From the NCBI GenBank assembly GCA_046330135.1, contig JAXLTI010000011.1, positions 11,848-75,847 on the forward strand: a stretch of DNA of 64,000 bases. Direction: 5' to 3'. The notes below the pieces were generated by a model. It saw only the letters and a program-made list of their open reading frames with translations. It was not told the DNA's origin and searched no databases. How positions within the stretch are numbered: position 1 is the first letter of the stretch; each line of letters starts with the position of its first letter. This document shows, piece after piece, positions 1-64,000 of this stretch. The position numbers were made by a program, and so were the translations under genes. This DNA is from a bacterium. Lineage in GTDB: Bacteria > ARS69.

Positions 1-1320
1 GGGAACCGCGGTTGCGGGGTGCGGTTCGTCGGCGGGACCGTTCTCGTGGACGGCTGCCACATCACCGACGTGATCTCGCAGTTCGGCGGGGCCGGCATGG
101 CCGTCATCGGCGCGACATCGTTCATCCTGCGGAACAGCGCCCTCGACGGATGCCAAGCGAATCGCCCCATCGGAGACGCGTCGGGCGGCGCCCTCTACGT
201 CCGTGACGTCCCCGACATGCGGCTGGAGAACACGCGAATCGAAAGGTCGCAGTCTCTCCAGGCCGCCGGCCTCGTGTACCTGCAGAACACCAGCGCCACG
301 ATGACCGGCGGCACGTTCCAGGACGGGCAGGCGTCGACGAACGGCGGCGGGTTCTACCTCAGCGGCTGCCCCTCCGTCGTCTTGGATCAATGCCAATTCC
401 TGCACAATCTCGCCAACTCGCAAGGTGGGGCGATCGTGGCGCAGAGCGTCGGCAGCCTCGTGATCCGCGACAGTCGATTTCAGAGCAATCAGACCGGTCG
501 AGCCAGCGCTCACGGCCTCGGGAGCGCGCTCTGGCTCTCGTCGACGGCGTTCACGATCGAGAGGACGCAATTCGTGGGCAACCACTTCGACTCCCCGGTA
601 GTGAGCGTCGTCGCGGAGCAGGGCGGCGCCGTCTACGCCATCTCGAGCAGCGGGACGGTCAGCGAAACGTCGTTCACGGACGAGAAAGCCCTGGGGAAGG
701 GCGGCACTTGGTATCAGGTCGGCGGCGACATCCGGTTCATCCAATGCCGCTTCGTCGGATCGCAAGCGGGAGTCTTCGGCGGCGCGCTCGCCATCGAGCT
801 CGGGGGCAGCAGCACGTTCGATCATTGCCTGCTCGCGGGCGGCGTGGCGAAATTCGGCGGGGCGCTGTCCGCTTCGTTCACCGGAGGTCTCGTGCTCGAT
901 CACTGCACCGTCACCGGGAACACTGCGCGGAGCGCCGGCGCGGGCTTCTACGTCGACACCGCCGCGACAATGCGGATGACGAACACGATCGCCTGCTGCT
1001 GTCCGGCCGGCGAAGTCGTGTTCTGCCAGGGCGGCGCGGCCACGGCGGATCACTGCGACGTTTGGAACGACGACGCGGTCAACGTGCGCGTGGAGTGGGG
1101 CGGCGCGTGCCCGGATCCCACGGGCGCGAGCGGCAACCTCCGCGTCGATCCGCAGTTCTGCCCCGGCGACCCGGACTATCACCTGGCCGTCGGCTCGCCC
1201 TGCGCGGGGACGGCTTCCGACGGAAGCGACCGCGGCTGGCGGCCGGCCGGCTGCTCGCTGCCGAGTCCCACCGGAGTGGAGCCGTGGAGCTGGGGTCGGC
1301 TCAAGGCCCTCTGGCGCTGA
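1..1320 (+). CDS. Right-handed parallel beta-helix repeat protein, 5'-partial at the window edge. C-terminal Cys-rich module ends in WGRLKALWR.
   Basis: Frame 1 is open from nt 1, with no in-frame stop before the GTG at 19. Repeated G-x-A/G-rich PbH1-like turns. The C-terminus resembles the proteins at 40784..42067 and 42073..43404. Confidence 0.6.
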   Translation, partial: GNRGCGVRFVGGTVLVDGCHITDVISQFGGAGMAVIGATSFILRNSALDGCQANRPIGDASGGALYVRDVPDMRLENTRIERSQSLQAAGLVYLQNTSATMTGGTFQDGQASTNGGGFYLSGCPSVVLDQCQFLHNLANSQGGAIVAQSVGSLVIRDSRFQSNQTGRASAHGLGSALWLSSTAFTIERTQFVGNHFDSPVVSVVAEQGGAVYAISSSGTVSETSFTDEKALGKGGTWYQVGGDIRFIQCRFVGSQAGVFGGALAIELGGSSTFDHCLLAGGVAKFGGALSASFTGGLVLDHCTVTGNTARSAGAGFYVDTAATMRMTNTIACCCPAGEVVFCQGGAATADHCDVWNDDAVNVRVEWGGACPDPTGASGNLRVDPQFCPGDPDYHLAVGSPCAGTASDGSDRGWRPAGCSLPSPTGVEPWSWGRLKALWR

Positions 1321-1584
1321 GCGGCCCGTGCCCTCGCGGCCTCGGTCCGGATTGACCCTCGTCCCACGACTTTGCTAGAATTCCACCTGACGCCGTCCCG
1401 AAACAACGCCCCCCAACGAGCGGTCGTTCGAGCAGCGAGATTCGGCATCGTTTTGCCACGAAACGCTTGGAATCCTCGAACGGTCCTTGGAGACCATCGC
1501 CGGGGTCGCTCCCGGCACATCCGGACGACCCAGCTGGCCCGTCGCCTCCTTCGCCGAACGCTCCCTTGCCACGAGGTGATCTCG

Positions 1585-4500
1585 ATGTCGGCTCTCGGGA
1601 CCGCGAATCGCATCTCCCGCTTCTTCTTCACGTGCGGCCTCCTGCTGGCTGCGGCCGTCGGCCTCGGACATGTCGACGCCGCCGCGGCCGCCACACCGAC
1701 CACGCGCCTGTCCTATGACGCCACGGATGTCCGGCTGACGCAGATCGCCGGCCGCACCGAGGTCTCGATGGTGGGCCTGCTCACGGCGGGCGGCACGGAC
1801 GCGCCCGCGATGCCCATGGCGCTGCGCACCTTCGTGGTGCCCGCGGGCTACGCGGTCCGCGAGGCGCGGGTCACGCCGCGGGACGAGGTCCGGATCGCGC
1901 AGGGCGTGCACCTCGCTACGCGGGCTGCCGTGCTCGACGACCCGAACCAGGTGACCCGCGCGTTCCCGGCGGGTGCGCTCGAGGCGGACGCTCCCAGCAT
2001 TCCCGCGCGCGCGGGCCTCGCGCTCGGCGGCGGCACCGCCGGCGGCTACACGCTGCAGTCCGTGGCGGTCTTCCCGCTGCGGTGGGATCGCGCCACGGGA
2101 GACCTGTTCCTCGCCCGTACCGTGGACGTCGAGCTGGCGCTGGAGCCGGCGGCCCCGTCCGCGGATCTCGTGCGGGTCCGGCGCAATCCGGCGGCCGAGC
2201 GGGCCTTCGCGCAGGCGCTCTCCGCCGTCGTGGAGAACCCCGGGGAGCTGGCGCGCACGGACGACTGGTCGGACGACGCCGCCGGCTCCGGCTTCGCGCC
2301 GCGCGACGTTCCGAGCGTCCAGGGCAGCCCGGTGGACATGGTGATCGTCACCACGCCGGCGCTCGCGGCCAGCTTCCAGACGCTCGCCGATTGGAAGACG
2401 AAGAAGGGCGTTCCCACGGTCGTCAAGACCACCGACTGGATCGACGCGAACTACCCCGCGGGGCACGACCAGCCCGAGCGCGTCCGCGACTTCCTGAAGG
2501 ACGCGTACTCGAAGTGGGGCACGTATCTCGTGCTGATCGGCGGGGACTACACGAAGGTGCAGCCGCGTCTGGCGTTCAACCACTTCTTCTTCCAGGGCGG
2601 CACGTTGATTCCCACCGACGAGTACTACGCGTGCCTCGACGGGAATTGGAATGCGGACGGCGACGCCTACTACGGGGAAGCGCAGTACTCGGCCAACCCC
2701 ACCGCTCCCACCGACTCGGCGGACATCTATCCGGACGTCTTCCTCGGGCGCGCCTCCGTGGACACGCCCGCCGAAGTGACGACCTTCGTGAACAAGTCGT
2801 TGACGTACGAGAAGACGCCGCCGGCCGGCTACGTCCAGACCGTGGGGTATCTCGCGGAGGTGCTGTTCCCGCAGAACTGGGTCTACGGAGATCCGCCCGA
2901 GCAGATCACCCTGGACGGCAAGACGCTCGCCGAGCAGCTGGACCTGCAGATCCCGGGCAACTGGACCCGCTTCAAGCACTACCAGTCGGAGAACAACGAG
3001 GATCGCACCATCGCGCTCGCCGAGCTGACGGGCCACCATCACATGGTGGTGCTGGTCAACCACGGGGACGCGTTCAAGTTCTCGTGCGGCAACGGCAGCA
3101 ACCCGCTCGTGTACATCGCGGACACCGACACGCTGCACAACGCCAACTACCTCAGCTTCGTGCTGGCCACCGCCTGCAACCCGAACCAGATCGACCTCGA
3201 GTGCCAGGGCGAGAGCCTCATGAACAACCCGAACGGCGGCGCCGTGGCGGTCGTGGGGCCCACGCGGGAAGACTTCCCCGTCTCCGCGAACGCCTTCCAC
3301 CAGGAGATGTTGAACGTCTGCTTCGCCGGACACGACACGCAGTTCGGCGTGATGACCCAGGTGGAGCGGATCCCGTTCGCCGCGGCCGCGCAGACGGACA
3401 ACACGCCGGACCGCTGGACGTTGCTCACGAAGATGCTGCTGGGAGACCCGGATCTCCGCCTCTGGACCAGGGAGCCGGGCACGCTCACCGTGTCGCATCC
3501 CGCCAGCCTGGCGCTCGGGACCGCCTCGGTGACGGTGACCGTGCAGGACACCGGCGTTCCCGTCCCGAACGCGCTGGTGTGCGTGCGTGACACGCACGGG
3601 ACCTACACGCGCGGTCTGACCAACGCGGCCGGCTCGGCCACGCTGGCGCTCTCCAGCACGCAAACCGGAACGGTGGACGTGACCGTGACGGCGCTGGACC
3701 ACAAGCCGAAGGAAGACACGTTCACGCTCACGGCGGCCGCGGGCGCGGTCGTGGCGCTGCAGAGCTCCGCGTACAACGACGATGCGGTCCCGCCGTCCAA
3801 CGGCAACGGCGACGGCAAGCTCGACGCCGGGGAGACCGTGGAGCTGAACCTCACCGCGCGCAACGGCGGCACGGCCACGGCGAACGGAGTCACCGTCACG
3901 GCGAGCGTCGGCACGGGCTCCAACGCCGTCTTTGACCTCCTCTACAAGGGTGTCCGCGACGTGTCGCGCGTGTACGTCGGTCCGAACCGGGTGCACCCGG
4001 CCACGATCCCCTTCACGCTGGACTTCGCGAATCCGTTGATCGAGTACATCGGGACGCCGTCGATGGCTTTCGCGGCGGACACCAGCTCCGGCGACCACGG
4101 TATCTTCGTGTGGCAGGACGACGAGGCGTGGCACGTGCGCTGGGGCGGCGGCGCGGATTCCATCGCCGTCAACGGCACCGTGACCACGAACGGGCAGGTG
4201 CGAGGGCTGCGCGCGCTCGACATCGAGGCGCCCACGGACTCGGCGGGGATCGGCGGCGGCGGCACCACGCTCACGTTCGTCGGCTCCACGCACGCGGCCG
4301 ACCTGTACGACGGGGTGGACTTCGACCTCGCCGACAACACCATGCTGTCCATCGTCAACCCCAGCGCGAACCTCGGCAACATCGCCGCAGGCGCCACCGC
4401 GAACGGGACGGTCGTGTTCTCGATCGCGTCGAACGCGCGGGACGGTCAGTTGGGGTACGTGGACCTGCTGTTCAACTCCACGTCGCTCGCCACCTGGAAC

Positions 4501-6765
4501 GCGGTCGTGCCGGTCATCTTCAACGGGCCCTCCCTCGAGGCCATCGTTTCCGTCGTGAACGACGGGAACGCTCCGCCGGTCAACGGCGACGGGGACGGGG
4601 TGATCGAGGTCGGGGAGACCGTGCGGGTCACGCCGACCGTGCTGAACCGTGGCACGGGCCAAGCCGATGGCGTGGTCGGAACGGCCACGGCGGGCGCCGG
4701 CATCACGTTCATCGATTCGTCCGACAGCTACGGCAGCATTCCGGCGCTCGGCCAGACGAGCGGGACGAACGGCTACGTGTTCACCGTGAACAACGCCAGC
4801 GGGACGTCCATCACGCTCAACCTGGCGGACTCGCGGGGCCGGCACTGGATCAAGACGCTGGACTTCGTTGCTCCTCCGGCGCCCACGGGCGTGACGTTCA
4901 CGTCGAACTCCACGGACATCAACATCGCCTGGGCCGCGGACAGCGCCACGGCCGATCTCGCGGGCTACCGCGTGTACCGGAGCGCGTCCAGCGGCGGACC
5001 CTTCACGGTCCGGAGCTTCGAGCTGCTGCGAAACGGCAGCACGTACGTGGATGGGGGTCTCTCGCTCGGCTCGGGCTTCTACTACCAGGTATCGTCGGTG
5101 GACTCCTCGGGGAACGAGAGCGCGCACTCGTCCACGCTGTTCGCATACACCACGCAGCCGCAGGCCCCCGGCTGGCCCAAGCTGGCCGGAGGCAACGTCT
5201 TCGCTTCCCTCGTGATGGCGAACGGGGACGGCCTGGGAGCCAGCGAGCTCTACGCCGCGTCACAGAACTTCAACCTGTACGCCTGGGAGGCGGACGGGAC
5301 GCCGCTCGCGAACTTCCCGCCGCTCTCCGGCACGAGCACGAACGGCCAGATCTGGTCCACGCCCACGTTGGCGGACCTCAACAACGACGGGAATCTCGAG
5401 GTGCTCTGCGGATCGGATGACGGGAAGTACTACGTGCTCAAGCATGACGGCACGCCGTACTACGCGAATCCCTGGCTCTTCGACACGCTGGGCATCGGCG
5501 TGCGCGGCACGGGGACCGTGACCGACATCGACCACAACGGGTCGCTGGAGATCTTCGTGGGCAGCGACCTGGGCGCCTTGTACGCCTTCAACGCGAACGG
5601 CACCGGACTGACGCAGCCGAGCGGGGTCTTCCACCAGACCGCGAACGGCTCGGGGCAGACCGGGAATCCGTCCATCTGGGGGCCGTGCGCGGTCGCGGAC
5701 CTCGACGGGGACGGGATCAAGGAGATCGCCTTCGGCTGCTGGAACGACTCCCTCTTCGTGTGCCGCGCGAACGGCACCAACTACCCCGGCTTCCCGAAGA
5801 AGCTGCCGAACGACATGCGCAACGGTCCGGTGTTCGCGGATCTGGACGGCGACGGGAAGAAGGAGCTGATGGTCGGCTGCATCGACGGCAAGATCTACGC
5901 GTACAGGTGGGACGGCTCGAACTACCTGCCGGGCGGCGTGTTCGCCACCCTTCCGCTGGACATCCGCTGCCAGCCCACGCCTTGCCAGCTGGACGGCGAT
6001 CGGCCGCTCGAGGTGGTGGTGCCGTGCTACGACGGGCACATCTACGCGTTCAACGCCGACGGCACGGGCTTCCTGCACCCGAACGGCCGCTTCGCCACGG
6101 TGGACAGCACCAACAGCAGCGGCGGCTTCACCGCCAGCGCCATCGTCTGCGACGTGGACGGCGACGGTCAGATGGAGATCTTCGTCGGCCACCACGACGG
6201 GAAGTTCTACGGCTTCCACGCGAACGGAACGTCCATCGTCGGATTCCCGATTCCCACCTCCAAGGAGATCTTCGCGACGGCGTGTGCGGCGGATCTGGAC
6301 AACGACGGGAAGGTGGAGATCGCGTTCGCGTCGTACGACCAGACGGTGAACGTGCTCGACTTCAACGGGGCGTCCACTCCGGCCGCGTACCAGTGGCCGA
6401 TGTACGGCGGGAACCGGTTCCACACCTCGGTGTGGGGCGATGCGCTGCCGGCCACGGGAGTGAATCCCGGCCAGCCTGCGCAGCTCGCCTTCGCGATGCC
6501 GCAGAACGAGCCGAACCCGTTCGGCACCGGCACCACGATCCGCTACTCGCTGCCCAAGGACGGCAAGGTCCTGCTGCGCATCTACAACGTCGGCGGGCAG
6601 CTCGTGCGCACGCTGATCGACGAGGATGTCGCCGCCGGCGCGCATGCGATCACGTGGGATGGTCGCGACGGGCAAGGCGCGCGCCTCTCCACCGGCGTGT
6701 ACTTCTATCGCCTCGACGCGGCGGGCTTCGGGTCGCTCACGCGGAAGGCTCTCTACCTGCGCTAG
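1585..6765 (+). CDS. Giant secreted peptidase C25 (gingipain-like) with FG-GAP/VCBS-type repeats, an FN3-like region and a T9SS-type/FlgD-Ig-like C-terminal sorting domain.
   Basis: ATG at 1585 follows GAGGTGA. Signal peptide MSALGTANRISRFFFTCGLLLAAAVG. C25-like block VIVTTPALAASFQTLADWKTKKG...YLVLIGGDYTKVQP. Many 'DxDGDGxxE' FG-GAP-like repeats. Terminal NPFGTGTTIRYSLPKDGKVLLRIYNVGGQLVRTL...GVYFYRL...KALYLR. Confidence 0.8.
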   Translation: MSALGTANRISRFFFTCGLLLAAAVGLGHVDAAAAATPTTRLSYDATDVRLTQIAGRTEVSMVGLLTAGGTDAPAMPMALRTFVVPAGYAVREARVTPRDEVRIAQGVHLATRAAVLDDPNQVTRAFPAGALEADAPSIPARAGLALGGGTAGGYTLQSVAVFPLRWDRATGDLFLARTVDVELALEPAAPSADLVRVRRNPAAERAFAQALSAVVENPGELARTDDWSDDAAGSGFAPRDVPSVQGSPVDMVIVTTPALAASFQTLADWKTKKGVPTVVKTTDWIDANYPAGHDQPERVRDFLKDAYSKWGTYLVLIGGDYTKVQPRLAFNHFFFQGGTLIPTDEYYACLDGNWNADGDAYYGEAQYSANPTAPTDSADIYPDVFLGRASVDTPAEVTTFVNKSLTYEKTPPAGYVQTVGYLAEVLFPQNWVYGDPPEQITLDGKTLAEQLDLQIPGNWTRFKHYQSENNEDRTIALAELTGHHHMVVLVNHGDAFKFSCGNGSNPLVYIADTDTLHNANYLSFVLATACNPNQIDLECQGESLMNNPNGGAVAVVGPTREDFPVSANAFHQEMLNVCFAGHDTQFGVMTQVERIPFAAAAQTDNTPDRWTLLTKMLLGDPDLRLWTREPGTLTVSHPASLALGTASVTVTVQDTGVPVPNALVCVRDTHGTYTRGLTNAAGSATLALSSTQTGTVDVTVTALDHKPKEDTFTLTAAAGAVVALQSSAYNDDAVPPSNGNGDGKLDAGETVELNLTARNGGTATANGVTVTASVGTGSNAVFDLLYKGVRDVSRVYVGPNRVHPATIPFTLDFANPLIEYIGTPSMAFAADTSSGDHGIFVWQDDEAWHVRWGGGADSIAVNGTVTTNGQVRGLRALDIEAPTDSAGIGGGGTTLTFVGSTHAADLYDGVDFDLADNTMLSIVNPSANLGNIAAGATANGTVVFSIASNARDGQLGYVDLLFNSTSLATWNAVVPVIFNGPSLEAIVSVVNDGNAPPVNGDGDGVIEVGETVRVTPTVLNRGTGQADGVVGTATAGAGITFIDSSDSYGSIPALGQTSGTNGYVFTVNNASGTSITLNLADSRGRHWIKTLDFVAPPAPTGVTFTSNSTDINIAWAADSATADLAGYRVYRSASSGGPFTVRSFELLRNGSTYVDGGLSLGSGFYYQVSSVDSSGNESAHSSTLFAYTTQPQAPGWPKLAGGNVFASLVMANGDGLGASELYAASQNFNLYAWEADGTPLANFPPLSGTSTNGQIWSTPTLADLNNDGNLEVLCGSDDGKYYVLKHDGTPYYANPWLFDTLGIGVRGTGTVTDIDHNGSLEIFVGSDLGALYAFNANGTGLTQPSGVFHQTANGSGQTGNPSIWGPCAVADLDGDGIKEIAFGCWNDSLFVCRANGTNYPGFPKKLPNDMRNGPVFADLDGDGKKELMVGCIDGKIYAYRWDGSNYLPGGVFATLPLDIRCQPTPCQLDGDRPLEVVVPCYDGHIYAFNADGTGFLHPNGRFATVDSTNSSGGFTASAIVCDVDGDGQMEIFVGHHDGKFYGFHANGTSIVGFPIPTSKEIFATACAADLDNDGKVEIAFASYDQTVNVLDFNGASTPAAYQWPMYGGNRFHTSVWGDALPATGVNPGQPAQLAFAMPQNEPNPFGTGTTIRYSLPKDGKVLLRIYNVGGQLVRTLIDEDVAAGAHAITWDGRDGQGARLSTGVYFYRLDAAGFGSLTRKALYLR

Positions 6766-6903
6766 ACGTCTCGCGCGGTTCGGTCCTGCGAGGGCCGGGA
6801 GCTTCGGCTCCCGGCCCTTTCTTCGTCGGGCGTCCGCCGGGCGATGCGGGCGTCCCCCGAGCCGCGTTGACACCGAACGACCGCCGCCCGATGCTCTCCG
6901 GCC

Positions 6904-8328
6904 ATGCGCCGCACGAAGATCGTCGCCACGCTCGGCCCCGCCTCGTCGGATCCGGCGATGCTCGATCGCCTCGTCGCGGCCGGCGTGGACGTGTTCCGCT
7001 TGAATTACTCGCACGGCACGCCGGAAGGCCATGCCGCGGTGGCGGCCGCCGTGCGCGAGGCCGCGCTGCGCGCGGGGCGCGAGGTGGCGCTCCTCCAGGA
7101 CCTCGGCGGCCCGAAGATCCGCACCGGCGAGATCGACGGCGGCGAGACCCTCGAGCTGTTCGACGGCGCCGAGGTGCTGCTCGGCCGGGACGCCGGCCCC
7201 GTTCGGCCGGGCCGGCTCACCACCACGCTGCCCGCGCTCGTCGACGAGCTGGCTCCCGGCGAGCGCGTCCTGCTGCGCGACGGGCGCATCCTCCTGCGCG
7301 TGGTGTCGCGCGAGGGGGACGCGGTGCGCTTGCGCGTGGAGCGGGGGGGAACCCTCGTGAGTCGCAGCGGCGTGAACCTCCCGGACACGCGGCTCTCGGT
7401 GCCTTCGCTCGAGCCGAAGGACGCGAGCGATCTCGCGCACGGTCTCGACCTCGGCGCGGACATCACCGCGTTGAGCTTCGTCCGTCGAGCGGCGGACCTC
7501 GCCCCGCCGCGCGAGATCGCGCAGCGGCGCGGGCGCGACCTCTTCCTCGTGGCGAAGATCGAGAAGCCCGAGGCGGTCGAGAACCTGGACGCCATCCTGG
7601 AGAAGGCGGACGCCGTGATGGTGGCGCGCGGCGATCTCGGCGTGGAGATCCCCGCGGAGGACGTGCCCCTCGTGCAGAAGCGCATCATCCACGCGGCGAA
7701 CGCTCGCCGGGTCCCCGTGATCACCGCCACTCAGATGCTCGAGTCCATGGTGGAGAGCCCCGTCCCCACGCGCGCGGAGGCCTCCGACGTGGCGAACGCC
7801 ATCCTCGACGGCACCGACGCGGTGATGCTCTCCGCGGAGACGGCCACCGGCCGTTACCCGGAGGAGGCGGTCCGCACGATGGTGCGCATCGCCGAGAAGG
7901 TCGACGTTCCCCTGCGCGATCCCGCCCGCCGCCTCCGCTCCGAGGGGCGCTGCCTCCCGCCGCCGGAGGCCGTCGCGCGCGCGGCGAGCCGCGCCGCGGA
8001 GGACGTTGCCGCGAAGGCCATCGTGGTCTACACGGAGTCCGGCTCCACGGCCCGTCTGCTCTCCTCTCAGCGGCCGCACGTGCCCATCTTCGCGCTCTCG
8101 CCGGAGATCTCCACGGTCCGGCGGCTGCGACTCTCCTGGGGCGTCTTCCCGCAGCTCATGCCGCGAGTCGACCGGATGGCGGACATGCTGGGCCTCGGCG
8201 AGCGGCTCCTCGTGGACGCCCAGCGAGTGAGCCCGGGCGACCGCATCGTGGTCGTCTCCGGCTCGCGGGCCGCCAACCGGGGCGGCACCAACATGATGAA
8301 GATCCTGACCGTGGGCGAGCTGGACTGA
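6904..8328 (+). CDS. pyk: Pyruvate kinase
   Basis: MRRTKIVATLGPASSDPAMLDRLVAAGVDVFRLNYSHGT...; 474 aa, a typical PK length with its N-terminal motifs. Confidence 0.93.
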   Translation: MRRTKIVATLGPASSDPAMLDRLVAAGVDVFRLNYSHGTPEGHAAVAAAVREAALRAGREVALLQDLGGPKIRTGEIDGGETLELFDGAEVLLGRDAGPVRPGRLTTTLPALVDELAPGERVLLRDGRILLRVVSREGDAVRLRVERGGTLVSRSGVNLPDTRLSVPSLEPKDASDLAHGLDLGADITALSFVRRAADLAPPREIAQRRGRDLFLVAKIEKPEAVENLDAILEKADAVMVARGDLGVEIPAEDVPLVQKRIIHAANARRVPVITATQMLESMVESPVPTRAEASDVANAILDGTDAVMLSAETATGRYPEEAVRTMVRIAEKVDVPLRDPARRLRSEGRCLPPPEAVARAASRAAEDVAAKAIVVYTESGSTARLLSSQRPHVPIFALSPEISTVRRLRLSWGVFPQLMPRVDRMADMLGLGERLLVDAQRVSPGDRIVVVSGSRAANRGGTNMMKILTVGELD

Positions 8329-8424
8329 CCTCACCCTCCCGAGGGCGCGCCGCTCGTCAAGACCGGCCTCCCGTTTGCCGATTCTCCGACCGGAGCGCAC
8401 CCACCCTCACGGGGAGCCCGGTTC

Positions 8425-9291
8425 TTGGATCCGTCCGCCCTTTCCGCGAAGCGCGACCTCCTGTTCCACGATCTGGCGGCGCTGCGGAATCTCCCTCCGG
8501 CGCCCCGCACGCTCGACGACGTGTGGCGCGTCCTCGGGGAGGAGTCCTCCTCCGCGAGCGCTCTGGCCGACGTGCTCCAGCGCGACCCTGCACTCACCGC
8601 GAAGGTCCTGCGCCTGGCGAATTCCGCGTACTACGGCCTCCCGCGTCCCGCGTCGGAAGTACGCGCCGCCTGCCTGATCCTCGGCTTCGACACGATCCGC
8701 GCGCTCGCCGTGGGCGTGACGGTCCTCGACTCGCTGTCGCGAAGCGTGTCCGAGACGCTCGACCTCGACGCGTTCTGGCGGCACTCGGTGGGAGTGGCCA
8801 CCGCCGCCCAAGCGCTCGCCCGGCGCAACGGCATGGACGCCGGCGCGGCGTTCTGCGCGGGTGTGCTGCACGACCTCGGCAAGCTGATCCTCGTGACGCT
8901 CGGTCCGGCGCGCTGGCGACGCTTCGCCTCGGCGCAGCCGACGGCCGGCGACTCCGCGGAGATCGCGGAGTTCGGCGCCGGCCACGCCGAGGTGGGCGCG
9001 TGGCTCGGCGCTCGATGGCACTTCCCGGCCGAGCTGCTGGAGGCGATCGGCGACCACCACTCGCCGGCCCCGGCCATCGGCCGCTGGGGAGCGCTCGTGA
9101 GATTGGCCGACGGCATCGCGTACCGCGGCGGCTGCCCTTCGCCCGGTCCCGGCGCGCCGGCGGCCGCCGATCCCGCGCTCCTCGCCAAGCTCGTCATCGA
9201 TCCCGAGGCGTTCGCCGCCGTCGAGAACGGCTTCGCGTTCTCGCTCGAGCGCGTGGAGGCCTTCGCGGAAGCCGCGCGGAGCGCCCCATGA
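8425..9291 (+). CDS. HDOD domain signalling protein
   Basis: LANSAYYGLPRPASEVRAACLILGFDTIRALAVGV...HDLGKLIL matches the HDOD (HD-related output) domain. The stop overlaps the next gene's start (ATGA). Confidence 0.7.
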   Translation: MDPSALSAKRDLLFHDLAALRNLPPAPRTLDDVWRVLGEESSSASALADVLQRDPALTAKVLRLANSAYYGLPRPASEVRAACLILGFDTIRALAVGVTVLDSLSRSVSETLDLDAFWRHSVGVATAAQALARRNGMDAGAAFCAGVLHDLGKLILVTLGPARWRRFASAQPTAGDSAEIAEFGAGHAEVGAWLGARWHFPAELLEAIGDHHSPAPAIGRWGALVRLADGIAYRGGCPSPGPGAPAAADPALLAKLVIDPEAFAAVENGFAFSLERVEAFAEAARSAP

Positions 9292-10814
9292 TCGTCGAGC
9301 ACCTGGAACGGATCCTCGAGTGGCTCGAGGGGGAGGGTCCGCACGAGCCGGTGCGCGCCGCGGCCGCGCGCGAGACGCGCGCCGCCCTGGAGCTCGCGCG
9401 GGAGGCGCGCACGCAGGAGCGCGTGCTCCGCGAGATCCTGCACGCGCGCAACGAGGAGTTCGAAGAGAAGGTCCTCGAGCTGTCGCTCGTGAAGGAGGTC
9501 GGCGAGCGCATCGCCGCGGGCCCGGGCGAGGAGGCGCTCCTGCCGCCGATCCTGTCCGGGATCGTGCGCGAGCTGAGCGTGGACGGCGCGGAGATCCTCC
9601 TCGTGGATCCGGAGGGCGAGGGACTGCGCGTCGAGGCGCAGGCGGCGCCCGAGGGAGCTTCGCTCGGCCCGGCCGCCACGCCCGGGCTGCGCGAGAGCGA
9701 GGGAGTGGCCGCGTGGGTGGCGTCCTCGCGCGAGCCGCTCGTCGTGAACGACGTCGCGCGGGACTTCCGCTTCAAGCGCGCGGGCGGCCACTCGCCGCGC
9801 GGCTCCCTCGTGACCGTGCCGCTCGTGGCGTCGGAGCGGGTCTTCGGCGTCCTGCACGTCCACGCGCAGCGGACCGACGCGTTCGGTCCCTCGCACGTGC
9901 GGATCCTCCAGATCGTGGCGGGACAGATCGCGTCGGCGCTGGTGGGTCGGGAGTTGCATCGCAACCTCGTGGCGTTCTCGGGCCGGCTGGAGCGGGAAGT
10001 GCAAACGCGCACGGAGGAGCTGGAGCGGAAGACCGAGGACCTGCGTCGCAAGAACGAGACGATCACCGACCTCTACAGCTCGCTCGAGGAGGCGCAGCGC
10101 GAGCTGGAGGAGAGGAATCGCGAGATCGTGCGGGCGTTGACGTTCAACGACAACATCGTCGAGACGATCAACGTGGGCATCGGCGTGGTGGATCACGATG
10201 GCAAGGTCGTGACCTGGAACCGCGCCATGGAGACCATCTCCGGCGGCATCCTGCCGAAGCAGGTCGTGCTGGGGCGCCACCTCGACGACCTGCCCGAGGA
10301 GGCGCGCGAAGCGTTCGGCCTCGGCCAGGAGCTTCGCGACGCGCTGGCCTTCGGGCGCGCCGCGACGCGCACCGGGCACGTCGTGGACCTGCCGTCGGGG
10401 CTCCGCCTGCACCTGAACCTCCATCACCTGCCGGTCTCCTTCCAGCGGGACGGGCGCCACCACGTCATCACCGTGATCGAGGACGTGACGGCGAACGTGG
10501 CCCTCCATGCCCAGCAGGTGAAGGCGGAGCGGCTCGCCGCGATCACGGCCACGATGGTGAGCGTGAATCACGAGGTGAACAACCCGCTCACCGTCATCCT
10601 GGGCTACGTGCAGATGCTGCTGCAGAGGATGGAGGATCGCGAAGAAGCGGAGCGCTACCTCGTGAGACTCAAGACCGACCTCGCGCGCATCGAGGCCGAG
10701 ACCCTCCGGATCCGCGACATCACGGCGCGTCTGGCGGCGCTGGTCGAGCCCGTCGTGACGTCGTATCCGGCCTCGCCCGGCGTCGCCATGGTGGACCTGG
10801 GCCGTTCGCGCTGA
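9288..10814 (+). CDS. GAF-PAS-HisKA sensor protein with no HATPase_c domain
   Basis: GAF-like segment (LRVEAQAAPEGASLG...VPLVASERVFGVLHV). Coiled coil. PAS-like (IVETINVGIGVVDHDGKVVTWNRAMETISG). H-box HEVNNPLTVILGYVQML. The protein ends ~90 aa later without N/G1/F/G2 ATPase boxes. Confidence 0.7.
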   Translation: MIVEHLERILEWLEGEGPHEPVRAAAARETRAALELAREARTQERVLREILHARNEEFEEKVLELSLVKEVGERIAAGPGEEALLPPILSGIVRELSVDGAEILLVDPEGEGLRVEAQAAPEGASLGPAATPGLRESEGVAAWVASSREPLVVNDVARDFRFKRAGGHSPRGSLVTVPLVASERVFGVLHVHAQRTDAFGPSHVRILQIVAGQIASALVGRELHRNLVAFSGRLEREVQTRTEELERKTEDLRRKNETITDLYSSLEEAQRELEERNREIVRALTFNDNIVETINVGIGVVDHDGKVVTWNRAMETISGGILPKQVVLGRHLDDLPEEAREAFGLGQELRDALAFGRAATRTGHVVDLPSGLRLHLNLHHLPVSFQRDGRHHVITVIEDVTANVALHAQQVKAERLAAITATMVSVNHEVNNPLTVILGYVQMLLQRMEDREEAERYLVRLKTDLARIEAETLRIRDITARLAALVEPVVTSYPASPGVAMVDLGRSR

Positions 10815-10990
10815 GCGGAGGCGACGCGCGGAACCGGCGGCGGCGGCCCCGGGTTCGAGGGCGGATGAGGCGGGGGCGACGGCTCCCACGGCCGGCGGGT
10901 GGAGAGGCGCTTCCCGGCACGCAGGGCCGCATGCTAAACTGCCGCCTCGCTGGTAACCCCCCTAGCTCGCCATACCTCCAAGGAGCTTCC

Positions 10991-12367
10991 ATGCGACGGA
11001 TTCTGGGCATCGCGCTCGCCCTCGCGAGTCTCGCCACGGGCCTCGGCGCCGACGGAAAGGGAGAGGCGAAGAAGGCTTTCCTCGTCTATTCCTCCGACGA
11101 GCGTTCCGAGCTCGCCCCGTGCGGGTGACACGCGAAAGATAAGGGCGGGCTGGCCCGGCGGGCCGGCGAGATATTGGAGTACCAGAAGGTCCACCCGTGC
11201 ATGTTCACGTGCACTGCGGGCGACATCCTCGAGTACCCCAAGGCGCAAGGCGGAAGCGAGCAGGAGAAGCGCACCAACGCGGAGTACTTCCTGCGGGCGC
11301 TCGGCCTGATGAAGTACGACGCGGTCGGCCTCGGAGAGGAAGACCTGGCCTTCGGCGTGCCGTACCTGAAAGACGCGGCGCAGAAGCAGGGGATCAAGTT
11401 CGTCTGCTCGAACGCCCTGGACGACAAGACGCGCGAGCCGCTCTTCGATCCGTGGATCATCACGGAGCGGGGCGGCCTCAAAGTCGGGTTCCTGGGGGTG
11501 GTGTCGCCGGAGCGCGTCGTGATCGCGCAGGTGGAGTCCGAGCTGCTCGATCACAAGATCCACCTCGACGATCCCTCCGAGGCGGTGCGGAAGTACCTGC
11601 CGGAGCTGCGCAAGAAGACCGATCTCGTGGTGCTGCTGGCGCACACGGGCATCGAGACGGCGAAGTTCCTCGCGGACGACCTCGGCGTGGACGTCGTCGT
11701 CGTGGGGCACTATCCGGCCATCCTCCAGGAGCCGGAGAAGCACGGGAAGACGCTGCTCGTGATGGCGGGGTCGAAGTCGGATCGCTTCGGGACGCTGGAC
11801 CTCACGCTCGGAGAGACCGGCGGAATCGTGGACTCGAAGGGCGACACCGTGGCGCTCATGATCCAGGGGCCGCACGTGGAGGCCATCCAGCAGCTCTTCG
11901 ACGAGCTGGACAAGAAGACGAAGGACGCCCAGCGCGCCACGCAGCTCGCCGCGCAGCGCGCGCGGGAAGCGGAGCAGGCCCAGAAGGAGACCGCGGCCGT
12001 TCACGCCCGGGGCGGCGTCCTCGGCGCGGAGTCCTGCCGGAGCTGCCACCAGCCCGTCTACGACGCGTGGCTGCAGACGCCGCACGCCACCGCCTTCGCG
12101 ACGCTCGCGCAGGCGGACGCGTGGGACAACCCGGAGTGCATCGGGTGTCACACGACCGGCATGGCGGACAAGCACCACGTGGCGGACGTGAACATCGCGC
12201 CGGAAGTGTGGAACGTGCAGTGCGAGGAGTGCCACGGCTCCGGGTTCCAGCACGCCCGGGACGGCTCGTACATGACGAACGGTGAAGCCACGTGCCGTCG
12301 CTGCCACGACTCGGCGAACAGCCCGCAGTTCGACTACGAGCTCTACAAGAGCTACGGAGTCCACTGA
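10991..12367 (+). CDS. Secreted 5'-nucleotidase/metallophosphoesterase-like domain fused to a tetra-heme cytochrome c. The reading frame is interrupted by an in-frame TGA at 11126-11128, so it is either a recoded (Sec?) gene or a pseudogene.
   Basis: The signal peptide MRRILGIALALASLATGLGADG (10991) is in the same frame as ORF 11174..12367. A single TGA separates them (…ELAPCG*HAKDKGGLARRAGEILEY…). The calcineurin-like pattern continues across the stop (AGDIL…YDAVGLGEEDLAF). C-terminal CxxCH motifs: CRSCH, CIGCH, CEECH, CRRCH. Confidence 0.55.
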
Positions 12368-13395
12368 TCCGGCGATCGAGATCTCCCCGCCCCGAGCCCG
12401 ATGCCGGGGCGGGGAGGCTCGCCCGGCGCTTTCGCGCCGGCGCTCCCCTCGCTCTCTTCCTCGCCGTCCTGATCCTGCCCTCGGCCGCCCGCGCCTGGGG
12501 CGCCCGGACTCACGAGATCATCAACCGGCGCGCCGCGGAGGCGGTCACGGGTCCCGCCGGAGACGCGTGGCGCCCGCTCGCGCGCGCGCTCGGCGCGCAC
12601 GCCAACGACGCGGACGACCGGAAGGGCTCGATGGGTGGAGAGTCCCCGCGCCACTTCGTCGACGCCGACGCGCTGGACCGGCCGCCCTTCGATCACATCC
12701 CGCGAACGCTCGGCGCCCTGAGCCGCAAGTACGGCAAGGACGCGCCACGGAGCTTCGGAGCTGCGCCGTGGGCCGTGGACGAGTCCTATCGAATGCTCGT
12801 GCTGTCCCTGCGGCGCGGGGACTGGGGATCCGCCGGCGCGTGGGCCGCCGATCTCGGCCACTACGTCGCGGACACGCACCAGCCGTTGCACTGCACCGCG
12901 AACTACGACGGACAGCGCACGGGAAACAAGGGAGTGCATCTCCGCTTCGAGGTGGACATGATGGATCGCTTCTTCCGCGAGGAGTCGATCGAGCGGCCGG
13001 CCGCCCTGCCCGACCCGCACGGCGATCCGCTCACGATGTGCTTCGCCTGGGTGAACGACGCCTTCGCGGGCGTGGACGGCATCCTCGCCGCGGACACCCG
13101 CGCGCGCGTCGCGGATCCGTCCTTCGGCGACGTCTACTACGCCGCCCTGTGGGAGGGCACGCAGGACATCGCCACCCGACAGGTGTCCGCGTCCGTCCGG
13201 GACCTCGCGGCGCTGTACGGAGCGGCGTGGGTCGAGGCGGGAAGCCCGTCTCCGCCGCCCGAGCCGCCCTCGTTCCACGCGCTCCCGGTGGCCGCTCTCG
13301 AAGCGCCCGCCCAGGCGCCGCGCCGCCTCTCGCTGCGGGCGCTCGGCCTCGCGGCGGCCGCCCTCACTTCGATGCTCGTGGTCTCGGCCCTCTGA
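12292..13395 (+). CDS. Secreted S1/P1-family nuclease (zinc-dependent). The start codon is uncertain.
   Basis: Signal peptide ...APLALFLAVLILPSAARA precedes the mature WGARTHEII; HYVADTHQPLH; the WG-start plus H/D-rich motifs are typical of S1/P1 nucleases. The only in-frame ATG is at 12292, overlapping the upstream gene by 76 nt. No conventional start lies nearer the signal peptide. Confidence 0.65.
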   Translation: MPSLPRLGEQPAVRLRALQELRSPLIRRSRSPRPEPDAGAGRLARRFRAGAPLALFLAVLILPSAARAWGARTHEIINRRAAEAVTGPAGDAWRPLARALGAHANDADDRKGSMGGESPRHFVDADALDRPPFDHIPRTLGALSRKYGKDAPRSFGAAPWAVDESYRMLVLSLRRGDWGSAGAWAADLGHYVADTHQPLHCTANYDGQRTGNKGVHLRFEVDMMDRFFREESIERPAALPDPHGDPLTMCFAWVNDAFAGVDGILAADTRARVADPSFGDVYYAALWEGTQDIATRQVSASVRDLAALYGAAWVEAGSPSPPPEPPSFHALPVAALEAPAQAPRRLSLRALGLAAAALTSMLVVSAL

Positions 13396-13471
13396 GGTCG
13401 CCCGCGGGGCTCGCTCAAGCGCTGTTCGCGCCCTGCCGATCTTCGAGCGAACCCGCGCATGGGGCCCCCGA

Positions 13472-13840
13472 ATGGAATCCAAGCGGATCCTGGTCGTCGA
13501 CGATCAAGAGAGCATGCGCGACATGCTCGCGGATCTCCTCGACATGATGGGCCACGAGCCGCGGACGGCCTCGGGCGGGGCCGAGGCCTTGGAGCGCCTC
13601 GACGAGGAGACCATCGACCTCGTCATCACCGACCTCAACATGCCCGAGATGGACGGAATGGAGCTCACGAAGCGCATCAAGTCGCGCACGCCCGAGATGC
13701 CCGTCATCGTCATCACGGGCTACGGGACGTTCAACACCGAGCGCCAAGTGTTGGCGAGCGGCGCCGACGGCTACATTCCCAAGCCCTGCACGATCCACCG
13801 CGTCCAAGAGACAGTCAACGCTGCGCTAGGCGTGAAGTAG
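13472..13840 (+). CDS. Single-domain response regulator (CheY-like receiver)
   Basis: MESKRILVVDDQESMRDMLADLL...DLVITDLNMPEMDGMEL...PVIVITGY...KP; the conserved DD/D/T/K receiver residues are present. Confidence 0.9.
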   Translation: MESKRILVVDDQESMRDMLADLLDMMGHEPRTASGGAEALERLDEETIDLVITDLNMPEMDGMELTKRIKSRTPEMPVIVITGYGTFNTERQVLASGADGYIPKPCTIHRVQETVNAALGVK

Positions 13841-13989
13841 CCTTACGCTCAGATCGCCCGCACGCGACGGTTCCCGCCGGGCCCCCTGTCCGACCTCCGA
13901 GGATCCCCGAAGACCGTCCGGCTCGCCCCTCCGGCGCTCTCCGCGCGCCGTGGTATCCTGCCCGACTGCCGCCCGCCGGGAGCGCGCAT

Positions 13990-14736
13990 TTGTCTTGGGT
14001 CGACGAAGCGTTCGGAAGCTGGTACCCGCTCGTCTACCCGCACCGGGACGTCGCCGAGGCGGCGCGGCTGATCGAGGCGCTGGACGCCGTGCTGGCCTGG
14101 CGGGGTCGACGCGTGCTGGACGTCGGCTGCGGGGCGGGGCGCCATCTCGCGCCGCTGGAGGGGAGGGGGGCGAGGGTGGTCGGCGTGGACCTCTCGGCCA
14201 CGCTGCTCCGCGAGGCGACGCAGGCGCGCGAAGCCGCCGGCGGCGGGTGGGAGCTCGTTCGGGGCGACATGCGGGCCCTCCCGTTCCGGGACGGCTCCTT
14301 CGACGTGGCCACGAGCTTCTTCACCAGCTTCGGCTACTTCGACGAGGCCGAGGATCGACGGGCCCTCGGGGAGGCGACGCGGGTCCTCGCTCCGGGCGGA
14401 CGACACGTGCTGGACTACCTGAATCGCGAGATGGTGCTCGCGCATCCCAACCGGGTCGGCGAGCGGACCGAGAAGGGCTACGTGGTGCGGGAGGATCGCC
14501 GGGTCACGGACGGGGGGCGGCACGCCTTGAAGGAGATCGAGATCCGGGACGCAGCCGGCAAGACGGTGGCCCGCTACCAGGAGCGCGTGACGTTGTACGC
14601 GCCCGCGGAGGTTCGCGGCTTCCTCGCGCAGGCGGGACTCACGACGCTCCGTGAGTGGGGAGGATACGACGGGTCGCCCTTCGACGCCGCGCGCAGCACG
14701 CGGCACGTCCTCGTGAGCGGGAAGGAGCCGGCGTGA
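13990..14736 (+). CDS. Class I SAM-dependent methyltransferase (Methyltransf_11-like), translationally coupled to bshC. Candidate N-methyl-bacillithiol synthase (NmbA-like).
   Basis: TTG start at 13990 in frame. Motif I VLDVGCGAGRHLAPL. Acidic loop VVGVDLS. The stop TGA overlaps the bshC GTG start (GTGA at 14733-14736). Confidence 0.65.
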   Translation: MSWVDEAFGSWYPLVYPHRDVAEAARLIEALDAVLAWRGRRVLDVGCGAGRHLAPLEGRGARVVGVDLSATLLREATQAREAAGGGWELVRGDMRALPFRDGSFDVATSFFTSFGYFDEAEDRRALGEATRVLAPGGRHVLDYLNREMVLAHPNRVGERTEKGYVVREDRRVTDGGRHALKEIEIRDAAGKTVARYQERVTLYAPAEVRGFLAQAGLTTLREWGGYDGSPFDAARSTRHVLVSGKEPA

Positions 14737-16355
14737 CGGTGGCACGTCTGCGGGGAGTCGTCGCGGTCGCTCCGGAGTCCTCGGGCTTCGCGGCGGACTG
14801 GGCGTGGGCGTTGCCTCGCGCGGCGTCGTTCCTGCCGCGGCATCCCGCGCGGGAGTCTGCGTGGACCGAGCGGATCGCGGAGGTGGCGTCCTTGCCGCCC
14901 TCGCGCGCTCTGCTGGAGCGCGCTCGCGCCGACGCGTCGCGCCTGGGCGCCGACGCGCGCGCCCTGGCGTCCGCGGACGCTCTCCTCTCGGGCGACGCGC
15001 TCTGCGTCACCGCGGGCCAGCAGCCCGGCCTCTTCCTGGGTCCCTTGTTCGCCGTGTACAAGGCCTGGACGGCGATCGAGCTCGCGGCGCATCTGGAGCG
15101 CCGCACGGGCCGGCGCGTGGTGCCGCTCTTCTGGAGCGCCGCCGACGACAGCGACTTCGCCGAGATCGCCACGGCCGTGTTGCCGGAGCCGGACCTTCGC
15201 CTCATGCGCCTCTCTCTGGAAGGCGGAGAGCTGCCCGCGGGAGGGATGGTGGGGGATCTCTCCGCCGCCGGCACCGCGCGCGCGCTCGCGTCGGCGGAGG
15301 GCGCGCTCGGCGCGTGGCCGGGTTGGACGAGCCTCGCCGCACGTGCCGGCGCGGCGCTCGAGCGGGCGCGGGATCACGGCGAGATCGCGGCCGCGCTCCT
15401 CTACGGGCTGACTCGCGACACGGGCCTGCTCGTGGTGGACGGTCGCTGGGCGGAGCTTCGCCACGCGGGGGCGGCGCTCTTCGCGCGCTACGCGCAGCAG
15501 CGAGCCGCGGTGGGGGAGAGCGTGCGCGCCGCCGGCCGGCGGCTCGAAGCGGCGGGCTACCGTGCGCGCATCGTCGATGCGTCCACGGAGCAGGCGCTGT
15601 TCGACGCGCGGGACGGTCGCCGTCTTCCCTTCGAGGGCACGGAAGCGGAGCTGCTGGCGCGCATCGCCGCCGCGCCGGAGACGCTCTCGCCGAGCGTCGT
15701 GCTGCGGCCGCTCGTGCAGGACTCCGTGCTTCCGAACGTAGCCACCGTGGCGGGACCCGGCGAGGTGGCCTACCACGCGCAGCTCGCCTTTGCCTACCAG
15801 TCGCTCGGCGTGGGAGTGCCGATCCTCTTCCCGCGCTTCGAAGCCACGCTGGTGCCGGACGGCGTCTTCGATCTCGCGGAGCGGCGCGGCGTGCCTCCCG
15901 TGGATCTCGTGCGGGACTTCGACGGCGCGATGAAGGCCACCGCCGCCGCCGCCTTGCCGCGCGATCTGCGTGACGCGCTCGACGCGCTCGAGGGCGGCCT
16001 GGCCAGATCGGCGGAGGACACGCGCAGCGCCGCCGAGTCGCTGGAGGCGTCGCTCGGGGCGGCGGCCGAGGAGGCGTTCCGGCGATGTCGCGAGGCGGTC
16101 GAGCGCTTCCGCGAGCGGGCGGCGCAGGCGGTGCGGAACGCGGACACGCGCAGCGATCCGTCCATCCGCCACTACCGCGAGCTGCTTCGCCCCCGCGGCG
16201 TTCCTCAGGAGCGCGTGCTCTCGGCGCTCACCCTCGATCTCGCGGGCGCTCCCGAAGGAATGGCCGAAGCGGTTCGCCGGCACGTCGAAGGCGTGATGGA
16301 GGGGCGGCCGGCGCACTGGCTGGCGCCGCTCATCGCCGAGGAGAAGCGTCCGTGA
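14733..16355 (+). CDS. bshC: Bacillithiol biosynthesis cysteine-adding enzyme BshC
   Basis: VTAGQQPGLFLGPLFAVYKAWTAIELA...VVPLFWSAADDSDFAEI matches the BshC/YllA family signature (TGQQxGLxGGPLYxxYK…VPVFWxxxEDHD). GTG start overlaps the upstream stop. Confidence 0.8.
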   Translation: MTVARLRGVVAVAPESSGFAADWAWALPRAASFLPRHPARESAWTERIAEVASLPPSRALLERARADASRLGADARALASADALLSGDALCVTAGQQPGLFLGPLFAVYKAWTAIELAAHLERRTGRRVVPLFWSAADDSDFAEIATAVLPEPDLRLMRLSLEGGELPAGGMVGDLSAAGTARALASAEGALGAWPGWTSLAARAGAALERARDHGEIAAALLYGLTRDTGLLVVDGRWAELRHAGAALFARYAQQRAAVGESVRAAGRRLEAAGYRARIVDASTEQALFDARDGRRLPFEGTEAELLARIAAAPETLSPSVVLRPLVQDSVLPNVATVAGPGEVAYHAQLAFAYQSLGVGVPILFPRFEATLVPDGVFDLAERRGVPPVDLVRDFDGAMKATAAAALPRDLRDALDALEGGLARSAEDTRSAAESLEASLGAAAEEAFRRCREAVERFRERAAQAVRNADTRSDPSIRHYRELLRPRGVPQERVLSALTLDLAGAPEGMAEAVRRHVEGVMEGRPAHWLAPLIAEEKRP

Positions 16356-17083
16356 ACGTCGTCGCGTTCGCCGCGCACCCGGACGATGTGGAGCTGTACG
16401 CGGGCGGGCTGTGCGCGGGGCTCGCGCGGGGCGGCGCGACGCTCGTCCTCGTCGATCTCACGCGCGGCGAGCTCGGGACGCGCGGGGACGTGGCCACGCG
16501 CTCGCGCGAGGCGGAAGAGGCGGCGCGCATTCTCGGTGCGCGCCGCGAGTGCCTGGGTCTTCCGGACGGCGGGCTCGCCGCCACCGACCCCGCGCAGACG
16601 CGCGCCGTGGTGGAAGCGCTGCGGCGTCACCGGCCCGCGCTCGTGATCGCGCCGTGGGAGGACGATCCCCACCCCGATCACCGGGAGGCCTCGCATCTCG
16701 TGCGCCGCGCGCGCTTCCTCGCACGGCTGCCGCGCTACGCCGCGGCGGGCGAAGCCTTCGCCGTGGGGCCCGTGCTCTGGTACGAGCAGAAGACGTCCTT
16801 CGTCCCCGACGTGGTCGTGGACATCGGCGCCGACCTCGCCGCGAAGAGCGCCGCGATCCGCGCGTTCGCCTCCCAGTTCTTCCGCACGCCGGACGACCCC
16901 GTGCGCACGGAGGTCTCGGATCCGGCCTTCCACGAGATGCTCGAGGCGCGCGCCCGCGTGCACGGCTATCGCATCGGTGTGGAGTGGGGCGAGGGCTACA
17001 AGCGCGAAGGCCCGCACGCGGTGACCGACGCGCGGCAGCTCCTCGGGTCGGCCGCCGTGTCCGCCAAGGTGCCGCGGCCGTGA
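16352..17083 (+). CDS. bshB: N-acetyl-alpha-D-glucosaminyl L-malate deacetylase BshB (LmbE/PIG-L family)
   Basis: VNVVAFAAHPDDVELYAGG...HPDHREASHLV (PIG-L family HPDDxE and HxDH motifs). GTGA overlap with bshC. Confidence 0.8.
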   Translation: MNVVAFAAHPDDVELYAGGLCAGLARGGATLVLVDLTRGELGTRGDVATRSREAEEAARILGARRECLGLPDGGLAATDPAQTRAVVEALRRHRPALVIAPWEDDPHPDHREASHLVRRARFLARLPRYAAAGEAFAVGPVLWYEQKTSFVPDVVVDIGADLAAKSAAIRAFASQFFRTPDDPVRTEVSDPAFHEMLEARARVHGYRIGVEWGEGYKREGPHAVTDARQLLGSAAVSAKVPRP

Positions 17084-17091
17084 GGATCGGG

Positions 17092-18201
17092 ATGATCTGC
17101 TACGCGAGCTTCGGCGGCAGCGGGATCGTGGCCACCGAGCTGGGCGCGGAGCTGGCCGCGCGCGGACACGAGGTCCACTTCATCACCACGGACGTGCCCG
17201 TCCGGATGAACCGCTTCCGCGAGAACCTCTTCTTCCACCGCGTCGAGGTGGACACGTACCCGCTGTTCACGCACGCGTCGTACTCGTTGAACCTCGCGGC
17301 GAAGATCCTCGACGTGCTCCGCAACCACGGCCTCGACGTCATCCATTCGCACTACGCCGTGCCGCACGCCGTCTCCGCCTATCTCGCGAAGGAGATGTGC
17401 CCGGGCTGCCCGGTGCGCACCGTCACCACGCTCCACGGGACGGACATCACGCTCGTGGGCCTGCGGCCGTCCTTCTACGAGATCACCCGCTTCTCGATCG
17501 CGAAGAGCGATGCCGTGACCGCGGTGTCGGACTGGCTGCGGCAGAAGACCTACCAGAACTTCCCGGACGTCGGCGAGATCGACGTGGTCCGCAACTTCGT
17601 GGATGCGAATCGCTTCAAGCCCCTGCCGGCCGGACACCGCGACCGCCCGTGGGCGCGCGAGGGGGAATTCGTCCTCATGCACGCGTCGAACTTCCGGCCG
17701 GTGAAGAACATCCCCACGATCATCGACGTGTTCCAGCGGCTGCGCGCCCGCTATCCCGTGCGCCTCCTCATGGTGGGCGACGGCCCGGAGGTGCCCGCCG
17801 CGGAAGAGCGCACGCGCTCTTTGGGCCTCGAGGACGCGGTGCACTTCCTCGGCGCGCAGGAGTATCTCGAGGATCTCCTCCCGCTCGCGGACGTGTTCCT
17901 GCTCCCGAGCCAGCACGAGAGCTTCGGGCTCGCGGCGCTCGAAGCGATGAGCTGCGGGGTGGCCGTCGTGGCCACGAGCGAGGGCGGGACCCGCGAGGTC
18001 ATCCGCAACGGCGAGAACGGCTTCGTGCACGACCCGCACGACGTGGACGGCATGGCCGCCTCCATCGGCGCGCTCCTCGACGATCCGAAGCGCCTCGAGG
18101 CCATGGGCGGCGCGGCGCGGAAGACCGCGGCCGAGGAGTTCCCGGTGGGCGCCGCGGTCGAGCGCTACCTCGCGGTCTACGAGCACGCCCTCTCGCGATG
18201 A
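17092..18201 (+). CDS. bshA: N-acetyl-alpha-D-glucosaminyl L-malate synthase BshA (GT4 glycosyltransferase)
   Basis: MICYASFGGSGIVATELGAELAARGHEVHFIT...; the GT4 C-terminal EXFG motif (QHESFGLAALEAMSCGVAVVAT) is present. Located 9 nt after the bshB stop. Confidence 0.8.
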   Translation: MICYASFGGSGIVATELGAELAARGHEVHFITTDVPVRMNRFRENLFFHRVEVDTYPLFTHASYSLNLAAKILDVLRNHGLDVIHSHYAVPHAVSAYLAKEMCPGCPVRTVTTLHGTDITLVGLRPSFYEITRFSIAKSDAVTAVSDWLRQKTYQNFPDVGEIDVVRNFVDANRFKPLPAGHRDRPWAREGEFVLMHASNFRPVKNIPTIIDVFQRLRARYPVRLLMVGDGPEVPAAEERTRSLGLEDAVHFLGAQEYLEDLLPLADVFLLPSQHESFGLAALEAMSCGVAVVATSEGGTREVIRNGENGFVHDPHDVDGMAASIGALLDDPKRLEAMGGAARKTAAEEFPVGAAVERYLAVYEHALSR

Positions 18202-19037
18202 GCGTGCGCGAGCGGGCGCTCCGGCTCACGAACGACGAAGGCCTCGCGGTGCGGATCGACGTGCGCCTGCCGGACGGGCCGGGGCCCTTCCCGTGCGCCG
18301 TGATCCTGCACGGGTTCAAGGGCTTCAAGGACTGGGGCATGTGGCCGCCCACCGCGATGCGCCTCGCCGAGCGCGGGCTCGCTTCGGTGGCGCTGAACTC
18401 CTCGCGCAACGGCGTGGGAGAGGGCCTCATGGAGTTCACGGAGCTCGAGAGCTTCGCGCGGAACACGCCGCGTCGCGAGGCGAAGGACGTGGCGCTCGTG
18501 CTGGACGCGATCCGGCGCGGCGAGGTGGATGCCGCGCTGGACGGCGGGCGACTCGGCCTCCTCGGCCACAGCCGCGGCGGAGGGATCATGCTCCTCGTGG
18601 CGTCCCGGGATCCGGCCGTGCGGGCCGTGGTGACGTGGGCCGCGATCGCGAAGTTCGATCGGTGGACTTCGCGGGCGAAGGCGGAGTGGCGCGCGCGCGG
18701 CCGCATCGACGTGCCGAACGCGCGCACCGGACAGATCCTCTGGCTCGAGCGCGAGGTGCTCGAAGACCTGGAGGCGAGTCGCGCCGAGTACGACCTCGAG
18801 GCCGCGTGCCGGGCCCTTCGCGCGCCGCTGCTCGTGGTGCACGGCGAGCTGGACGACGCCGTGGACCCGGAGGACGCGGAGCGGCTCGTGGCGTGGGCCG
18901 GCTCGCCGGAGAAGCGCCTGCTCCGCATTCCGCGCACCGGCCACACGTTCGGCGCGGCGCACCCTTGGGGCGGACCGCCGGACGCGTGGGGCCAGGCGGT
19001 GGACGCCACCGCGGACTGGCTCACCACGTACCTGTAG
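18198..19037 (+). CDS. Alpha/beta-fold hydrolase (dienelactone-hydrolase/BAAT-like), last gene of the bacillithiol operon
   Basis: ATGA overlap with bshA. GHSRGG nucleophile elbow. VVHGELDDAVD…GHTF acid/His region. Confidence 0.7.
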   Translation: MSVRERALRLTNDEGLAVRIDVRLPDGPGPFPCAVILHGFKGFKDWGMWPPTAMRLAERGLASVALNSSRNGVGEGLMEFTELESFARNTPRREAKDVALVLDAIRRGEVDAALDGGRLGLLGHSRGGGIMLLVASRDPAVRAVVTWAAIAKFDRWTSRAKAEWRARGRIDVPNARTGQILWLEREVLEDLEASRAEYDLEAACRALRAPLLVVHGELDDAVDPEDAERLVAWAGSPEKRLLRIPRTGHTFGAAHPWGGPPDAWGQAVDATADWLTTYL

Positions 19038-19110
19038 CGTCCCGGCGCTCCGTCGCCGTGATGCACACGCCGCCGAGACGCCGACGCAGGCCTGGCCCGT
19101 CGCGGGCGTC

Positions 19111-19521
19111 CTATTTCGGCTTCGGCCCGTCCCTCTTCAGATCCAGCGAGCAGGAGTTGATGCAGTAGCGCTGGCCCGTGGGCCCGGGGCCGTCCGGGAA
19201 GACGTGTCCGAGGTGGGCGCCGCAGTTCCGGCAGGTCACCTCGATGCGGTGCATCCCGTGGCTGCGGTCCTCCTCGAGGTGCACCTTCGACGGGTCCACG
19301 GCCTCCGTGAAGCTCGGCCAGCCGGTGCCCGAGTCGAACTTCGCGTCCGAGCGGAAGAGGTCCGTCCCGCAGGCTGCGCAGCGGTACGTGCCGGGGTCCT
19401 TGGTGTCGTAGTACTCGCCGGTGAACGCGCGCTCCGTTCCCTTCTTCCGCATGACCGCGTACTGCTCGGGCGTGAGGACCTTCTTCCACTCCTCGTCCGT
19501 GCGCTCGATCTTGGGGCTCAT
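19111..19521 (-). CDS. msrB: Peptide-methionine (R)-S-oxide reductase MsrB
   Basis: [37 protein letters not shown]...[11 protein letters not shown]...GWPSF...[17 protein letters not shown]; the CxxC…CxxC zinc and catalytic motifs are present. The start was moved to the internal ATG at 19521. Confidence 0.9.
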
Positions 19522-19656
19522 CCGCTTCCTCCGGGAGACGAAGACCAGAAGATAGGGACGCCGCGGGGCCGGGTCCAGGGGCCCTGCCGCTCCGCACGCC
19601 GCAGGATTCCGGACGGCGTACCCCGCAACTTGCCGGGCCTTCGCGAGGTTGCTACG

Positions 19657-21081
19657 ATGTCGAATCTCGTACCCCCACGGACGGGCGCAATGGACCTTGT
19701 CTGGAAGCCTCGCGGCGGCCTCGGCGCCTGCCTTCGGCGCGCCCTTCGCGGCCTCGGTCTCGCCGGCGCGCTGATCGCGCTCGGGCTCCCTCGCCCTGCC
19801 GCGGCGGACGTTGCCGCCGACTTCGCGGCTCGCCTCGAGGCGGCGCTGGCGTCGGGGCCCGTGGCGCAGGACCGCCTCTGGGCGTCCGGCGCGCGCGACG
19901 ACTCCGGCCGCATGCTGGATGCGCGCACGGGTGCGATGTTCGATTGGCGACCCGTGCAAGTCACGTCGCTCGCCTCGCGGCCGCTCCCTCCTGGACCGAA
20001 CGGGGCCGAGCGCGTCGCCGTCGACGTGCTCGTCAGCGGCACCGTCACCTGGCGGGCGAACGCGTGGGGCGTGGCCCAGTCCTTCTGGACGCTGCAGACC
20101 GACGAGCGCAGCGAGTCGGACGCGGTGGTGCGTCGTGAGGAGTGGGCGCTCGAGCAGCGCGGCGCGAGATGGCTCGCGGTGGATCGACGCTCCCTCGGCG
20201 TCCTCGAGATCGTCGAAGCGAAGCTGGCCGTGGAGGTGTATCCCGGCCAGGATGCGATGCTCGTGGAGGGCTCCTACTATCTGCGCTCGCTCGCCGACGG
20301 CGTGCAGGACGTGCGCTTCCTTCTCGATCGCCGCGCGTCGGTCTACGACTTCCGCGTGAACGGGAAGCTCGCCGGGGTGGTTCGCGGCAACGAGCTGGGC
20401 TCCATGGGACTCGAGGGATTCTCTCCCGAGGTCGAGTCGTCGTTCGCGTTCCCGGCGCCGCTCAAGCGCGGCGAAGAAGTGCTCGTCTCGTTCCGCCTGC
20501 GCTCACCGCTCGTCCACATGACCGGCAAGGGCTTCGTCACGAGCTTGCCGTGGAAGGACGGGCCTTTCCGCGAGCGCCTCTGGCTCCCGATCCTCGGACC
20601 CGGCGACGACACGGGCACGAGCCGCGTGGATCTCACGCTGCGCTGGCCGCCCTCGTCCTTCGACCGCGTGGGAATCGCGGGACCGCCGGACTCGATCGCG
20701 GCCCAGGTCCAGCCGGGGGACGAGGAGTCGTCCTTGCAGGCGTCGTGGACCGGTCGCGTGCGCGACGTGGACTTCCTGCTCGTCGCAGCGGGCACGGACG
20801 TAGCCGCCAGCGGGTTGCCGATCCGTTGGACGGACCCGGCGCCCGGACAGGCGGCGCACCTCGCGCGGACGGACGCTCCGCCGGCGCGCGTTCTCCCCGC
20901 CTTGCGACGAGAGCGCGCCGCCGTCGTGGCGCCGCTGCTCCAGGCGTCGTACGCGTCGTCGCAGGACTTGTCCTCGGAGCTCCAGGATCTCCTGCCGTTG
21001 GACGATCAAGTCCTCGACGAGCTCCTCGACGACTCGGCCACGACGGCCGAGCGCGGAGCGGACGATCGAGCGGCGCAATAG
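19657..21081 (+). CDS. Secreted hypothetical protein (signal peptide, no recognisable domain)
   Basis: ATG 19657 gives [18 protein letters not shown]...[23 protein letters not shown]. Long ORF with coherent codon usage. No family recognised. Confidence 0.5.
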
Positions 21082-21083
21082 GG

Positions 21084-21824
21084 ATGGAGAGCGAGGAATA
21101 CCAGCGACTCCGCGAAGAGGAGGAGCGCTACTGGTGGCACGTGGGCCGGCGCGCGCTCCTCGCGGGAATCCTCCGCAAGGGCGTTCCCCCGGACGCGCGG
21201 CGGCGGGGCGTGGACGTGGGCTGCGGATCCGGTTCGAACTTCGCCCTCCTCGCGCCGTACGGTCGCTTCTTCGGCACGGAGATCTCTCTCGAGGCCTGCG
21301 TGGCCGGTGACGAGCGCCCGCCGCGGCCCGTCGTGCTCGCGCGCGGCGAAGCGCTGCCGTTCGCGAGCGCGTCGCTCGGCATCGTGACGATGTTCGACGT
21401 GCTGGAGCACGTGGCCGCGGAGGACTCGTTCTTGACCGAGGTGCGGCGCGTGCTCGGTCCGGAAGGTCTTCTCGTGATCTCCGTTCCGGCCTACATGTTC
21501 CTCTGGAGCGACCACGACGTGAGCCTGCATCATCAGCGGCGCTACGTGCGCCGCACGCTGCGTGCGTCGCTGGAGCGGAACGGTTTCCGGGCCCTGCGAG
21601 TGAGTCACGCCATGGCGTCGATCCTCTTGCCCGTGGCCGTCGTGCGCGGGCTGGGCCAGATCCTTCCGCGGCGCGGGCCGCCGCGCTCCAGCTACGTGTC
21701 CACTCCGGAGCCCCTCAACTCTCTCCTCGCGGGACTGCTGCGTCTCGAGGCGAGGTGGCTTGCTCGGGCCGACCTCCCGTTCGGGACCTCGGTGCTGGCC
21801 CTCGCGCAGAAAGGCGCCTCGTGA
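21084..21824 (+). CDS. Class I SAM-dependent methyltransferase
   Basis: VDVGCGSGSNFALLAPYGR (motif I), LPFASASLGIVTMFDVLEHV (post-I/II). Ends with a GTGA overlap onto pdxH. Confidence 0.75.
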   Translation: MESEEYQRLREEEERYWWHVGRRALLAGILRKGVPPDARRRGVDVGCGSGSNFALLAPYGRFFGTEISLEACVAGDERPPRPVVLARGEALPFASASLGIVTMFDVLEHVAAEDSFLTEVRRVLGPEGLLVISVPAYMFLWSDHDVSLHHQRRYVRRTLRASLERNGFRALRVSHAMASILLPVAVVRGLGQILPRRGPPRSSYVSTPEPLNSLLAGLLRLEARWLARADLPFGTSVLALAQKGAS

Positions 21825-22414
21825 CACCAATGCCTCTTCCGGGCGAGGTGGTGGAGCGGTTCCGCAAGCTCCAGGAGCGGGCCGCGAAGACCGACCTTCC
21901 GGAGCCCACCGCGGTGACGCTGGCGACCTCGGACCGACAGGGGCGGCCGTCCTCGCGCATGGTGCTGCTCAAGGCCTTCGACGAGCGGGGCTTCGTGTTC
22001 TACACGAACCTGGAGAGTCGAAAGGGTCGCCAATTGCGTGAGAACCCGTGCGTCGCGCTCACGTTCTACTGGCCGCCGCTCGGCGAGCAGGTGCAGGTGG
22101 AGGGCAGCGTGGAGCCCGTGACCGACGCCGAGGCGGACGCATACTGGGCGACGCGACCGCGCGAGAGTCGACTCGGAGCATGGGCGTCGCTGCAGTCCGA
22201 AGCGATGCCGAGCCGGTGGACGCTGCTGCGGCGCTTCGCCGAGGCCGCCCGTCGCTACGGGGTGGGCGAGGTTCCTCGACCGCGGCACTGGTCGGGGCTG
22301 CGCGTGGTTCCCAACCGGGTGGAGTTCTGGCGCTCCAGCAAGTTCCGCCTGCACGACCGCGAGAGCTGGACGCTCGAGGACGGCCGCTGGGTGAAGCGTC
22401 GCCTCTATCCGTGA
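21821..22414 (+). CDS. pdxH: Pyridoxamine 5'-phosphate oxidase
   Basis: VTLATSDRQGRPSSRMVLLKAFDERGFVFYTNLESRKGRQLRENPCVALTFYW...RLHDR...W; classic PdxH. The start is GTG 21821 or ATG 21830. Confidence 0.88.
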   Translation: MTPMPLPGEVVERFRKLQERAAKTDLPEPTAVTLATSDRQGRPSSRMVLLKAFDERGFVFYTNLESRKGRQLRENPCVALTFYWPPLGEQVQVEGSVEPVTDAEADAYWATRPRESRLGAWASLQSEAMPSRWTLLRRFAEAARRYGVGEVPRPRHWSGLRVVPNRVEFWRSSKFRLHDRESWTLEDGRWVKRRLYP

Positions 22415-22528
22415 TCGCCCGGCGCCCTCCCGCTCGCCGCGAGCGACGTGGCGGCGGGGCCGGGACCCCGGGGGAGGGAGCAGGGGTTCCCTTCCCCGAG
22501 GGATTCGGCTATCTTCGGAGCCCGGTTC

Positions 22529-22615
22529 GCCGGAGTGGTGAAATTGGTAGACGCGCACGGTTCAGGGCCGTGTGGGGGTAACCCCGTGTGGGTTCGAATC
22601 CCACCTTCGGCACCA
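22529..22615 (+). tRNA. tRNA-Leu(CAG)
   Basis: GCCGGAGTGGTGAAATTGGTAGACGCGC...anticodon loop TTCAGGG, long variable arm, GGTTCGAATCCCACC T-arm, CACCA 3' end. Confidence 0.85.
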
Positions 22616-22700
22616 GCCTTCGAGGAGGGCTCCGGCCCTCCTCTCTTTTCGCCTTTCGGACGGCGCCAAGGCCCGCGCTGACGCCTTAGAGAGGAACGGA

Positions 22701-23879
22701 ATGGGGCTCGTCGGCGTCGCACGCCTCGCCCTGCCGGTCCTCGTAGGGCTGTTCGGTTTCTTCACTCCGTTCACCATCGCCGGGGCCCAGATCAGCCTCG
22801 CCTTGGCGTGCGTGGCGCTGGTCGCGGATCCCGAGGCGCGCGCGCACTCGGGCACGCTCCTCCGCCGGCATCCCCTCATGTGGCCCCTGCTCGCGTGGTG
22901 CCTCGTGAGCGTGCTGGCCGCCGTGTGCGCGATCGACGTGGCCCCGTCGGTCGAGAAGCTCAAGAAGCTGGCGCTGCTTCCGCTCATTCTCCTCGGCGCG
23001 CTGCCGTCCGTGCGCGCGCGGCTCCGGCCGATCCTCGGGGGTCTGATCGCGTCCGCCGCCATCGTGTCCGCTTGGGGCCTCGTGACGTTCGTGCGGGCGG
23101 GCGGCGGGTTGGAGGCGCGGCTCAGCGGGATCCACGGCTTCTACATGACCGTGGCCGGGATTCTGATGGTGGTGGCGCTCCTGTGCCTCGCGGAACTGTC
23201 GTGCGCCTTCAAGGATCCGCATCCGCGCCGGATCACGTTCCTCGTGCTGAGCGGCGCGCTCGTGCTCGTGGCGCTGCTCGCCACGTACACGCGCGGCAGC
23301 TGGATCGGGTTCGCCGCGGGCGCGCTGTGGCTCTTCCGGAGACGCTGGGCCGTGCTGGTGGCGCTGTTCGTCGCGGCCTCGCTCTTCTTCGCGCTCGGTC
23401 CCCCCGATGCGCGCGATCGGCTCTTCTCCGTCGTGAACCCGAATCATCCGCGCAACGTCGAGCGCGTGCTGATCTGGCAGCACGGTCTCGGGCTCCTGAA
23501 GGAGCGACCCCTCACGGGGCTCGGCCTCGTGATTCCGGCCGACCGCATGCAGGGCGAGCTGGTGACGAAGGACGGCACCTACCACGTGCACAGCCACATG
23601 CACGACGCGTACCTCCAGGTGGCCGTGTCGATGGGCTGGCCCGCGCTCGTGGTGTTCCTGTGGCTGCTCACGGCCCTCTTCCGCCTGGGCCGTGCGGCGC
23701 CGCGCGGCGGGATCCGGAATCTCTGGGAGGAGGGCCTCGTGGCCGCGTACCCGGCCACGGTGATCGCGCTCGCCGTCAACGGGCTCTTCGAGTGGAACTT
23801 CGGGGACTCGGAGATCCTCGGGCTCCTCTGGCTGCTCACGGGCTGCGTCCTGGGCATCGCCACTCGGTCGGGGGACTGA
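22701..23879 (+). CDS. O-antigen ligase (WaaL/Wzy_C) family membrane protein
   Basis: Multi-TM protein with the [14 protein letters not shown] motif and a periplasmic loop with conserved H. SD GAGAGGAACGGA precedes ATG 22701. Confidence 0.7.
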
Positions 23880-23931
23880 CCGGCCCGCTCGCCGGGGCGT
23901 GCTATGCTGCCCGGCCGCACGGGAGCGAGCG

Positions 23932-24405
23932 ATGAAGGACGACGGAACCAAGCTCATCACCTCGAACCGGAAAGCCCGGCACGACTACGAGATCCTCGAC
24001 TCGTTCGAGGCCGGGCTCGTGCTCAAGGGCACCGAGGTGAAGGCGCTCCGCGACGGCAAGGCGAGCCTCGCGGAAGCGTACGCGCGCGTGGAGGACGACG
24101 AGGTTTGGCTCGTGGGCGCGCACATCCCGGAGTACGTTCACGGCAATCGCCAGAACCACGAGCCCACGCGGGCGCGGAAGCTCCTCCTCCATCGCGCGGA
24201 GATCGAGCGCCTCCGCGGCAAGGTGGAGGAGAAGGGACTCACGCTCGTCCCGCTCCGCCTCTATTGGAAGAACGGCCGCGCGAAGATCGAGATCGCGCTC
24301 GGCCGCGGCAAGAAGTCCTTCGACAAGCGCGACGACGTCGCGCGGCGGGAGGCGCAGCGCGAGATGGACCGGGCGCTGTCGCGGCGCAAGCGAGGGGAGA
24401 GATGA
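23932..24405 (+). CDS. smpB: SsrA-binding protein SmpB
   Basis: [43 protein letters not shown]...[10 protein letters not shown]...LLLHRAEI...[28 protein letters not shown]. Confidence 0.93.
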
Positions 24406-25958
24406 AGGGGCGGCTCGGTGCGCTCGGTCGACCCGGTCGATTGGATCGGCCGGGGCGGCTCGGTCGCCTCTCGGTCGCTCTCCTCGCGCCGGCGCTCGCC
24501 GCGCTCGCGCTCGCGGGAGGCGCGCTCGCGTCCAAGCCCGACGTGGAGAAGCTCCGCGGCACCGTCCGCACCACCGAGCGCCCCGAGCCGCACATGCTGG
24601 ACGTGCTGCGCATCGACGGAGTGGACTACCTCGACCTCCAGGACGTGGCGCGCCTCTTCCGCGCCACGAAGTACTGGCGCGCGGAGCTCGGCAAGATGGT
24701 GCTGAAGGTGGACGGGAAGCGCGTGACGCTCACCGTGGGGAGTCCGTTCGTCTTCGTCGAGAGCCGCGGCACCAATCTGCTCGCGCCGGTCGCGTGGAAC
24801 GACGGGCGGATCGTGGTGCCCGTGACCCTCGCCACGCGCGTGCTCGATCCCATCGTGGCCGAGCGGGTGACGTGGTCGCGGGACACGCGCGAGCTTCGGC
24901 TCGTCCAGGGCGCGCCGAACATCCAGCGCCTCACGTGGGACCTGAAGGAGAACGGCACGCTCGTGGGCATCGTGCTGGACGCGCCGCTGGATGGTCAGGT
25001 CACGCGTCCGGACACCTCGCGGGCGGTCGTGCGCGTGGCCGGGGGACGCCTGCCGGACGGCTTCGAGACGAAGGCCAAGGGCCTCGGGCTGGTGGACAGC
25101 GTGGAGGCGGTGGAGGAGCCGGACGCCACGCTCTTCACGTTCCACCTGTCGGCGTCCGCGGGGCCGGCCGATCTGGTCTCGCGCACCGGGCCGCCGCGGC
25201 TGGAGCTATCCGTGCGCCCGCCGGCCCCGAAGGAGGAGGACGTGCCCGCGCCGCAGCTCGAGACGCCGCCGGCCTTCGTGGAGCCGCGCGCGGTGCGCAC
25301 GGTGGTGCTGGATCCGGGACACGGCGGCTCGGACAAGGGTGTGGTCGCGGAGAGCGGCCTCTGCGAGAAGGACGTCGCGCTCGCGGTCGCGAAGCGGGCG
25401 AAAGACCTCCTCGAGGCGACCGGTCTCGACGTCCGCCTCACGCGCGAAGACGATCGCTTCCTCTCGAGCGAGGCGCGCGCGCGCGTCGCGAACGCCGGCA
25501 AGGCCGATCTGTTCGTCTCCGTGCACGCGAACGGATGGTTCGATCCCGAGCTCTCGGGCTTCACGGTGGAAGTCTCGAAGCCGCCGCCCGAGGCGGGCGT
25601 CGCGCCGGACGTCATTCGTCCCTGGGGCGGGCGCGACGCCTCCGCCGCGCGCGACAGCGAGCTGCTCGCGGAGATCCTCTCGCGCAAGCTCACGGAGGTG
25701 GCGAAGCGCCCCGGACGCGGCGTGCGGAGCGCGGACTGGGCGCCGCTGGCCGGCGCCACGATGGCGGCGGTGATCGTGGAGGTGGGCTTCCTCACGAACG
25801 ACGGCGAGGCGAAGAAGCTGGGCGATGCGGAATACCAGGCGCACCTCGCGAAGGCGCTCGCCGACGCGGTGCGCGAGTACCGCGACGTGCTCGCGCGCGG
25901 CGGCGACGCTCCCGGGAGCGTGGGCGCGAGCGCGCCGAACGGAGGCGGGACGCCGTGA
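24402..25958 (+). CDS. N-acetylmuramoyl-L-alanine amidase (Amidase_3) with an N-terminal AMIN-like domain
   Basis: ATGA overlap with smpB. Signal peptide. AMIN-like beta region. Catalytic domain [13 protein letters not shown]...[10 protein letters not shown]...[12 protein letters not shown]. Confidence 0.85.
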
Positions 25959-26494
25959 AGAAGCCGTGGGTGGTGGGCGTCTCGGTCGCGGTGGCATTGG
26001 CCCTCTTCGCCTGGGGGCTCGACGTGGCCCTGAAGCGAGAGGCGGGCGACGTGGGCAAGCCGCCCGTGGAGGACGGCGAGGGGGGAACGCGCTCGGTGGA
26101 GCTCACGTTCCCGGGCGCGAGCGGCGGGCTCGCCGTGGAGACGCGGGAGATCGCCGGCGGCGATCATCTGGAAGACGACGTGCGCCGCGTCGTGGAGGAG
26201 CTGATCGCGGGTCCGAGCACGGGCGTGCGCGCCCTTCCCGCGGCTACACGGCTCCTCGACGTGTTCTTCGACGGCGAAGGCGAGCTCACCCTGAACTTCT
26301 CCGACGATCTGCGCACGGATCATCCCGGCGGCTCCGCGGCCGAGATGGCCACGCTGCACTGCCTCATCGCCACGATCGCGGCGAACTTCCCCGCGGTCGA
26401 CCGCGTCCGCGTGCTCGTGGACGGCGAGACGGTCTCGACGCTCGCGGGGCACGCGGATCTGAGCGAACCGTTGAAGGTAGAGGACTACCGCTGA
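25955..26494 (+). CDS. GerMN domain protein (amidase-associated lipoprotein-like)
   Basis: GTGA overlap with the amidase. TM/signal. [19 protein letters not shown]...[33 protein letters not shown] is typical of the GerMN domain. Confidence 0.65.
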
Positions 26495-26519
26495 CCCCGA
26501 GAGTGGAGGACGACCGCTG

Positions 26520-27239
26520 ATGCCGAGACCGGACGGACGAGCCGCGGACGCCTTGCGTCCCGTCACGCTCGAGATCGACGTCGCCAAGCACGCCGAAGGC
26601 TCCTGCTTCGTGACGATGGGGGAGACGAAGGTGATGTGCACGGCGTCCGTGGAGGACGGCGTGCCCGCGTTCCAGCGGGGGCAGGGCCAGGGCTGGGTGA
26701 CGGCGGAGTACGGCATGCTCCCGCGCAGCACGACAACGCGCTCGCGGCGCAGCCTCACCGGCGGGCGGATGCTGGAGATCCAGCGCCTGATCGGGCGCTC
26801 GCTCCGCGCCGTGATGGAGCTCGGCATGCTCGGCGAGCGCACCATCACGCTCGATTGCGACGTGATCCAGGCGGACGGCGGCACGCGGACGGCGTCCATC
26901 ACCGGCGCGTGCGTGGCGCTCTTCGAGGCGCTGGACTGGATGCGCACCACGGATCGCATCACGAAGTGGCCGCTCAAGGAGCTGGTGGCCGCGGTGTCGG
27001 TGGGCATCGTGGACGGGGAGGCGCGGCTGGACCTTCCGTACGAAGAGGACTCGGCCGCCGATGTGGACATGAATGTCGTCATGACGGCGGGTGGGAGCTT
27101 CGTGGAGATCCAGGGCACCGCGGAGTCCGCGCCCTTTGGCGACGACGCGCTGGCGCAGATGCTGCGCTTGGCGCGGAAGGGCGTGGTAGCGCTGGTGGCG
27201 GAGCAGCGCGCCGTCTTGGGCTTGCCGCTGGATGCGTGA
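26520..27239 (+). CDS. rph: Ribonuclease PH
   Basis: [44 protein letters not shown]...[20 protein letters not shown]...[15 protein letters not shown]. Confidence 0.93.
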
Positions 27240-27861
27240 GGTCCGCGTGCTCCTCGCGACGTCGAACGCGGGGAAGGTCGCCGAGTTCGAAGGTGCGTTG
27301 CCCGGCGTGACGCTCGTGAGCTTGCGGGATCTGCCGGGGGTGACGCTCCCGCCGGAGACCGGTGCCAGCTTCGAAGAGAATGCGCGGATCAAGGCGCGAG
27401 CGGCGGCGGTCGCCTCAGGTCTGCCGGCGCTCGCGGATGATTCGGGCCTTTGCGTGGACGCCTTGGACGGGGCGCCCGGCTTGCATTCGGCGCGCTACGC
27501 GGGGGAGGAGGCCGACCCCGCGGCGAATCGGAAGCGGCTCCTCACGGCGCTGCGGCACGTGCCCGCGGACCGCCGGACGGCGCGCTTCGTCTGCGTGCTT
27601 TGCCTCGCGATGCCGGACGGCCGCGAGGACGTGGTGCGCGGCGAGTGCGAGGGGCACGTGATCGACGTCGAGCGCGGGACGGGCGGCTTCGGCTACGACG
27701 CTTTGTTCGTGCCGGAAGGCGAGTCAAGGACCTTCGCCGAGATGTCGACGGAGGAGAAGGATCCCGTGTCGCATCGAGGGCGCGCGATCCGCTTGGCGCG
27801 GGAGAAACTCGCACCGTGGCTCGAGCGCGGCGTCGGCGCACGGGGAGCGGGCGCACGGTGA
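27232..27861 (+). CDS. rdgB: dITP/XTP pyrophosphatase (RdgB/Ham1)
   Basis: [18 protein letters not shown]...[43 protein letters not shown]...[20 protein letters not shown]. Confidence 0.9.
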
Positions 27862-28215
27862 GCTGGCGCATGGCGACGCGGCGCACGCTATCCTCCCCGA
27901 CAGCGTCGAGAGTAGACCCTGCGAATGAAACGTCATGGCGTGACGGTGCGCGTCATTCGCCCCGGCGAGGCCGTGCCTCCCGAGGAACCGTGGCCCGGGT
28001 CGGCGGCGGATCGCTGGCGGGAGTCTGGCTCCTGACGAGGATCTGTCACGCCTGGATGTCCAAGGACCCGGGGGAACTCCGACTTCAACGAAACGCGTCA
28101 GAGTGCTTCGCCGAGGGCAATGACGCTGGCCCGCTGTTCAAGGCCCCCCGGCTTGACACCCCCCCGTCGCGTCCGTACCCTCTCCGGGATTCGGCTTCGA
28201 AGATCGGTGTCGAGG

Positions 28216-28292
<77 letters not shown>

Positions 28293-28325
28293 TCCCGGAA
28301 GGGCCTCGCCCCGCGCGCGAGATCC

Positions 28326-28403
28326 GCGCCCGTAGCTCAGCCAGGATAGAGCGACGGCCTTCTAAGCCGTGGGTCGCAGGTTCGAGTCCTGCCGGGCGCG
28401 CCA
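28326..28403 (+). tRNA. tRNA-Arg(TCT)
   Basis: GCGCCCGTAGCTCAGCCAGGATAGAGCGACGGCCTTCTAAGCCGTGGGTCGCAGGTTCGAGTCCTGCCGGGCGCGCCA. Confidence 0.85.
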
Positions 28404-28437
28404 GTCGTGAGAAACGGGCCCGCCCGGCTCGAATCGT

Positions 28438-28514
28438 GGTGGGTGTAGCTCAGTCGGTAGAGCACCTGACTGTGGATCAGGGTGCCGTGGGTTCAAGTCC
28501 CATCACCCACCCCA
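28438..28514 (+). tRNA. tRNA-His(GTG), including the extra 5' G(-1). Its 3' 45 nt form attL of the integrated element.
   Basis: GGTGGGTGTAGCTCAGTCGGTAGAGCACCTGACTGTGGATCAGGGTGCCGTGGGTTCAAGTCCCATCACCCACCCCA. Confidence 0.85.
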
Positions 28515-28516
28515 AC
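28470..28516. repeat. attL: 47-bp exact direct repeat (tRNA-His 3' end), identical to 38721..38767
   Basis: CTGTGGATCAGGGTGCCGTGGGTTCAAGTCCCATCACCCACCCCAAC is present at both coordinates. Confidence 0.85.
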
Positions 28517-28663
28517 TTCGACCGTCCGCATCTCCTGCGATCATAGCAGGTTCCGATGACGGGCAGGGGCCACCTGGCGGCCCCCACCGCCCTACGCGAT
28601 CGTTCAAGAGCGGTCGCAAGGGCGGCGCGGCCCAGCGCACTCTCTTCGGGAGGGAACCGCAGC

Positions 28664-29494
28664 ATGTCAAAGACCGCCGCGGTGATGATCGGGCGACGCC
28701 GCTTCAATGCGACGCTGAAGGCGTGGTCTGAGCGCGTTGGGGTAGTGTTCGGCGATCCGCACACTGGATTGGGTCTCTACCAGGTTGACCTCAAGGACCT
28801 CGCAGACGCGATGTGGGAGAGCCTCACCGACAAGCACGCTAGCGTCGACGCACTCTTTCTCGATTTTCTCACCCCATACCACATTTCCGCCTTCCGGGGT
28901 CAGTACCAGAGCGTCGAGAGCCTCGAACGCGGAGAATTGGGCCGCGGGGGCGACGGCATACCGGAGCGCCACCCAGACGCGGCGCTTGCACTCCTGAGTC
29001 CCCGAGCGCAGGCGTGGCTCAAGAAGAACGGCTGGCCGGAGCGAGCCCGTGAGATCTATGCGGAGTGGCAACAGTGGAGCGAGGAACAGCGGGCGCAGCG
29101 GCGAGCCGGCAAGACAGTCGGCCGCGGCGGTCGGCCGATCACGGGAAAGCACGAGATCGGACGGGGACGCCGCCGCGCGATCTACAAGAGGGACCAATAT
29201 GAGTGCGTGTACTGCGGCGTGCGGGTAATTCCAGACTACGAGGCCTCAGGCGAGGACGTGCACGATGTCGCGTCCGTTGACCACGTCGTGCCTGGTGCGA
29301 AGGACGAAGCCAACCTCGTGACGGCGTGCCGGAGCTGCAATTCCGCAAAGAGCAATCGGACCCCCGAGCAGGCGCACATGTACCCTCGGTATGGGCGCTT
29401 CCGCGCCGCGCCTCTCGCGGAAACGACACTTTCCATGGCCGAACCCGTAGGAGGTTCCGACGGCAACGCTGTCCAGGACCCAAAGGGCAACTGA
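28664..29494 (+). CDS. HNH endonuclease domain protein (phage packaging-associated)
   Basis: SD GGGAGGGAA then ATG 28664. C-terminal YECVYCGV...DVASVDHVVPGAKDEANLVTACRSCNSAKSNRT is an HNH motif. Confidence 0.8.
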   Translation: MSKTAAVMIGRRRFNATLKAWSERVGVVFGDPHTGLGLYQVDLKDLADAMWESLTDKHASVDALFLDFLTPYHISAFRGQYQSVESLERGELGRGGDGIPERHPDAALALLSPRAQAWLKKNGWPERAREIYAEWQQWSEEQRAQRRAGKTVGRGGRPITGKHEIGRGRRRAIYKRDQYECVYCGVRVIPDYEASGEDVHDVASVDHVVPGAKDEANLVTACRSCNSAKSNRTPEQAHMYPRYGRFRAAPLAETTLSMAEPVGGSDGNAVQDPKGN

Positions 29495-29496
29495 GG

Positions 29497-30042
29497 TCAC
29501 TTTGCCTTCTTCTTTCGCGCTTGCTTCGCGAGCTGTCTCAAGTAAGGACTCGTGCCCTTTCCCATGTGCCCACAAGCGGTACGTGCGAACACGCCGCGCG
29601 CTTTCGCCAACATCGCGTGGTCGTCGAGCACATCTGAAGAGAAATAGACACTGAGACTCTCCCGAGGTTCAAGCCGTCGCGGGAGTCTGCCTCGATCTTC
29701 CATGATCGGGTTCACCAAGAACGCGGCCGAGGCGTCTTTCGTCCCCTTGAGTAGAATCCCTGCGCCGCTGATCGTGACCGGGAATGTGCTGCGATTCACG
29801 ATGTCGATGCAGAGGGTCTCGTTACCGCCAAAGAATGAACCGCCCACGGAGAAGGCGTACTTGGGAGTCACCTTCAGCTTTACCCGATCCTGGTTGAAGG
29901 CGCGCCACGTGTTCATCACACCGAGGAACGCGCCAACCGCAGCGATGGCCAGCGTGATGATGTCGAGCGCTGTCACGCTGGGCGGGCTTGTCGCCTGCGT
30001 TGGCACCAGCACCAGCGGCTGTACATCGTCGATCCTTAGCAA
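29497..30042 (-). CDS. Hypothetical membrane protein (single N-terminal TM helix) within the island
   Basis: TM segment ALDIITLAIAAVGAFLGVM. No family recognised. Ends in a K-rich tail. Confidence 0.5.
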   Translation of the reverse strand: MLRIDDVQPLVLVPTQATSPPSVTALDIITLAIAAVGAFLGVMNTWRAFNQDRVKLKVTPKYAFSVGGSFFGGNETLCIDIVNRSTFPVTISGAGILLKGTKDASAAFLVNPIMEDRGRLPRRLEPRESLSVYFSSDVLDDHAMLAKARGVFARTACGHMGKGTSPYLRQLAKQARKKKAK

Positions 30043-30115
30043 GGAGGCATCCTCCGGAGAGGCCTAGGACCCCGCGCAACTATGAAGGCGAGATTTAGTC
30101 CAGCGCCGCCTTCCG

Positions 30116-30601
30116 TCAACCCTCAGTCGCTCCATCGCGGTAGCCATCGTCCCGTCCCGCGAGGTACGCCGCTTCGATCCGCGCCCGCTCGACCGAACCG
30201 GTCCTGTCGAGCGAGCTGGCCCTCCGCTCGAGCGCCGCGTCCCAGTCCTTGAGTTCCTCCAGCGTCTGCCGCGACAGCTTCATCGCCCGGTCGTCGACGA
30301 TCCACCGCAGGTAGGCGTTGCGCTGCGCGTCGTCGACGCCCGGCGGCCAGCCCTCGGGGCAAGCGACGCGCTCCGCCTCGAGCCGGCACTTGTCCGGGCG
30401 GCGCTCCCACCAGCAGACCTCTCGCGCGACTTCGACGATGCCCGGCGACTTCGAAAGCTGCGCGCGGTGCGCGGCGATCTCGCCGAGCGTCCGAGCCTGA
30501 GCGCAGCGCAGCACGAGGAGGTCCGAGGGCGGCTCGTCGGGCGCGGCGATGGGCGGCGCGTCCGCGGCGCGCGCCTTCTTGAACAACTCAAGGAAGTTCA
30601 C
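30116..30601 (-). CDS. Hypothetical protein (island cargo)
   Basis: 161-aa ORF. Stop/start overlaps the upstream gene (ATGA-type coupling at 30598-30601). Confidence 0.45.
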   Translation of the reverse strand: MNFLELFKKARAADAPPIAAPDEPPSDLLVLRCAQARTLGEIAAHRAQLSKSPGIVEVAREVCWWERRPDKCRLEAERVACPEGWPPGVDDAQRNAYLRWIVDDRAMKLSRQTLEELKDWDAALERRASSLDRTGSVERARIEAAYLAGRDDGYRDGATEG

Positions 30602-31365
30602 GCCGCCGCTCCCTTCCCCTCGGCAAGCGCCTTCGCCGTCGTGCTGGCGCGTGCCGCCGCGGAATCGCGCAGGCTCGCCATGACCTCGGTGTAGCGGGCC
30701 ACGAGCGTCGAGCCGCCGAACGCGACGCGCTCAATGACCTTTTCCACGCTCCGAAGCTGCTGGTACTCGTCGGGCGCCCACGCGGACGCGGCGCGCTCGC
30801 GGAGGACCTCGAGCTGCTCGGCCGTGAGTCCGGAGAGGTACGCGGGCCCGCCGTGGATGACGGCCGCGACGGTGGCGCGGTCCTTCGACTCGATCGCCGC
30901 GTCGACGAAGCGTACGCGCTCCGACGCCTTGAGCGCCTTGACGTAGCCGCGGACCTCCGCGCCCTGCGCGATGCCGACGGGCGTCTTGTGCTCGGGCAGC
31001 GAGAGCGCTTCGTTCACGCGTGCGGCGAGCGCGTCCCGAACGCGCGCCAGTTCCGCGGAGCGGCGGTCGATCGCGGACGTGGCGCGGGCGAGCGCCGCGT
31101 CGGCGGACTTCACGAACGCGTCGTTCCGCTCGCGCACCGGGAGGACGCGGCCGTTGCGCCGCTCGCGCCTCGTGCTGGTAGCTTCGAGTGCGCGCGTCGC
31201 GTCGTTCAGCGCCCCGATGGTCTCGTACGCCGTCGTGAGCGCTTCGCGCGCGGCGGCGATCGCCTGCTTGCCGAGCGGCCGGTCGTCGCGCTCGAGCACG
31301 GGCGCGTCGCCGGCGAGCGCCTCGGGATGCAGGGAGGGGCTGATGTCGGTTCGAATCGGGATCAC
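30598..31365 (-). CDS. Hypothetical coiled-coil protein
   Basis: GTG start at 31365 is preceded (on the minus strand) by AAGGAGG with 7-nt spacing. Ala/Arg-rich coiled-coil sequence. No domain recognised. Confidence 0.5.
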   Translation of the reverse strand: MIPIRTDISPSLHPEALAGDAPVLERDDRPLGKQAIAAAREALTTAYETIGALNDATRALEATSTRRERRNGRVLPVRERNDAFVKSADAALARATSAIDRRSAELARVRDALAARVNEALSLPEHKTPVGIAQGAEVRGYVKALKASERVRFVDAAIESKDRATVAAVIHGGPAYLSGLTAEQLEVLRERAASAWAPDEYQQLRSVEKVIERVAFGGSTLVARYTEVMASLRDSAAARASTTAKALAEGKGAAA

Positions 31366-31388
31366 GTCTTGCCTCCTTGGTTGGTGGG

Positions 31389-32753
31389 TCAGTACATGCC
31401 GACCGCGCGGCCGTTGGAGAACGCGCGGTTCGAATGGGCGTACATGCAGGCGTAGCGCGCCGCGTCGGCGCCGTGGTCGCAGCCGGAGGTGTCGCAGTCC
31501 TCCGGCCGGTGAGGGTCGCGAGAGATGAAGGGCACGGTCGACCAGAAGTAGCGGCACCTCGCGGTCGCGTAGAGGCCGGGTCGGCCGTTCTTCTCCTTCG
31601 CGTTGTGGAGCAGCTCGCGCATCTTCGCCCAGCCGGCGACGCGCTCCTTACGCGGCCGCACGAGCGCGAGCCCGTGCTCGCGGAGGATGCTCAAAAGGGT
31701 GTCGGTGAGGCCGGCCGCGTCGTCGCAGCAGCCCCTCGGGTGCACGCCCCATGCCGCGCATCGCTCCTTCACGGCCTCCGCGATCTTCGACGGCGGCCAG
31801 TGCAGGCCGACGCTCGGGTCGTCGTGGCTCGCGCTCGCGACCTCGTCGAGCAGGACGAGCGAGTCCTTCGCGAACCCGCCGACGTCGCCGGGCGCGCGGA
31901 GCACGACGTAGAAGACGCTCGGCGCCGCGCTGCCGTAGTCGCCGGCGACGAACGGCGCCCACCCACGGTCGACCGCGTGCGGCCACGCGGCGGGCAGCAT
32001 GTGCACGCGCTCGTCGAGGCAGTCCGCGAAGAACGCTCCGGCGCGGACGTTCCAGTCGCCCTTCTCCCACGCGCGCAGCAGCTCGGCGTCGTTCCCGCAC
32101 GCCGCCGCGAGCTGGCGCAGGTACGCCTCGCGGTCGACGTGCGCGTTGTCGTCGAGCGTGGACGGCGCGTAGATCCACGTCTCCCCGTCCACGTCGAAGG
32201 GCTCGAACGCGGGCGCGCGCGACACGTAGAGGCGGTGGAGGACCGTGTGGAGCGGACCGCCCGGGTTCGCGGAGACGATCGTCGGAGTGGGTTGGCCGTC
32301 CGGGGCGCGGAGGTTCGACTTGACCATCATCGCGCGCCGGAACTGCGCGGGGTTCAACGTGCCGGCGTCGTCGATCACCAGCATGGAGAACGTTCGGCCC
32401 TGGTACTTCGCGTACGCCGCCGGGTTCGACATCTCGCCGAGTTCGACGGTCGCGCCCGAGGGGAGCCGGAAGATTCGCTCCGCGCGGTTGTAGCGCGTGC
32501 CGGGGTAGATGCTCGACAACGTCCGCTCGAGTTCGTCGCCCATCTCGGTCGTCGCCTTGAACGTCGTGCGGATGACGAGCACGCGCGCGCGGGCTTGGTA
32601 CTGCTCCACGTGGCGGAGGATGAGGAGCTGCTCGGCCGTCGTCTTGCCGCCGCCGCGCCCGCCGCCCAGGAACTTGTTGACGGTCTCGCCGCTCGCGCCG
32701 CGCTCGGGCAGCGAGAGGACGACGTGCTGCCAGGGGGTCGGCGAGGGGATCAC
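31389..32753 (-). CDS. Phage terminase large subunit
   Basis: N-terminal Walker A GGGRGGGKTT. ATPase plus C-terminal RNase H-like nuclease layout (…VIDDAG…, acidic residues in the C-terminal half). 454 aa. Confidence 0.8.
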   Translation of the reverse strand: MIPSPTPWQHVVLSLPERGASGETVNKFLGGGRGGGKTTAEQLLILRHVEQYQARARVLVIRTTFKATTEMGDELERTLSSIYPGTRYNRAERIFRLPSGATVELGEMSNPAAYAKYQGRTFSMLVIDDAGTLNPAQFRRAMMVKSNLRAPDGQPTPTIVSANPGGPLHTVLHRLYVSRAPAFEPFDVDGETWIYAPSTLDDNAHVDREAYLRQLAAACGNDAELLRAWEKGDWNVRAGAFFADCLDERVHMLPAAWPHAVDRGWAPFVAGDYGSAAPSVFYVVLRAPGDVGGFAKDSLVLLDEVASASHDDPSVGLHWPPSKIAEAVKERCAAWGVHPRGCCDDAAGLTDTLLSILREHGLALVRPRKERVAGWAKMRELLHNAKEKNGRPGLYATARCRYFWSTVPFISRDPHRPEDCDTSGCDHGADAARYACMYAHSNRAFSNGRAVGMY

Positions 32754-33235
32754 TCACGCACCTCGCCTTCGCCTTCCTCGACGCGGTAGCTCGCGCTCAC
32801 GCGCCGGCGCATGTAGTCGTCGAACTCCAGCGCCGCCGGGAGAGTGATGGAAACGTTCGTGACCGAGCCCGACTCGCGCACCGGCTGGCCTTGGTCCCTC
32901 CAGTGCAGGCGCGTCTTCGCGAGGAAGAGCGCCGACACGCGGCAGCCCTTGCGCGCCCACGACAGCAGCAGGCCCGTCAGCTCGTCGGACAGCCGGCCGT
33001 GCCCTACCTCTAGCGCGGTCGCCACGCGGGGGTCCTCGCGCTTCGCGCGGCGGAAGGTCTTCGGCGAGAGGCCGAGCGCGGCCGCGATCGACGTCTCCGC
33101 GCGGCCGCCCGCGGCGAGCTGCTCGATGAGCGCGACGCCCGCGTCGAGCACGACGACCTCGCGCCCCTTGCCGCCCTGGACGGCGTGGCTGCGCTCGACG
33201 AGCGCGGGAAGTGCGGGATTCGCGTCCTCAGCCAT
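32750..33235 (-). CDS. Putative terminase small subunit / HTH DNA-binding protein
   Basis: Immediately upstream of TerL and overlapping it. HTH-like AALGLSPKTFRRAKRED. 161 aa. Confidence 0.5.
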   Translation of the reverse strand: MAEDANPALPALVERSHAVQGGKGREVVVLDAGVALIEQLAAGGRAETSIAAALGLSPKTFRRAKREDPRVATALEVGHGRLSDELTGLLLSWARKGCRVSALFLAKTRLHWRDQGQPVRESGSVTNVSITLPAALEFDDYMRRRVSASYRVEEGEGEVRE

Positions 33236-33422
33236 CGCGCCTCCCCGTCGCCGCCGGGGGCCTCTTGCGAGCCGTCTGGATGCCCTCTCGGATCGCGGCG
33301 TTCACGATCCGCGGCAGGTGGGCCCGGATGCGCGCGCGCAGCTCGGCGTCGCCCACCTCGTCGAGGTCGCGGTCCAGCTCGAGGAGGAACTGGTCCACGA
33401 GCGCGCGCGGAAGCTGGCTCAT
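33228..33422 (-). CDS. Small hypothetical protein (64 aa)
   Basis: Internal ATG of ORF 33228..33530, coupled to the upstream ORF stop. Confidence 0.3.
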   Translation of the reverse strand: MSQLPRALVDQFLLELDRDLDEVGDAELRARIRAHLPRIVNAAIREGIQTARKRPPAATGRRDG

Positions 33423-33730
33423 CGGGGGCCCTCGTCGCGCGCGGCCGCGACGGCTCGCCGCACCGCATCCCTCATGGTGCCGAGGTCGTCGGGGGGAACC
33501 CAGCGCCGCAGGAGCTTGTCCACGCGCCACAGCGCGGGCGTCTCCCGCAGGGGCGGCCCGTCGGCGAGGGCCGGGAGGGACAACTCGGCCTCGATCTGCT
33601 CGCGCTCGTCCTCCTGGATCGCCTCGACCATCGCCGCGGGCACGTCCACGAAGAACTCGGAGGTCGTCGGGTTCGCGCGGATCGCGTCTACGACCGCCGA
33701 TGGAACCAGCACTGCGAATTCACTGCGCAC
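33419..33730 (-). CDS. Small hypothetical protein (103 aa)
   Basis: Acidic small ORF in the gene-dense leftward operon. No similarity recognised. Confidence 0.35.
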   Translation of the reverse strand: MRSEFAVLVPSAVVDAIRANPTTSEFFVDVPAAMVEAIQEDEREQIEAELSLPALADGPPLRETPALWRVDKLLRRWVPPDDLGTMRDAVRRAVAAARDEGPR

Positions 33731-34204
33731 GGAGCCTCCCTTGGCACCGCCCTACGCGGCGCCGGGGTTGGGGTTGAGTGCCGCCTGACGGCGATTCCTT
33801 GGCCGCCCGTCGCGCCCCTTGGCGCTCGGGCCCCTGACGAGTAGTTCCCGGCCCTGCGCGCGGGCGCTCGGTGCGCTGCGCGCGCCCTCCGGCAGGAGTC
33901 GGAGGTGGGCCGGGGCTTTTTCGCGTGGGCGAGAGGGACGCGATCGCGTTACTTTGACCGCACCACCGTCAAATTCATCCTCGGCCAAAAGCGGTCTCGG
34001 TGGGCCGCCTGAACTCGGACGCCGCGGGCACGGCGCTTCGACTCTCCGAAGGGAGACCGGGGCGATGCGCTCGTTCTTTCGTCGCGAGCTGCGCCACCAT
34101 TGGCGGTTCTGGTTGATGGTGTCCTTGGCCACCGCCAGCCTGATCGTGCAGGCGACACACAAGTGACGGGCGGGCTCCCGGACGCGCACCGGGGGCCCGT
34201 ACTT

Positions 34205-34321
34205 CTTTCTGGTGTTCAAGGTGTTCAAGGTCTCTCTCCTTCTTACCTCTACCTCTTCCTCTATCCCTCCACCGCCCGGCGTTCGCTCAGGAGTACAAGA
34301 GACCTTGAACACCCTGAACAG
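34205..34321. repeat. Imperfect ~24-bp inverted repeat (GTGTTCAAGGTGTTCAAGGTCTCT / AGAGACCTTGAACACCCTGAACAG) flanking a ~60-nt CT-rich spacer. Candidate replication origin or regulatory element of the island.
   Basis: Read directly. Tandem GTGTTCAAG ×2 in the left arm. Pyrimidine tract CCTTCTTACCTCTACCTCTTCCTCTATCCCTCC. Lies in a ~600-bp non-coding gap next to the primase-helicase stop. Confidence 0.5.
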
Positions 34322-34328
34322 TTGACCC

Positions 34329-36530
34329 TCAATACGGGAGGTCATCGACCACCTCCCGAAGCCTGATTCCGTCGTAGCGCCACTCGCGCGCCCCGCCCCC
34401 GCCCGTGCGGTTCACGGCGCGCACGCCCCGCACCGCCGCGATGAGGTCGCGCCCGAAGACCGCCGCGGAGCGAGGGTGTTCGCCGACTTCCTCGCACCAC
34501 GTCCGGTACGCGCGGTACACGTCGCGCTTCGGAGCGTCGAATGCCCCGAGTTCGCACCGCTCGTCGACGAACACGCGCACCGGCGAGCCGAGGCGCTCTA
34601 GCGCCGCGACGGCGTCGCGCGCCGCCGCGGGCGGGTCGAAGTGGCCGCGCTCGTTCAGCCGGCGCCACCCCTCGATCGCCCACAAGAGGATCCCCGGCAG
34701 TTCCGCGAGCAAGGCGGACGTGAGGCCCGGGTCCTCTCGCCCGAGGAACGACTGCGACAGTTCCAGCGGCACGAACCGGGAGGCGAGCGCCGCGGAGGCG
34801 TCGGCGAGCCGCGGCAGTTCGTTCGTGAGAATCACGAAGCGCACGGCGAGGCGCCCGTGCCACGCGGAGGCGTACTTCCGGTCGACGGTGACCATGTCCT
34901 CGCCCGAAATCCGCAGGAGGTTCTCCGCGATCGCTGCTTGGTCCGTCCGCGAACCGATCCGCGCGTCGGACACGGTCGCGAGTTGCTTGCCGATGAGCGG
35001 GGCGAGGCCGAACCGGTCGCCGAGGACGTTCAGCGATGGAGCGCACACGTTCGGCCGCCCGACGAGTTCGGCGAGGACGCGCGCGATCGTCCCCTTGCCG
35101 CTGCGTCGCGGACCCACGAGCAGGAAGACCTTCTGCTGCGACGTGTTCGGCACGAGGAGGTACCCGAGGACCTCCTGGAGCGTCTCCTTCTCGCCACCGT
35201 CCGCCGGCCACAGTTCGCCGAGGAATCGGAGCCACCGCTCGGGGCGCGGCGCGCTCGCGTCGTAGTCGAACGACAGCGCGTTGCGCGTGAAGAGTCGCGG
35301 CGTGGACGGGAGGAGCCTGCCTGTTCGGAGGTGGAGGATCCCGTTGCGGCACGCGATCACCTCCGCGGCCGGCGGGTCGCCCGGCTGCGAAGCGAGCCAA
35401 CACGGCGGCTCATGCTTCGCGCCCGGCACGTGCGCCGCGCCCTTAAGCGCGTCAACCACGTCGCCGACGCGCCTCTGCGTCGGCCGGAAGGGCGACGGGG
35501 GCTCGTTCTTGCGGCCGACCTGGAGCGCCGCCGCGAGGAAGTCGTAGAGTTCCGCGCGGATGGTGCGTTCCTCGACCGGCGCGTATGCTGCGCCGTCGTA
35601 CGCGAGCCACTCATCGGTGTGGTGCATGAGCGTGGGCCGGCGCCGCGTCCCATATTCGTGCGCCGACTGGAGTGGGTCCGCGGGGTTGAGGAGGACGCGA
35701 CCCGCGGAATAGCGTCCGTACACTCCGCGGACGACCTCTTCGACGTCTTCCGCGGGCGAAGGCTCGTCCTGCTCGGCGTTCGTGCGCAGGATAGCGTCGA
35801 GCGCGGCCTCCAGCGACAACCCGCGTGCGCGGAAGCCGCCGGCGAGCGACGTGTAGGTGTTGTTGCGCGTCCCCCTCGGGACAACGAGGGGTGAGGAGCC
35901 GTTTGCGCTCGCGGCATCGGGCGAGCCGGCCCCTCCGGCGCTGTCCAGGCGCCTCCCCCGCAGCCCGTCGAGCAACCACTTCGGCGGCGGCGCGATCGCC
36001 GAGCCGAGCGGCACCTGCCACTCGTAGCGCTCGCCGCTGGCGTGCAGGCTCGGAGGGGCGACGACGAACCCGCCGTCGGCGCGGACGTCCAAACCAGGGC
36101 GAACGCCGACGGCGTTGCGCACGTCGGAGTCGGGGCGAACGAACACGAAGTGCCGCCCGCCCGACCCCGTCCGCGACCAGAGCGTCGCCGGCAGCGGGCC
36201 GTGCTCCCTTTCCAGCGCCGCGAGCGACTCGTCCCCGCCGTGCCGTGGGTCGACGTCCAAGACAACCACGCCGGAGGGCCTGCCGGTGGCGACGCCGAGG
36301 TTGGCGCTAGGCCATCGCGCCCACCACTCGCGGATCTTCTGATGGTCGGAAGTAGCGTCCTTCACGCCGCTCTTCGTGCGCGGATGTTTGCCCGCTCGCG
36401 CGCAGTCCGCCTTTCCGCACGTGCACGCGCCGTCGGCGATCGAGTGCAGGGGCAAGACGCTCCAACCCCGAGCGGCGAGGTCGAGTGAAGCGTCGAGCAT
36501 GACTGCGTTGGACGATGCCCTGTCGCTCAT
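34329..36530 (-). CDS. Bifunctional primase-polymerase (prim-pol) fused to a P4/D5-family helicase (replication protein of the element)
   Basis: Prim-pol block ...ANLGVATGRPSGVVVLDVDPRHGG...RTGSGGRHFVFVRP...DVRADGGFVVAPPS. Helicase Walker A LVGPRRSGKGT. ATGA overlap with alpA at 36527-36530. Confidence 0.8.
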   Translation of the reverse strand: MSDRASSNAVMLDASLDLAARGWSVLPLHSIADGACTCGKADCARAGKHPRTKSGVKDATSDHQKIREWWARWPSANLGVATGRPSGVVVLDVDPRHGGDESLAALEREHGPLPATLWSRTGSGGRHFVFVRPDSDVRNAVGVRPGLDVRADGGFVVAPPSLHASGERYEWQVPLGSAIAPPPKWLLDGLRGRRLDSAGGAGSPDAASANGSSPLVVPRGTRNNTYTSLAGGFRARGLSLEAALDAILRTNAEQDEPSPAEDVEEVVRGVYGRYSAGRVLLNPADPLQSAHEYGTRRRPTLMHHTDEWLAYDGAAYAPVEERTIRAELYDFLAAALQVGRKNEPPSPFRPTQRRVGDVVDALKGAAHVPGAKHEPPCWLASQPGDPPAAEVIACRNGILHLRTGRLLPSTPRLFTRNALSFDYDASAPRPERWLRFLGELWPADGGEKETLQEVLGYLLVPNTSQQKVFLLVGPRRSGKGTIARVLAELVGRPNVCAPSLNVLGDRFGLAPLIGKQLATVSDARIGSRTDQAAIAENLLRISGEDMVTVDRKYASAWHGRLAVRFVILTNELPRLADASAALASRFVPLELSQSFLGREDPGLTSALLAELPGILLWAIEGWRRLNERGHFDPPAAARDAVAALERLGSPVRVFVDERCELGAFDAPKRDVYRAYRTWCEEVGEHPRSAAVFGRDLIAAVRGVRAVNRTGGGGAREWRYDGIRLREVVDDLPY

Positions 36531-36790
36531 GCTCCGGTGCCTTCCATGAACTGCCGGAGCGACTTGATCGAGTAGCGCACCAAACGCCCGCACCGCGTCG
36601 GCTGGGGGCCGGTTCCCTTGCGCCTCCACTCTTCGAGGCACCGCGGCGTGACGCCGAGATACTGCGCCGCTTGGTGCGTGTTGAAGTACTCGGGGGGCGA
36701 GACGGCGTTGTCGCGCATGCCCTGGAGAACGAGGCGCGCGACCTCGGCGGCGAGGAGTTGGGTGTCGAGGGTGTTGGGGTCGTTCGTCAC
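36527..36790 (-). CDS. AlpA/excisionase-family HTH protein
   Basis: THQAAQYLGVTPRCLEEWRRKGTGPQPTRCGRLVRYSIKSLRQFM is the Xis/AlpA HTH_17 pattern. Confidence 0.7.
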   Translation of the reverse strand: MTNDPNTLDTQLLAAEVARLVLQGMRDNAVSPPEYFNTHQAAQYLGVTPRCLEEWRRKGTGPQPTRCGRLVRYSIKSLRQFMEGTGA

Positions 36791-37155
36791 GCCGCACCCC
36801 CGCGGTTGGAGGTGCCGACGCCGGAGAGGCCGGCGCCTGCTAGCTCAGGTTCGGCGGGTTCGCCGTCTCCGCCGTCTCCGCTCGACTCGTCGCCCGACTC
36901 GCCGTCGGCACTCCGTTCGGGCACGGCCGGTGCGTCGAGGACCGCGACCGGCGCCGAGTTCGCGACGGAGGCGCGGAGCGGATACCGCTCACGATGGAGC
37001 GCGCGCGCGAACCGCGCGGTCTCCTGGTCGCTCAAGTGGTTCCAGTAGCGGGTTTCTTGGACTCGGCGGGAGAGTGACACCCCGGCGAAGCTCTCGGTTC
37101 CTGCGCCTGCGGCGGCCCCGAAGTCGGGAATCGGGGGTTGCGGTCGGTGCTTCAA
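36787..37155 (-). CDS. Hypothetical acidic protein
   Basis: 122-aa ORF between the integrase and alpA, coupled to alpA. No domain recognised. Confidence 0.35.
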   Translation of the reverse strand: MKHRPQPPIPDFGAAAGAGTESFAGVSLSRRVQETRYWNHLSDQETARFARALHRERYPLRASVANSAPVAVLDAPAVPERSADGESGDESSGDGGDGEPAEPELAGAGLSGVGTSNRGGAA

Positions 37156-37268
37156 CTTCGCTTTCCTCCCAGTGGGTCAGGGTCCGGGAACGAAGCAACA
37201 AGAATACCACGCGGCAAGTGCAATTGTCAACCGAACCACGTAACACTGGAGCCCGCTTGGCGCGAGGG

Positions 37269-38540
37269 TCACGCTCCGTTCGTGAGCAACTCGACCATCC
37301 GCTTCGAAATCCGCTCCTGGCACTCGACGAGGTGGCCGAGGATCGCCGCCGGGTCGAGGTAGACGTCGTGCACCTCAGAACTCGCGTGGTTCAGGAGGAC
37401 GCGGCGGTCGTCCGGCCCCACGCCCGCAGCTTGCGCCACCCCGCGCCACGTCTTCCTGAGTTCGACGCCGAAGTGGAAGCGCGCGTCTTCGGGTCGCCGC
37501 TGCCTCTGTTGCGTGTTCCTGATGTGCCCCCGCGGCGATCTGCCGGGGAAGATCCACGTGCGCGCCTTGTCTGGGTACGCGATGCGTCCGGCCTCTTTCG
37601 CGCGTGCGAGGCACTCAAGCATCGGAGTCGAGAGCGCCAGGTCGAAGGCGCGCCGGGGGCCGCCCTTCGGATCCGGGAAGTGGAGCACGCGTCGCGACTC
37701 GTCGAGGTGCTCCCAGCGCGCGCGCTTGAGCGCGTCGGGGCGCGAGCCCGAGAGGAGCTGGAAGAGGTAGAACTCGCGGCGCACGGGATTCGGCAGGGCT
37801 TGGAGTTGCGCGTACCAGCGCGGGAATTCCTCCGGCCTCATCGCGCGCTTCTTCCCCTGGCGCTTCACGAAGTCGAGCGCGGTCGTCGGCTCCTGCGGCA
37901 GGTGCTCGCCCCCGTCCATCTTCCGGCGCGCGAACCGGTAGACGGCGCGGAAGTAGCGGAAGCAGTTGTCCGCCGCGACGGGTCCGCTCGTCTTCACCAT
38001 CTGCTCGTGCCGGTCGGCGACGCGCTCCTTGCCGATCGAGGCGAGCGGCAGGTCGAGCCACGCCGCGAGGTGCTTCTCGATGTCGTGCTGCATCGCTTCG
38101 ACCGTCCGTGGGCTGCGCTCGCGGCGCTCCACCTTGGGCTCGAGGTGAGAGGTGAGGTAGCGCTCCCACGCGGTCCGGAGCGTAATGACGCCGTTGCGCG
38201 CGTTGGCCGCGCCGTTGCCGTTGCTCGAGCTGCCGTTGGTCGCCGCGAGCCTCGCCGCCATTGGCTCCCCGAGCCACGCGCGCGCCTGCTGGCGCGCGTC
38301 GCGGCACGACAGCGCGTCGACTCGCCCGAACGTCTTGCGCTCGGTCCGAACGCGCTCCTTGCCGTCGCGCACGTCGCGCTGCGCCGACCAGGTCTTCGCG
38401 GTCTTCCCGACCACCAGCCGGAAGCCCGGGAGTTCCGTGTCGCGAACGACGTGTTGTCCTTGGAGCGTGAATTCGAGCTTGCGTGCCAGTGCGTCGGTGA
38501 GCTTAGCTCGCTTGGGCCACTCGACCGCGCTAGTCAGCAT
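37269..38540 (-). CDS. int: Tyrosine-type integrase (P4-like)
   Basis: N-terminal LTDALARKLEF...PGFRLVVGKTAKTWS arm-binding-like region. Core and catalytic domain (…ALRHTF…) with R…H..R…Y spacing. The start was moved to the internal ATG 38540. Confidence 0.8.
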   Translation of the reverse strand: MLTSAVEWPKRAKLTDALARKLEFTLQGQHVVRDTELPGFRLVVGKTAKTWSAQRDVRDGKERVRTERKTFGRVDALSCRDARQQARAWLGEPMAARLAATNGSSSNGNGAANARNGVITLRTAWERYLTSHLEPKVERRERSPRTVEAMQHDIEKHLAAWLDLPLASIGKERVADRHEQMVKTSGPVAADNCFRYFRAVYRFARRKMDGGEHLPQEPTTALDFVKRQGKKRAMRPEEFPRWYAQLQALPNPVRREFYLFQLLSGSRPDALKRARWEHLDESRRVLHFPDPKGGPRRAFDLALSTPMLECLARAKEAGRIAYPDKARTWIFPGRSPRGHIRNTQQRQRRPEDARFHFGVELRKTWRGVAQAAGVGPDDRRVLLNHASSEVHDVYLDPAAILGHLVECQERISKRMVELLTNGA

Positions 38541-38720
38541 GACGACCTCCCTCAAGGCGTAGGGCGACGTAGGGCGGCGAACTTGCGCCCGCGGTGGGGG
38601 CTGGTCAGAGATTCGGTCCCACACCCCGGGGCACTTGAGCCGCACTAAGCCGCGGGCTCTCTTGCAGATGCGGGGGTCGGTGGGAAGTGGTGTAAGCCAC
38701 GTGGGAGCAGTGGCTTGGAC

Positions 38721-38767
38721 CTGTGGATCAGGGTGCCGTGGGTTCAAGTCCCATCACCCACCCCAAC
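38721..38767. repeat. attR: second copy of the 47-bp tRNA-His 3' segment
   Basis: Exact match to 28470..28516. Confidence 0.85.
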
Positions 38768-38816
38768 ATGTCCTTGGCAAGCGGGCACGCGAATTGGTAC
38801 CGTGCGTGCCCCGGGT

Positions 38817-38892
<76 letters not shown>

Positions 38893-39198
38893 ACCTCAAG
38901 CGCCGCAGCGACTTCCACCGGCATCCTCACGGGCGAGATTGCCCCGGCCCCACCGGGGAGGCGGCCCGTCTTCGTTGGTGGGTTGGCCGGATTCTCCCCG
39001 AGGCCGCCGCGCTCCCGCCTGCCGGCAGGCGTCGTACCTGCACCCCGTGGTGAGTGGATCTTCCCGCTCGGCGTGTTCGCGGCGGGCACCCCGAACGTAC
39101 TAGGGGCAGAGGCTCGAGAGCGAGCGGGTCCTTGGTCCCGGCCTTTCGCGCCAGCCATCCGAGAGCCGCGCTGCCGCGCCGTCGAGGAGGAGGAAGTC

Positions 39199-39696
39199 AT
39201 GGGAGCCCCGCTACCTGCCGGAACGGTCATCTACCCGCCGCTGCCCGACAGCGAGAGGCTGGACACCGCGAAGCACTACCTGAATCAGATGATCTTCGGC
39301 GTGGAGACCCGGCCGAAGGGATTCGACTACTACGGCGTCACGTGGCTCGTGGAGAACTTCCTGCGCTTCGTGTCCAAGTTCCGCGGCCCCGGGGACATCC
39401 CGACCATGCAGGCCATGTGGGTCCGTCGGCACAAGCTGCCGGCCGTCCCGTTCGGACGCAAGCGCAGCCAGCACCTCGTCTTCCTGATCAAGACCTTCAA
39501 GTCCTTGCTGGACATCCCGGGCGAAAAGCCCATGAAGCTGATCTACGACACGTACGAGGAAATGACGGACACGATGTTCGACCTGGTCGAAGAGTTCCGC
39601 GCCAAGATGGAGGCGATGAACCACGTCGATCTCGAGAAGTTCAAGCGCGAGCTGGAGCGGGTCTCGGACTACCACCGGGCGGCCCGTTGGTACTGA
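39199..39696 (+). CDS. Hypothetical protein (165 aa)
   Basis: Strong SD GAGGAGGAGGAAG 6 nt upstream of ATG 39199. Lower-GC, Lys-rich composition atypical for the window. No family recognised. Confidence 0.6.
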   Translation: MGAPLPAGTVIYPPLPDSERLDTAKHYLNQMIFGVETRPKGFDYYGVTWLVENFLRFVSKFRGPGDIPTMQAMWVRRHKLPAVPFGRKRSQHLVFLIKTFKSLLDIPGEKPMKLIYDTYEEMTDTMFDLVEEFRAKMEAMNHVDLEKFKRELERVSDYHRAARWY

Positions 39697-40134
39697 CGGT
39701 CGCGCGGGGCTCGATTCGCTGACAGGACCTGCTGCGCGTCGCCCTCGCCGCAGCGTATCGCCTCGTCCTTGGCGACACCGCCGTGGGCGAGCCTCGGACT
39801 CGCGACGCCGCCGCCATGAAGCGTGCGCGCTCGTCGAGCGCACGTCCCCTTCCGGCTTCCGCGGATTCGGCGCCGGCCGGATTCGCGCGGCGCGGCGTCC
39901 GCATCATTCTCCGGTCACCGCTTCTTGCGCTGCGTACGCGACCTGCGTACCCTCCGGGGTGGTCGAGGGGTTCTCGCGGGCAGACCAGCTGAAGCGAGGC
40001 CGACCACCGGCCGATTCCCGAGTAGAATGGAACCGACCGGCCTGCCCCGACATCGAAGGGGTGGAGCGACTGCGCCGCGAACCGGGCAGGCGCTCGCCGG
40101 CGCCCGCCCACGGCGGGCCGGACCGACAAGAGAA

Positions 40135-40486
40135 GGGGGCGAAAGGTCTCGACGGGGAAACACGAGCCGACGATTGCGTGCCGAGGCGCCCAGGCCTCGA
40201 TAAAAATGGGCAAACGTACAACTGCCGACTACGAGTTGGCTCTGGCCGCTTAGCGCGACCACGGTGGCTCCTTCAAGGCCTGCGGGGGGGGATGCCACCG
40301 CCGATTAACGCAGGATCGCTGCTCCCCGGCGTCTCGGCAGGGAGCGGCTAAACTTCACCGGGACTGGTTGCCTCGGGATCCCACCCGTCGGAGCTCGAGG
40401 GAACGAGATTCGTAGGCGGGGAGCGCACGGATGAGTCGTCGGTGAGGGTTCTTCGGACGTGGGTTCGATTCCCACCGCCTCCACCA
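40135..40486 (+). ncRNA. ssrA: tmRNA (ssrA)
   Basis: 5' GGGGGCGAAAGGTCTCGACGGGG. tRNA-like 3' end GGACGTGGGTTCGATTCCCACCGCCTCCACCA. The internal frame GGC AAA CGT ACA ACT GCC GAC TAC GAG TTG GCT CTG GCC GCT TAG gives the tag GKRTTADYELALAA*. Pseudoknot-rich middle region. Confidence 0.85.
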
Positions 40487-40492
40487 AACCTG

Positions 40493-40521
40493 GGGCCCGT
40501 AAGTGACGTACTTGCGGGCCC
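40493..40521 (+). terminator. Hairpin immediately 3' of the tmRNA (GGGCCCGTAAGT-loop-ACTTGCGGGCCC)
   Basis: 12-bp stem with 1 mismatch and a 5-nt loop. The downstream tract is T-poor, so a rho-independent function is uncertain. Confidence 0.4.
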
Positions 40522-40783
40522 TTACACGTTCGGACGATTTCGGCGAAAAGGCCGTCTCCAGAATATCTCCACTCTTCTAGGCGATTTGCCGCGGGCCCCT
40601 CGCCTGGCGGACGGCCTGGAGCTGGTCTAGAGACCGTTTCCCCTGCGCCGGATCGCTCACGCTGCGCACCGAACCCACGTCCTGACGGGGCTAGGTTCCG
40701 GAGTCCAGAGCCAGGTATCATGAGAAGCGTCAGCGCGGAGGTTGTCGATCTGCCGCATCGACCTGCTCGTTAACGGGACGGCC

Positions 40784-42067
40784 ATGAAGGGCATTCTGGT
40801 TGGATTCGCCGCGGTCCTCATGGTGCAGATGCCTGCACGGGGAGCGGTGCTGCACGTTCCCGAGGAGTATCTGACCGTCTTGAAGGCGGTGGACGTCGCC
40901 GTCGCTGGAGACTCGGTTCTCGTCGGCCCCGGGATCTGGAACGCTACTGAAGCCCGTACGGTTCTCGTCTTCGGCACCCTGCAGACCGTCCAGAGCGCCA
41001 TGTACCTCAAGCCCGGCGTGACCGTGATCGGTGTGGCCGGCGCGGCGACTACCGTCCTGGATGGAGGCCAGCCGACGTTGTACCCGGTCTGTACGATCGA
41101 GGACGGGCTGCCTGGCGCGGTGGCGGCGCACGTGGTCGGCTTGACCGTCACGGGTGGTGGCAGCGGAGTGGCGGTCTCGGAAAGCCCCTTGGAACTCGTC
41201 GACTGTCAGATCACGGGCAACCACGACTACGGGGTCCTGGCAAGCAAGGCTGCGGTGACCCTGACGCGCTGCGTCGTGTCGAACAACCAGCTGAGTGGGG
41301 CGGGCGACGGCGGTGTGGATGGGCACGACATCGATCTGACGTGCACGGGCTGTACGTTCGCACAGAACATCCTTGGGCTCCGCGTAGAGACGGTCGAACA
41401 CCTGCCGATGACTGTGGTCCTTCGGGATTGCGTCTTTCGCGATCACAGCCTTCGGGGCGCGGTCGTTACAGACGTGGCGTCGGTGGATATCGAGCGCTGC
41501 ACGTTCTTGCGGAACTGTGTGGCGGGAGGGACGAACGGGTTGGGCGGCGGGCTCTGGCTCTTTCGCTGCTCGGGCAATCTGCGCTTCTGTACGTTCGCGT
41601 ATGACAGCGCGGGGAGCGGGGGGGGCGCCGCAGCGTCCCTCTCATATGTGCACGTGGAGAGCAACACGTTCTTCGGGTGTCATGCAGGAATACTTGCGGC
41701 AGCCCTGTGCGTAGATGGAACGGACGTCGGGACGAACCACAACATCTTCGCAAGCTCGACGGGCCGACGCGGGGCGGTGAGTGGACTGATTCGGAATCCC
41801 CAGACGGGGTGCAATCTGTTCTGGAACAACGTCGACGGGGACTACTACGAACACTGGCTCCCACCGCCCACGGACATCCACGCGGATCCCCTCTTCTGCG
41901 ATCCAGTCGCCCTCGACTTCCATCTTCAGGATGCCTCGCCCGCCGCGCCGGCGCACTCCGGCGGCTGCGGCTTGATCGGCGCTTTCGACGTGAACTGCGG
42001 CCCCGTGTCGGCCGGGGGCAGCTTGGAGTCGCGCTCCTGGGGCAGCCTGAAGAGCCTCTACCGGTGA
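40784..42067 (+). CDS. Secreted right-handed beta-helix repeat protein. C-terminal Cys-rich module ends in SWGSLKSLYR.
   Basis: Signal peptide MKGILVGFAAVLMVQMPARG. N-terminus VLHVPEEYLTVLKAV is paralogous to the next gene. PbH1-like repeats. Confidence 0.75.
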   Translation: MKGILVGFAAVLMVQMPARGAVLHVPEEYLTVLKAVDVAVAGDSVLVGPGIWNATEARTVLVFGTLQTVQSAMYLKPGVTVIGVAGAATTVLDGGQPTLYPVCTIEDGLPGAVAAHVVGLTVTGGGSGVAVSESPLELVDCQITGNHDYGVLASKAAVTLTRCVVSNNQLSGAGDGGVDGHDIDLTCTGCTFAQNILGLRVETVEHLPMTVVLRDCVFRDHSLRGAVVTDVASVDIERCTFLRNCVAGGTNGLGGGLWLFRCSGNLRFCTFAYDSAGSGGGAAASLSYVHVESNTFFGCHAGILAAALCVDGTDVGTNHNIFASSTGRRGAVSGLIRNPQTGCNLFWNNVDGDYYEHWLPPPTDIHADPLFCDPVALDFHLQDASPAAPAHSGGCGLIGAFDVNCGPVSAGGSLESRSWGSLKSLYR

Positions 42068-42072
42068 AGGCC

Positions 42073-43404
42073 ATGCGTCGACGTGCAGCGACCGCCTCGG
42101 CAGCGGTACTCAGCGCGCTGATCGCGTGCCCGGCTGCGGGAGTCACGCGGCATGTGCCGGCGGAGTATGCGACGATCAACGCGGCGCTGAGTGCATCGAC
42201 GTCGGGCGACAGCGTTCTGGTGGCCCCCGGCACGTATTCGCAGTACGAGGTGCGGGTACTGCATGGCGACGTCAGCTTCACCGCGAGCTCGGTGGCCTTC
42301 CTGAAGGCCGGGGTGAGTCTGATCGGCGAGGGAGGCCGTGATGTGACGCGGATCGATCTCGCCGGTCAGGGCGTCGGCTTTGCGGTCCCCGTGCTCGCGT
42401 ACAACCTGGGCCTCGGAACGATCCTTGTTCAGGGCTTCACGGTCACCGGGGCGCCTGTTGGGAGTACCGGGATGTGGAGCCGCTTCATGGACCGGATGGT
42501 CATCCGCGCTTGCCGACTCGCGGATCTCGATGGCGGCACGGCGCAGCCCGGAGGCTTATACAGCGAGACGGTAGCCTTGGAGATCTACGATACGGAGTTT
42601 CGAAACTGCCGGATCGAAGGTGGCCCCTATCGGCAAGCGGCAATCCTTCACGCCGAGGGCGACGCCGTTCTGGACGGGTGCTTGTTCGCCGATTGCGCGG
42701 GACCCGATATCGTGTGGTTGGATGCGCTAGGTCTAGACCCAGCGTTCGGTGCACTAGTGAAGAACTGCGAGTTCCGGAACAATGCCGGTCTTGGGGCGCG
42801 CCTCGGAGAATTCGTTGACCTGACCGTCGAGGACTGCAGGTTCGTCGGCAACCATCCGTCCGCCAACACCAGCGCACTTGTCGTGTTCGGCGGGCAGGGG
42901 GTCGTGGAACCTGGTCCCTATCATATCCGCCGCAACCTCTTTGCAGACAATGAGTCGGCATTGGGTTGGGGCACGATCTACTGGGACCGAGTCGGCGGCG
43001 TGTTTGAGCAGAACACGCTAGTTGGCAACGGGACCAATGGTCTAGTCATGTCCTACTCTGACTGGCAGCACGTGACCGTCCAGAACAACATCTTCTCAAG
43101 CACTGTAGGATCTACCGCCGTGTGGTTCCGCGGTTCAACATCGCCAGTGCCGGTGTCGGCGTGCAATGACTTCTGGGACAATCCGGGCGGGAACATCGCA
43201 GGGTATCCGCCGGGCGCGACGGACATCTTCGTCGATCCGCAGTTCTGCGATGACGCCAACGGAGACTACACGGTCGCGGACACCTCACCCTGCATCCCGC
43301 CGAACTCAGGCGCTTGCGGGCAAGTCGGGGCGCTCGGGCGGGGCTGCACCGGGCTGGCAGTCGATCCTCAGACCTGGGGCCGGCTCAAGGCCGCCTTCCG
43401 CTAG
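42073..43404 (+). CDS. Secreted right-handed beta-helix repeat protein (paralog). C-terminal module ends in TWGRLKAAFR.
   Basis: MRRRAATASAAVLSALIACPAAGVTRHVPAEYATINAAL. Same architecture as the previous gene. The stop at 43404 abuts the integrase remnant. Confidence 0.75.
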   Translation: MRRRAATASAAVLSALIACPAAGVTRHVPAEYATINAALSASTSGDSVLVAPGTYSQYEVRVLHGDVSFTASSVAFLKAGVSLIGEGGRDVTRIDLAGQGVGFAVPVLAYNLGLGTILVQGFTVTGAPVGSTGMWSRFMDRMVIRACRLADLDGGTAQPGGLYSETVALEIYDTEFRNCRIEGGPYRQAAILHAEGDAVLDGCLFADCAGPDIVWLDALGLDPAFGALVKNCEFRNNAGLGARLGEFVDLTVEDCRFVGNHPSANTSALVVFGGQGVVEPGPYHIRRNLFADNESALGWGTIYWDRVGGVFEQNTLVGNGTNGLVMSYSDWQHVTVQNNIFSSTVGSTAVWFRGSTSPVPVSACNDFWDNPGGNIAGYPPGATDIFVDPQFCDDANGDYTVADTSPCIPPNSGACGQVGALGRGCTGLAVDPQTWGRLKAAFR

Positions 43405-43600
43405 GCCATCGCCGCGCGCGGCGCTCCCGGATCGCCCGCCTGACCTCCGCGGGCTCAACCTGGGCGTACGACTCCGTGGTCGCAAGGTGCCGGTGGCCCA
43501 GAGCGGCCTGAACGATGCGCAGGTCGCCCCCTGCGTTCCCGCGTTGGTCGCGTGGGTATACCAAAGCGAGTGCCCCGAGGCGGCGCGATCAGCGCCTGCG
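43405..43600 (-). pseudogene. Remnant of a tyrosine integrase 3' end (frameshifted)
   Basis: The reverse complement of 43405-43530 translates to GDLRIVQAALGHRHLATTESYAQVEPAEVRRAIRER. This is near-identical to the C-terminus of the integrase at 44686..45690. The upstream part (…HSLWYTHATNAG) sits in a different frame. Confidence 0.65.
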
Positions 43601-43653
43601 GGTTGCGGGCGAACCGAAACCTCGGCATAGTCAGCGCCACCGGGGGGTGCGCC

Positions 43654-44808
43654 GTGGTCACCCTTCTGCCTTGTGTCCTCCTGCTCTCCTGCCCCTGCTG
43701 CCCGAGCGTCGAGCCGACGGCACCCTTCACGACGCGCGCGGTCGAAAGCGGATGGGGTGAACCGGTCCACGGCCTCTCGATTCTCGCCACGACGGACGCC
43801 GACACCGTCGCGATGGGGCACGAGATGCGCTTCGAGATCTTCCTCCGCTTCAACCCCTTCGATGCCGACGGGCGCGTGAAGGTCCTCGACACGACGGATG
43901 AGGAGTGGGCGCTGTGCTTGACGGCACCGAACGACTCTCGAACGTATGAGCGCGGTGATGCGGGCGCGGGGTATGGCCTGGCGTTAGGGCGGCATGCGGT
44001 CCCTCTCGTGTACGGCGAGATGGGGTCCCGAGCGAAGCTGTTCTTCTTGCTCGACACAGACGGCGAGCAGATCTCGCCCGGGGACTACTCCGTGCGAGTT
44101 CGCCTGATGTGCCGCCCTGAGGCCGACGTCGACTCGGCAAGCCTGTGGACCGGATCCGTGGAGTCCGGATCGATCTCCATCCACGTCACGCCGCGCGACG
44201 CCGACACAACGCAATGCGAGCTTCCGAGGCGTGTCGTTCTCGGCACGGCCGACGACGGGGCGGTGACGTGGAGATGGGACGAGGGGTCCTTCGAACCGGC
44301 CGTGATCGTGTCGCGTCCTGGCTACCACTTGAAGTGGCAGACCTCGATCGCGAGGTTCATCGACGAGCCCGGGGACTTTCAAGATCCCCAGGTTGCAGAC
44401 AGCCTGGGTGCGGCGGCCTATTCCCGAGCCTTCCGCTTCCAGAAGGACAGGGCGGTCGAGGGTGCCGCGCCGAGGCACGGAGTGACGCATACCCTCACGG
44501 CACCGCACGTCGAGAAGGTGCTGGTCGGAGGGCAGAGGCTGCGCGCCGAGATCGAGTTGGACGGTCTTCGAGACGTCCTTCCTGGCCGGGCACTACTGGG
44601 TGCCGGAGTGCACGAGATGCCGCGTGCTGCGGCACCTACAAGGTCGTTCAGACCTGGCCGTAGGGTGGCGGGGCCAGGATGGCGTCTACCGTGCGACTGC
44701 GCGCCTGACCTCCGTTCCACCCACGTGGGCGTACGCCTCGGTCGTCCCGAGATGGCGATGGCCCAGCGCGGCCTGGACGATGCGGAGATCACCCGTCCGC
44801 TCGCGTAG
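43654..44808 (+). CDS. Hypothetical lipoprotein-like protein. The 3' end is uncertain because the tail overlaps the antisense strand of the integrase.
   Basis: GTG 43654 gives VVTLLPCVLLLSCPCC (lipobox-like). Coherent sequence for ~300 aa. The last ~40 aa are antisense to int and look like low-complexity read-through. Confidence 0.4.
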   Translation: MVTLLPCVLLLSCPCCPSVEPTAPFTTRAVESGWGEPVHGLSILATTDADTVAMGHEMRFEIFLRFNPFDADGRVKVLDTTDEEWALCLTAPNDSRTYERGDAGAGYGLALGRHAVPLVYGEMGSRAKLFFLLDTDGEQISPGDYSVRVRLMCRPEADVDSASLWTGSVESGSISIHVTPRDADTTQCELPRRVVLGTADDGAVTWRWDEGSFEPAVIVSRPGYHLKWQTSIARFIDEPGDFQDPQVADSLGAAAYSRAFRFQKDRAVEGAAPRHGVTHTLTAPHVEKVLVGGQRLRAEIELDGLRDVLPGRALLGAGVHEMPRAAAPTRSFRPGRRVAGPGWRLPCDCAPDLRSTHVGVRLGRPEMAMAQRGLDDAEITRPLA

Positions 44809-45690
44809 CCTCGTCGCGAACGTGTGCCGCAGCGAGTGCACGGTGAGGGGCCGATCGATTCCGGCGGAGGCGAGAAGCGCCTGGAATCGGTACTGGGCCT
44901 GGCGCGATGACAGCTGCCCGCGGCTGCTGCAGAAGAGCGCGCCCTTGCGGATCCCCTCCTCCACGAGGTAGCGCCGCAGCAGCCGCGTGACGTCCTTCGG
45001 CAGCACCACGTCCTGGACATGCGCGTGCTTGCCTACGGAGCGGGCGGTGCCGGTGCGCAGGTCCAGATCGGCAACGTCCAGCGCCAGCGCCGCCGCCAGC
45101 CGCATCCCGGAGCGCAGCAGGAGCGTGAACAGCGCGCGGTCGCGGCGGCCCGGGGCTGACTTCGCGCCGCGGTCCAGCGTGGCCACGAAGCGCCGCTCCT
45201 CCAGCTCCGACATCGGCGTCGGCAGCGGGCGGTCGGTGCGCGCGTTCTTCAGCAGCCGCGACGGGTCGTTGCGCAGCGTTCCGGCGAGCGTCAGGTAGCC
45301 GAACACCAGGCGCAGCACCGTGCGCGTCCGGTTCATCGTGCGGGCGTTCCGCTTCGCCCCGGCGGGCGTCACCTGGAGTACCGGATCCGTGAGGTAGCGC
45401 GCGAGCCGGTCAGGGCTGACACGGCGGACGTCGGTCTGCGTGCCAAGCCAACGCCCGAACCGCTCCAGCTCGCGGCGGTAGACCGAGATGGTCAGCGGGG
45501 ACTTCCCGTCGGCTTCGAGCTGCGTGAGGAAGCGGCGGGTCGCGGTGGTGAGGGTCATGGCGGCAGGCCCCTTTCGAGGGCCATGGACGCTCTCGTGGCG
45601 GCGGAGATCAAGCGAAGTGCGCCCCGAAGGAGCAGGCATCCCGCGGGGGCGCCGCCGGAGGGCCATCGGGGCCCCGGCCCGGTTGACCAC
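44686..45690 (-). CDS. Tyrosine recombinase/integrase (XerC/D-like, 334 aa)
   Basis: ...HSLRHTFATRLRERTGDLRIVQAALGHRHLGTTEAYAHV. R-K-H-R-H-Y catalytic-residue spacing. N-terminal SAM-like core-binding domain. Confidence 0.8.
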   Translation of the reverse strand: MVNRAGAPMALRRRPRGMPAPSGRTSLDLRRHESVHGPRKGPAAMTLTTATRRFLTQLEADGKSPLTISVYRRELERFGRWLGTQTDVRRVSPDRLARYLTDPVLQVTPAGAKRNARTMNRTRTVLRLVFGYLTLAGTLRNDPSRLLKNARTDRPLPTPMSELEERRFVATLDRGAKSAPGRRDRALFTLLLRSGMRLAAALALDVADLDLRTGTARSVGKHAHVQDVVLPKDVTRLLRRYLVEEGIRKGALFCSSRGQLSSRQAQYRFQALLASAGIDRPLTVHSLRHTFATRLRERTGDLRIVQAALGHRHLGTTEAYAHVGGTEVRRAVAR

Positions 45691-45857
45691 GTGGCCGCCA
45701 CGTTCGCCCCACGTGCCCCCAAGTCAGGCAGGATCGGGGCATGAGGCCAGTTCGGCCCGCACCCCGCGCGGCGAGCCAAATCTCCCCCTGGTGCACCCAC
45801 GCTGGCCGCGGTATTCCTCCGCGCGGCGAACCACCCCCTGGAAGACGGAGACCGATC

Positions 45858-46292
45858 ATGGCCCAGCTCGACCGCGCCCTGGAACGCTACGACCTGGAGA
45901 CCCTGGAGGCCGCCCTCGCACGCCGCCGCGCACGCGACAAGCAGCTCGGCGCTGTCCGCGCGAAGATGGCCATGCTGGTGGCCGAACTCGGGAAGCTCGA
46001 CGCCGCCATCGGCACCGGCTCCTCGACGCGCGTTGGCCCCCGCGGCGGCAAGGTGGTCCATCATCGGCCGAATGCCCGCCGCCTCAACGAGATCTCGCTC
46101 GCGGACGCGCTGGAGAAAGTGCTGCGCGCGGCGAAGAAGCCCGTGCACTACAAGGCGCTGACGGAGACGGTCGTGAAGCGGGGGATCTACAAGACGAAGA
46201 GCAAGAACCTGCTCAGCACGGTCGCCGTCACGCTCAAGCGCGATGGGCGGTTCAAGAAGGTCGAGGCGGGGGTGTGGGCGCTGAAGAAGTAG
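45858..46292 (+). CDS. Coiled-coil + winged-helix (HARE-HTH/Mrr_N-like) protein. Partner of the downstream HEPN-motif protein.
   Basis: ATG 45858. C-terminal ISLADALEKVLRAAKKPVHYKALTETVVKRGIYKTKSKNLLSTVAVTLKRDGRFKKVEAGVWALKK is wHTH-like. Lower GC than its surroundings. Confidence 0.55.
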   Translation: MAQLDRALERYDLETLEAALARRRARDKQLGAVRAKMAMLVAELGKLDAAIGTGSSTRVGPRGGKVVHHRPNARRLNEISLADALEKVLRAAKKPVHYKALTETVVKRGIYKTKSKNLLSTVAVTLKRDGRFKKVEAGVWALKK

Positions 46293-46405
46293 TCGCCAAT
46301 CAGAATCCTCCGTCGACACCGACCACCCAACGCCGCGCGGGGGCGTCGACGCAAGGTCGAACCGTTGAGGAGTTTCGCGTGGACGCACCCATAACGCAGG
46401 CTGAG

Positions 46406-47341
46406 ATGCCGCCCGGCGGAATCAGCGGCATGATCTTCCTGGTGCCAGCGGAGAGGGAAGGGACGCGGAGCGACGATCAACGACTGCGAGACCCGAGCGA
46501 GCGTGAGTTCACCGTCCACATCTGCCTCGCTACCGACCGCAGCCATTCGAGCGGCATCGATATTCGCCCGGGCTGCGCCTCGGGGTCGTCTCTGCTGCGC
46601 CTTCCACCAGGGGCCTCCAGTGGGAAGCTGCAGACTCCAGCATGCGCGTTCCGTCTGACAAAGGGAGAGGACGGTTCCGTTGGTGGTCTGGTCGGCTCGC
46701 TACGGGACCGGTCCATCCAAGGGGCGACTCGACAGGCCATGGCGGCGGCCGCTCCCGTTCTCGACCTGTTGTCGTACCGGGTCAACGTACCTCTGGTGGT
46801 CGGGCGCATTGCTTGCGTGGACGCCAGCAATGGCGTGACGGCCGTGACCTTCACGAGTCCATACGGCGACGCGGTCATCCCAATCGACGAAGGCCATGTC
46901 CATCGCGAGATGATGCCGGTGTTCGCGCTCTACCGCGAAGCGAAGAACAGCGTGAGCCCGTTCTACAGGTTCCTCTGCTACTACAAGATCCTCGAAGGGA
47001 TTCTGAACGTACTGCGTCCGGCAGTCTTCAAGGAGGCGAGACGTCGCCGATTTGACCTGAAGACGATACCTGAGGTGCTACCAGATCATCCGGAGTTCCA
47101 CAAGCTCCCGTGTCCCTACGTCGGTCAACCGATCGCGTCGTTCGTGAACGATGAGCTGCGCCCGAAGTACCGCAACGCCGTGGCGCATTTTCGCGAGGGC
47201 GCCCGCGGGGTCCTGAATCCGAGCGACCTCGCAAGAGAAGGAGAGTTCGCCGACGTCATTCTCCCCGCTGAACTTGCGGTCCGGGTCACCGTTGACGCGC
47301 AAGGCAGCTACTACGACCAGCTCCGCAGCTGTGGGGCATAG
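46406..47341 (+). CDS. Hypothetical protein with a C-terminal HEPN-like Rx4H motif (candidate RNase toxin/abortive-infection effector)
   Basis: ...FYRFLCYYKILEGILNVL...ELRPKYRNAVAHFREG (R-NAVA-H). No other recognisable domain. Flanked by two integrases. Confidence 0.5.
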   Translation: MPPGGISGMIFLVPAEREGTRSDDQRLRDPSEREFTVHICLATDRSHSSGIDIRPGCASGSSLLRLPPGASSGKLQTPACAFRLTKGEDGSVGGLVGSLRDRSIQGATRQAMAAAAPVLDLLSYRVNVPLVVGRIACVDASNGVTAVTFTSPYGDAVIPIDEGHVHREMMPVFALYREAKNSVSPFYRFLCYYKILEGILNVLRPAVFKEARRRRFDLKTIPEVLPDHPEFHKLPCPYVGQPIASFVNDELRPKYRNAVAHFREGARGVLNPSDLAREGEFADVILPAELAVRVTVDAQGSYYDQLRSCGA

Positions 47342-47440
47342 CCCGACCTGTCGGTTGTCCGCTCGGATTGGTCGTCGAGAGACGACTGGCAGGCCCGACG
47401 TCCGGGAGAAGAGGGCTCGCTAATCAGGGTGGTACTGGGG

Positions 47441-48547
47441 TCATTCCAGGCGCGTAGGAAGAACTCGCGCATCAGCACGTCCCGGTGCAGCGTCCAGCAG
47501 CCTCACCGCCGACTCCCTCGCCGCCGGGGAGAGATGCGTGTACCGCTGGGTCATCGAGAGGTCCGCGTGCCGCATGAGTTCCTGGATGGCCTTGGGGCTC
47601 GCCCCGCGCATGGCGAGGTGCGCGCCGAACGTATGCCGCAGGGCGTGTACCCCGCGCGGCGGCAGCCCGGCGAGCCGCTCGGTCTGCTCGATGTAGACCC
47701 GGACGATCTTCTCGGTGAGGGATCGCCCGTCATCCCGGCACAGCACGCGGCCGTCCTGCGAGAGTAGCCGCGAGCGCGGCTGGTGCGCGGCGAGCGCGGT
47801 GGCGAGCCGCTGGCACAGGTCCACGATGCCGCTGCGCCCGCCCTTCGGCGTATCGACGTGTCCCCGCCAGTCGTTCTGCCGCACCGTGATCCGTGTGCGC
47901 GGCAGGTCCACGTCGGTCCACCTTAGCGCGATCATCTCGCCGAGCCGCAGCCCCGCGAGCGCGCCGAGCGCGACGATCAGCTCCGCGTTCGGCCCGACCT
48001 TCGCCGCGGCGCGCTCCAAGCGGTCCAGTTCGTCGAAGTCCCAGAATCCCGCCTCGGTGTGCGGGCGCGACAGCATGCGGATGGTGCACGGCATGCGGTC
48101 GATGACCTGCCACTCGAGCGCGAGCTTGAGCAGCGAAGACAAGACCGTGAGCGCGTTGTTCACGCTGGACGGCGCTCCCTCGCGCAGCCGGAGCTTCACG
48201 CGCGCGACGTCTTCGGCCGTGATGTCGCTGAGTCGCCGCCGCCCGAGGAGCGGCAGCAGATGAACCTTCAGGGCCGACTCCTTGCGCACGACGCCGGACG
48301 TCTTGTGCCGTTCGCTCCGGCAGTGATCGATGAAGCGCGGCGCGAACTCCCGCAGCGTCGGCGCGGCCATGTACGCCAGCCCGTTGCGCCGCAACAGATC
48401 CTGCTCCAAGGCCATGCCCCAGCGCAGCGCGGCCGTGCGAGACTTACACCCCGGAGGCATGCGGCGCACACGGAACTTGCGGCCGTTCGGAAGGCGCACA
48501 TGCACATCGCATTCCCACTTCCCTCGAAACGGCCGAACCTTCAACAC
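47441..48547 (-). CDS. int: Tyrosine integrase (368 aa)
   Basis: ...GLRLGEMIALRW...(R) ...HALRHTFGAHLAMRGASPKAIQELMRHADLSMTQRYTHL (H-R-H-Y). Confidence 0.85.
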   Translation of the reverse strand: MLKVRPFRGKWECDVHVRLPNGRKFRVRRMPPGCKSRTAALRWGMALEQDLLRRNGLAYMAAPTLREFAPRFIDHCRSERHKTSGVVRKESALKVHLLPLLGRRRLSDITAEDVARVKLRLREGAPSSVNNALTVLSSLLKLALEWQVIDRMPCTIRMLSRPHTEAGFWDFDELDRLERAAAKVGPNAELIVALGALAGLRLGEMIALRWTDVDLPRTRITVRQNDWRGHVDTPKGGRSGIVDLCQRLATALAAHQPRSRLLSQDGRVLCRDDGRSLTEKIVRVYIEQTERLAGLPPRGVHALRHTFGAHLAMRGASPKAIQELMRHADLSMTQRYTHLSPAARESAVRLLDAAPGRADARVLPTRLE

Positions 48548-48903
48548 GAGCGTCGCTCCTCGCCGTCGAGACCGAGCCAGTCGAGCAGCTCGTCGCGGCG
48601 AAACAGCACGCGCCGTCCCAGGCGCAGCACGCCCGGTACCTGCCCGCGCTCGATCGCGGCGTACAGCGCGCGTCTCGTGGTCCTGAGCAAGTCGGCTGCC
48701 TCCTGGGCCGTGAGCAGCCGCGGGAGATCGCGGGCGGGGCTCACGGCGCGCCGATCGGGCGAAGGTCGACCAACGCTCGGGTCGGCGGGGAGAGCAAGCG
48801 ACGTGTGGGCCGTGCGCGCGCGACGGGGGCGACCAGCAGGCAGCGCGGGCTGCCGGTCTACCTGCGTGCTCGGGTGGTCCACCTGTGAGGTGGAAGCCGC
48901 CAT
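48541..48903 (-). CDS. xis: Excisionase/AlpA-family HTH protein
   Basis: LLTAQEAADLLRTTRRALYAAIERGQVPGVLRLGRRVLFRRDELLDWL. The stop of the upstream gene and this ATG overlap (TGATG). Confidence 0.65.
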   Translation of the reverse strand: MAASTSQVDHPSTQVDRQPALPAGRPRRARTAHTSLALPADPSVGRPSPDRRAVSPARDLPRLLTAQEAADLLRTTRRALYAAIERGQVPGVLRLGRRVLFRRDELLDWLGLDGEERRSC

Positions 48904-49178
48904 CAGTGCGCTCTTTTCACCCGGCCAGGCTCCCGGTAGTGCTGTGGATCCGGCAGGCGGAAGACGTCGCTGTCCAGAGCCTCGGTAAGGGCGTCCGTGT
49001 CGAGGCGGTTTCCGCACGCCCCGCAGAGCGTGATCAGGGACTCGGCATGGATGACGGTGGTCGTGCCGTCGCGCTCATCCTGCTTGATCATGTGCATGAT
49101 CGCCACGGCAGCGTTGCCGTAGTCGATGGGCTTGCCGCACCAAGTGCATTGGCTGACGGGCTCGTCGTGGGCGTCCAT
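48903..49178 (-). CDS. Small zinc-ribbon protein
   Basis: SD GAGGAGGAG then ATG (49178). CTWCGKP…CGACG paired-cysteine motifs. Confidence 0.55.
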   Translation of the reverse strand: MDAHDEPVSQCTWCGKPIDYGNAAVAIMHMIKQDERDGTTTVIHAESLITLCGACGNRLDTDALTEALDSDVFRLPDPQHYREPGRVKRAH

Positions 49179-49452
49179 TGAACTCCTCCTCAGGTAAGGA
49201 ACTGTGGGGGACAACGGGTCGAAAGGGGCGGGGCGAAGCGCGGGGGCACGCCCTTGATCCGCGCGTCACCGGGACCACTTCTCCACCGCTTCTCCACCGG
49301 GGCGGCTGGTCGGCGTGCGCCGAGCCCGACGGGGATTCCGCGGTTGAAAGTGTTTCGTCGGCGCAGTAAACCAACGTCGAGCCCTCGGGCGCGGCCGAGC
49401 CGAAAGGAGCCGGCGAGGGGCTGGTCACTCTCGGCATGAGGAGAGAGCAGCC

Positions 49453-49809
49453 ATGAAAAGAGGCGCAGAGCCAAGGATGCCGGCTCCAGCGTTCGGACGC
49501 GATTCGACGCACCACAGTCCTGCCTCGGGTTTGCTCGGGGAGAGGAGCATCACTTACCTGAAGGGCATCGCCGCGGGAGGGGAGGGGACACCGATGTCAG
49601 CGAACCAGGCGGAAGATCCGAGCAGGCCGGTATCGACAACCGGCGGTGACTGGGCCGAGGTCAAGCGGCAGTCGGTCAGCAGTGGAGCCACGGCGCAGGA
49701 GGTCGTTGGGATCGTCGCAGTGACGGACGGGGGCAGCGTGACGATCAAGCCGAGCGAGCCTGCCACGCCACCGCCGCAGACACCGAAGGCGCAGGAGGGC
49801 AAAGGCTAA
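49453..49809 (+). CDS. Hypothetical protein (118 aa)
   Basis: First rightward ORF of the element. TAATG overlap with the next gene. Confidence 0.35.
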   Translation: MKRGAEPRMPAPAFGRDSTHHSPASGLLGERSITYLKGIAAGGEGTPMSANQAEDPSRPVSTTGGDWAEVKRQSVSSGATAQEVVGIVAVTDGGSVTIKPSEPATPPPQTPKAQEGKG

Positions 49810-50852
49810 TGCCACCGGCGACCGACAGGAGGACATCGGCTGCAAAGGCGGCGGAGACGTTGGAAGAACGACCATGCGGCGTCACGGCGGTGGTGCTCGC
49901 GGACGGGCATAGCCTTGAAATCTACGAGTTCGTCGACGTAATCATGGGACGACTCGGACGAGAGAGTGGGACCCTCATCAATTTGCGGAAGCCCGGGCAT
50001 CCGGGGAGATGCGACGACTCGTACAAGGAGCACCGAAGCCCTGAGCTCGAACGGCGCGACCTCGCAGCTGTAGCAGCCTACGAGAAGCGTGTCGCCGCAG
50101 TGGGCGGGGGCGACCACGTTGTCCTTGCGGCGCTGTCCGAGGAGGTGCGCGAACTGATAGGCAGTCCTCGGGTGGAACTTCCCGCCCTGGCATTCCAGAT
50201 TCCGCGACCCCCGCACCTCGGGGGTGGATACGAGTCGGTCCTCGTGAGAATACCCTTGGCGCTGCTAAAGGAGCCATCCGCGCGGAGAGATCTTGAGAAC
50301 GTGCTCTGCGAGTGGCTGTCTACCGAGGCGGTGCTCGGGGCATGTCCGAACTTCCCGATGACGGACACGGCGGAGAGCCTGGAGAGGATCAGGACGTACT
50401 TCGACAAGCTAGAGCGAGCGATCTCGGGTCTGGCTGTGCGGAGCACGAGCCCAGTGCCTGCACGACGATCAGCCCCGCCCTCGTTCTTCCCCACGCCCGC
50501 CGGAACGCTGTGGAGTCAGGTCACCATCCGATTCCGAGACGAGGAGAACATCGTCGCTCAGATCAAGGGACGCCCGCCGCGCGAGGTCAACTTCGCAGAG
50601 ATGGGCATGCGAGATCGCAGATCGGGACGCCCCTCCGTTCAGTGGGAGCTACTCCGCGATTTCGCGATTGAGCGCGGCCAGCTGGATTGGACCAGCGAAT
50701 ACGCCGATCGAAGGTCGCAGAAGCGGCGAGAGAATCTCGCGAAGGATCTGAAAGCCTACTTTCGGATCGACGAGGATCCGTTCGAGTGGTTGCCGGATCG
50801 GAAGGCGTGGAGGTCGAAGTTCGTGGCCTCGCCGCCTCCCGACCTCCAGTAG
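49809..50852 (+). CDS. Hypothetical protein (347 aa)
   Basis: Long ORF. Lower GC than the host genes. No family recognised. Confidence 0.45.
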   Translation: MPPATDRRTSAAKAAETLEERPCGVTAVVLADGHSLEIYEFVDVIMGRLGRESGTLINLRKPGHPGRCDDSYKEHRSPELERRDLAAVAAYEKRVAAVGGGDHVVLAALSEEVRELIGSPRVELPALAFQIPRPPHLGGGYESVLVRIPLALLKEPSARRDLENVLCEWLSTEAVLGACPNFPMTDTAESLERIRTYFDKLERAISGLAVRSTSPVPARRSAPPSFFPTPAGTLWSQVTIRFRDEENIVAQIKGRPPREVNFAEMGMRDRRSGRPSVQWELLRDFAIERGQLDWTSEYADRRSQKRRENLAKDLKAYFRIDEDPFEWLPDRKAWRSKFVASPPPDLQ

Positions 50853-51149
50853 ATGGACCTGCGAAATTCGTTGCCTCCGAACGGTAGCAACGGCGCCGCT
50901 TCCGGATTTTTGCTGATGTGGCCATAACCGCGCACTGCACCTTGCGATGCGCCTCCCGCGGTCCCTTCGCAAGTCGCTGACCGCACTCCATCTCGCGAAA
51001 ACTCGACAGAAGGGCTGAAAGGTCCGGTGAGGACGTTCAGCCCGAACGGTTCGTCCCGAGGAATCGGGACTCGCCCCCCGGGAGTGCCCTCACCGGACTC
51101 CTCCTGGGGGGCTTTGCTTTGCGGCACGCGTGCGCAGGGGATCACGGCG

Positions 51150-51338
51150 ATGGAGACCAAGTGGTGTTGCTCCAAGTGTGGCGCCCTTCTCGGCGTCGAT
51201 GACGGCAAGCAGGTAGCGATTCGGTACAAGGAAGCTCAGTACCTCGTTGGCGGCACGGACTACGCCGTCACGACCGTGTGTCGCCAGTGTCACACGCTGA
51301 ATTCGACAGGGAGCCCGAACGAGGCGAACGAGCGGTAA
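51150..51338 (+). CDS. Small zinc-finger protein (Com-like CxxC…CxxC)
   Basis: METKWCCSKCGALLG...TVCRQCHTLN. Confidence 0.45.
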   Translation: METKWCCSKCGALLGVDDGKQVAIRYKEAQYLVGGTDYAVTTVCRQCHTLNSTGSPNEANER

Positions 51339-51422
51339 CGGACCTCCTCTTCACCGAGAGGTGCGCGACGCCCGAGTCGGCCATCTGAGGCGCGAGACGC
51401 CCGGCCAGAACGGCTGGGCGTC

Positions 51423-52175
51423 TTGCCATTCGACCGTCAGAACGACCACCGCCTCTTGGAGCGGCGACTACTTCAGCAGCTCTATCTCGGACACCTCGCG
51501 TGGCTTCGCGAACGCTGCGACGACCTGCGCGAGACCACGTCATGGCCGGACGCGGCGCGGCAGCTTGGGACGCCGGTTCCCGACCGCGCGCTACTCCCGA
51601 TCCTGCATTCGGTGCGCGAGGACGGCTCGGCGGCCTGGAACCCGATCCTCCTGCTCCTCTTCTGGCCGACCCTCGAACGGATCTACCGGCGGAAGAGGCG
51701 TCGATGGGGCAAGGACGACGACGAGTTCTGGACGGACGTCCTGGCGAACTTCTCCGCGGCCATCGCGCGCCTCGATCCTGAACAGCGCCCGGAGCGCATC
51801 GCGCAGAAGGTCTTCAACGACACGGCGCGCGGCCTCTACCTGACTTGTCGACGAGGATGGGTGGTCTCGCACCGGGAAGTACTGGCCGCGGACGAGGAGC
51901 CCGACCTACGCCTCGAGGTCGAGCATCCGGACGGCCGCTGGGAGGGTGAGGACGCCGACTGGCGCTGCGACCGCGAGTTCCGGCGCCGCCACTACCTGCG
52001 ACTCCTCCGGCGGCACGTGATCGCGCCCCAGGACTACCTGCTCCTGTGCGGCACGCGGGTCTGCGGCTGGACGATCGCCGTGTGCGCCGAGGGCCTCGGC
52101 ATGACCGCGGAGTCAGCCAAGAAGCGCCTCCAGCGTGTCGAGTCGAGGATTCGTCGCCTTGACCCACTTCGCTGA
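51423..52175 (+). CDS. Sigma-70 region-4-like HTH regulator (phage late-gene activator-like)
   Basis: C-terminal WTIAVCAEGLGMTAESAKKRLQRVESRIRRL resembles sigma-70 region 4 / LuxR HTH. Confidence 0.45.
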   Translation: MPFDRQNDHRLLERRLLQQLYLGHLAWLRERCDDLRETTSWPDAARQLGTPVPDRALLPILHSVREDGSAAWNPILLLLFWPTLERIYRRKRRRWGKDDDEFWTDVLANFSAAIARLDPEQRPERIAQKVFNDTARGLYLTCRRGWVVSHREVLAADEEPDLRLEVEHPDGRWEGEDADWRCDREFRRRHYLRLLRRHVIAPQDYLLLCGTRVCGWTIAVCAEGLGMTAESAKKRLQRVESRIRRLDPLR

Positions 52176-52224
52176 CGGATTCGTGTCCCCTTCGGCTCCG
52201 CATGAATGCCCTTAGGGGTCATCC

Positions 52225-52503
52225 GTGATCGACCGGGAAAGGAGGCGACGCATGACCGAGGCGGAAGTCCGCGAGTTCCTGGACGACGTGCTCGAAGAGG
52301 AGGCACTCGTCCTGGACGGGCTCGCGGAGACCCACGGCGTGAGCGATCGGTTCGTCCGACAGTTGTTCCGGAGCCTGGAGGCCATTCGCGCCCACGCGAT
52401 TGAGCGACTCGAAGGAGTTGCGGGGTCGCCATCACCTGGCGCGGGGAGCAGCCGACCCCGCCCGGCTGTCGAGGAGTTCCTCGCCAAGTTGGGGAGGAGC
52501 TGA
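52225..52503 (+). CDS. Hypothetical protein (92 aa)
   Basis: Small acidic ORF in the operon immediately before the AAA_24 gene. Confidence 0.35.
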   Translation: MIDRERRRRMTEAEVREFLDDVLEEEALVLDGLAETHGVSDRFVRQLFRSLEAIRAHAIERLEGVAGSPSPGAGSSRPRPAVEEFLAKLGRS

Positions 52504-52505
52504 TC

Positions 52506-53243
52506 GTGTCGATTCCCAACGGAACGTCACCCGCGACGCGCGGCTCCGCTTCGCCCTTCCAGAAGGCCGCGTCCGCGCCTCGTCGCCTGAAGGCGATGTT
52601 CTTCGGCGCGTCCGGCGCGGGGAAGACGACGCTCGCGCTGAGGTTCCCGAAGCCCGCACTTCTCGATCTCGAAGGCGGCGCCGATCTCTACGGCGCCCGA
52701 TTCGACTTCAGCGTGGTGCGCGCCACGAAGTGCGAGGAGATCGCCGCCGCGGTGGATTGGCTCGCCACGCATGCGGGCGTGTTCGAGACCGTCATCGTGG
52801 ATCCGATCACCGTCCTCTGGGACGCGCTCCAGCGGAAGTGGTCGGAGGTCTTCCTCCTCCGGAACCGCGGGGCGAAAGGCCATCGGCACGAGTTCTACGA
52901 GCTCGGGCCGAAGGAGTGGATGACGATCAAGGCGGACTGGCGCGAGTTCATGAGGAAACTCCTCGCGCTCGATGCCCACGTGATCGTGACCGCTCGCGAG
53001 AAGCCCGAGTACGCGGACACCGGCTTCATGCGCCAGACGGGCACGACGTTCGATGGCGAGAAGTCGCTGCCGTATCTGTTCGACGTCGTGATCCGCCAGT
53101 ACCGCGACGCTGAGGGCCGCTACTTCGCGCAGGTCATCAAGGACCGCACCGGCGCTCTCCCGACCGAACCCTTCGAACCGAAGATCGAGATCTTCCACGC
53201 CCTCCTGGCGCCCGCCGGCGAGGGCTCCACCGAGGAGGTCTGA
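52506..53243 (+). CDS. Phage Sak4-like RecA-fold ATPase (AAA_24 family)
   Basis: Walker A FFGASGAGKTTLAL, Walker B VIVDPIT. 245 aa. Followed by a DUF669 gene, a typical pairing. Confidence 0.75.
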   Translation: MSIPNGTSPATRGSASPFQKAASAPRRLKAMFFGASGAGKTTLALRFPKPALLDLEGGADLYGARFDFSVVRATKCEEIAAAVDWLATHAGVFETVIVDPITVLWDALQRKWSEVFLLRNRGAKGHRHEFYELGPKEWMTIKADWREFMRKLLALDAHVIVTAREKPEYADTGFMRQTGTTFDGEKSLPYLFDVVIRQYRDAEGRYFAQVIKDRTGALPTEPFEPKIEIFHALLAPAGEGSTEEV

Positions 53244-53244
53244 A

Positions 53245-53676
53245 ATGCCGCGCATCGACTTCAGCAATATCGACGAGGCCCAGGGCTTCGAGCCTTTGCC
53301 CGCGGGTCAGTACCGCGTCGTGATCAGCGACGTGGAGGAGAAGGCGACCAAGTCGGGCGACGAGATGTGGAACCTCTCGCTGACCGTGCTCGACGGCGAG
53401 CACCGCGACCGGCTGATCTACGACCGGATCGTGTTCAGCGAGCGTGCCCGGCCGCGCGTGAAGCTCGTGTGCTCGCGGCTCGGGCTCGACGTGTCGAAGG
53501 CCGTCGATCTCGCGCCAGCCATGCTGCTCGACCGCACGGCGCTCGTCACCGTGGAGGTCCACGAGTACCAGGACGGCCACGGGGAGACGAAGAAGGGAAA
53601 CCGGATCACCTACAACGGGTGGGAACGCGATCCGGGTCCGCAGGGGACCGAAGAGCCTTCGGAGTTGCCCTTCTAG
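53245..53676 (+). CDS. DUF669-family phage protein (SSB-like)
   Basis: LPAGQYRVVISDVEEKATKSGDEMWNLSLTVLDGEH…. Size and position next to AAA_24 are typical. Confidence 0.55.
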   Translation: MPRIDFSNIDEAQGFEPLPAGQYRVVISDVEEKATKSGDEMWNLSLTVLDGEHRDRLIYDRIVFSERARPRVKLVCSRLGLDVSKAVDLAPAMLLDRTALVTVEVHEYQDGHGETKKGNRITYNGWERDPGPQGTEEPSELPF

Positions 53677-53684
53677 GGCGCGTC

Positions 53685-54137
53685 GTGACGCGGCATCTCC
53701 CGGCGGGGCTCACGTTCATCGTCGACTCTCGCGAGCAGCGGCCGTATGCGCTGCCGGGAGCCGTCGTGCGAGCCCTGCCGGCGGGGGACTACTCGGTCGC
53801 AGGGTTCGAGGATCGCGTCGCCGTCGAGCGGAAGACACTCAGCGATGCGTACAGCTCAGTCGGCGCCAACCGCGAGCGATTCCGCCGGGAGATCGAGCGG
53901 CTCTCGAAGTACGAGTTCGCGGCGATCGTCGTGGAAGCGAGCCTCCCGCAGTTCCTCATGCCGCCGCCGTTCAGCCGCCTGCACGCGCGGGCGGCGATCG
54001 GCACGCTGCTCAGCTGGTGTGTTCGCTACCGCCTCCCGGTCCTCTTCGCGGGGGACCGAGCGCACGGCGAAGCGGCGACCCGACAGCTCCTCGAGAAGTT
54101 CGTGCGCTACCACGGGGGAGGAGGGGACGTGTGTTGA
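53685..54137 (+). CDS. ERCC4/Hef-type (or resolvase-like) nuclease
   Basis: GTG 53685. IVDSREQ…LPAGDYSV…VERKTLSDAYSS matches the D-x(n)-E…GDY…ERK…D nuclease signature. Confidence 0.5.
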   Translation: MTRHLPAGLTFIVDSREQRPYALPGAVVRALPAGDYSVAGFEDRVAVERKTLSDAYSSVGANRERFRREIERLSKYEFAAIVVEASLPQFLMPPPFSRLHARAAIGTLLSWCVRYRLPVLFAGDRAHGEAATRQLLEKFVRYHGGGGDVC

Positions 54138-56230
54138 CCGACCGGCACCTCGCCGACCTTCGCTCGTCGGGACTGACCGACGCGACCATCGCGGCGTCCG
54201 GCATCTACTCCGCGACCGGCCCTCAGGTCGCCAAGATCCTGGGCTTCGATCCAGGCCCGGGCTACGTGATCCCATACCTCGGGACCGAGGACGAGCGTGG
54301 CGTGCCCTTCCGGCGCGTGAAACCCGACACGCCCATGAACGGCAGCAACGGCAAGCCCGCGAAGTACCTCGCGCCCAAGAAGGAGGTCAACCCGGCCGGG
54401 AACCGCCTCTACGTGCCGCCCAACTTCCCGGCCGCGGCGCTTCGAGATCCGACGGTGCGGCTCTTCGGAACGGAAGGGGAGAAGAAGACGCTCGCCGGAA
54501 ACCAGGAGGGCTTCCCGACGGTCGGGTTCAGCGGCGTCACTTGCTGGGTCTCGAGGAACGGAGACAGCGTCTCGAAGCCGATCGCAGACCTCGACAGGAT
54601 CGCGTGGGAGGGCCGCGAGCTCTACCTGGTCTTCGACAGTGACGCCGCGACGAAGCCTGAGGTGAGGCACGAGGAGAAGAAGCTCGCCGCGGAGCTCACG
54701 TCACGGGGGGCGCGCGTCCGCACCGTGCGGTTACCGAAGCCCACGGCTCGCGAGGACCGGGAGTTCAAGCTCGGCGGGAAGTTCGGCATGGATGACTTCC
54801 TCAGGGTGCGGGGTTGCGCCGCGTTCGAAGGAGTGCTCACGCGCGCGAAGGAGCCCAAGCCACAGTCCGAGCCTGGTCGCCGACCGAGCGCCGACTTGGC
54901 CGAGGCGTTCCTCGATCAGAACGGGTGGCGACCCGGAGGATCGCTTCGCCTGCGGTGGTGGCGAGAGGAGTTCTATCGCTTCAACGGCATCCACTACGAG
55001 CCGCTGCCCGCCGGCGATCTTCGGGCGCAGATCAACCTCTGGTTGCAGGCCGACTCCGAGCAGCGCGGCGCCGCAGGGTCGCGTCGAGTGAGTGCGATCC
55101 TACAGAACCTGGAAGCCATGACCTTCGTGGATGCCTCCATCGAGCCGCCGGCTTGGCTCGGCGAGGAGGTCGACCGTCGCGAGTACGTCGTGCTGTCCAA
55201 CGGGATCATCGCGGTGGACGACCTGCTCGGCGCACGCTTCGACGCGCTGCAGCCTCACTCGCCGGAGTACTTCAGCCTCTCGGCGCTCCCCTTCCCGCTG
55301 GACGCCAACACGGACTGCCCGCGATGGATGAAGTTCCTCGACGAGATGCTGCCAGACCCCGCGACCCAGGCGGTCGTGAAGGAGATGTTCGGCTACCTCC
55401 TCGTCAACGACACCACGTTGGAGCGGTTCTTCCTGCTCGAAGGGGCGGGCGCGAACGGGAAGACCGTCGTCTGCACGGTGCTCCGGGAGATCCTGGGTCC
55501 CTCGAACGTCTGCGCCGTGAATCTGGAGGCGTTCAGCGCCACGCGCACGTTCCCGCTCGCCGCCACGATCGGGAAGAAGGCGAACATCGTGGAGGAGCTG
55601 GACGAGATCACGAAGGCCGCCGAGGGAACGCTCAAGAACTTCGTCACGGGCAAGCCCATGACGATCGAGCGGAAGAACAAGGACGCCTTCGAGTTCACGC
55701 CGACCGCGCGGCTGGTCTTCGCCACGAACGTGCTGCCGCGGTTCATCGATCGGACGGACGGACTCTGGCGGCGGATGACGCTGATCCCCTTCGAGAAGCA
55801 GATCCTCGACCGCTCGAAGCAGGACAAGAACCTGATCAACGCGGCGTGGTGGCGCGCCTCCGGTGAGCTTCCGGCGATCTTCCTCTGGGCGATCGGGGGC
55901 CTCGCGGACGTGAGAGCGCGGGGCGACTTCGAGGAGCCCGAAGCGTGTCGGGTGGCGAAGGAGGGATACCGACACGACTCGAACCCTGCGGGGACGTTCG
56001 TGACGGAGACCTGTGTTCTTCGGGAGGGCGTCTCGACGTCGTCGACCGTGCTGTACCGGCGATACCACGCCTGGGCCGAAGACTTCGAATATCGGCCGCT
56101 GGCGGCGACGCAGTTCGCGAAGGAGGTCCGGCGAGCCTACCCGCAGGTTCGTCTGACGGCGCACCCGCAACGATTCCCCGGAGGCAGGTCCCGAGCTTGG
56201 ATCGGGCTCGAGTACCGGGGGGAGGATTGA
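54131..56230 (+). CDS. DUF3854/TOPRIM-like primase fused to a P4/D5-family helicase
   Basis: N-terminal …LYLVFDSDAATKPEVRHEEKKLAAELTSRGARV. C-terminal Walker A LLEGAGANGKT and D5 helicase layout. Confidence 0.75.
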   Translation: MLTDRHLADLRSSGLTDATIAASGIYSATGPQVAKILGFDPGPGYVIPYLGTEDERGVPFRRVKPDTPMNGSNGKPAKYLAPKKEVNPAGNRLYVPPNFPAAALRDPTVRLFGTEGEKKTLAGNQEGFPTVGFSGVTCWVSRNGDSVSKPIADLDRIAWEGRELYLVFDSDAATKPEVRHEEKKLAAELTSRGARVRTVRLPKPTAREDREFKLGGKFGMDDFLRVRGCAAFEGVLTRAKEPKPQSEPGRRPSADLAEAFLDQNGWRPGGSLRLRWWREEFYRFNGIHYEPLPAGDLRAQINLWLQADSEQRGAAGSRRVSAILQNLEAMTFVDASIEPPAWLGEEVDRREYVVLSNGIIAVDDLLGARFDALQPHSPEYFSLSALPFPLDANTDCPRWMKFLDEMLPDPATQAVVKEMFGYLLVNDTTLERFFLLEGAGANGKTVVCTVLREILGPSNVCAVNLEAFSATRTFPLAATIGKKANIVEELDEITKAAEGTLKNFVTGKPMTIERKNKDAFEFTPTARLVFATNVLPRFIDRTDGLWRRMTLIPFEKQILDRSKQDKNLINAAWWRASGELPAIFLWAIGGLADVRARGDFEEPEACRVAKEGYRHDSNPAGTFVTETCVLREGVSTSSTVLYRRYHAWAEDFEYRPLAATQFAKEVRRAYPQVRLTAHPQRFPGGRSRAWIGLEYRGED

Positions 56231-56374
56231 CGCGGTGGCACGGCACGGCACGCCTGACTCTCTATGCAAGACGTACCTCGACAGAAGAAAGAGGAAGAAG
56301 AAGAGAGAGGCGCATAGGGCGTGAGCCGTGCCGTGCCGTGCCAGGGAACGAGGGGGAAGGGAGCGGAAGACGTG

Positions 56375-57457
56375 ATGCACCATGAGGTTGAGTCCACTTG
56401 GGAGAGGGCGCGAAGGGCCAGTCGCCGACCGCCGCGTTTCCTGGATGCCGTGCCACCCTATCTGGGCTCGAAGCGTCGCCTCCTCGGGCGGATCGCGAAG
56501 GCACTTCCGCTCCCCGCGGACGCGCCCGTGCTTCTCGACCCGTTCCTTGGCGGCGGCTCCGTCTCGCTGTTCGCGAAGCGCCGTGGCTTCCGCGTGGTCG
56601 GCAACGACATCGCCGACCGCGCGGTGATCGTCGGACGGGCGCTGATCGAGAACGACCGGGAGCGGATCTCGCGAGACGACCTGACGCGCCTCTTCGCGCT
56701 GCCCGCTGACCGGCCCGCCGGCTTCGTGGAGCGCATCCACGGCGGCGAGGTCGTGCCGGTCCGCCACGCCCGCTTCCTGGACGGCGCGCTGGCGGTCGCG
56801 CGCGCGACGCCCGGAGCGAAGGGATGGCTCCTGCGCCTGCTCTGTCTCCGGTACATCCTCGCACTCCGCCCGATGGGGAACTTCGGAGCGCGGACCATCG
56901 TGAGGCAGGTCGACGACGGCGACTGGGAGGCGATCAACCCGACGTTCCTGCGCGATCATCTCGCGCGTCGGCTCGAGTCGCACCCGCTCGCGCTCTGCGA
57001 GGAGCTGCGGCTGAAGATCAACCGCGGCGTCTTCTCGAATGGCCACGCAAACGAGGTCCATCAGCACGACGCCGTCACGTTCCTGCGCGAGACGCAGGGC
57101 GACGTCGCCTATCTCGATCCTCCTTATGGCGGCACGTCGAGCTACGAGGCAGCGCTCAAGCCTCTCGACTCGATCCTCGCCGGCGAGGTCGTCGAAGCGG
57201 CGCCGTCGCGCTTCTCAGGCCGTCGCGCGGTGGAGGCGCTGGAGGAGCTCTTCCACGCCGCGCGCCACATCCCGACGTGGGTCGTCTCCTACGGCAACGC
57301 CGTCCTCTCCGCGGGTGAGTTGGCCGCGCTCATCAACCGCTTCAAGCGCCACATCACGGTCGAAGAGATCGAGTACGCGCACCTCACGGGCCTCGCCTCG
57401 GAGGACTCGAAGGCGCGCAACCGCGAGGTCCTCATCCGCGCCTGGGAGGACCGATGA
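56375..57457 (+). CDS. D12-class N6-adenine DNA methyltransferase (Dam-like)
   Basis: FxGxG-like LDPFLGGGSVSLFA and DPPY (VAYLDPPYGGT). SD AGGGGGAAGGGAG upstream. ATGA overlap with terL. Confidence 0.8.
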   Translation: MHHEVESTWERARRASRRPPRFLDAVPPYLGSKRRLLGRIAKALPLPADAPVLLDPFLGGGSVSLFAKRRGFRVVGNDIADRAVIVGRALIENDRERISRDDLTRLFALPADRPAGFVERIHGGEVVPVRHARFLDGALAVARATPGAKGWLLRLLCLRYILALRPMGNFGARTIVRQVDDGDWEAINPTFLRDHLARRLESHPLALCEELRLKINRGVFSNGHANEVHQHDAVTFLRETQGDVAYLDPPYGGTSSYEAALKPLDSILAGEVVEAAPSRFSGRRAVEALEELFHAARHIPTWVVSYGNAVLSAGELAALINRFKRHITVEEIEYAHLTGLASEDSKARNREVLIRAWEDR

Positions 57458-58899
57458 TGGCACCGACTCCTGAGCCCACATCCCTTGTCGATGCCTTGGC
57501 CTCGGTGCGCGCGATGCGGCGCGAGGTGATACGCCGCCTGGTCTTGGACGAGGGGAAGATCGAGGTCCTCGCGGAGCGCGTTCTGGGCTACACGCTGCGG
57601 CCGTTCCACCGGGCGCTGCTCGCCTTCCAGTCCGCGGCGAGGGACGCCTGCCTCCAGCTCGCCCCGCGCGGGTTCGGCAAGAGCACCATCCTCACCATCG
57701 CGCGCGCCGTCTTCGAGGTTCTGCGCAACCCCGACGTCCGTATCCTGATTGCCTCCAACACGCAGCTCCAGGCCGAGGTGTTCCTCCGCGAGATCAAGGC
57801 GCACTTCGAGCTGAACGAGCGGCTCCGCGAGAGCTTTGGGGACTTCGTGGACGAGCGGAAATGGGACCTTCGCGAGATCGTCGTGAAGCCGCGCCGCTCG
57901 GCCGCGAAGGAATCCACGATCACCTGCGTGGGCGTCGGCGGCCCCGTGGCCTCCCGCCACTACGACCTGATCCTCGCCGACGACTTGGTCGACGAGGAGA
58001 ACTCCCGCACGGAGCTCCAGCGCGACCGCGTGAAGACCTGGCACTATAAGACCCTGCTCCCGTGTCTTGAGCCCAACGGCAGACTCCTCTTGCTCGGCAC
58101 GCGCTACCACTACCTCGACCTCTACGGGCACCTCCTCAAGAACGAGCTTGCCGAGCGGCACCAGGTGGTCCGGGCGATCGCGCCAGACGGAACCACTCCT
58201 TGGCCCGAGAAGTTCTCGCTGGAGTGGCTGGAGGAGCGACGCGCACAGATGGGCTCGGCCATCTTCGCCTCGCAGTACCAGAACGACACCGAGCTGATGA
58301 AGGGCAACATCTTCAGGGAGGAGTGGTTCCGCTTCTACGAGCAGCCTCTGGATCCGGCGGGATTCGACTACTGGATCGGCTGCGATCCCGCGGCCACGCG
58401 AGCGGACGTCCTCGGCAAGGCCTCGACTTCAGACTACTGGACGGCGGTGGTCGGCGCGCGTGAGAGGAAGGACGGCGACTACGCGCGGGAGACCTACGTG
58501 ATCGAGGTCTGGCGCGGCCGGTGCACGAAGCAGGAGTACGTCGACAAGCTGCGCGTGCTGAACGAGCGGTACCGACCGATCGAGGTCCTCGTGGAGACGG
58601 TGGCGGCCCAGGAGTTTCTCGCCCAGGACTTGGAGCGGCTGATGCCAGTTCGCCGAGTGGAGCGCCTCACCGACAAGGTCTCTCGGGCGTACCGGCTGCA
58701 AGCGTACTTCGAGAACGGGCAGGTGCTCTTCCCGTCGCGGGCCCTGGAGAAAGACCCGGACGTTTGGGCGGCACTGCGCGATGAGCTGGTGCTCTTCCCG
58801 CAGGCGGAGCACGACGACCTCTTCGACGGCTTGGAGACGATGGTGGAGGGCGCAATGGCCCCGCGGCATGAGGTGGTCCTTTGGGATGTGCTTCTCTGA
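57454..58899 (+). CDS. Phage terminase large subunit
   Basis: Walker A LAPRGFGKST. DEAD-like ILADDLVDEEN. C-terminal RNase H-like nuclease region. 481 aa. Confidence 0.8.
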   Translation: MMAPTPEPTSLVDALASVRAMRREVIRRLVLDEGKIEVLAERVLGYTLRPFHRALLAFQSAARDACLQLAPRGFGKSTILTIARAVFEVLRNPDVRILIASNTQLQAEVFLREIKAHFELNERLRESFGDFVDERKWDLREIVVKPRRSAAKESTITCVGVGGPVASRHYDLILADDLVDEENSRTELQRDRVKTWHYKTLLPCLEPNGRLLLLGTRYHYLDLYGHLLKNELAERHQVVRAIAPDGTTPWPEKFSLEWLEERRAQMGSAIFASQYQNDTELMKGNIFREEWFRFYEQPLDPAGFDYWIGCDPAATRADVLGKASTSDYWTAVVGARERKDGDYARETYVIEVWRGRCTKQEYVDKLRVLNERYRPIEVLVETVAAQEFLAQDLERLMPVRRVERLTDKVSRAYRLQAYFENGQVLFPSRALEKDPDVWAALRDELVLFPQAEHDDLFDGLETMVEGAMAPRHEVVLWDVLL

Positions 58900-58930
58900 A
58901 GCGGGAAGTCGGAGGGGGAGAGGGGGAGAG

Positions 58931-59567
58931 ATGCTGGTGAAGGAGAGCGCGCTGAAGGTCGTCGATCTCGCGGTCGAGACGCTCGCGCCGAACCCGTGGA
59001 ACCCGAACAGGGTGCCGCCGGGGCTGTACGCGAAGCTGCGCGCGTACATCGAGCGGGAGGGATTCGTCGAGCCGCTCGTGGTGCGGCGGCAGGGCGACGG
59101 CTTCGAGATCTTGGGCGGCTACCACCGCTGGATGATCGCGAAGGAGCTGGGGTACACGGCCGTGCCCTGCGTCGTCGTGGACCTCGATGATCGCCGCGCG
59201 AAGATTCTGAGCGTGAACCTGAACGAGCTGAAGGGCCAGAGCGTGCCGGCGCTCCTGGCGGAGTTGATCCACGACCTGAGTCGCGATCTCTCGCTCGACG
59301 ATCTCGCCTCGCAGCTGCCCTACGACGTGCCCGAGCTAGACGACCTGATGCGGCTCCTGCAGATCCCGGACGGGCTTGCCGAGCAGTTGGCCGCTGAGGC
59401 CGAGAAGATGGAACGGGAGCGCACGCGCATCCTCGCCTTCGCGCTGTCCGCGGAACAGGAGGCCGTGGTCGAGGAGGCCGTGGGGAAGGCGATCGCCGAC
59501 GTCGCCGGCACGCGCGCGGGGCCGCGCTCACGCACATGGCGCAGACATACCTGGACGGGAGGAAGGG
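58931..59567 (+). CDS. ParB-like nuclease domain protein. The 3' end is unresolved: the frame stays open to 60271 and overlaps the next gene.
   Basis: …ETLAPNPWNPNR…LVVRRQGDGFEILGGYHRWMIAKELGY…VPCVVV is a ParB/Srx N-terminal domain. Confidence 0.55.
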
Positions 59568-60047
59568 ATGAAGGAGAAGGAAGCGCACCTCAAAGCGTTC
59601 GAGACCTACTTCGAGATGGGGCCGACCCGCTCGCTCAGCAAGCTCTCGGACCGGCTCGGCATTTCGCGGAGCGCGCTCCGGGACTGGTCGATGGCCTTCC
59701 GCTGGCAGGAGCGCATCGACGAGCGGGGCCGCGACGTGGCCCGCGCCATGGCCGCGCGCTCGATCCACGCGGAGGCCGAGGATCGGACGAAGCAGCGCCA
59801 ACTCGTGCAACTCGCGCTCGTGACCATCGCCCGGCAGATCGCCGAGGGAAGGGTCCGCGGCAACATGGGCGACCTCGATCGGCTCATCCGACTCGAACGC
59901 TTCCTCGAAGGCGAGGCGGACAGCCGGCAGGAGGTCATTGCTCGCGAGTTGAAGGGGAAGAGCCCCGAGGAGCTGCGCGAGATGTTGCGGCGGGAGCTCT
60001 CCGAGCTGGCCGATCTGACGGGGGAGGAGAGCCCCGGCGTGAACTGA
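59568..60047 (+). CDS. HTH protein, possible terminase small subunit/packaging specificity factor
   Basis: SD GGGAGGAAGGG then ATG 59568. …LSKLSDRLGISRSALRDWSMAFRWQERID is HTH-like. Confidence 0.5.
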   Translation: MKEKEAHLKAFETYFEMGPTRSLSKLSDRLGISRSALRDWSMAFRWQERIDERGRDVARAMAARSIHAEAEDRTKQRQLVQLALVTIARQIAEGRVRGNMGDLDRLIRLERFLEGEADSRQEVIARELKGKSPEELREMLRRELSELADLTGEESPGVN

Positions 60048-60059
60048 CACGGCCTGCCC

Positions 60060-60360
60060 CGCGGGTGCCACGGCGAGGGCGGAATCTGCTACGCCCGCCC
60101 CGAAATCTGCTACGGCGTGGCAGTTTCGCGGGGGCCGGCTCTCGCACGCCTAACTCGTTGCGGGATCAACAGATCACATCGCTCGCGGGGAGTCCGTGGC
60201 GGGGCGGAACTGCTACGCCCCGGCGGGTGCCGCGGGGCGGGGCAGATCGTGGCACTTCGCGGATACCGTAATCTGTGCAATAGCAACGACTTACGGGACA
60301 GACAAAACGCGGGAATCGTCGTGGCAACCCCGTGGCAACCCCGTGGCTGAGCGTGGCAGA
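60060..60360. repeat. Repeat-rich non-coding region: three 'AAWCTGCTACGSC' copies, six GTGGCA cores and a tandem GTGGCAACCCC ×2
   Basis: Read directly at 60083-60115, 60205-60220 and 60321-60345. Lies between the last phage-like gene and the host FG-GAP gene. Confidence 0.6.
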
Positions 60361-60487
60361 TCCGCAAGGCCGTGCAACTCGGATGACCGAGCAGCCCGAG
60401 CGACCGCGCAAGTACGCGCTGGAGCGGCGCATCTCCCAGGGGATAAGCTGACTCCGCAGTCGGTCGGCTCGTTACCGGGACTTCGCC

Positions 60488-62416
60488 ATGAAACCCGTGA
60501 CGCTGTTTGTGCTGGTCGCTGGCGTCTTCGTGTCCAGCCTTTTGCCGACCTCGGCGTCCGCGTCGTACGTCACTTTGATCGCGCCCACCGGCGAGGCCGC
60601 GTCCGACCAGTTCGGGGGAAGCGTCGCCAACGCCGGTGATGTGAACCACGACGGCTTCGGCGACATAATCGTCGGCGCGAGGGCCAACGGCGCGGGCGGC
60701 ATTCAGGCTGGGCGAGCGTACCTCTTCCTCGGCCGCTCCGTACCCAGCTCGAATCCTGACGTCATCCTTACAGGGCAGACCCAAAGCCAGTTCGGCAATT
60801 CGGTGGCGGGCGCCGGCGACGTGAATGGTGACGGTTACGACGACATCATCGTCGGCGCGTTCCTCGACAGCGCGGTACTCGGAAACGCGGGTCGCGCCTA
60901 CGTCTACTGGGGCGGAGCGACGCCCGACTCTGTGGCGGATCTTGTTCTCGATCCCGAGGGGGCCGACGATCTGTTCGGCTTCAGCGTTGCGTCCGCTGGG
61001 GACTTCAATGGCGACGGGTACGGGGATGTTCTCGTCGGTGCCATCCGGAACGACGCTGGGGGCGCCGATGCCGGCCGTGCCTACCTCTTCTTTGGCGGCC
61101 CATCGCCGGACAGTGTACCCGACGTGATCATGACGGGCGCAGGGCCAGGTGCGCAATTCGGGTTCGCAGTGGCGTCCGCTGGGGACGTCAACGGTGACGG
61201 CTACGGCGATGTGATCGTCGGTGCTGTCCCCTCTGGCGGAGGATACGGCCGCGCATACGTCTTCTTCGGCGGCAATCCGGCGGACGGCGATGCGGATCTC
61301 ATTCTCCTTGGCGAGACCTCGAACGACGGGTTCGGCGCGGCGGTCGGTGCAGCGGGCGATGTGAATGGGGACGGCTACGCCGACTTCGTCGTTGGAGCGC
61401 CAGCGAGTTCGGCGAACGGTCCCGGCTCCGGGCGCGCGTACGTATTCCTCGGTGGAAGGCATGCGGACGCATTTCCCGACAGGACTCTAAGCGGCGAGTC
61501 CACGACAGACAGCTTCGGGACATCGGTCTCGACCGCAGGCGACATCAACAGGGACGGCAAGTCAGACATCGTCGTCGGTGCTCCGTACGCTGGGCCCGGT
61601 GGCGGCGCCGGTGTCGGTTCTGTCTCGATCTTCTACGGCGGCTCATTCGGAGCAACGCCGAATGACGTCATCTCGATCGGGTCGGTCGGAGATGAGTTCG
61701 GTGTGTCAGTCGCGGGCGGCTGCGACTTGGATGGGGACGGGCGGCCCGACATCGTCGTGGGCGCGCAGGCAAATGACGTTGCGGGCTACAGCTCCGGCCG
61801 AGCCTACGTCCTGACTCCCGTTCCGCTGGCTGTCGTCGCTCCGAACGGCGGCGAGACGTGGGTGTCCGGGACCCAGGAGAGCATCGTCTGGACGGGCGGC
61901 GGACTCGTGGACCTGTACCTGTCGCTGGATGGGGGGTTCAGCTGGACCGCGATGGCCACCAACGTCGGCGGAGGAATCGAGAACACGCATGGCCTGACGG
62001 TGCCGAGCACACCGACGATCTTCGCCAAGGTTGCCGTCGCGCCAGTCGGCGTGGCGCCGATCGATGCGACGGCGGACCAGAGCGATGGCGTGTTCTCGAT
62101 CGTGCTGCCGACGGGGGTCGAGCTGCCATCACCGCTCGCAGGAGATCTGCGCCTCTCCGGGCCGCAGCCGAACCCTCTACTGGGCGCCGGGGGTTCCGTT
62201 TTTCAGCTCACGCTTCCGGCCGCCGACTGCATTCAACTCGCGCTGTACGATGTTCGCGGCTGCGTCGTCGCGAGCCGAGAGCCCGAGTCGTTCGCGTCGG
62301 GTGGTCAGCGCGCTATCCGCTGGGACCCCGGGCCTTTGCCCTCGGGCACATACTACGTCAGAGCCACGACCTCATCGGGACGCTCGGCGGGGGCGAAGTG
62401 GGTTCTGGTCCGGTGA
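60488..62416 (+). CDS. Secreted FG-GAP (integrin-alpha-like) repeat protein with a T9SS-type/FlgD-Ig-like C-terminal sorting domain
   Basis: Signal peptide MKPVTLFVLVAGVFVSSLLPTSASA. ≥9 repeats of FG.SVA.AGDVNGDGY.D..VGA. C-terminal …FQLTLPAADCIQLALYDVRGCVV…GTYYVRATTSSGRSAGAKWVLVR. Confidence 0.8.
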   Translation: MKPVTLFVLVAGVFVSSLLPTSASASYVTLIAPTGEAASDQFGGSVANAGDVNHDGFGDIIVGARANGAGGIQAGRAYLFLGRSVPSSNPDVILTGQTQSQFGNSVAGAGDVNGDGYDDIIVGAFLDSAVLGNAGRAYVYWGGATPDSVADLVLDPEGADDLFGFSVASAGDFNGDGYGDVLVGAIRNDAGGADAGRAYLFFGGPSPDSVPDVIMTGAGPGAQFGFAVASAGDVNGDGYGDVIVGAVPSGGGYGRAYVFFGGNPADGDADLILLGETSNDGFGAAVGAAGDVNGDGYADFVVGAPASSANGPGSGRAYVFLGGRHADAFPDRTLSGESTTDSFGTSVSTAGDINRDGKSDIVVGAPYAGPGGGAGVGSVSIFYGGSFGATPNDVISIGSVGDEFGVSVAGGCDLDGDGRPDIVVGAQANDVAGYSSGRAYVLTPVPLAVVAPNGGETWVSGTQESIVWTGGGLVDLYLSLDGGFSWTAMATNVGGGIENTHGLTVPSTPTIFAKVAVAPVGVAPIDATADQSDGVFSIVLPTGVELPSPLAGDLRLSGPQPNPLLGAGGSVFQLTLPAADCIQLALYDVRGCVVASREPESFASGGQRAIRWDPGPLPSGTYYVRATTSSGRSAGAKWVLVR

Positions 62417-62535
62417 CGATTGCCTGTCCGGTCGCGTCGCGGTGGCGCTCGCCGGTGGAGCACAGGGCGCTCTGCGGGGCGCAACGAGTTCTGATGAGTG
62501 ACGTCTAGTAATCTTCACAGCGAAAGGAGACCATC

Positions 62536-63051
62536 ATGGCGCCCCAGGGCAGTCAGACTAGGGGGACGAATCCGCGCGCCGCATTTAGCAGAGGGCGACA
62601 GTCCCTCGAACAGTCGGTCTGGTACAGCGGCTGGCTGTTGACCTTCCTGGCAACCGGTGAAGACACGCAAGGGCAGTTCGCGTTGATGGAGCAGATTGCC
62701 CGAAAAGGCAACGTGCCGCCGCGACACATCCACCATCGGGAAGACGAGACGTTCTATGTGATTGAGGGCGAGATGACTTTTTCCATTGGCGATCGGACAA
62801 TTAAAGCCACGCCGGGAACAATGGTCTTCGCGCCACGCGACGTCGCGCACTCGTTCACGATCGACTCGGAACAGGTGCGGATCGTCGTACAGGTCACTCC
62901 CGCAGGAGCGGAGGGGTTCTTCAAAGCGTGCAGCGTGCCGGCACCATCGATGACGCTGCCGCCACCGCGCGAAACTCCGTACAGTGAGATACAGAAGATG
63001 ATGGCGCTTGCGCCCCAGTATGGTTTCGAATTTGTAGGACCAAAGCCCTGA
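62536..63051 (+). CDS. Cupin-domain protein
   Basis: …PPRHIHHREDETFYVIEGEMTFSIGDRTIKATPGTMVFAPRDVAHSF… matches cupin motifs 1 and 2. Confidence 0.75.
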   Translation: MAPQGSQTRGTNPRAAFSRGRQSLEQSVWYSGWLLTFLATGEDTQGQFALMEQIARKGNVPPRHIHHREDETFYVIEGEMTFSIGDRTIKATPGTMVFAPRDVAHSFTIDSEQVRIVVQVTPAGAEGFFKACSVPAPSMTLPPPRETPYSEIQKMMALAPQYGFEFVGPKP

Positions 63052-63230
63052 GCCCTGACGTGAAGTGGGCCGTTTCACCCCATCAATCGGCGCACGCTGA
63101 ACTGGCGCTTGCAGCCCCGGAGCGCGGAGGAGCGAGCTGGTTCTGGGTTGACTGCGGCGAGCTTCCCGTCGGTTGAGCGGGGCCGCGTAGAGTCCGCGGT
63201 GGCGTTCGCCGGTGAGGCGCGAGAGGTGAG

Positions 63231-64000
63231 ATGCCAAGGGTGCGTTCTGTGCCGGATCAATGGCCGACGACTCGACTGACGGCGGCAGCAAAGGCGCTGC
63301 CCGTGCTTGCGGAATTGCGGGGGCGACGTTGGCTTTGCCGAGGCCAGTCCAAGCCGTATCAGTCCTTGGTCCCGTCGATTGATCGGCCGCCGCGAGACCG
63401 CCTTGGGCGGGCAGCGAAGCTCGCCCTTGAACGGACGACCATCGACCTGTTTCGGTCTACCGCACGCTTCTTCGCCGATCCGGGCGAGCACGCAGCGACG
63501 TCGGATGACATGGCGGCACTCCTCGTGCTTCGTCACTTTGGCGTTCCAAGCCGCATCCTCGATTGGAGCGTGTCTCCCTGGGTGGCTCTCTTCTTCGCGG
63601 TCGAGACCGATGACCCAGCGGACGGGGAACTTTGGGTCTTCGATGAGCACATGTACGAGGAGCGAGGCAGGCAGCAGTGGAGCCGCTGGCCCGAGACGAC
63701 GACGGACGGAAGCGGTGACCCAGAGAAGTGGGGAGGACCAGCGCACACCGCGTTCTCATCGCCGGAGCCGCCCGACTGGTTCGTTTGCCTGTTCTATCAG
63801 GCCGGCTTCCACCGTCAAGACGCGCAGCAAGGGGCGTACAGCATGACTGCACGCTTCGGTCGCGACCACGCGACGATGATCGCGAACCTCTTGGGAGAGC
63901 GGGAGCGGTACCACCGCTACGTCATTGACTCGAAGTGCAAGCCGGAGCTCCGGAGCATTCTGCGGGAACGCCATGGTATCTGGCGCGGGTCGTTGTTTCC
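63231..64000 (+). CDS. FRG-domain protein (3'-partial; continues beyond the window)
   Basis: SD GAGAGGTGAG then ATG 63231. WLCRGQSKPYQSLVPSIDR…LRHFGVPSRILDWSVSPWVALFFA is the hallmark F-R-G region. Frame 3 stays open to nt 64000 and is absent from the ORF track, which lists only stop-terminated ORFs. Confidence 0.6.
   Translation, partial: MPRVRSVPDQWPTTRLTAAAKALPVLAELRGRRWLCRGQSKPYQSLVPSIDRPPRDRLGRAAKLALERTTIDLFRSTARFFADPGEHAATSDDMAALLVLRHFGVPSRILDWSVSPWVALFFAVETDDPADGELWVFDEHMYEERGRQQWSRWPETTTDGSGDPEKWGGPAHTAFSSPEPPDWFVCLFYQAGFHRQDAQQGAYSMTARFGRDHATMIANLLGERERYHRYVIDSKCKPELRSILRERHGIWRGSLF

Follow-up and report, generated by a model that had tools for sequence, protein, structure and literature searches.

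The window analysed here, a 64,000-nucleotide stretch of a bacterial contig (JAXLTI010000011.1), carries five plus-strand genes between positions 13990 and 19037 that encode a methyltransferase, BshC, BshB, BshA, and a hydrolase, in that order. The locus raises the question of which cellular thiol such a gene set would produce and what the enzymes at its two ends contribute. A preliminary description made from the sequence had proposed that the methyltransferase is a candidate for NmbA, the bacillithiol N-methyltransferase, and that the operon predicts N-methyl-bacillithiol (N-Me-BSH); the public record names the protein only 'class I SAM-dependent methyltransferase'. From sequence comparison, we consider it likely that the region is a translationally coupled nmbA-bshC-bshB-bshA-esterase operon and that N-Me-BSH is the predicted thiol.

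The coordinates of the genes and neighboring features are collected in Table 1. As had been noted before, overlapping stop and start codons link the genes in a chain: a GTGA at 14733-14736 is shared by the methyltransferase stop and the bshC start, a second GTGA at 16352-16355 by bshC and bshB, and an ATGA at 18198-18201 by bshA and the hydrolase gene. The 9-nt gap previously placed between bshB and bshA was not borne out. If bshA started at ATG 17092, 8 intergenic nt would remain; an in-frame GTG at 17080, four codons before this ATG, forms a GTGA (17080-17083) that overlaps the bshB stop. When translated from this GTG, BshA begins with VRIGMICY and its equivalog profile is aligned from profile position 1 (protein residues 1-371 with profile positions 1-374), and the gene call in the relative L082 has the identical 4-nt bshB/bshA overlap. 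As the profile alignment and the L082 call make GTG 17080 the better bshA start, all four junctions are probably 4-nt overlaps, which suggests joint production of the enzymes from a single transcript. The start of the methyltransferase gene at TTG 13990 was confirmed by its homologues, which begin with MSWV. A scan for terminators returned nothing above chance (1 site versus 1.6 expected from shuffles) and no sigma-70-like promoter was detected in the promoter scan; the operon boundaries were therefore inferred from the overlaps alone.

Table 1. Features of the bsh locus, with positions given in the window.
Feature	Position	Strand	Remarks
Response regulator, single-domain CheY-like	13472-13840	+	Pfam Response_reg, 107.7 bits; ends 149 nt before the methyltransferase gene
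Shine-Dalgarno-like GGGAG	13978-13982	+	7 nt upstream of the TTG start at 13990; read from sequence
nmbA-like class I SAM-dependent methyltransferase, 248 aa	13990-14736	+	Predicted bacillithiol N-methyltransferase; top PDB match CtNmbA 9RI2
bshC, 540 aa	14733-16355	+	Cysteine-adding enzyme of the bacillithiol pathway; NCBIfam TIGR03998 equivalog, 295.5 bits (cut-off 265.8)
bshB, 243 aa	16352-17083	+	GlcNAc-malate deacetylase, BshB1 type; NCBIfam TIGR04001 equivalog, 230.1 bits (cut-off 182.5)
bshA, 373 aa	17080-18201	+	N-acetylglucosaminyl-L-malate synthase; NCBIfam TIGR03999 equivalog, 478.8 bits (cut-off 273.7)
GHSR-type alpha/beta esterase, 279 aa	18198-19037	+	Stop TAG 19035-19037; motifs HGFK 38-41 and GHSRG 123-127; triad S125/D219/H249
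Terminator-like hairpin, weak	19090-19107	+	After the hydrolase stop
msrB, 136 aa	19111-19521	-	Pfam SelR, 176.4 bits; convergent, 73 nt from the hydrolase stop

The three central genes were assigned with the NCBIfam equivalog models. BshA, BshB1, and BshC each scored above the cut-off of their own model, in agreement with the identities first given to them, and the Pfam domains Rossmann-like_BshC and CC_BshC were found in BshC and PIG-L in BshB. Judged by family membership, BshA would join UDP-GlcNAc and L-malate, BshB would take off the acetyl group, and BshC would add cysteine to yield bacillithiol, the cysteine amino group of which would then be methylated in a SAM-dependent reaction by an NmbA-family methyltransferase, so that N-Me-BSH is the predicted product. 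According to a 2018 review, in vitro reconstitution of the BshC reaction had yet to be achieved, and a literature search for such work after 2018 found nothing relevant. The pathway itself is known and soundly annotated, and it is not a new kind of system.

The identity of the methyltransferase was examined by comparison with NmbA of C. tepidum (CtNmbA, CT1040, PDB 9RI2). Across the whole PDB, CtNmbA was the best match among solved structures (E-value 4.2e-37, 131.5 bits, with the next match at 58.9 bits), and residues 3-242 of the 248 in the window protein aligned with residues 16-258 of the 266 in NmbA. Like CtNmbA (PMC6282198, PMC12719100), the protein is a class I SAM methyltransferase of about 250 amino acids, and the two are 36% identical over 247 columns, about 97% of the length of the window protein (pairwise E-value 2e-44). 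These values fall within the limits used to define NmbA orthologs relative to CT1040 by Hammerstad et al. 2025 (PMC12719100, section 4.1), namely a BLAST E-value <= 1e-20, similar length, coverage > 80%, and identity > 25%. Homologues from Paenibacillus (33-38% identity to CtNmbA) and Flavobacteriia (33%), lineages in which NmbA activity or N-Me-BSH has been experimentally shown, show the same degree of similarity to CtNmbA as the window protein does. A test profile built only from homologues of lineages with verified NmbA (Chlorobi/Ignavibacteria, Paenibacillus, and Bacteroidota) gave 200 bits for the window protein, 80 for CypM, and 5.6 for the other methyltransferase in the window, and the NmbA family was monophyletic against CypM in a neighbor-joining (NJ) tree.

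Many individual residues are also shared. The window protein has the SAM-binding motif I, for which the test pattern was VLDIAxGxG, as VLDVGCGAG (residues 42-50) and shares with CtNmbA the extended form of this motif (VLDxxCGAG-RH), the DMR and FxSFGYF motifs, and the residues corresponding to CtNmbA W16, R70, K198, Y134, and F135, the last two being its aromatic pair Y116/F117. Outside the SAM motif, the shared family-specific motifs and residues comprise W3, Y12, Y16, H18-R19, R51-H52, D93-M94-R95, F-T/S-S-F-G-Y-F at 111-117, K181, E198, G224, Y226, and R238. Two residues placed at the substrate entry site in the CtNmbA paper differ in the window protein: W20 is replaced by Ala and H31 by Pro. 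The Paenibacillus homologues likewise differ at these positions (Ser and Lys).

The searches of NCBIfam and Pfam returned generic methyltransferase domains for this protein, and no NmbA-specific model was among the matches listed. The best NCBIfam match was a daptide methyltransferase (74.7 bits versus a cut-off of 175). An identity as UbiE/MenG was rejected, as the scores of these models were far below threshold; the UbiE-type clustering that the preliminary description had named as evidence against its proposal was not seen, and the best NCBIfam scores were far below every cut-off. The fold was less informative. In its crystal structure, CtNmbA has a Cap domain described as a narrow 'molecular basket', which AlphaFold models are reported to mispredict, and the AF2 model of the window protein (pLDDT 92) has a four-strand cap with a TM-score of 0.70-0.72 to 9RI2 versus 0.78 to CypM. 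Because the fold search with this model did not tell NmbA apart from CypM, CcbJ, and SeMT, the fold comparison was not used as evidence either way. By the direct comparison to CT1040, the window methyltransferase is a probable NmbA, as had been proposed. A second, closer NmbA paralogue may be encoded elsewhere in the genome, outside the 64-kb window.

We then considered how widely this gene order is kept. Among 80 sampled genomes, bshC lies directly downstream of an nmbA-like gene in 51, and the full order of methyltransferase, bshC, bshB, and bshA was found in 19, from Acidobacteriota, Planctomycetota, Chloroflexota, Hydrogenedentota, and Fibrobacterales. In most of the sampled genomes from outside Bacillota, Bacteroidota, and Chlorobi, nmbA is directly upstream of bshC. 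The five-gene order was present in all six long contigs of close relatives (L082 and L084-L088) and in two further partial cases. The order thus recurs in six relatives whose operon proteins share just 51-82% identity with their counterparts in the window, and the genes have not come to lie side by side by chance. Among named relatives, Candidatus Eiseniibacteriota MAGs are the nearest, and the close relatives with the operon probably belong to this group; the lineage of the window is high-GC. The response regulator gene is also directly upstream of the methyltransferase gene in the six relatives. The convergent msrB gene noted in the preliminary description is present in the window, but its adjacency is kept in only three of the six relatives (L082, L084, and L088, and not L085, L086, or L087), and msrB was not found near nmbA in the 80 genomes from other phyla.

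The coupling of the methyltransferase gene to bshC, for which conservation in related genomes had been suggested as a check, is thus kept both in relatives and across phyla. In contrast to the accompanying view that bsh genes are usually scattered, clustering is nothing unusual outside Firmicutes, Bacteroidota, and Chlorobi, and it prevails in at least six further phyla. In C. tepidum, nmbA co-occurs with bshA, bshB, and bshC as it does here, but the four lie apart from one another (CT0548, CT1419, CT1558, and CT1040), whereas in the window the methyltransferase gene heads a single operon of overlapping genes. Bacillus subtilis has the three Bsh enzyme families whose equivalog models the window proteins pass, with bshA-bshB1 in the mgsA operon and bshC separate with panE (PMC5790435); Bacillus lacks nmbA and has its genes over two loci, in contrast to the contiguous C-B-A order with nmbA in front seen here. 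Clusters in Thermoanaerobaculia, Planctomycetota, Chloroflexota, Hydrogenedentota, and Fibrobacterales (L008, L012, L025, L037, L066, L069, and others) have the first four genes in the same order and on the same strand and, unlike the window, lack the esterase gene; in Thermoanaerobaculia, a gene of the UPF0029/IMPACT family follows bshA in its place. In Gemmatimonadota, only the nmbA-bshC pair is found. Gene context of nmbA is not mentioned in either key NmbA paper (PMC6282198, PMC12719100), and a literature search for reports on the genomic neighborhood of nmbA and the bsh genes found nothing relevant.

The prediction of N-Me-BSH would fail if the methyltransferase were an NmbA-family paralogue acting on another acceptor, such as GlcN-malate, cysteine (free or activated) ahead of its ligation, or some other amine. 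In that case, the thiol of this lineage would be bacillithiol itself or a derivative with some other modification, and not N-Me-BSH made by methylation of finished bacillithiol. The operon-linked clades are indeed separate in the NJ tree from every experimentally verified NmbA, all of which come from lineages with a solitary nmbA, and the W20 and H31 positions of CtNmbA are not conserved. The position of the gene, immediately before bshC and not after the last biosynthetic gene, could also be read in this way, and a route by ligation of N-Me-Cys was raised as a formal possibility by Hiras et al. (PMC6282198). However, deletion of nmbA in C. tepidum leads to accumulation of bacillithiol, and N-Me-Cys was never seen (PMC6282198); moreover, bacillithiol is a substrate of CtNmbA and PpNmbA, whereas glycine and glutathione are not. 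Since the window protein is inside the range of the verified lineages both in its identity to CtNmbA and in its profile score, and since R70, K198, Y134, and F135 as well as the DMR and FxSFGYF motifs are conserved, we regard a different acceptor as improbable. Genome compaction in a high-GC lineage could in principle have packed the five genes closely without making them a functional unit, but this is very improbable. The results of the promoter and terminator scans would fit such a reading, but it would have to account for four consecutive 4-nt overlaps, for an order kept among relatives at the level of protein divergence given above, and for the recurrence of the first four genes in several phyla. 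The prediction of N-Me-BSH made earlier is supported by the NmbA-family match of the methyltransferase and its conserved coupling to bshC.

The fifth gene had been described as an alpha/beta hydrolase, with which the domain search agrees. Its closest matches by sequence in the PDB were 7QJN (E-value 7e-43), which is enzyme 306 from Ca. Kryptobacter tengchongensis (PMC9772341), and 7V8U (E-value 1e-23), which is PsEst3 from Paenibacillus sp. R4 (PMC9980389). The AF2 model (pLDDT 93.5) gave Foldseek TM-scores of 0.93 to 7QJN and 0.78-0.87 to PsEst3. GHSR-type esterases, the PsEst3 family, are defined by a GHSR(A/G) pentapeptide that contains the nucleophilic serine, together with an HGF(R/K) oxyanion-hole sequence (PMC9980389), and the window protein shares both motifs, the fold, and the Ser-Asp-His triad with PsEst3 and enzyme 306. 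In an alignment of 23 homologues, G39, K41, G123, H124, S125, and G127 are invariant, F40 and R126 are conserved at >= 90%, and the triad residues S125, D219, and H249 are invariant as well. No link to bacillithiol genes has been reported for PsEst3 or enzyme 306, whereas the window esterase, like its orthologues, shows translational coupling to bshA.

Such coupling could mean that the esterase is itself an enzyme of the bacillithiol pathway, for example a hydrolase of S-acyl-(N-methyl-)bacillithiol or of another anionic, malate-bearing derivative, in which case the operon would combine synthesis with a recycling or detoxifying step; a hydrolase of bacillithiol conjugates or thioesters had been suggested in the preliminary description. 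Within the clade, the evidence is in line with this idea. The gene overlaps bshA by 4 nt and follows it in all eight in-clade loci, despite esterase identities of 53-65%. Furthermore, the active site of PsEst3, a characterised member of the family, carries positive charge and can bind sulfate and malonate (PMC9980389), and the basic residues K41, K44, R126, R155, R165, and R176 are invariant in the esterase alignment or, for R126, nearly so. Beyond the clade, the association disappears. A linkage scan of 80 metagenome loci included 46 with at least 1.2 kb upstream, in which the homologues were at most 48% identical to the window esterase, and none of the 46 had the homologue next to bsh genes; the same was true of L089 (50% identity), so that synteny was absent for all 47 distant homologues. 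Likewise, a search of 80 genomes from other phyla found no esterase homologue at a distance of up to 8 kb from nmbA. Other lineages have unrelated genes after bshA, such as the one in Thermoanaerobaculia, and known bacillithiol-conjugate amidases are BshB-like rather than alpha/beta hydrolases. We consider a role in the pathway unlikely, and the esterase gene, which is co-inherited with the operon in this lineage, is better explained as an accessory or a passenger than as part of the core pathway. If the pathway role were true, it would provide the first natural substrate for the GHSR-type esterase family and a fifth, previously unrecognised step in bacillithiol metabolism.

These findings leave the picture of how the bacillithiol pathway works unchanged. 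The adjacency of nmbA and bshC provides independent support for the role assigned to NmbA and yields a simple genomic rule for predicting thiol type, and the conserved nmbA-bshC pair offers a natural co-expression construct for approaching BshC chemistry. For an orphan esterase family, the clade-specific coupling of the gene to bshA offers a lead that can be tested. The 2025 NmbA survey covered validly published phyla only, and predicted use of N-methyl-bacillithiol now extends to an uncultured candidate phylum outside that survey.

Because G+C content is about 70% across the window, mechanically made ORF lists were full of spurious frames. The five plus-strand genes of the preliminary description are real: translation gave uninterrupted ORFs of 248, 540, 243, 369/373 and 279 residues. 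Three overlaps were read exactly where it had placed them, but its bshB/bshA gap is probably replaced by a fourth overlap (see table). With bshA begun at the GTG over the bshB stop, the protein starts VRIGMICY and is matched by the BshA equivalog profile from position 1, and the same overlap is used in the gene call of a relative (contig L082); four consecutive 4-nt overlaps are therefore most likely, rather than three and a short gap. The leading methyltransferase (MT) has a TTG start with GGGAG 5' of it, at the point where its homologues begin (MSWV). NCBIfam equivalog cut-offs were passed by BshC (295.5 bits versus 265.8), BshB1 (230.1 versus 182.5) and BshA (478.8 versus 273.7), and the fifth product is an alpha/beta hydrolase (Pfam/NCBIfam).

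Features of the operon, its surroundings and compared loci (window coordinates unless a locus L is named)
Feature	Location	Strand	Remark
Multihaem cytochrome c554-like protein	11174-12367		upstream of operon
367-aa protein	12292-13395		upstream of operon; no Pfam match
Single-domain CheY-like response regulator	13472-13840		upstream of operon
MT	13990-14736	+	
MT/bshC junction	14733-14736	+	GTGA, read in sequence
bshC/bshB junction	16352-16355	+	GTGA, read in sequence
bshB/bshA junction	17080-17083	+	GTGA, read in sequence; in-frame GTG 17080 over bshB stop
bshA/hydrolase junction	18198-18201	+	ATGA, read in sequence
Hydrolase (esterase)	18198-19037	+	
msrB	19111-19521	convergent to operon	SelR, 176 bits
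Second class I methyltransferase	21084-21824		
Pyridoxamine-5'-phosphate oxidase family gene	21827-22414		
UPF0029+DUF1949 genes	L037:12193-12783, L059:10306-10890, L064:9014-9625, L079:12246-12851, L043:7424-8035		after bshA
Gemmatimonadota nmbA-bshC loci	L001-L007, L010, L015, L017, L019, L021, L022, L026, L027, L036, L038, L040, L048, L051-L053, L058, L061, L071, L074		
Ca. Eisenbacteria MAG contig	L016:6-3472		MT-bshC-bshA
Phycisphaeraceae MAG ORF	L028:8560-9312		chlorite-dismutase-like domain
Out-of-clade esterase homologue	L144:1216-2315		44% identity

Whether the MT is an N-methyl-bacillithiol synthase (NmbA) could not be decided from Pfam or NCBIfam, as Pfam gave only generic class I methyltransferase domains and NCBIfam nothing above threshold, with no NmbA-specific model among the matches listed. 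The defining NmbA is CT1040 of Chlorobaculum tepidum (CtNmbA), deletion of which abolishes N-methyl-bacillithiol and causes bacillithiol to accumulate (PMC6282198); the C. tepidum and Paenibacillus polymyxa enzymes are active on bacillithiol in vitro, and the CtNmbA crystal structure is PDB 9RI2 (PMC12719100). Among all solved-structure sequences, 9RI2 was the best match of the MT (E 4.2e-37, 131.5 bits, residues 3-242 against 16-258), the second-ranked scoring 58.9 bits. Pairwise identity to CtNmbA is 36% over 247 columns, and the MT qualifies as an ortholog by the criteria of the 2025 survey (PMC12719100). Homologues from Paenibacillus (33-38%) and flavobacteria (33%) are just as similar to CtNmbA, and come from lineages with verified NmbA activity or thiol (PMC6282198, PMC12719100). 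In a 22-sequence alignment, residues common to both proteins lie far outside the SAM-binding glycine loop, among them W3, Y12, Y16, H18-R19, R51-H52, DMR 93-95, FxSFGYF 111-117, K181, E198, G224, Y226 and R238; R70, K198, Y134 and F135 of CtNmbA are all kept. By contrast, W20 and H31, named at the CtNmbA substrate entry site (PMC12719100), are Ala and Pro in the MT, and both positions differ in Paenibacillus homologues too. A profile built solely from Chlorobi/Ignavibacteria, Paenibacillus and Bacteroidota homologues scored the MT at 200 bits and other family members at 170-315, versus 80 bits for CypM, the nearest characterised non-NmbA enzyme, and 5.6 bits for the second window methyltransferase. 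The fold of the AF2 model (pLDDT 92) does not distinguish NmbA from CypM. Rank among solved-structure sequences, identity, shared residues and profile score all support the MT as a candidate NmbA, as the preliminary description had proposed.

The AF2 model superposes better on CypM (TM 0.78) than on the NmbA crystal structure (TM 0.70-0.72), sequence identity being highest to NmbA; this echoes the published misprediction of the NmbA cap domain topology by AlphaFold (PMC12719100). The second methyltransferase has no detectable similarity to CtNmbA and is followed by the oxidase family gene; it is found again 3' of the operon in relatives L085, L086 and L088, in the last of which the oxidase gene comes after it; L087 has the oxidase gene as well.

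The preliminary description had made the assignment depend on the coupling recurring in relatives, and it clearly does. A scan of one genome per species yielded 80 loci with MT family members; when these were searched with the window's proteins, bshC lay directly downstream of the MT on the same strand in 51. The complete MT-bshC-bshB-bshA order occurred in 19 of the 80 (Thermoanaerobaculia/Acidobacteriota, Planctomycetota, Chloroflexota, Hydrogenedentota, Fibrobacterales and unclassified MAGs); the arrangement is not peculiar to the window. The methyltransferase is solitary in Paenibacillus, Bacteroidota and Chlorobi/Ignavibacteria. Gemmatimonadota have the MT-bshC pair only, with neither bshA nor bshB found in up to 8 kb downstream of nmbA (less in some loci); the last two pathway steps thus form a conserved linked unit. 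As the accessible texts of PMC6282198 and PMC12719100 do not mention the gene context of nmbA, the widespread nmbA-bshC adjacency may be a modest unreported regularity. An IMPACT/YigZ-family (UPF0029+DUF1949) gene directly follows bshA in all five Thermoanaerobaculia/Acidobacteriota loci examined, which makes it another fifth operon gene specific to one lineage. The Phycisphaeraceae ORF also follows bshA, and the Ca. Eisenbacteria contig lacks the intervening bshB, which the window and its closer relatives have.

In six long contigs of close relatives, identity to the window's proteins is 51-62% for the MT and 53-65% for the esterase, and all six keep the block of cytochrome c554-like, hypothetical, CheY-like, MT, bshC, bshB, bshA and esterase genes, with mostly 4-nt overlaps; in three of them msrB comes next. 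The identities of the genes, their order, their overlaps and their conservation were observed directly. The counterpart of the 367-aa protein in L084 has a weak S1-P1 nuclease match. In L084-L088 a Na+/alanine symporter gene separates esterase/msrB from a ~445-aa hypothetical gene (contig L082 ends too early); the absence of the symporter gene from the window (19522-19653) indicates a rearranged locus boundary. MFN8180109.1 is identical to the MT, an esterase orthologue of 68% identity carries the label Candidatus Eiseniibacteriota, and the MT's sister in a neighbour-joining tree is an Eisenbacteria MAG; the taxon is tentatively a Candidatus Eiseniibacteriota relative.

The best solved relatives of the fifth protein are 7QJN (E 7e-43), enzyme 306 of a PET-hydrolase screen, from Ca. 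Kryptobacter (PMC9772341), and PsEst3 (7V8U, E 1e-23). PsEst3 defines the GHSR-type esterases, whose nucleophile motif is GHSR(A/G) and whose oxyanion motif is HGF(R/K); their active site carries positive charge, and sulfate and malonate were seen bound there (PMC9980389). Both motifs occur in the window protein, as HGFK and GHSRG, together with an invariant S125/D219/H249 triad, and the model of the protein (pLDDT 93.5) superposes on 7QJN with TM 0.93. The suggested association with bacillithiol held within the clade, where the esterase follows bshA in 8/8 loci, but not beyond it: of 46 metagenome homologues (<=48% identity, enough upstream sequence) not one had bshA beside it, no homologue lay near nmbA in 80 genomes of other phyla, and a 50%-identical homologue (L089) has an unrelated gene context. 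Genes after bshA differ in other lineages, such as UPF0029/IMPACT in Thermoanaerobaculia. It is suggestive that an anion-binding esterase adjoins genes for a thiol that contains malate; a bacillithiol-specific role, resting on one lineage's synteny, is unlikely. The out-of-clade homologue in L144 has a convergent msrB directly downstream and no bshA upstream, a hint that the pairing of esterase and msrB may not depend on the bsh genes.

From family membership, BshA would form GlcNAc-malate, BshB would deacetylate it and BshC would add cysteine; by analogy with the CtNmbA and P. polymyxa results (PMC12719100), the NmbA-family enzyme would then use SAM to methylate the cysteine nitrogen of reduced bacillithiol. 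The 4-nt overlaps point to a single transcript with coupled translation, which we infer only, since no promoter or terminator stood out in a scan. Co-occurrence of NmbA and BshABC is already a published predictor of N-methyl-bacillithiol, with 1765 species listed in 2025 (PMC12719100); the operon would not surprise a specialist. As a functional annotation for an uncultured lineage it is correct and useful, and its layout is common; the mildly new points are how widely nmbA adjoins bshC and the presence of an esterase specific to this clade.

Follow-up and report, generated by a model that had tools for sequence, protein, structure and literature searches.

A ~10.3-kb element inserted at a tRNA-His gene of this bacterium is probably a PICI-type phage satellite in its integrated state, one that brings a full terminase of its own and would fill the procapsids of a helper phage. 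The element lies within a 64-kb stretch of DNA (the window), to which all positions refer; no structural prophage was found in this window. Elements of the same kind, ~11 kb long and equipped with TerS and TerL but with neither portal nor tail genes, apparently form a widespread and undescribed family.

A discrete element at tRNA-His

A repeat search of the window returned two exact copies of a 47-nt direct repeat, CTGTGGATCAGGGTGCCGTGGGTTCAAGTCCCATCACCCACCCCAAC, at 28470-28516 and 38721-38767 (the attL and attR cores, 100% identical), which bracket the ~10.3-kb element. The probability of an exact 47-mer by chance is negligible (4^-47). Because ARAGORN and Rfam (tRNA, 70.9 bits) place a tRNA-His(gtg) gene at 28439-28514 on the forward strand, the first copy corresponds to the 3′ end of this tRNA, as an earlier note on this DNA had claimed; the element regenerates the 3′ end of its target. 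These data show a discrete mobile unit, inserted at the tRNA 3′ end by a tyrosine integrase. It sits in a tRNA cluster with the order Pro-Arg-His, element, Lys and then tmRNA.

An independent assembly (Logan, SRR26348421) contains the identical element sequence with identical gene calls and all ORFs intact. Since the 47-nt repeat exceeds the k = 31 of that short-read assembly, attP is indistinguishable there from attL and attR. A search for an empty attB site of the tRNA-His element found none.

Integration and replication genes

ORF calls together with Pfam and PHROGs profile matches bear out the gene order that had been proposed: integrase, hypothetical protein, AlpA-type HTH, PrimPol/D5 helicase, inverted repeat, small ORFs, TerS, TerL, a 255-aa protein, a 161-aa protein, a membrane protein and HNH. 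All of these genes lie on the reverse strand except the last. The P4-type tyrosine integrase (423 aa from MLTSAVEW; 37269-38540) matches phrog_1 (1.4e-29) and Arm-DNA-bind_3 (3.4e-5; at 24.3 bits, under the Pfam cut-off of 27 bits), and its catalytic residues R267, R362, H385 and Y394 are conserved in a 61-member alignment. A putative sigma-70-like promoter at 37201-37230 (reverse strand; TTGACA-18-TATTCT with a TG extension) precedes the operon that follows; it is a pattern match from a consensus scan, with one site found and 0.2 expected.

This operon encodes a 122-aa hypothetical protein (36787-37155; no family match), an 87-aa AlpA/excisionase-type HTH regulator (36527-36790; HTH_17 8.2e-8, phrog_66 excisionase/regulator 4.2e-9) whose positional counterpart in relatives matches PF05930 Phage_AlpA, and a 733-aa replicase (34329-36530). 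The replicase combines PrimPol, PriCT_1, D5_N and DUF5906 (SF3 helicase) domains (Pfam: Prim-Pol 5.2e-48, DUF5906 7.2e-14, D5_N 2.6e-9; phrog_1156 5e-77). Just past the primase gene, a repeat search and direct reading of the sequence revealed an inverted repeat (34213-34320) that is a candidate replication origin. Its 23-nt arms (34213-34235 and 34298-34320) are 96% complementary, flank a 62-nt purine-rich spacer and carry two GTGTTCA(A/G)GG iterons each. Perfect inverted repeats of 10-20 nt, differing in sequence, occupy the equivalent position in 12 of 17 relatives.

The packaging operon and P255

Two small ORFs, TerS, TerL, P255 and a 161-aa protein make up a tightly coupled packaging operon. 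Its first gene is a 103-aa ORF (33419-33730) with no Pfam or PHROG match, followed by a 64-aa ORF (33228-33422) that has a coding-like GC-position pattern, is called in the Logan annotation and has no family match. The TerS-like protein (161 aa; 32750-33235) matches phrog_309 at 7.5e-4, which is weak alone; its gene lies directly upstream of that for TerL with a 4-nt overlap, and 50 of the 51 proteins in this position across the family match phrog_309 TerS (best 2e-20). TerL (454 aa; 31389-32753) matches Terminase_6N (1.2e-7), Terminase_3 (1e-4) and phrog_2 (1.3e-19) and carries Walker A (GGRGGGKT), Walker B and the invariant residues D272, D344, D426, H427 and D430. The ATPase and nuclease motifs are kept throughout the family. 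One Walker-B position holds Asp here as compared to Glu in 24 of 26 relatives, a difference that might lower the activity of this TerL.

P255 (30598-31365) is a conserved, all-helical protein of ~255 aa and the hallmark of the capsid-less variant of these elements; in 25 of the 29 loci of its cluster (c3) it directly follows TerL. An exhaustive HMMER search collected 1575 representatives at E<=1e-3, and the family is clearly under purifying selection at 20-45% identity. The AF2 model (pLDDT 86, pTM 0.77) consists entirely of helices in a generic helical-bundle fold, and neither a specific fold or sequence match nor a homolog with known function was detected. One distant homolog without a TerL neighbour adjoins an Abi_2 gene. 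The 161-aa hypothetical protein (30116-30601) is translationally coupled to P255, its start overlapping the P255 stop by 4 nt; it has no match in Pfam, PHROG or PADLOC and is not conserved among related loci.

A variable cargo end

The remaining two genes form the variable cargo end. A predicted membrane protein (181 aa; 29497-30042) has phrog_17486 (unknown function, 2.3e-4) as its sole profile match and no relatives among 86 related loci. The HNH endonuclease (312 aa, or 276 aa from an alternative start at 28664; 28556-29494, forward strand) matches generic HNH models only in Pfam (HNH 7.4e-7), PHROG (HNH families, to 1.4e-14) and PADLOC. It lies on the strand opposite to the rest and has a lower GC3; GC over the stretch is 0.60-0.65. 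The same slot in relatives holds methyltransferases, GmrSD-HNH, Eco57I-type R-M, AbiJ, AAA_15/21 and DUF4145, a defence-type cargo that resembles the P4 and PICI hotspots.

The pairing of TerL with HNH had been read as a sign of a cos-packaging helper. This does not hold, because the HNH gene belongs to the variable cargo and is no conserved part of the family, with weak matches in only 2 of the 86 related loci. TerL is of the Terminase_6N/Terminase_3 type and the closest head module of phage type is arranged in an SPP1-like order (portal, gp7-like protein, scaffold, MCP), a combination that we take to indicate headful rather than cos packaging.

Missing structural genes and a family of relatives

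The claim that capsid and portal genes are lacking was upheld by HMM searches of the hypothetical proteins of the element, which gave no structural domain and no capsid or portal match in Pfam or PHROGs. Six-frame HMM and phmmer searches of the element, with MCP, scaffold and portal proteins of related elements and phages as queries, likewise returned nothing (all E >= 0.4). A portal is absent from all 40 repeat-delimited elements that we collected. Portal-bearing procapsids are required for TerL-driven packaging.

Searches yielded 522 relatives of TerL from the protein database and 223 from species-representative genomes. Those at 39-62% identity share the int-alpA-primase-TerS-TerL synteny, always at tRNA 3′ ends, and the arrangement, with an optional hypothetical gene after int and with intact ORFs, recurs in dozens of genomes of Alpha-, Beta- and Gammaproteobacteria, Myxococcota, Acidobacteriota and others. 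Many different tRNA genes serve as insertion sites, with repeats of 25-69 nt. The 40 repeat-delimited elements have a median length of 10.9 kb (IQR 10.2-11.3 kb). Longer cores go with shorter cargos (r = -0.70, p = 0.0017, n = 17, among family members that are not phylogenetically independent and whose NJ tree carries no support values), and total length has an SD of 524 nt as compared to the 941 nt expected were core and cargo independent. This recurrent architecture and the size near 11 kb strongly support the earlier description of an organised, capsid-less, tRNA-integrated satellite-like element rather than debris.

Two mutually exclusive variants exist, one with MCP and scaffold (12 elements) and one with P255 (23 elements, the P255 variant including the element studied here). 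The clade is remote from isolated phages, whose TerL identity reaches at most 30% across 50,697 genomes, and no IMG/VR contig whose TerL has 37% identity or more exceeds 17 kb. One viral contig, L087 (TerL 46% identity), has a phage-type module TerS-TerL-portal-gp7-like-scaffold-MCP. The satellite genes plausibly derive from such a module, which likely marks the helper type.

Alternative explanations

A considerably less probable alternative is an integrative element that is no satellite and has exapted its terminase, either as a defence island, where TerS/TerL would cut or sequester invading phage concatemers, or to resolve the products of its own replication while spreading by some other means. 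The defence genes that crowd the cargo region of relatives, the P255 homolog beside Abi_2 and the failure to identify a helper phage all speak for it; satellites commonly interfere with phages, and defence and parasitism are compatible. Against it, the element contains no conjugation or mobilisation genes, both sets of TerL motifs are conserved, and the narrow ~11-kb optimum with its core-cargo compensation fits encapsidation and not a defence island. The MCP and scaffold genes beside the same TerS-TerL in sister elements, moreover, make sense only for particle formation.

Decay of a formerly temperate phage, its head and tail genes deleted, into an inert remnant in tRNA-His is largely refuted and very improbable. 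The phage descent of TerS and TerL, the portal and capsid genes of L087 and the odd Walker-B Asp would suit such a history, but the same genes stand in the same order with intact ORFs in different phyla, their total size is tightly conserved through mutual compensation of core and cargo, the two att repeats match exactly, P255 is under purifying selection and no frame holds capsid or portal pseudogene fragments. Least probable of all is an autonomous minimal virus with P255 or another uncharacterised protein as a novel capsid: several genes do have no known function and P255 is abundant and conserved, but P255 is an all-helical bundle, and the ~12 genes include no portal, HK97-fold or jelly-roll candidate and no lysis or tail genes.

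Comparison with described satellites

The earlier note regarded satellites as known from Proteobacteria and Firmicutes, which is outdated; satellites of Actinobacteria and of marine and other sources have been published (PMC10085698, PMC9618062, PMC10690885). PICIs of Gram-negatives (e.g., EcCICFT073; SatelliteFinder PICI model, PMC10085698) have the same left half of int, alpA-type regulator, primase-replicase and post-replicase origin, followed as here by packaging genes that include one for a TerS-type protein. Site-specific integration with flanking direct repeats, a size of ~10-15 kb, an accessory defence slot and the lack of tail, holin and portal genes are common to the two. PICIs, however, have no TerL and redirect that of the helper via TerS or Rpp, whereas the element has a full TerL, has the novel P255 in place of known capsid-morphogenesis homologs and occurs in hosts far outside the taxa of described PICIs.

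The cfPICIs (Alqurainy et al., bioRxiv 10.1101/2022.09.08.507074; PMC10085698) are the sole described satellites that encode TerL and TerS, often with HNH, and share the int, alpA and primase of the left half. They also encode MCP, protease, portal and head-tail adaptor/connector and borrow only helper tails; the element has none of these genes, and even its MCP-bearing sisters are without portal, protease and connectors. Their median size is 14 kb, as compared to 10.9 kb here. P4, at 11.6 kb almost identical in size to the element, likewise targets a tRNA gene through a P4-type arm-binding integrase, encodes an AlpA/Vis-type regulator together with a large primase-helicase that includes a D5-type domain, and has an accessory hotspot for defence genes. 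Lacking terminase genes, P4 relies on the P2 terminase acting at a cos site, unlike the element with its own TerS and TerL, and homologs of P4 delta and epsilon are absent from the element. The P4 size-determination protein Sid (~244 aa, helical) is near P255 in size and helical content, but comparison of P255 with Sid and Psu shows no relationship in sequence (hhalign probability 0.1). Marine VEIMEs/PICMIs (PMC9618062, PMC10803314) are likewise environmental, tRNA-integrated and free of capsid genes, some with TerS and HNH; unlike the element they are smaller, travel as concatemers in full-size heads and have no reported TerL.

A proposed life cycle for the probable satellite

For a satellite with its own terminase, infection or induction of a helper phage would switch on the alpA-primase operon. 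Integrase and AlpA would excise the element, which would then replicate from the inverted-repeat origin. The element TerS would recognise a site on the element DNA, and TerL would dock on the helper portal and load helper procapsids with this DNA, probably by a headful mechanism; helper tails would complete the particles. In the literature we found no experimentally characterised precedent for a satellite TerL that fits a foreign portal.

P255 would stand in for the scaffold and MCP pair of the sister elements. Given its position and its exclusivity with MCP and scaffold, our guess is that P255 most likely influences the assembly of helper capsids (size redirection) or blocks helper packaging. 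The ~11-kb size would be fixed by what the particle can hold, whether the DNA fills a small capsid or takes up an integral fraction of a full-size head. The element would thus probably depend on a helper, and the family as a whole would most likely ride in helper-phage capsids.

An element integrated at tRNA-His

In the window's tRNA cluster, tRNA-Pro (28216-28292), tRNA-Arg (28326-28403) and tRNA-His (28439-28514) are followed, beyond a gap of 10.2 kb, by tRNA-Lys (38817-38892) and then by the tmRNA gene (40135-40486). A 47-nt sequence that begins within tRNA-His (28470-28516) has an exact second copy at 38721-38767; such a duplication is the hallmark of a tyrosine-integrase element restoring the tRNA 3' end at its insertion site. 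The GC content of the sequence is 69%, and genes were read by frame-specific GC analysis. Genes called independently on a Logan assembly of SRR26348421, identical in sequence, make up the same set, with 11 genes on the minus strand and 1 on the plus strand.

An earlier note had assigned an integrase, an HTH regulator, a replicase, a TerS-like protein, TerL and an HNH protein, and profile searches upheld each of these. The tyrosine integrase (phrog_1, 1.4e-29) retains its catalytic Arg, Arg, His and Tyr; its arm-binding match to Arm-DNA-bind_3 scores 24.3 bits, just under the Pfam cut-off of 27 bits. The excisionase-type regulator beside int matches HTH_17 (8.2e-8) and phrog_66 (4.2e-9), and the gene at this position in relatives matches PF05930, Phage_AlpA. 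The replicase is a 733-aa protein of the arrangement PrimPol-PriCT-D5_N-DUF5906 (Prim-Pol, 5.2e-48). One strong sigma-70-like promoter pattern sits in the gap separating int from the hyp-alpA-primase genes.

Directly downstream of the primase gene is a 23-nt inverted repeat (34213-34235 / 34298-34320), each arm of which consists of two GTGTTCA(A/G)GG units, with a purine-rich spacer between. A perfect inverted repeat with arms of 10-20 nt occupies the same position in 12 of 17 relatives, where the expectation for inverted repeats with 12-nt arms is ~0.005 per locus. The repeats of the relatives differ in sequence, and their arms are often made of tandem units. This pattern fits a candidate iteron-type origin matched to each replicase. 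An ORF of 197 aa that spans the repeat region scores poorly in coding statistics and is unlikely to be a gene.

The absence of capsid and portal genes, also proposed in the earlier note, held when the hypothetical proteins were searched against Pfam and PHROGs. The six-frame translation likewise yielded no capsid, scaffold or portal, with all E-values at least 0.4, both for capsid and scaffold HMMs of the sister elements described below (best E-values 2.1 for the family MCP and 0.73 for the scaffold) and for phmmer searches with four portals from related phages; there is also no unassigned ORF of portal size. Tail, holin, portal and connector genes are absent by Pfam, PHROGs and HMM/phmmer searches. 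The remaining small ORFs have no PHROG or Pfam match to a head-tail adaptor or connector, a search of limited sensitivity at such sizes. A degraded prophage is a very unlikely explanation for this gene content, as neither remnants of structural genes nor pseudogenes were found and the architecture is conserved among genomes.

Terminase genes and the HNH gene

TerL (31389-32753) retains Walker A, Walker B and the acidic nuclease residues. Its Walker-B pair is D-D, versus D-E in 24 of 26 relatives; Asp129 is a conservative change at the position of the catalytic glutamate. The ~155-aa protein encoded upstream of TerL is only a weak match to phrog_309 in the window (7.5e-4); since 50 of 51 family members match this TerS profile at the same position (best 2e-20), it is predicted to be the small terminase. 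The TerL is of the Terminase_6N/Terminase_3 type and the TerS Sf6/SPP1-like, and these, together with SPP1-like head modules, generally go with headful packaging.

The pairing of terminase and HNH genes had been taken in the earlier note to hint at a helper phage of the cos type. This idea is not borne out: the HNH gene is on the opposite strand and stands last in the cargo region, and its lower GC3 weakens the inference further. Its counterparts are weak and occur in only 2 of 86 related loci, and it matches generic HNH models only. The HNH gene is better read as cargo. Assignment to a defence system was rejected, as the PADLOC matches (PtuB and REase HNH) are weak and generic and no partner gene was found.

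A family of elements of constrained size

Relatives of the window's TerL number 522 in a clustered protein database, and strikingly many of them lie on contigs of 10-11.6 kb. These contigs finish in an att repeat, so that contig size corresponds to element length. The order of neighbouring genes is repeated: int, hyp, AlpA, DUF5906 primase, a ~155-aa protein, TerL, a ~250-aa protein, a ~105-aa protein and variable genes. A scan of species representatives (one genome each) returned 223 TerL relatives, and the best 80 of these were analysed. They derive from Alpha-, Beta- and Gammaproteobacteria, Polyangiaceae, Acidobacteriota (Granulicella, Terriglobus and Edaphobacter), Verrucomicrobia, Balneolaceae, Desulfobacteraceae and Geobacter. 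ORFs were called in the relatives, proteins were clustered, and elements were delimited by direct repeats bracketing TerL. This gave 40 delimited elements including that of the window, with repeats of 17-69 nt that nearly all overlap the 3' end of a tRNA (Gly, Arg, Leu, Thr, Asn, Glu, Lys, Val, Met, Ser, Phe, Ala or His).

The median size of the 40 elements is 10.9 kb (IQR 10.2-11.3 kb), with 33 falling within 9.5-12.1 kb. Across 17 elements of the type found in the window, core length (att to the end of the gene for P255, the ~255-aa protein encoded directly after TerL) and cargo length are anticorrelated (r = -0.70, p = 0.0017, a p-value that is optimistic for related sequences), and the spread of total length is about half that expected for independent core and cargo. 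The observed size constraint is of the kind that a fixed capsid capacity predicts.

Several loci hold more than one integrase gene. In L008 (11675-13081), L009 (16189-17844), and L082 and L086 (two adjacent integrases) a second integrase gene lies directly past attR. The extra integrases past attR suggest tandem arrays of different elements at one tRNA. Two family members were also found on separate contigs of a single MAG, in Polyangiaceae (L016 and L017) and in Usitatibacter (L032 and L072).

Two mutually exclusive modules and a cargo slot

Elements whose TerL is 45-62% identical to that of the window carry P255 directly after TerL (window copy 30598-31365, minus strand). Their hosts are mainly Alphaproteobacteria, together with Polyangiaceae and Woeseia. 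Elements at 39-45% TerL identity come from Gamma- and Betaproteobacteria and Acidobacteriota, and most of these have, in place of P255, scaffold and MCP genes just upstream of TerS. The scaffold is a protein of ~185 aa (phrog_206, 4.5e-7), and the major head protein is one of ~333 aa (phrog_247, 1.7e-85; Pfam Gp13-like). Among the 40 delimited elements, P255 or a P255-like protein is present in 23 and the scaffold in 12, with MCP also called in 11 of the latter. The two modules never occur together. A few delimited elements carry other helical proteins of ~250 aa, some of which are remote relatives of P255. No unassigned ORF of portal size is present in any of the 40.

The scaffold/MCP elements form a sister family (loci L026, L034, L039, L041, L043, L050, L053, L055-L059, L062, L067, L071, L073, L082 and L086) of ~10-11.5 kb, integrated at tRNAs and ordered int-alpA-primase-scaffold-MCP-TerS-TerL, with TerL the last gene before attR. 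Portal, protease and connector were not found in these elements from Gamma- and Betaproteobacteria and Acidobacteriota. The sister family is thus capsid-forming yet falls outside the definition of capsid-forming PICIs (cfPICIs), because it lacks these three components.

The large unassigned ORFs scanned in relatives are DNA methyltransferases, a GmrSD-HNH enzyme, an Eco57I-type enzyme, AbiJ and DUF2971. These restriction- and Abi-type proteins mark the cargo end as a slot for defence and restriction-modification genes, like those of P4 and PICIs. Other relatives carry AAA_15/AAA_21 and DUF4145 proteins. The slot in the window is a lower-GC stretch at 28.5-30.1 kb that contains a membrane protein gene and the HNH gene.

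Properties of P255

An exhaustive HMMER search with P255 returned 1575 cluster representatives at E <= 1e-3, of which 528 reach E <= 1e-10; almost all are 240-280 aa long. This exhaustive approach was needed: word-indexed homolog searches yielded only 2 and 5 matches, probably due to the alanine-rich composition of the protein. An IMG/VR scan for P255 gave one contig, of 11.3 kb. One distant member, P0258, lies in an int...TerS-TerL-P255 context. Another distant homolog, P0272 (E 3.7e-26; 7820-nt contig of JGI sample 3300067032), lies among small ORFs near an Abi_2 gene, and the 3.2 kb upstream of it contain no TerL, indicating that the P255 family is not strictly bound to an adjacent terminase.

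The AlphaFold2 model of P255, computed from a four-sequence alignment, is all-helical (pLDDT 86, pTM 0.77) and comprises a long helical hairpin, a group of short helices and one more long helix. Pfam, PHROGs and PADLOC gave nothing specific on function, and Foldseek searches of BFVD and PDB matched generic helical bundles only. A PDB profile match to an SPX helical bundle (E = 4e-4) was judged compositional. P255 is like P4 Sid in size and in the helical character of size-determination scaffolds. This is a resemblance and not homology, as hhalign comparison of the P255 family with P4 Sid and Psu gave a probability of 0.1 and no relationship. Because P255 is linked translationally to TerL, is mutually exclusive with the scaffold-capsid pair and has a Sid-like size and helicity, its most likely role would be to influence either the assembly of helper capsids or the packaging of the helper.

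Probable origin of the terminase and likely helpers

Across 50,697 phage genomes, identity of isolated-phage TerLs to that of the window tops out at 30%. All IMG/VR contigs with a TerL of at least 37% identity are no longer than 17 kb, and contigs of phage size are confined to identities of 34% or less. The window TerL falls inside the P255-type clade of a neighbour-joining tree of 155 TerLs (without support values).

A viral contig, L087 (IMGVR_UViG_3300009983_000017; GC 51%), has a TerL 46% identical to that of the window and adjoins the P255-type clade. Its head module (402-12294) consists of TerS, TerL, portal (phrog_145, 3e-98), an SPP1-gp7/Mu-F-like head morphogenesis protein, scaffold (phrog_206) and MCP (phrog_247). 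The contig is incomplete at both ends and is compatible with both a phage and a cfPICI-like element. A phage module of this type is plausibly the source of the satellite packaging genes, and L087, which may itself be a phage or cfPICI-like, is the best available model for the type of helper phage. Siphoviruses with genomes of 42-63 kb, among them Serratia Eta, Stenotrophomonas AXL3, Pseudoxanthomonas PW916, Sphingomonas MMDA13, Vibrio phages and Pseudomonas Pa-X, have capsid proteins 39-40% identical to that of the MCP-type elements, which puts the elements at about one quarter of the likely helper genome.

Empty site, circular forms and neighbouring regions

Two exact-pattern scans of JGI metagenome contigs (tRNA-His, gap and tRNA-Lys, plus a relaxed version) returned no empty attB, a weak negative since exact matches were required. 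A Logan contig of one repeat period plus 30 nt (L167) was considered as a circular form and rejected: the 47-nt repeat exceeds k = 31, and the integrated form gives the same pattern. Other ~11-kb Logan contigs that end in the att repeat are likewise not evidence of circles.

No helper was found in the window, where the only other phage-like region (47.4-60.3 kb) is without structural genes and has an unrelated TerL (BLASTP E 0.7 between the two). This second TerL-bearing island (47441-60271) lacks capsid genes and encodes an integrase (47441-48547, minus strand), a primase/helicase (54017-56230) and TerL (57454-58899; phrog_38, 5e-95), as well as a Sak4-like ATPase, an SSB, a DNA methyltransferase and a ParB-like nuclease/MTase. 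The island showed neither a tRNA nor clean direct repeats, and no portal or capsid. The next gene encodes a host-like FG-GAP repeat protein, and four repeats spaced by ~180 nt (60611-61229; 62-81% identical) encode FG-GAP-like units inside a 642-aa ORF (60488-62416). Immediately past the tmRNA gene, a stretch of lower GC (40500-43404; 0.63-0.66) contains two adjacent paralogs of ~445 aa with signal-peptide-like N-termini (40742-42067 and 42064-43404). This stretch may be another insertion at ssrA.

Comparison with known satellites

Counterparts of the P4 genes sid, psu and delta are absent from the element, there is no other candidate gene, and the element is for this reason not P4-like. The comparison also covered a P4-type integrase and a large alpha-like primase-helicase: the arm-binding match is sub-threshold, and the primase-helicase matches in its D5_N and PriCT domains only, features that occur in many other elements and are not specific to P4. 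The element shares TerL with cfPICIs and differs in having no MCP, protease/scaffold, portal or head-tail adaptor/connector, which places it outside the cfPICIs. In the literature covered, TerL is otherwise specific to capsid-forming PICIs and Streptomyces satellites, both of which always add capsid, portal and connectors (PMC10085698, PMC10690885).

Four of the five components of the PICI model (SatelliteFinder, PMC10085698) are present, namely int with att repeats, regulator, primase-replicase and TerS, and the components forbidden in PICIs are absent. The capsid-morphogenesis component is missing, with no Pfam or PHROG capsid match on any ORF, no match to the MCP and scaffold HMMs and no known homolog for P255. 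Given the four components present and the forbidden ones absent, the element would work like a PICI and could formally be called one. Full-text literature searches, of incomplete coverage, found no description of a capsid-less satellite that encodes TerL. We therefore regard the element as a new variety of phage satellite.

Discussion

Our best explanation, which we advance with moderate confidence, is a PICI-type phage satellite that brings its own terminase and would fill helper procapsids. A more novel reading, to which we give somewhat less than even odds, is an unrecognised multi-phylum satellite family of ~11 kb with its own TerS-TerL holoenzyme, no portal and two interchangeable head-hijacking modules. 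One module, scaffold plus MCP, would build the element's own shell on a stolen portal; in the other, P255 would remodel or exploit the helper shell. The data themselves establish the architecture, the family, the constrained size and the exclusivity of the modules, and the life cycle under the best explanation is one we infer from anatomy and comparative genomics. Since several cultured hosts carry family members, among them Novosphingobium meiothermophilum SYSU G00007, Altererythrobacter lauratis KCTC 52606, Lutimaribacter pacificus DSM 29620, Chelativorans petroleitrophicus SCAU 2101 and Sphingobium tyrosinilyticum, the prediction is directly testable.

The hijacking logic lies between that of PICIs, which take capsids and the terminase motor, and that of cfPICIs, which take tails only: the motor is brought, and the portal on which it would dock is not. 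If true, a satellite TerL working on a helper portal is a strategy that has not been described in any satellite, and P255 would be a new kind of protein that redirects capsids or interferes with packaging, represented by more than 1,500 public sequence clusters. Confirmation would mean that a TerL gene can no longer be relied on to mark a virus or cfPICI when metagenomes are annotated, would open portal-terminase compatibility to structural study and would tie a very abundant protein family to the manipulation of capsids or packaging. Satellites are major carriers of gene transfer and anti-phage defence, and the families described so far are largely those of enterobacteria, staphylococci, vibrios and a few other groups. 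The element points to a sizeable family hosted by soil, freshwater and marine Alphaproteobacteria, Myxococcota, Acidobacteriota and further groups that have received little study.
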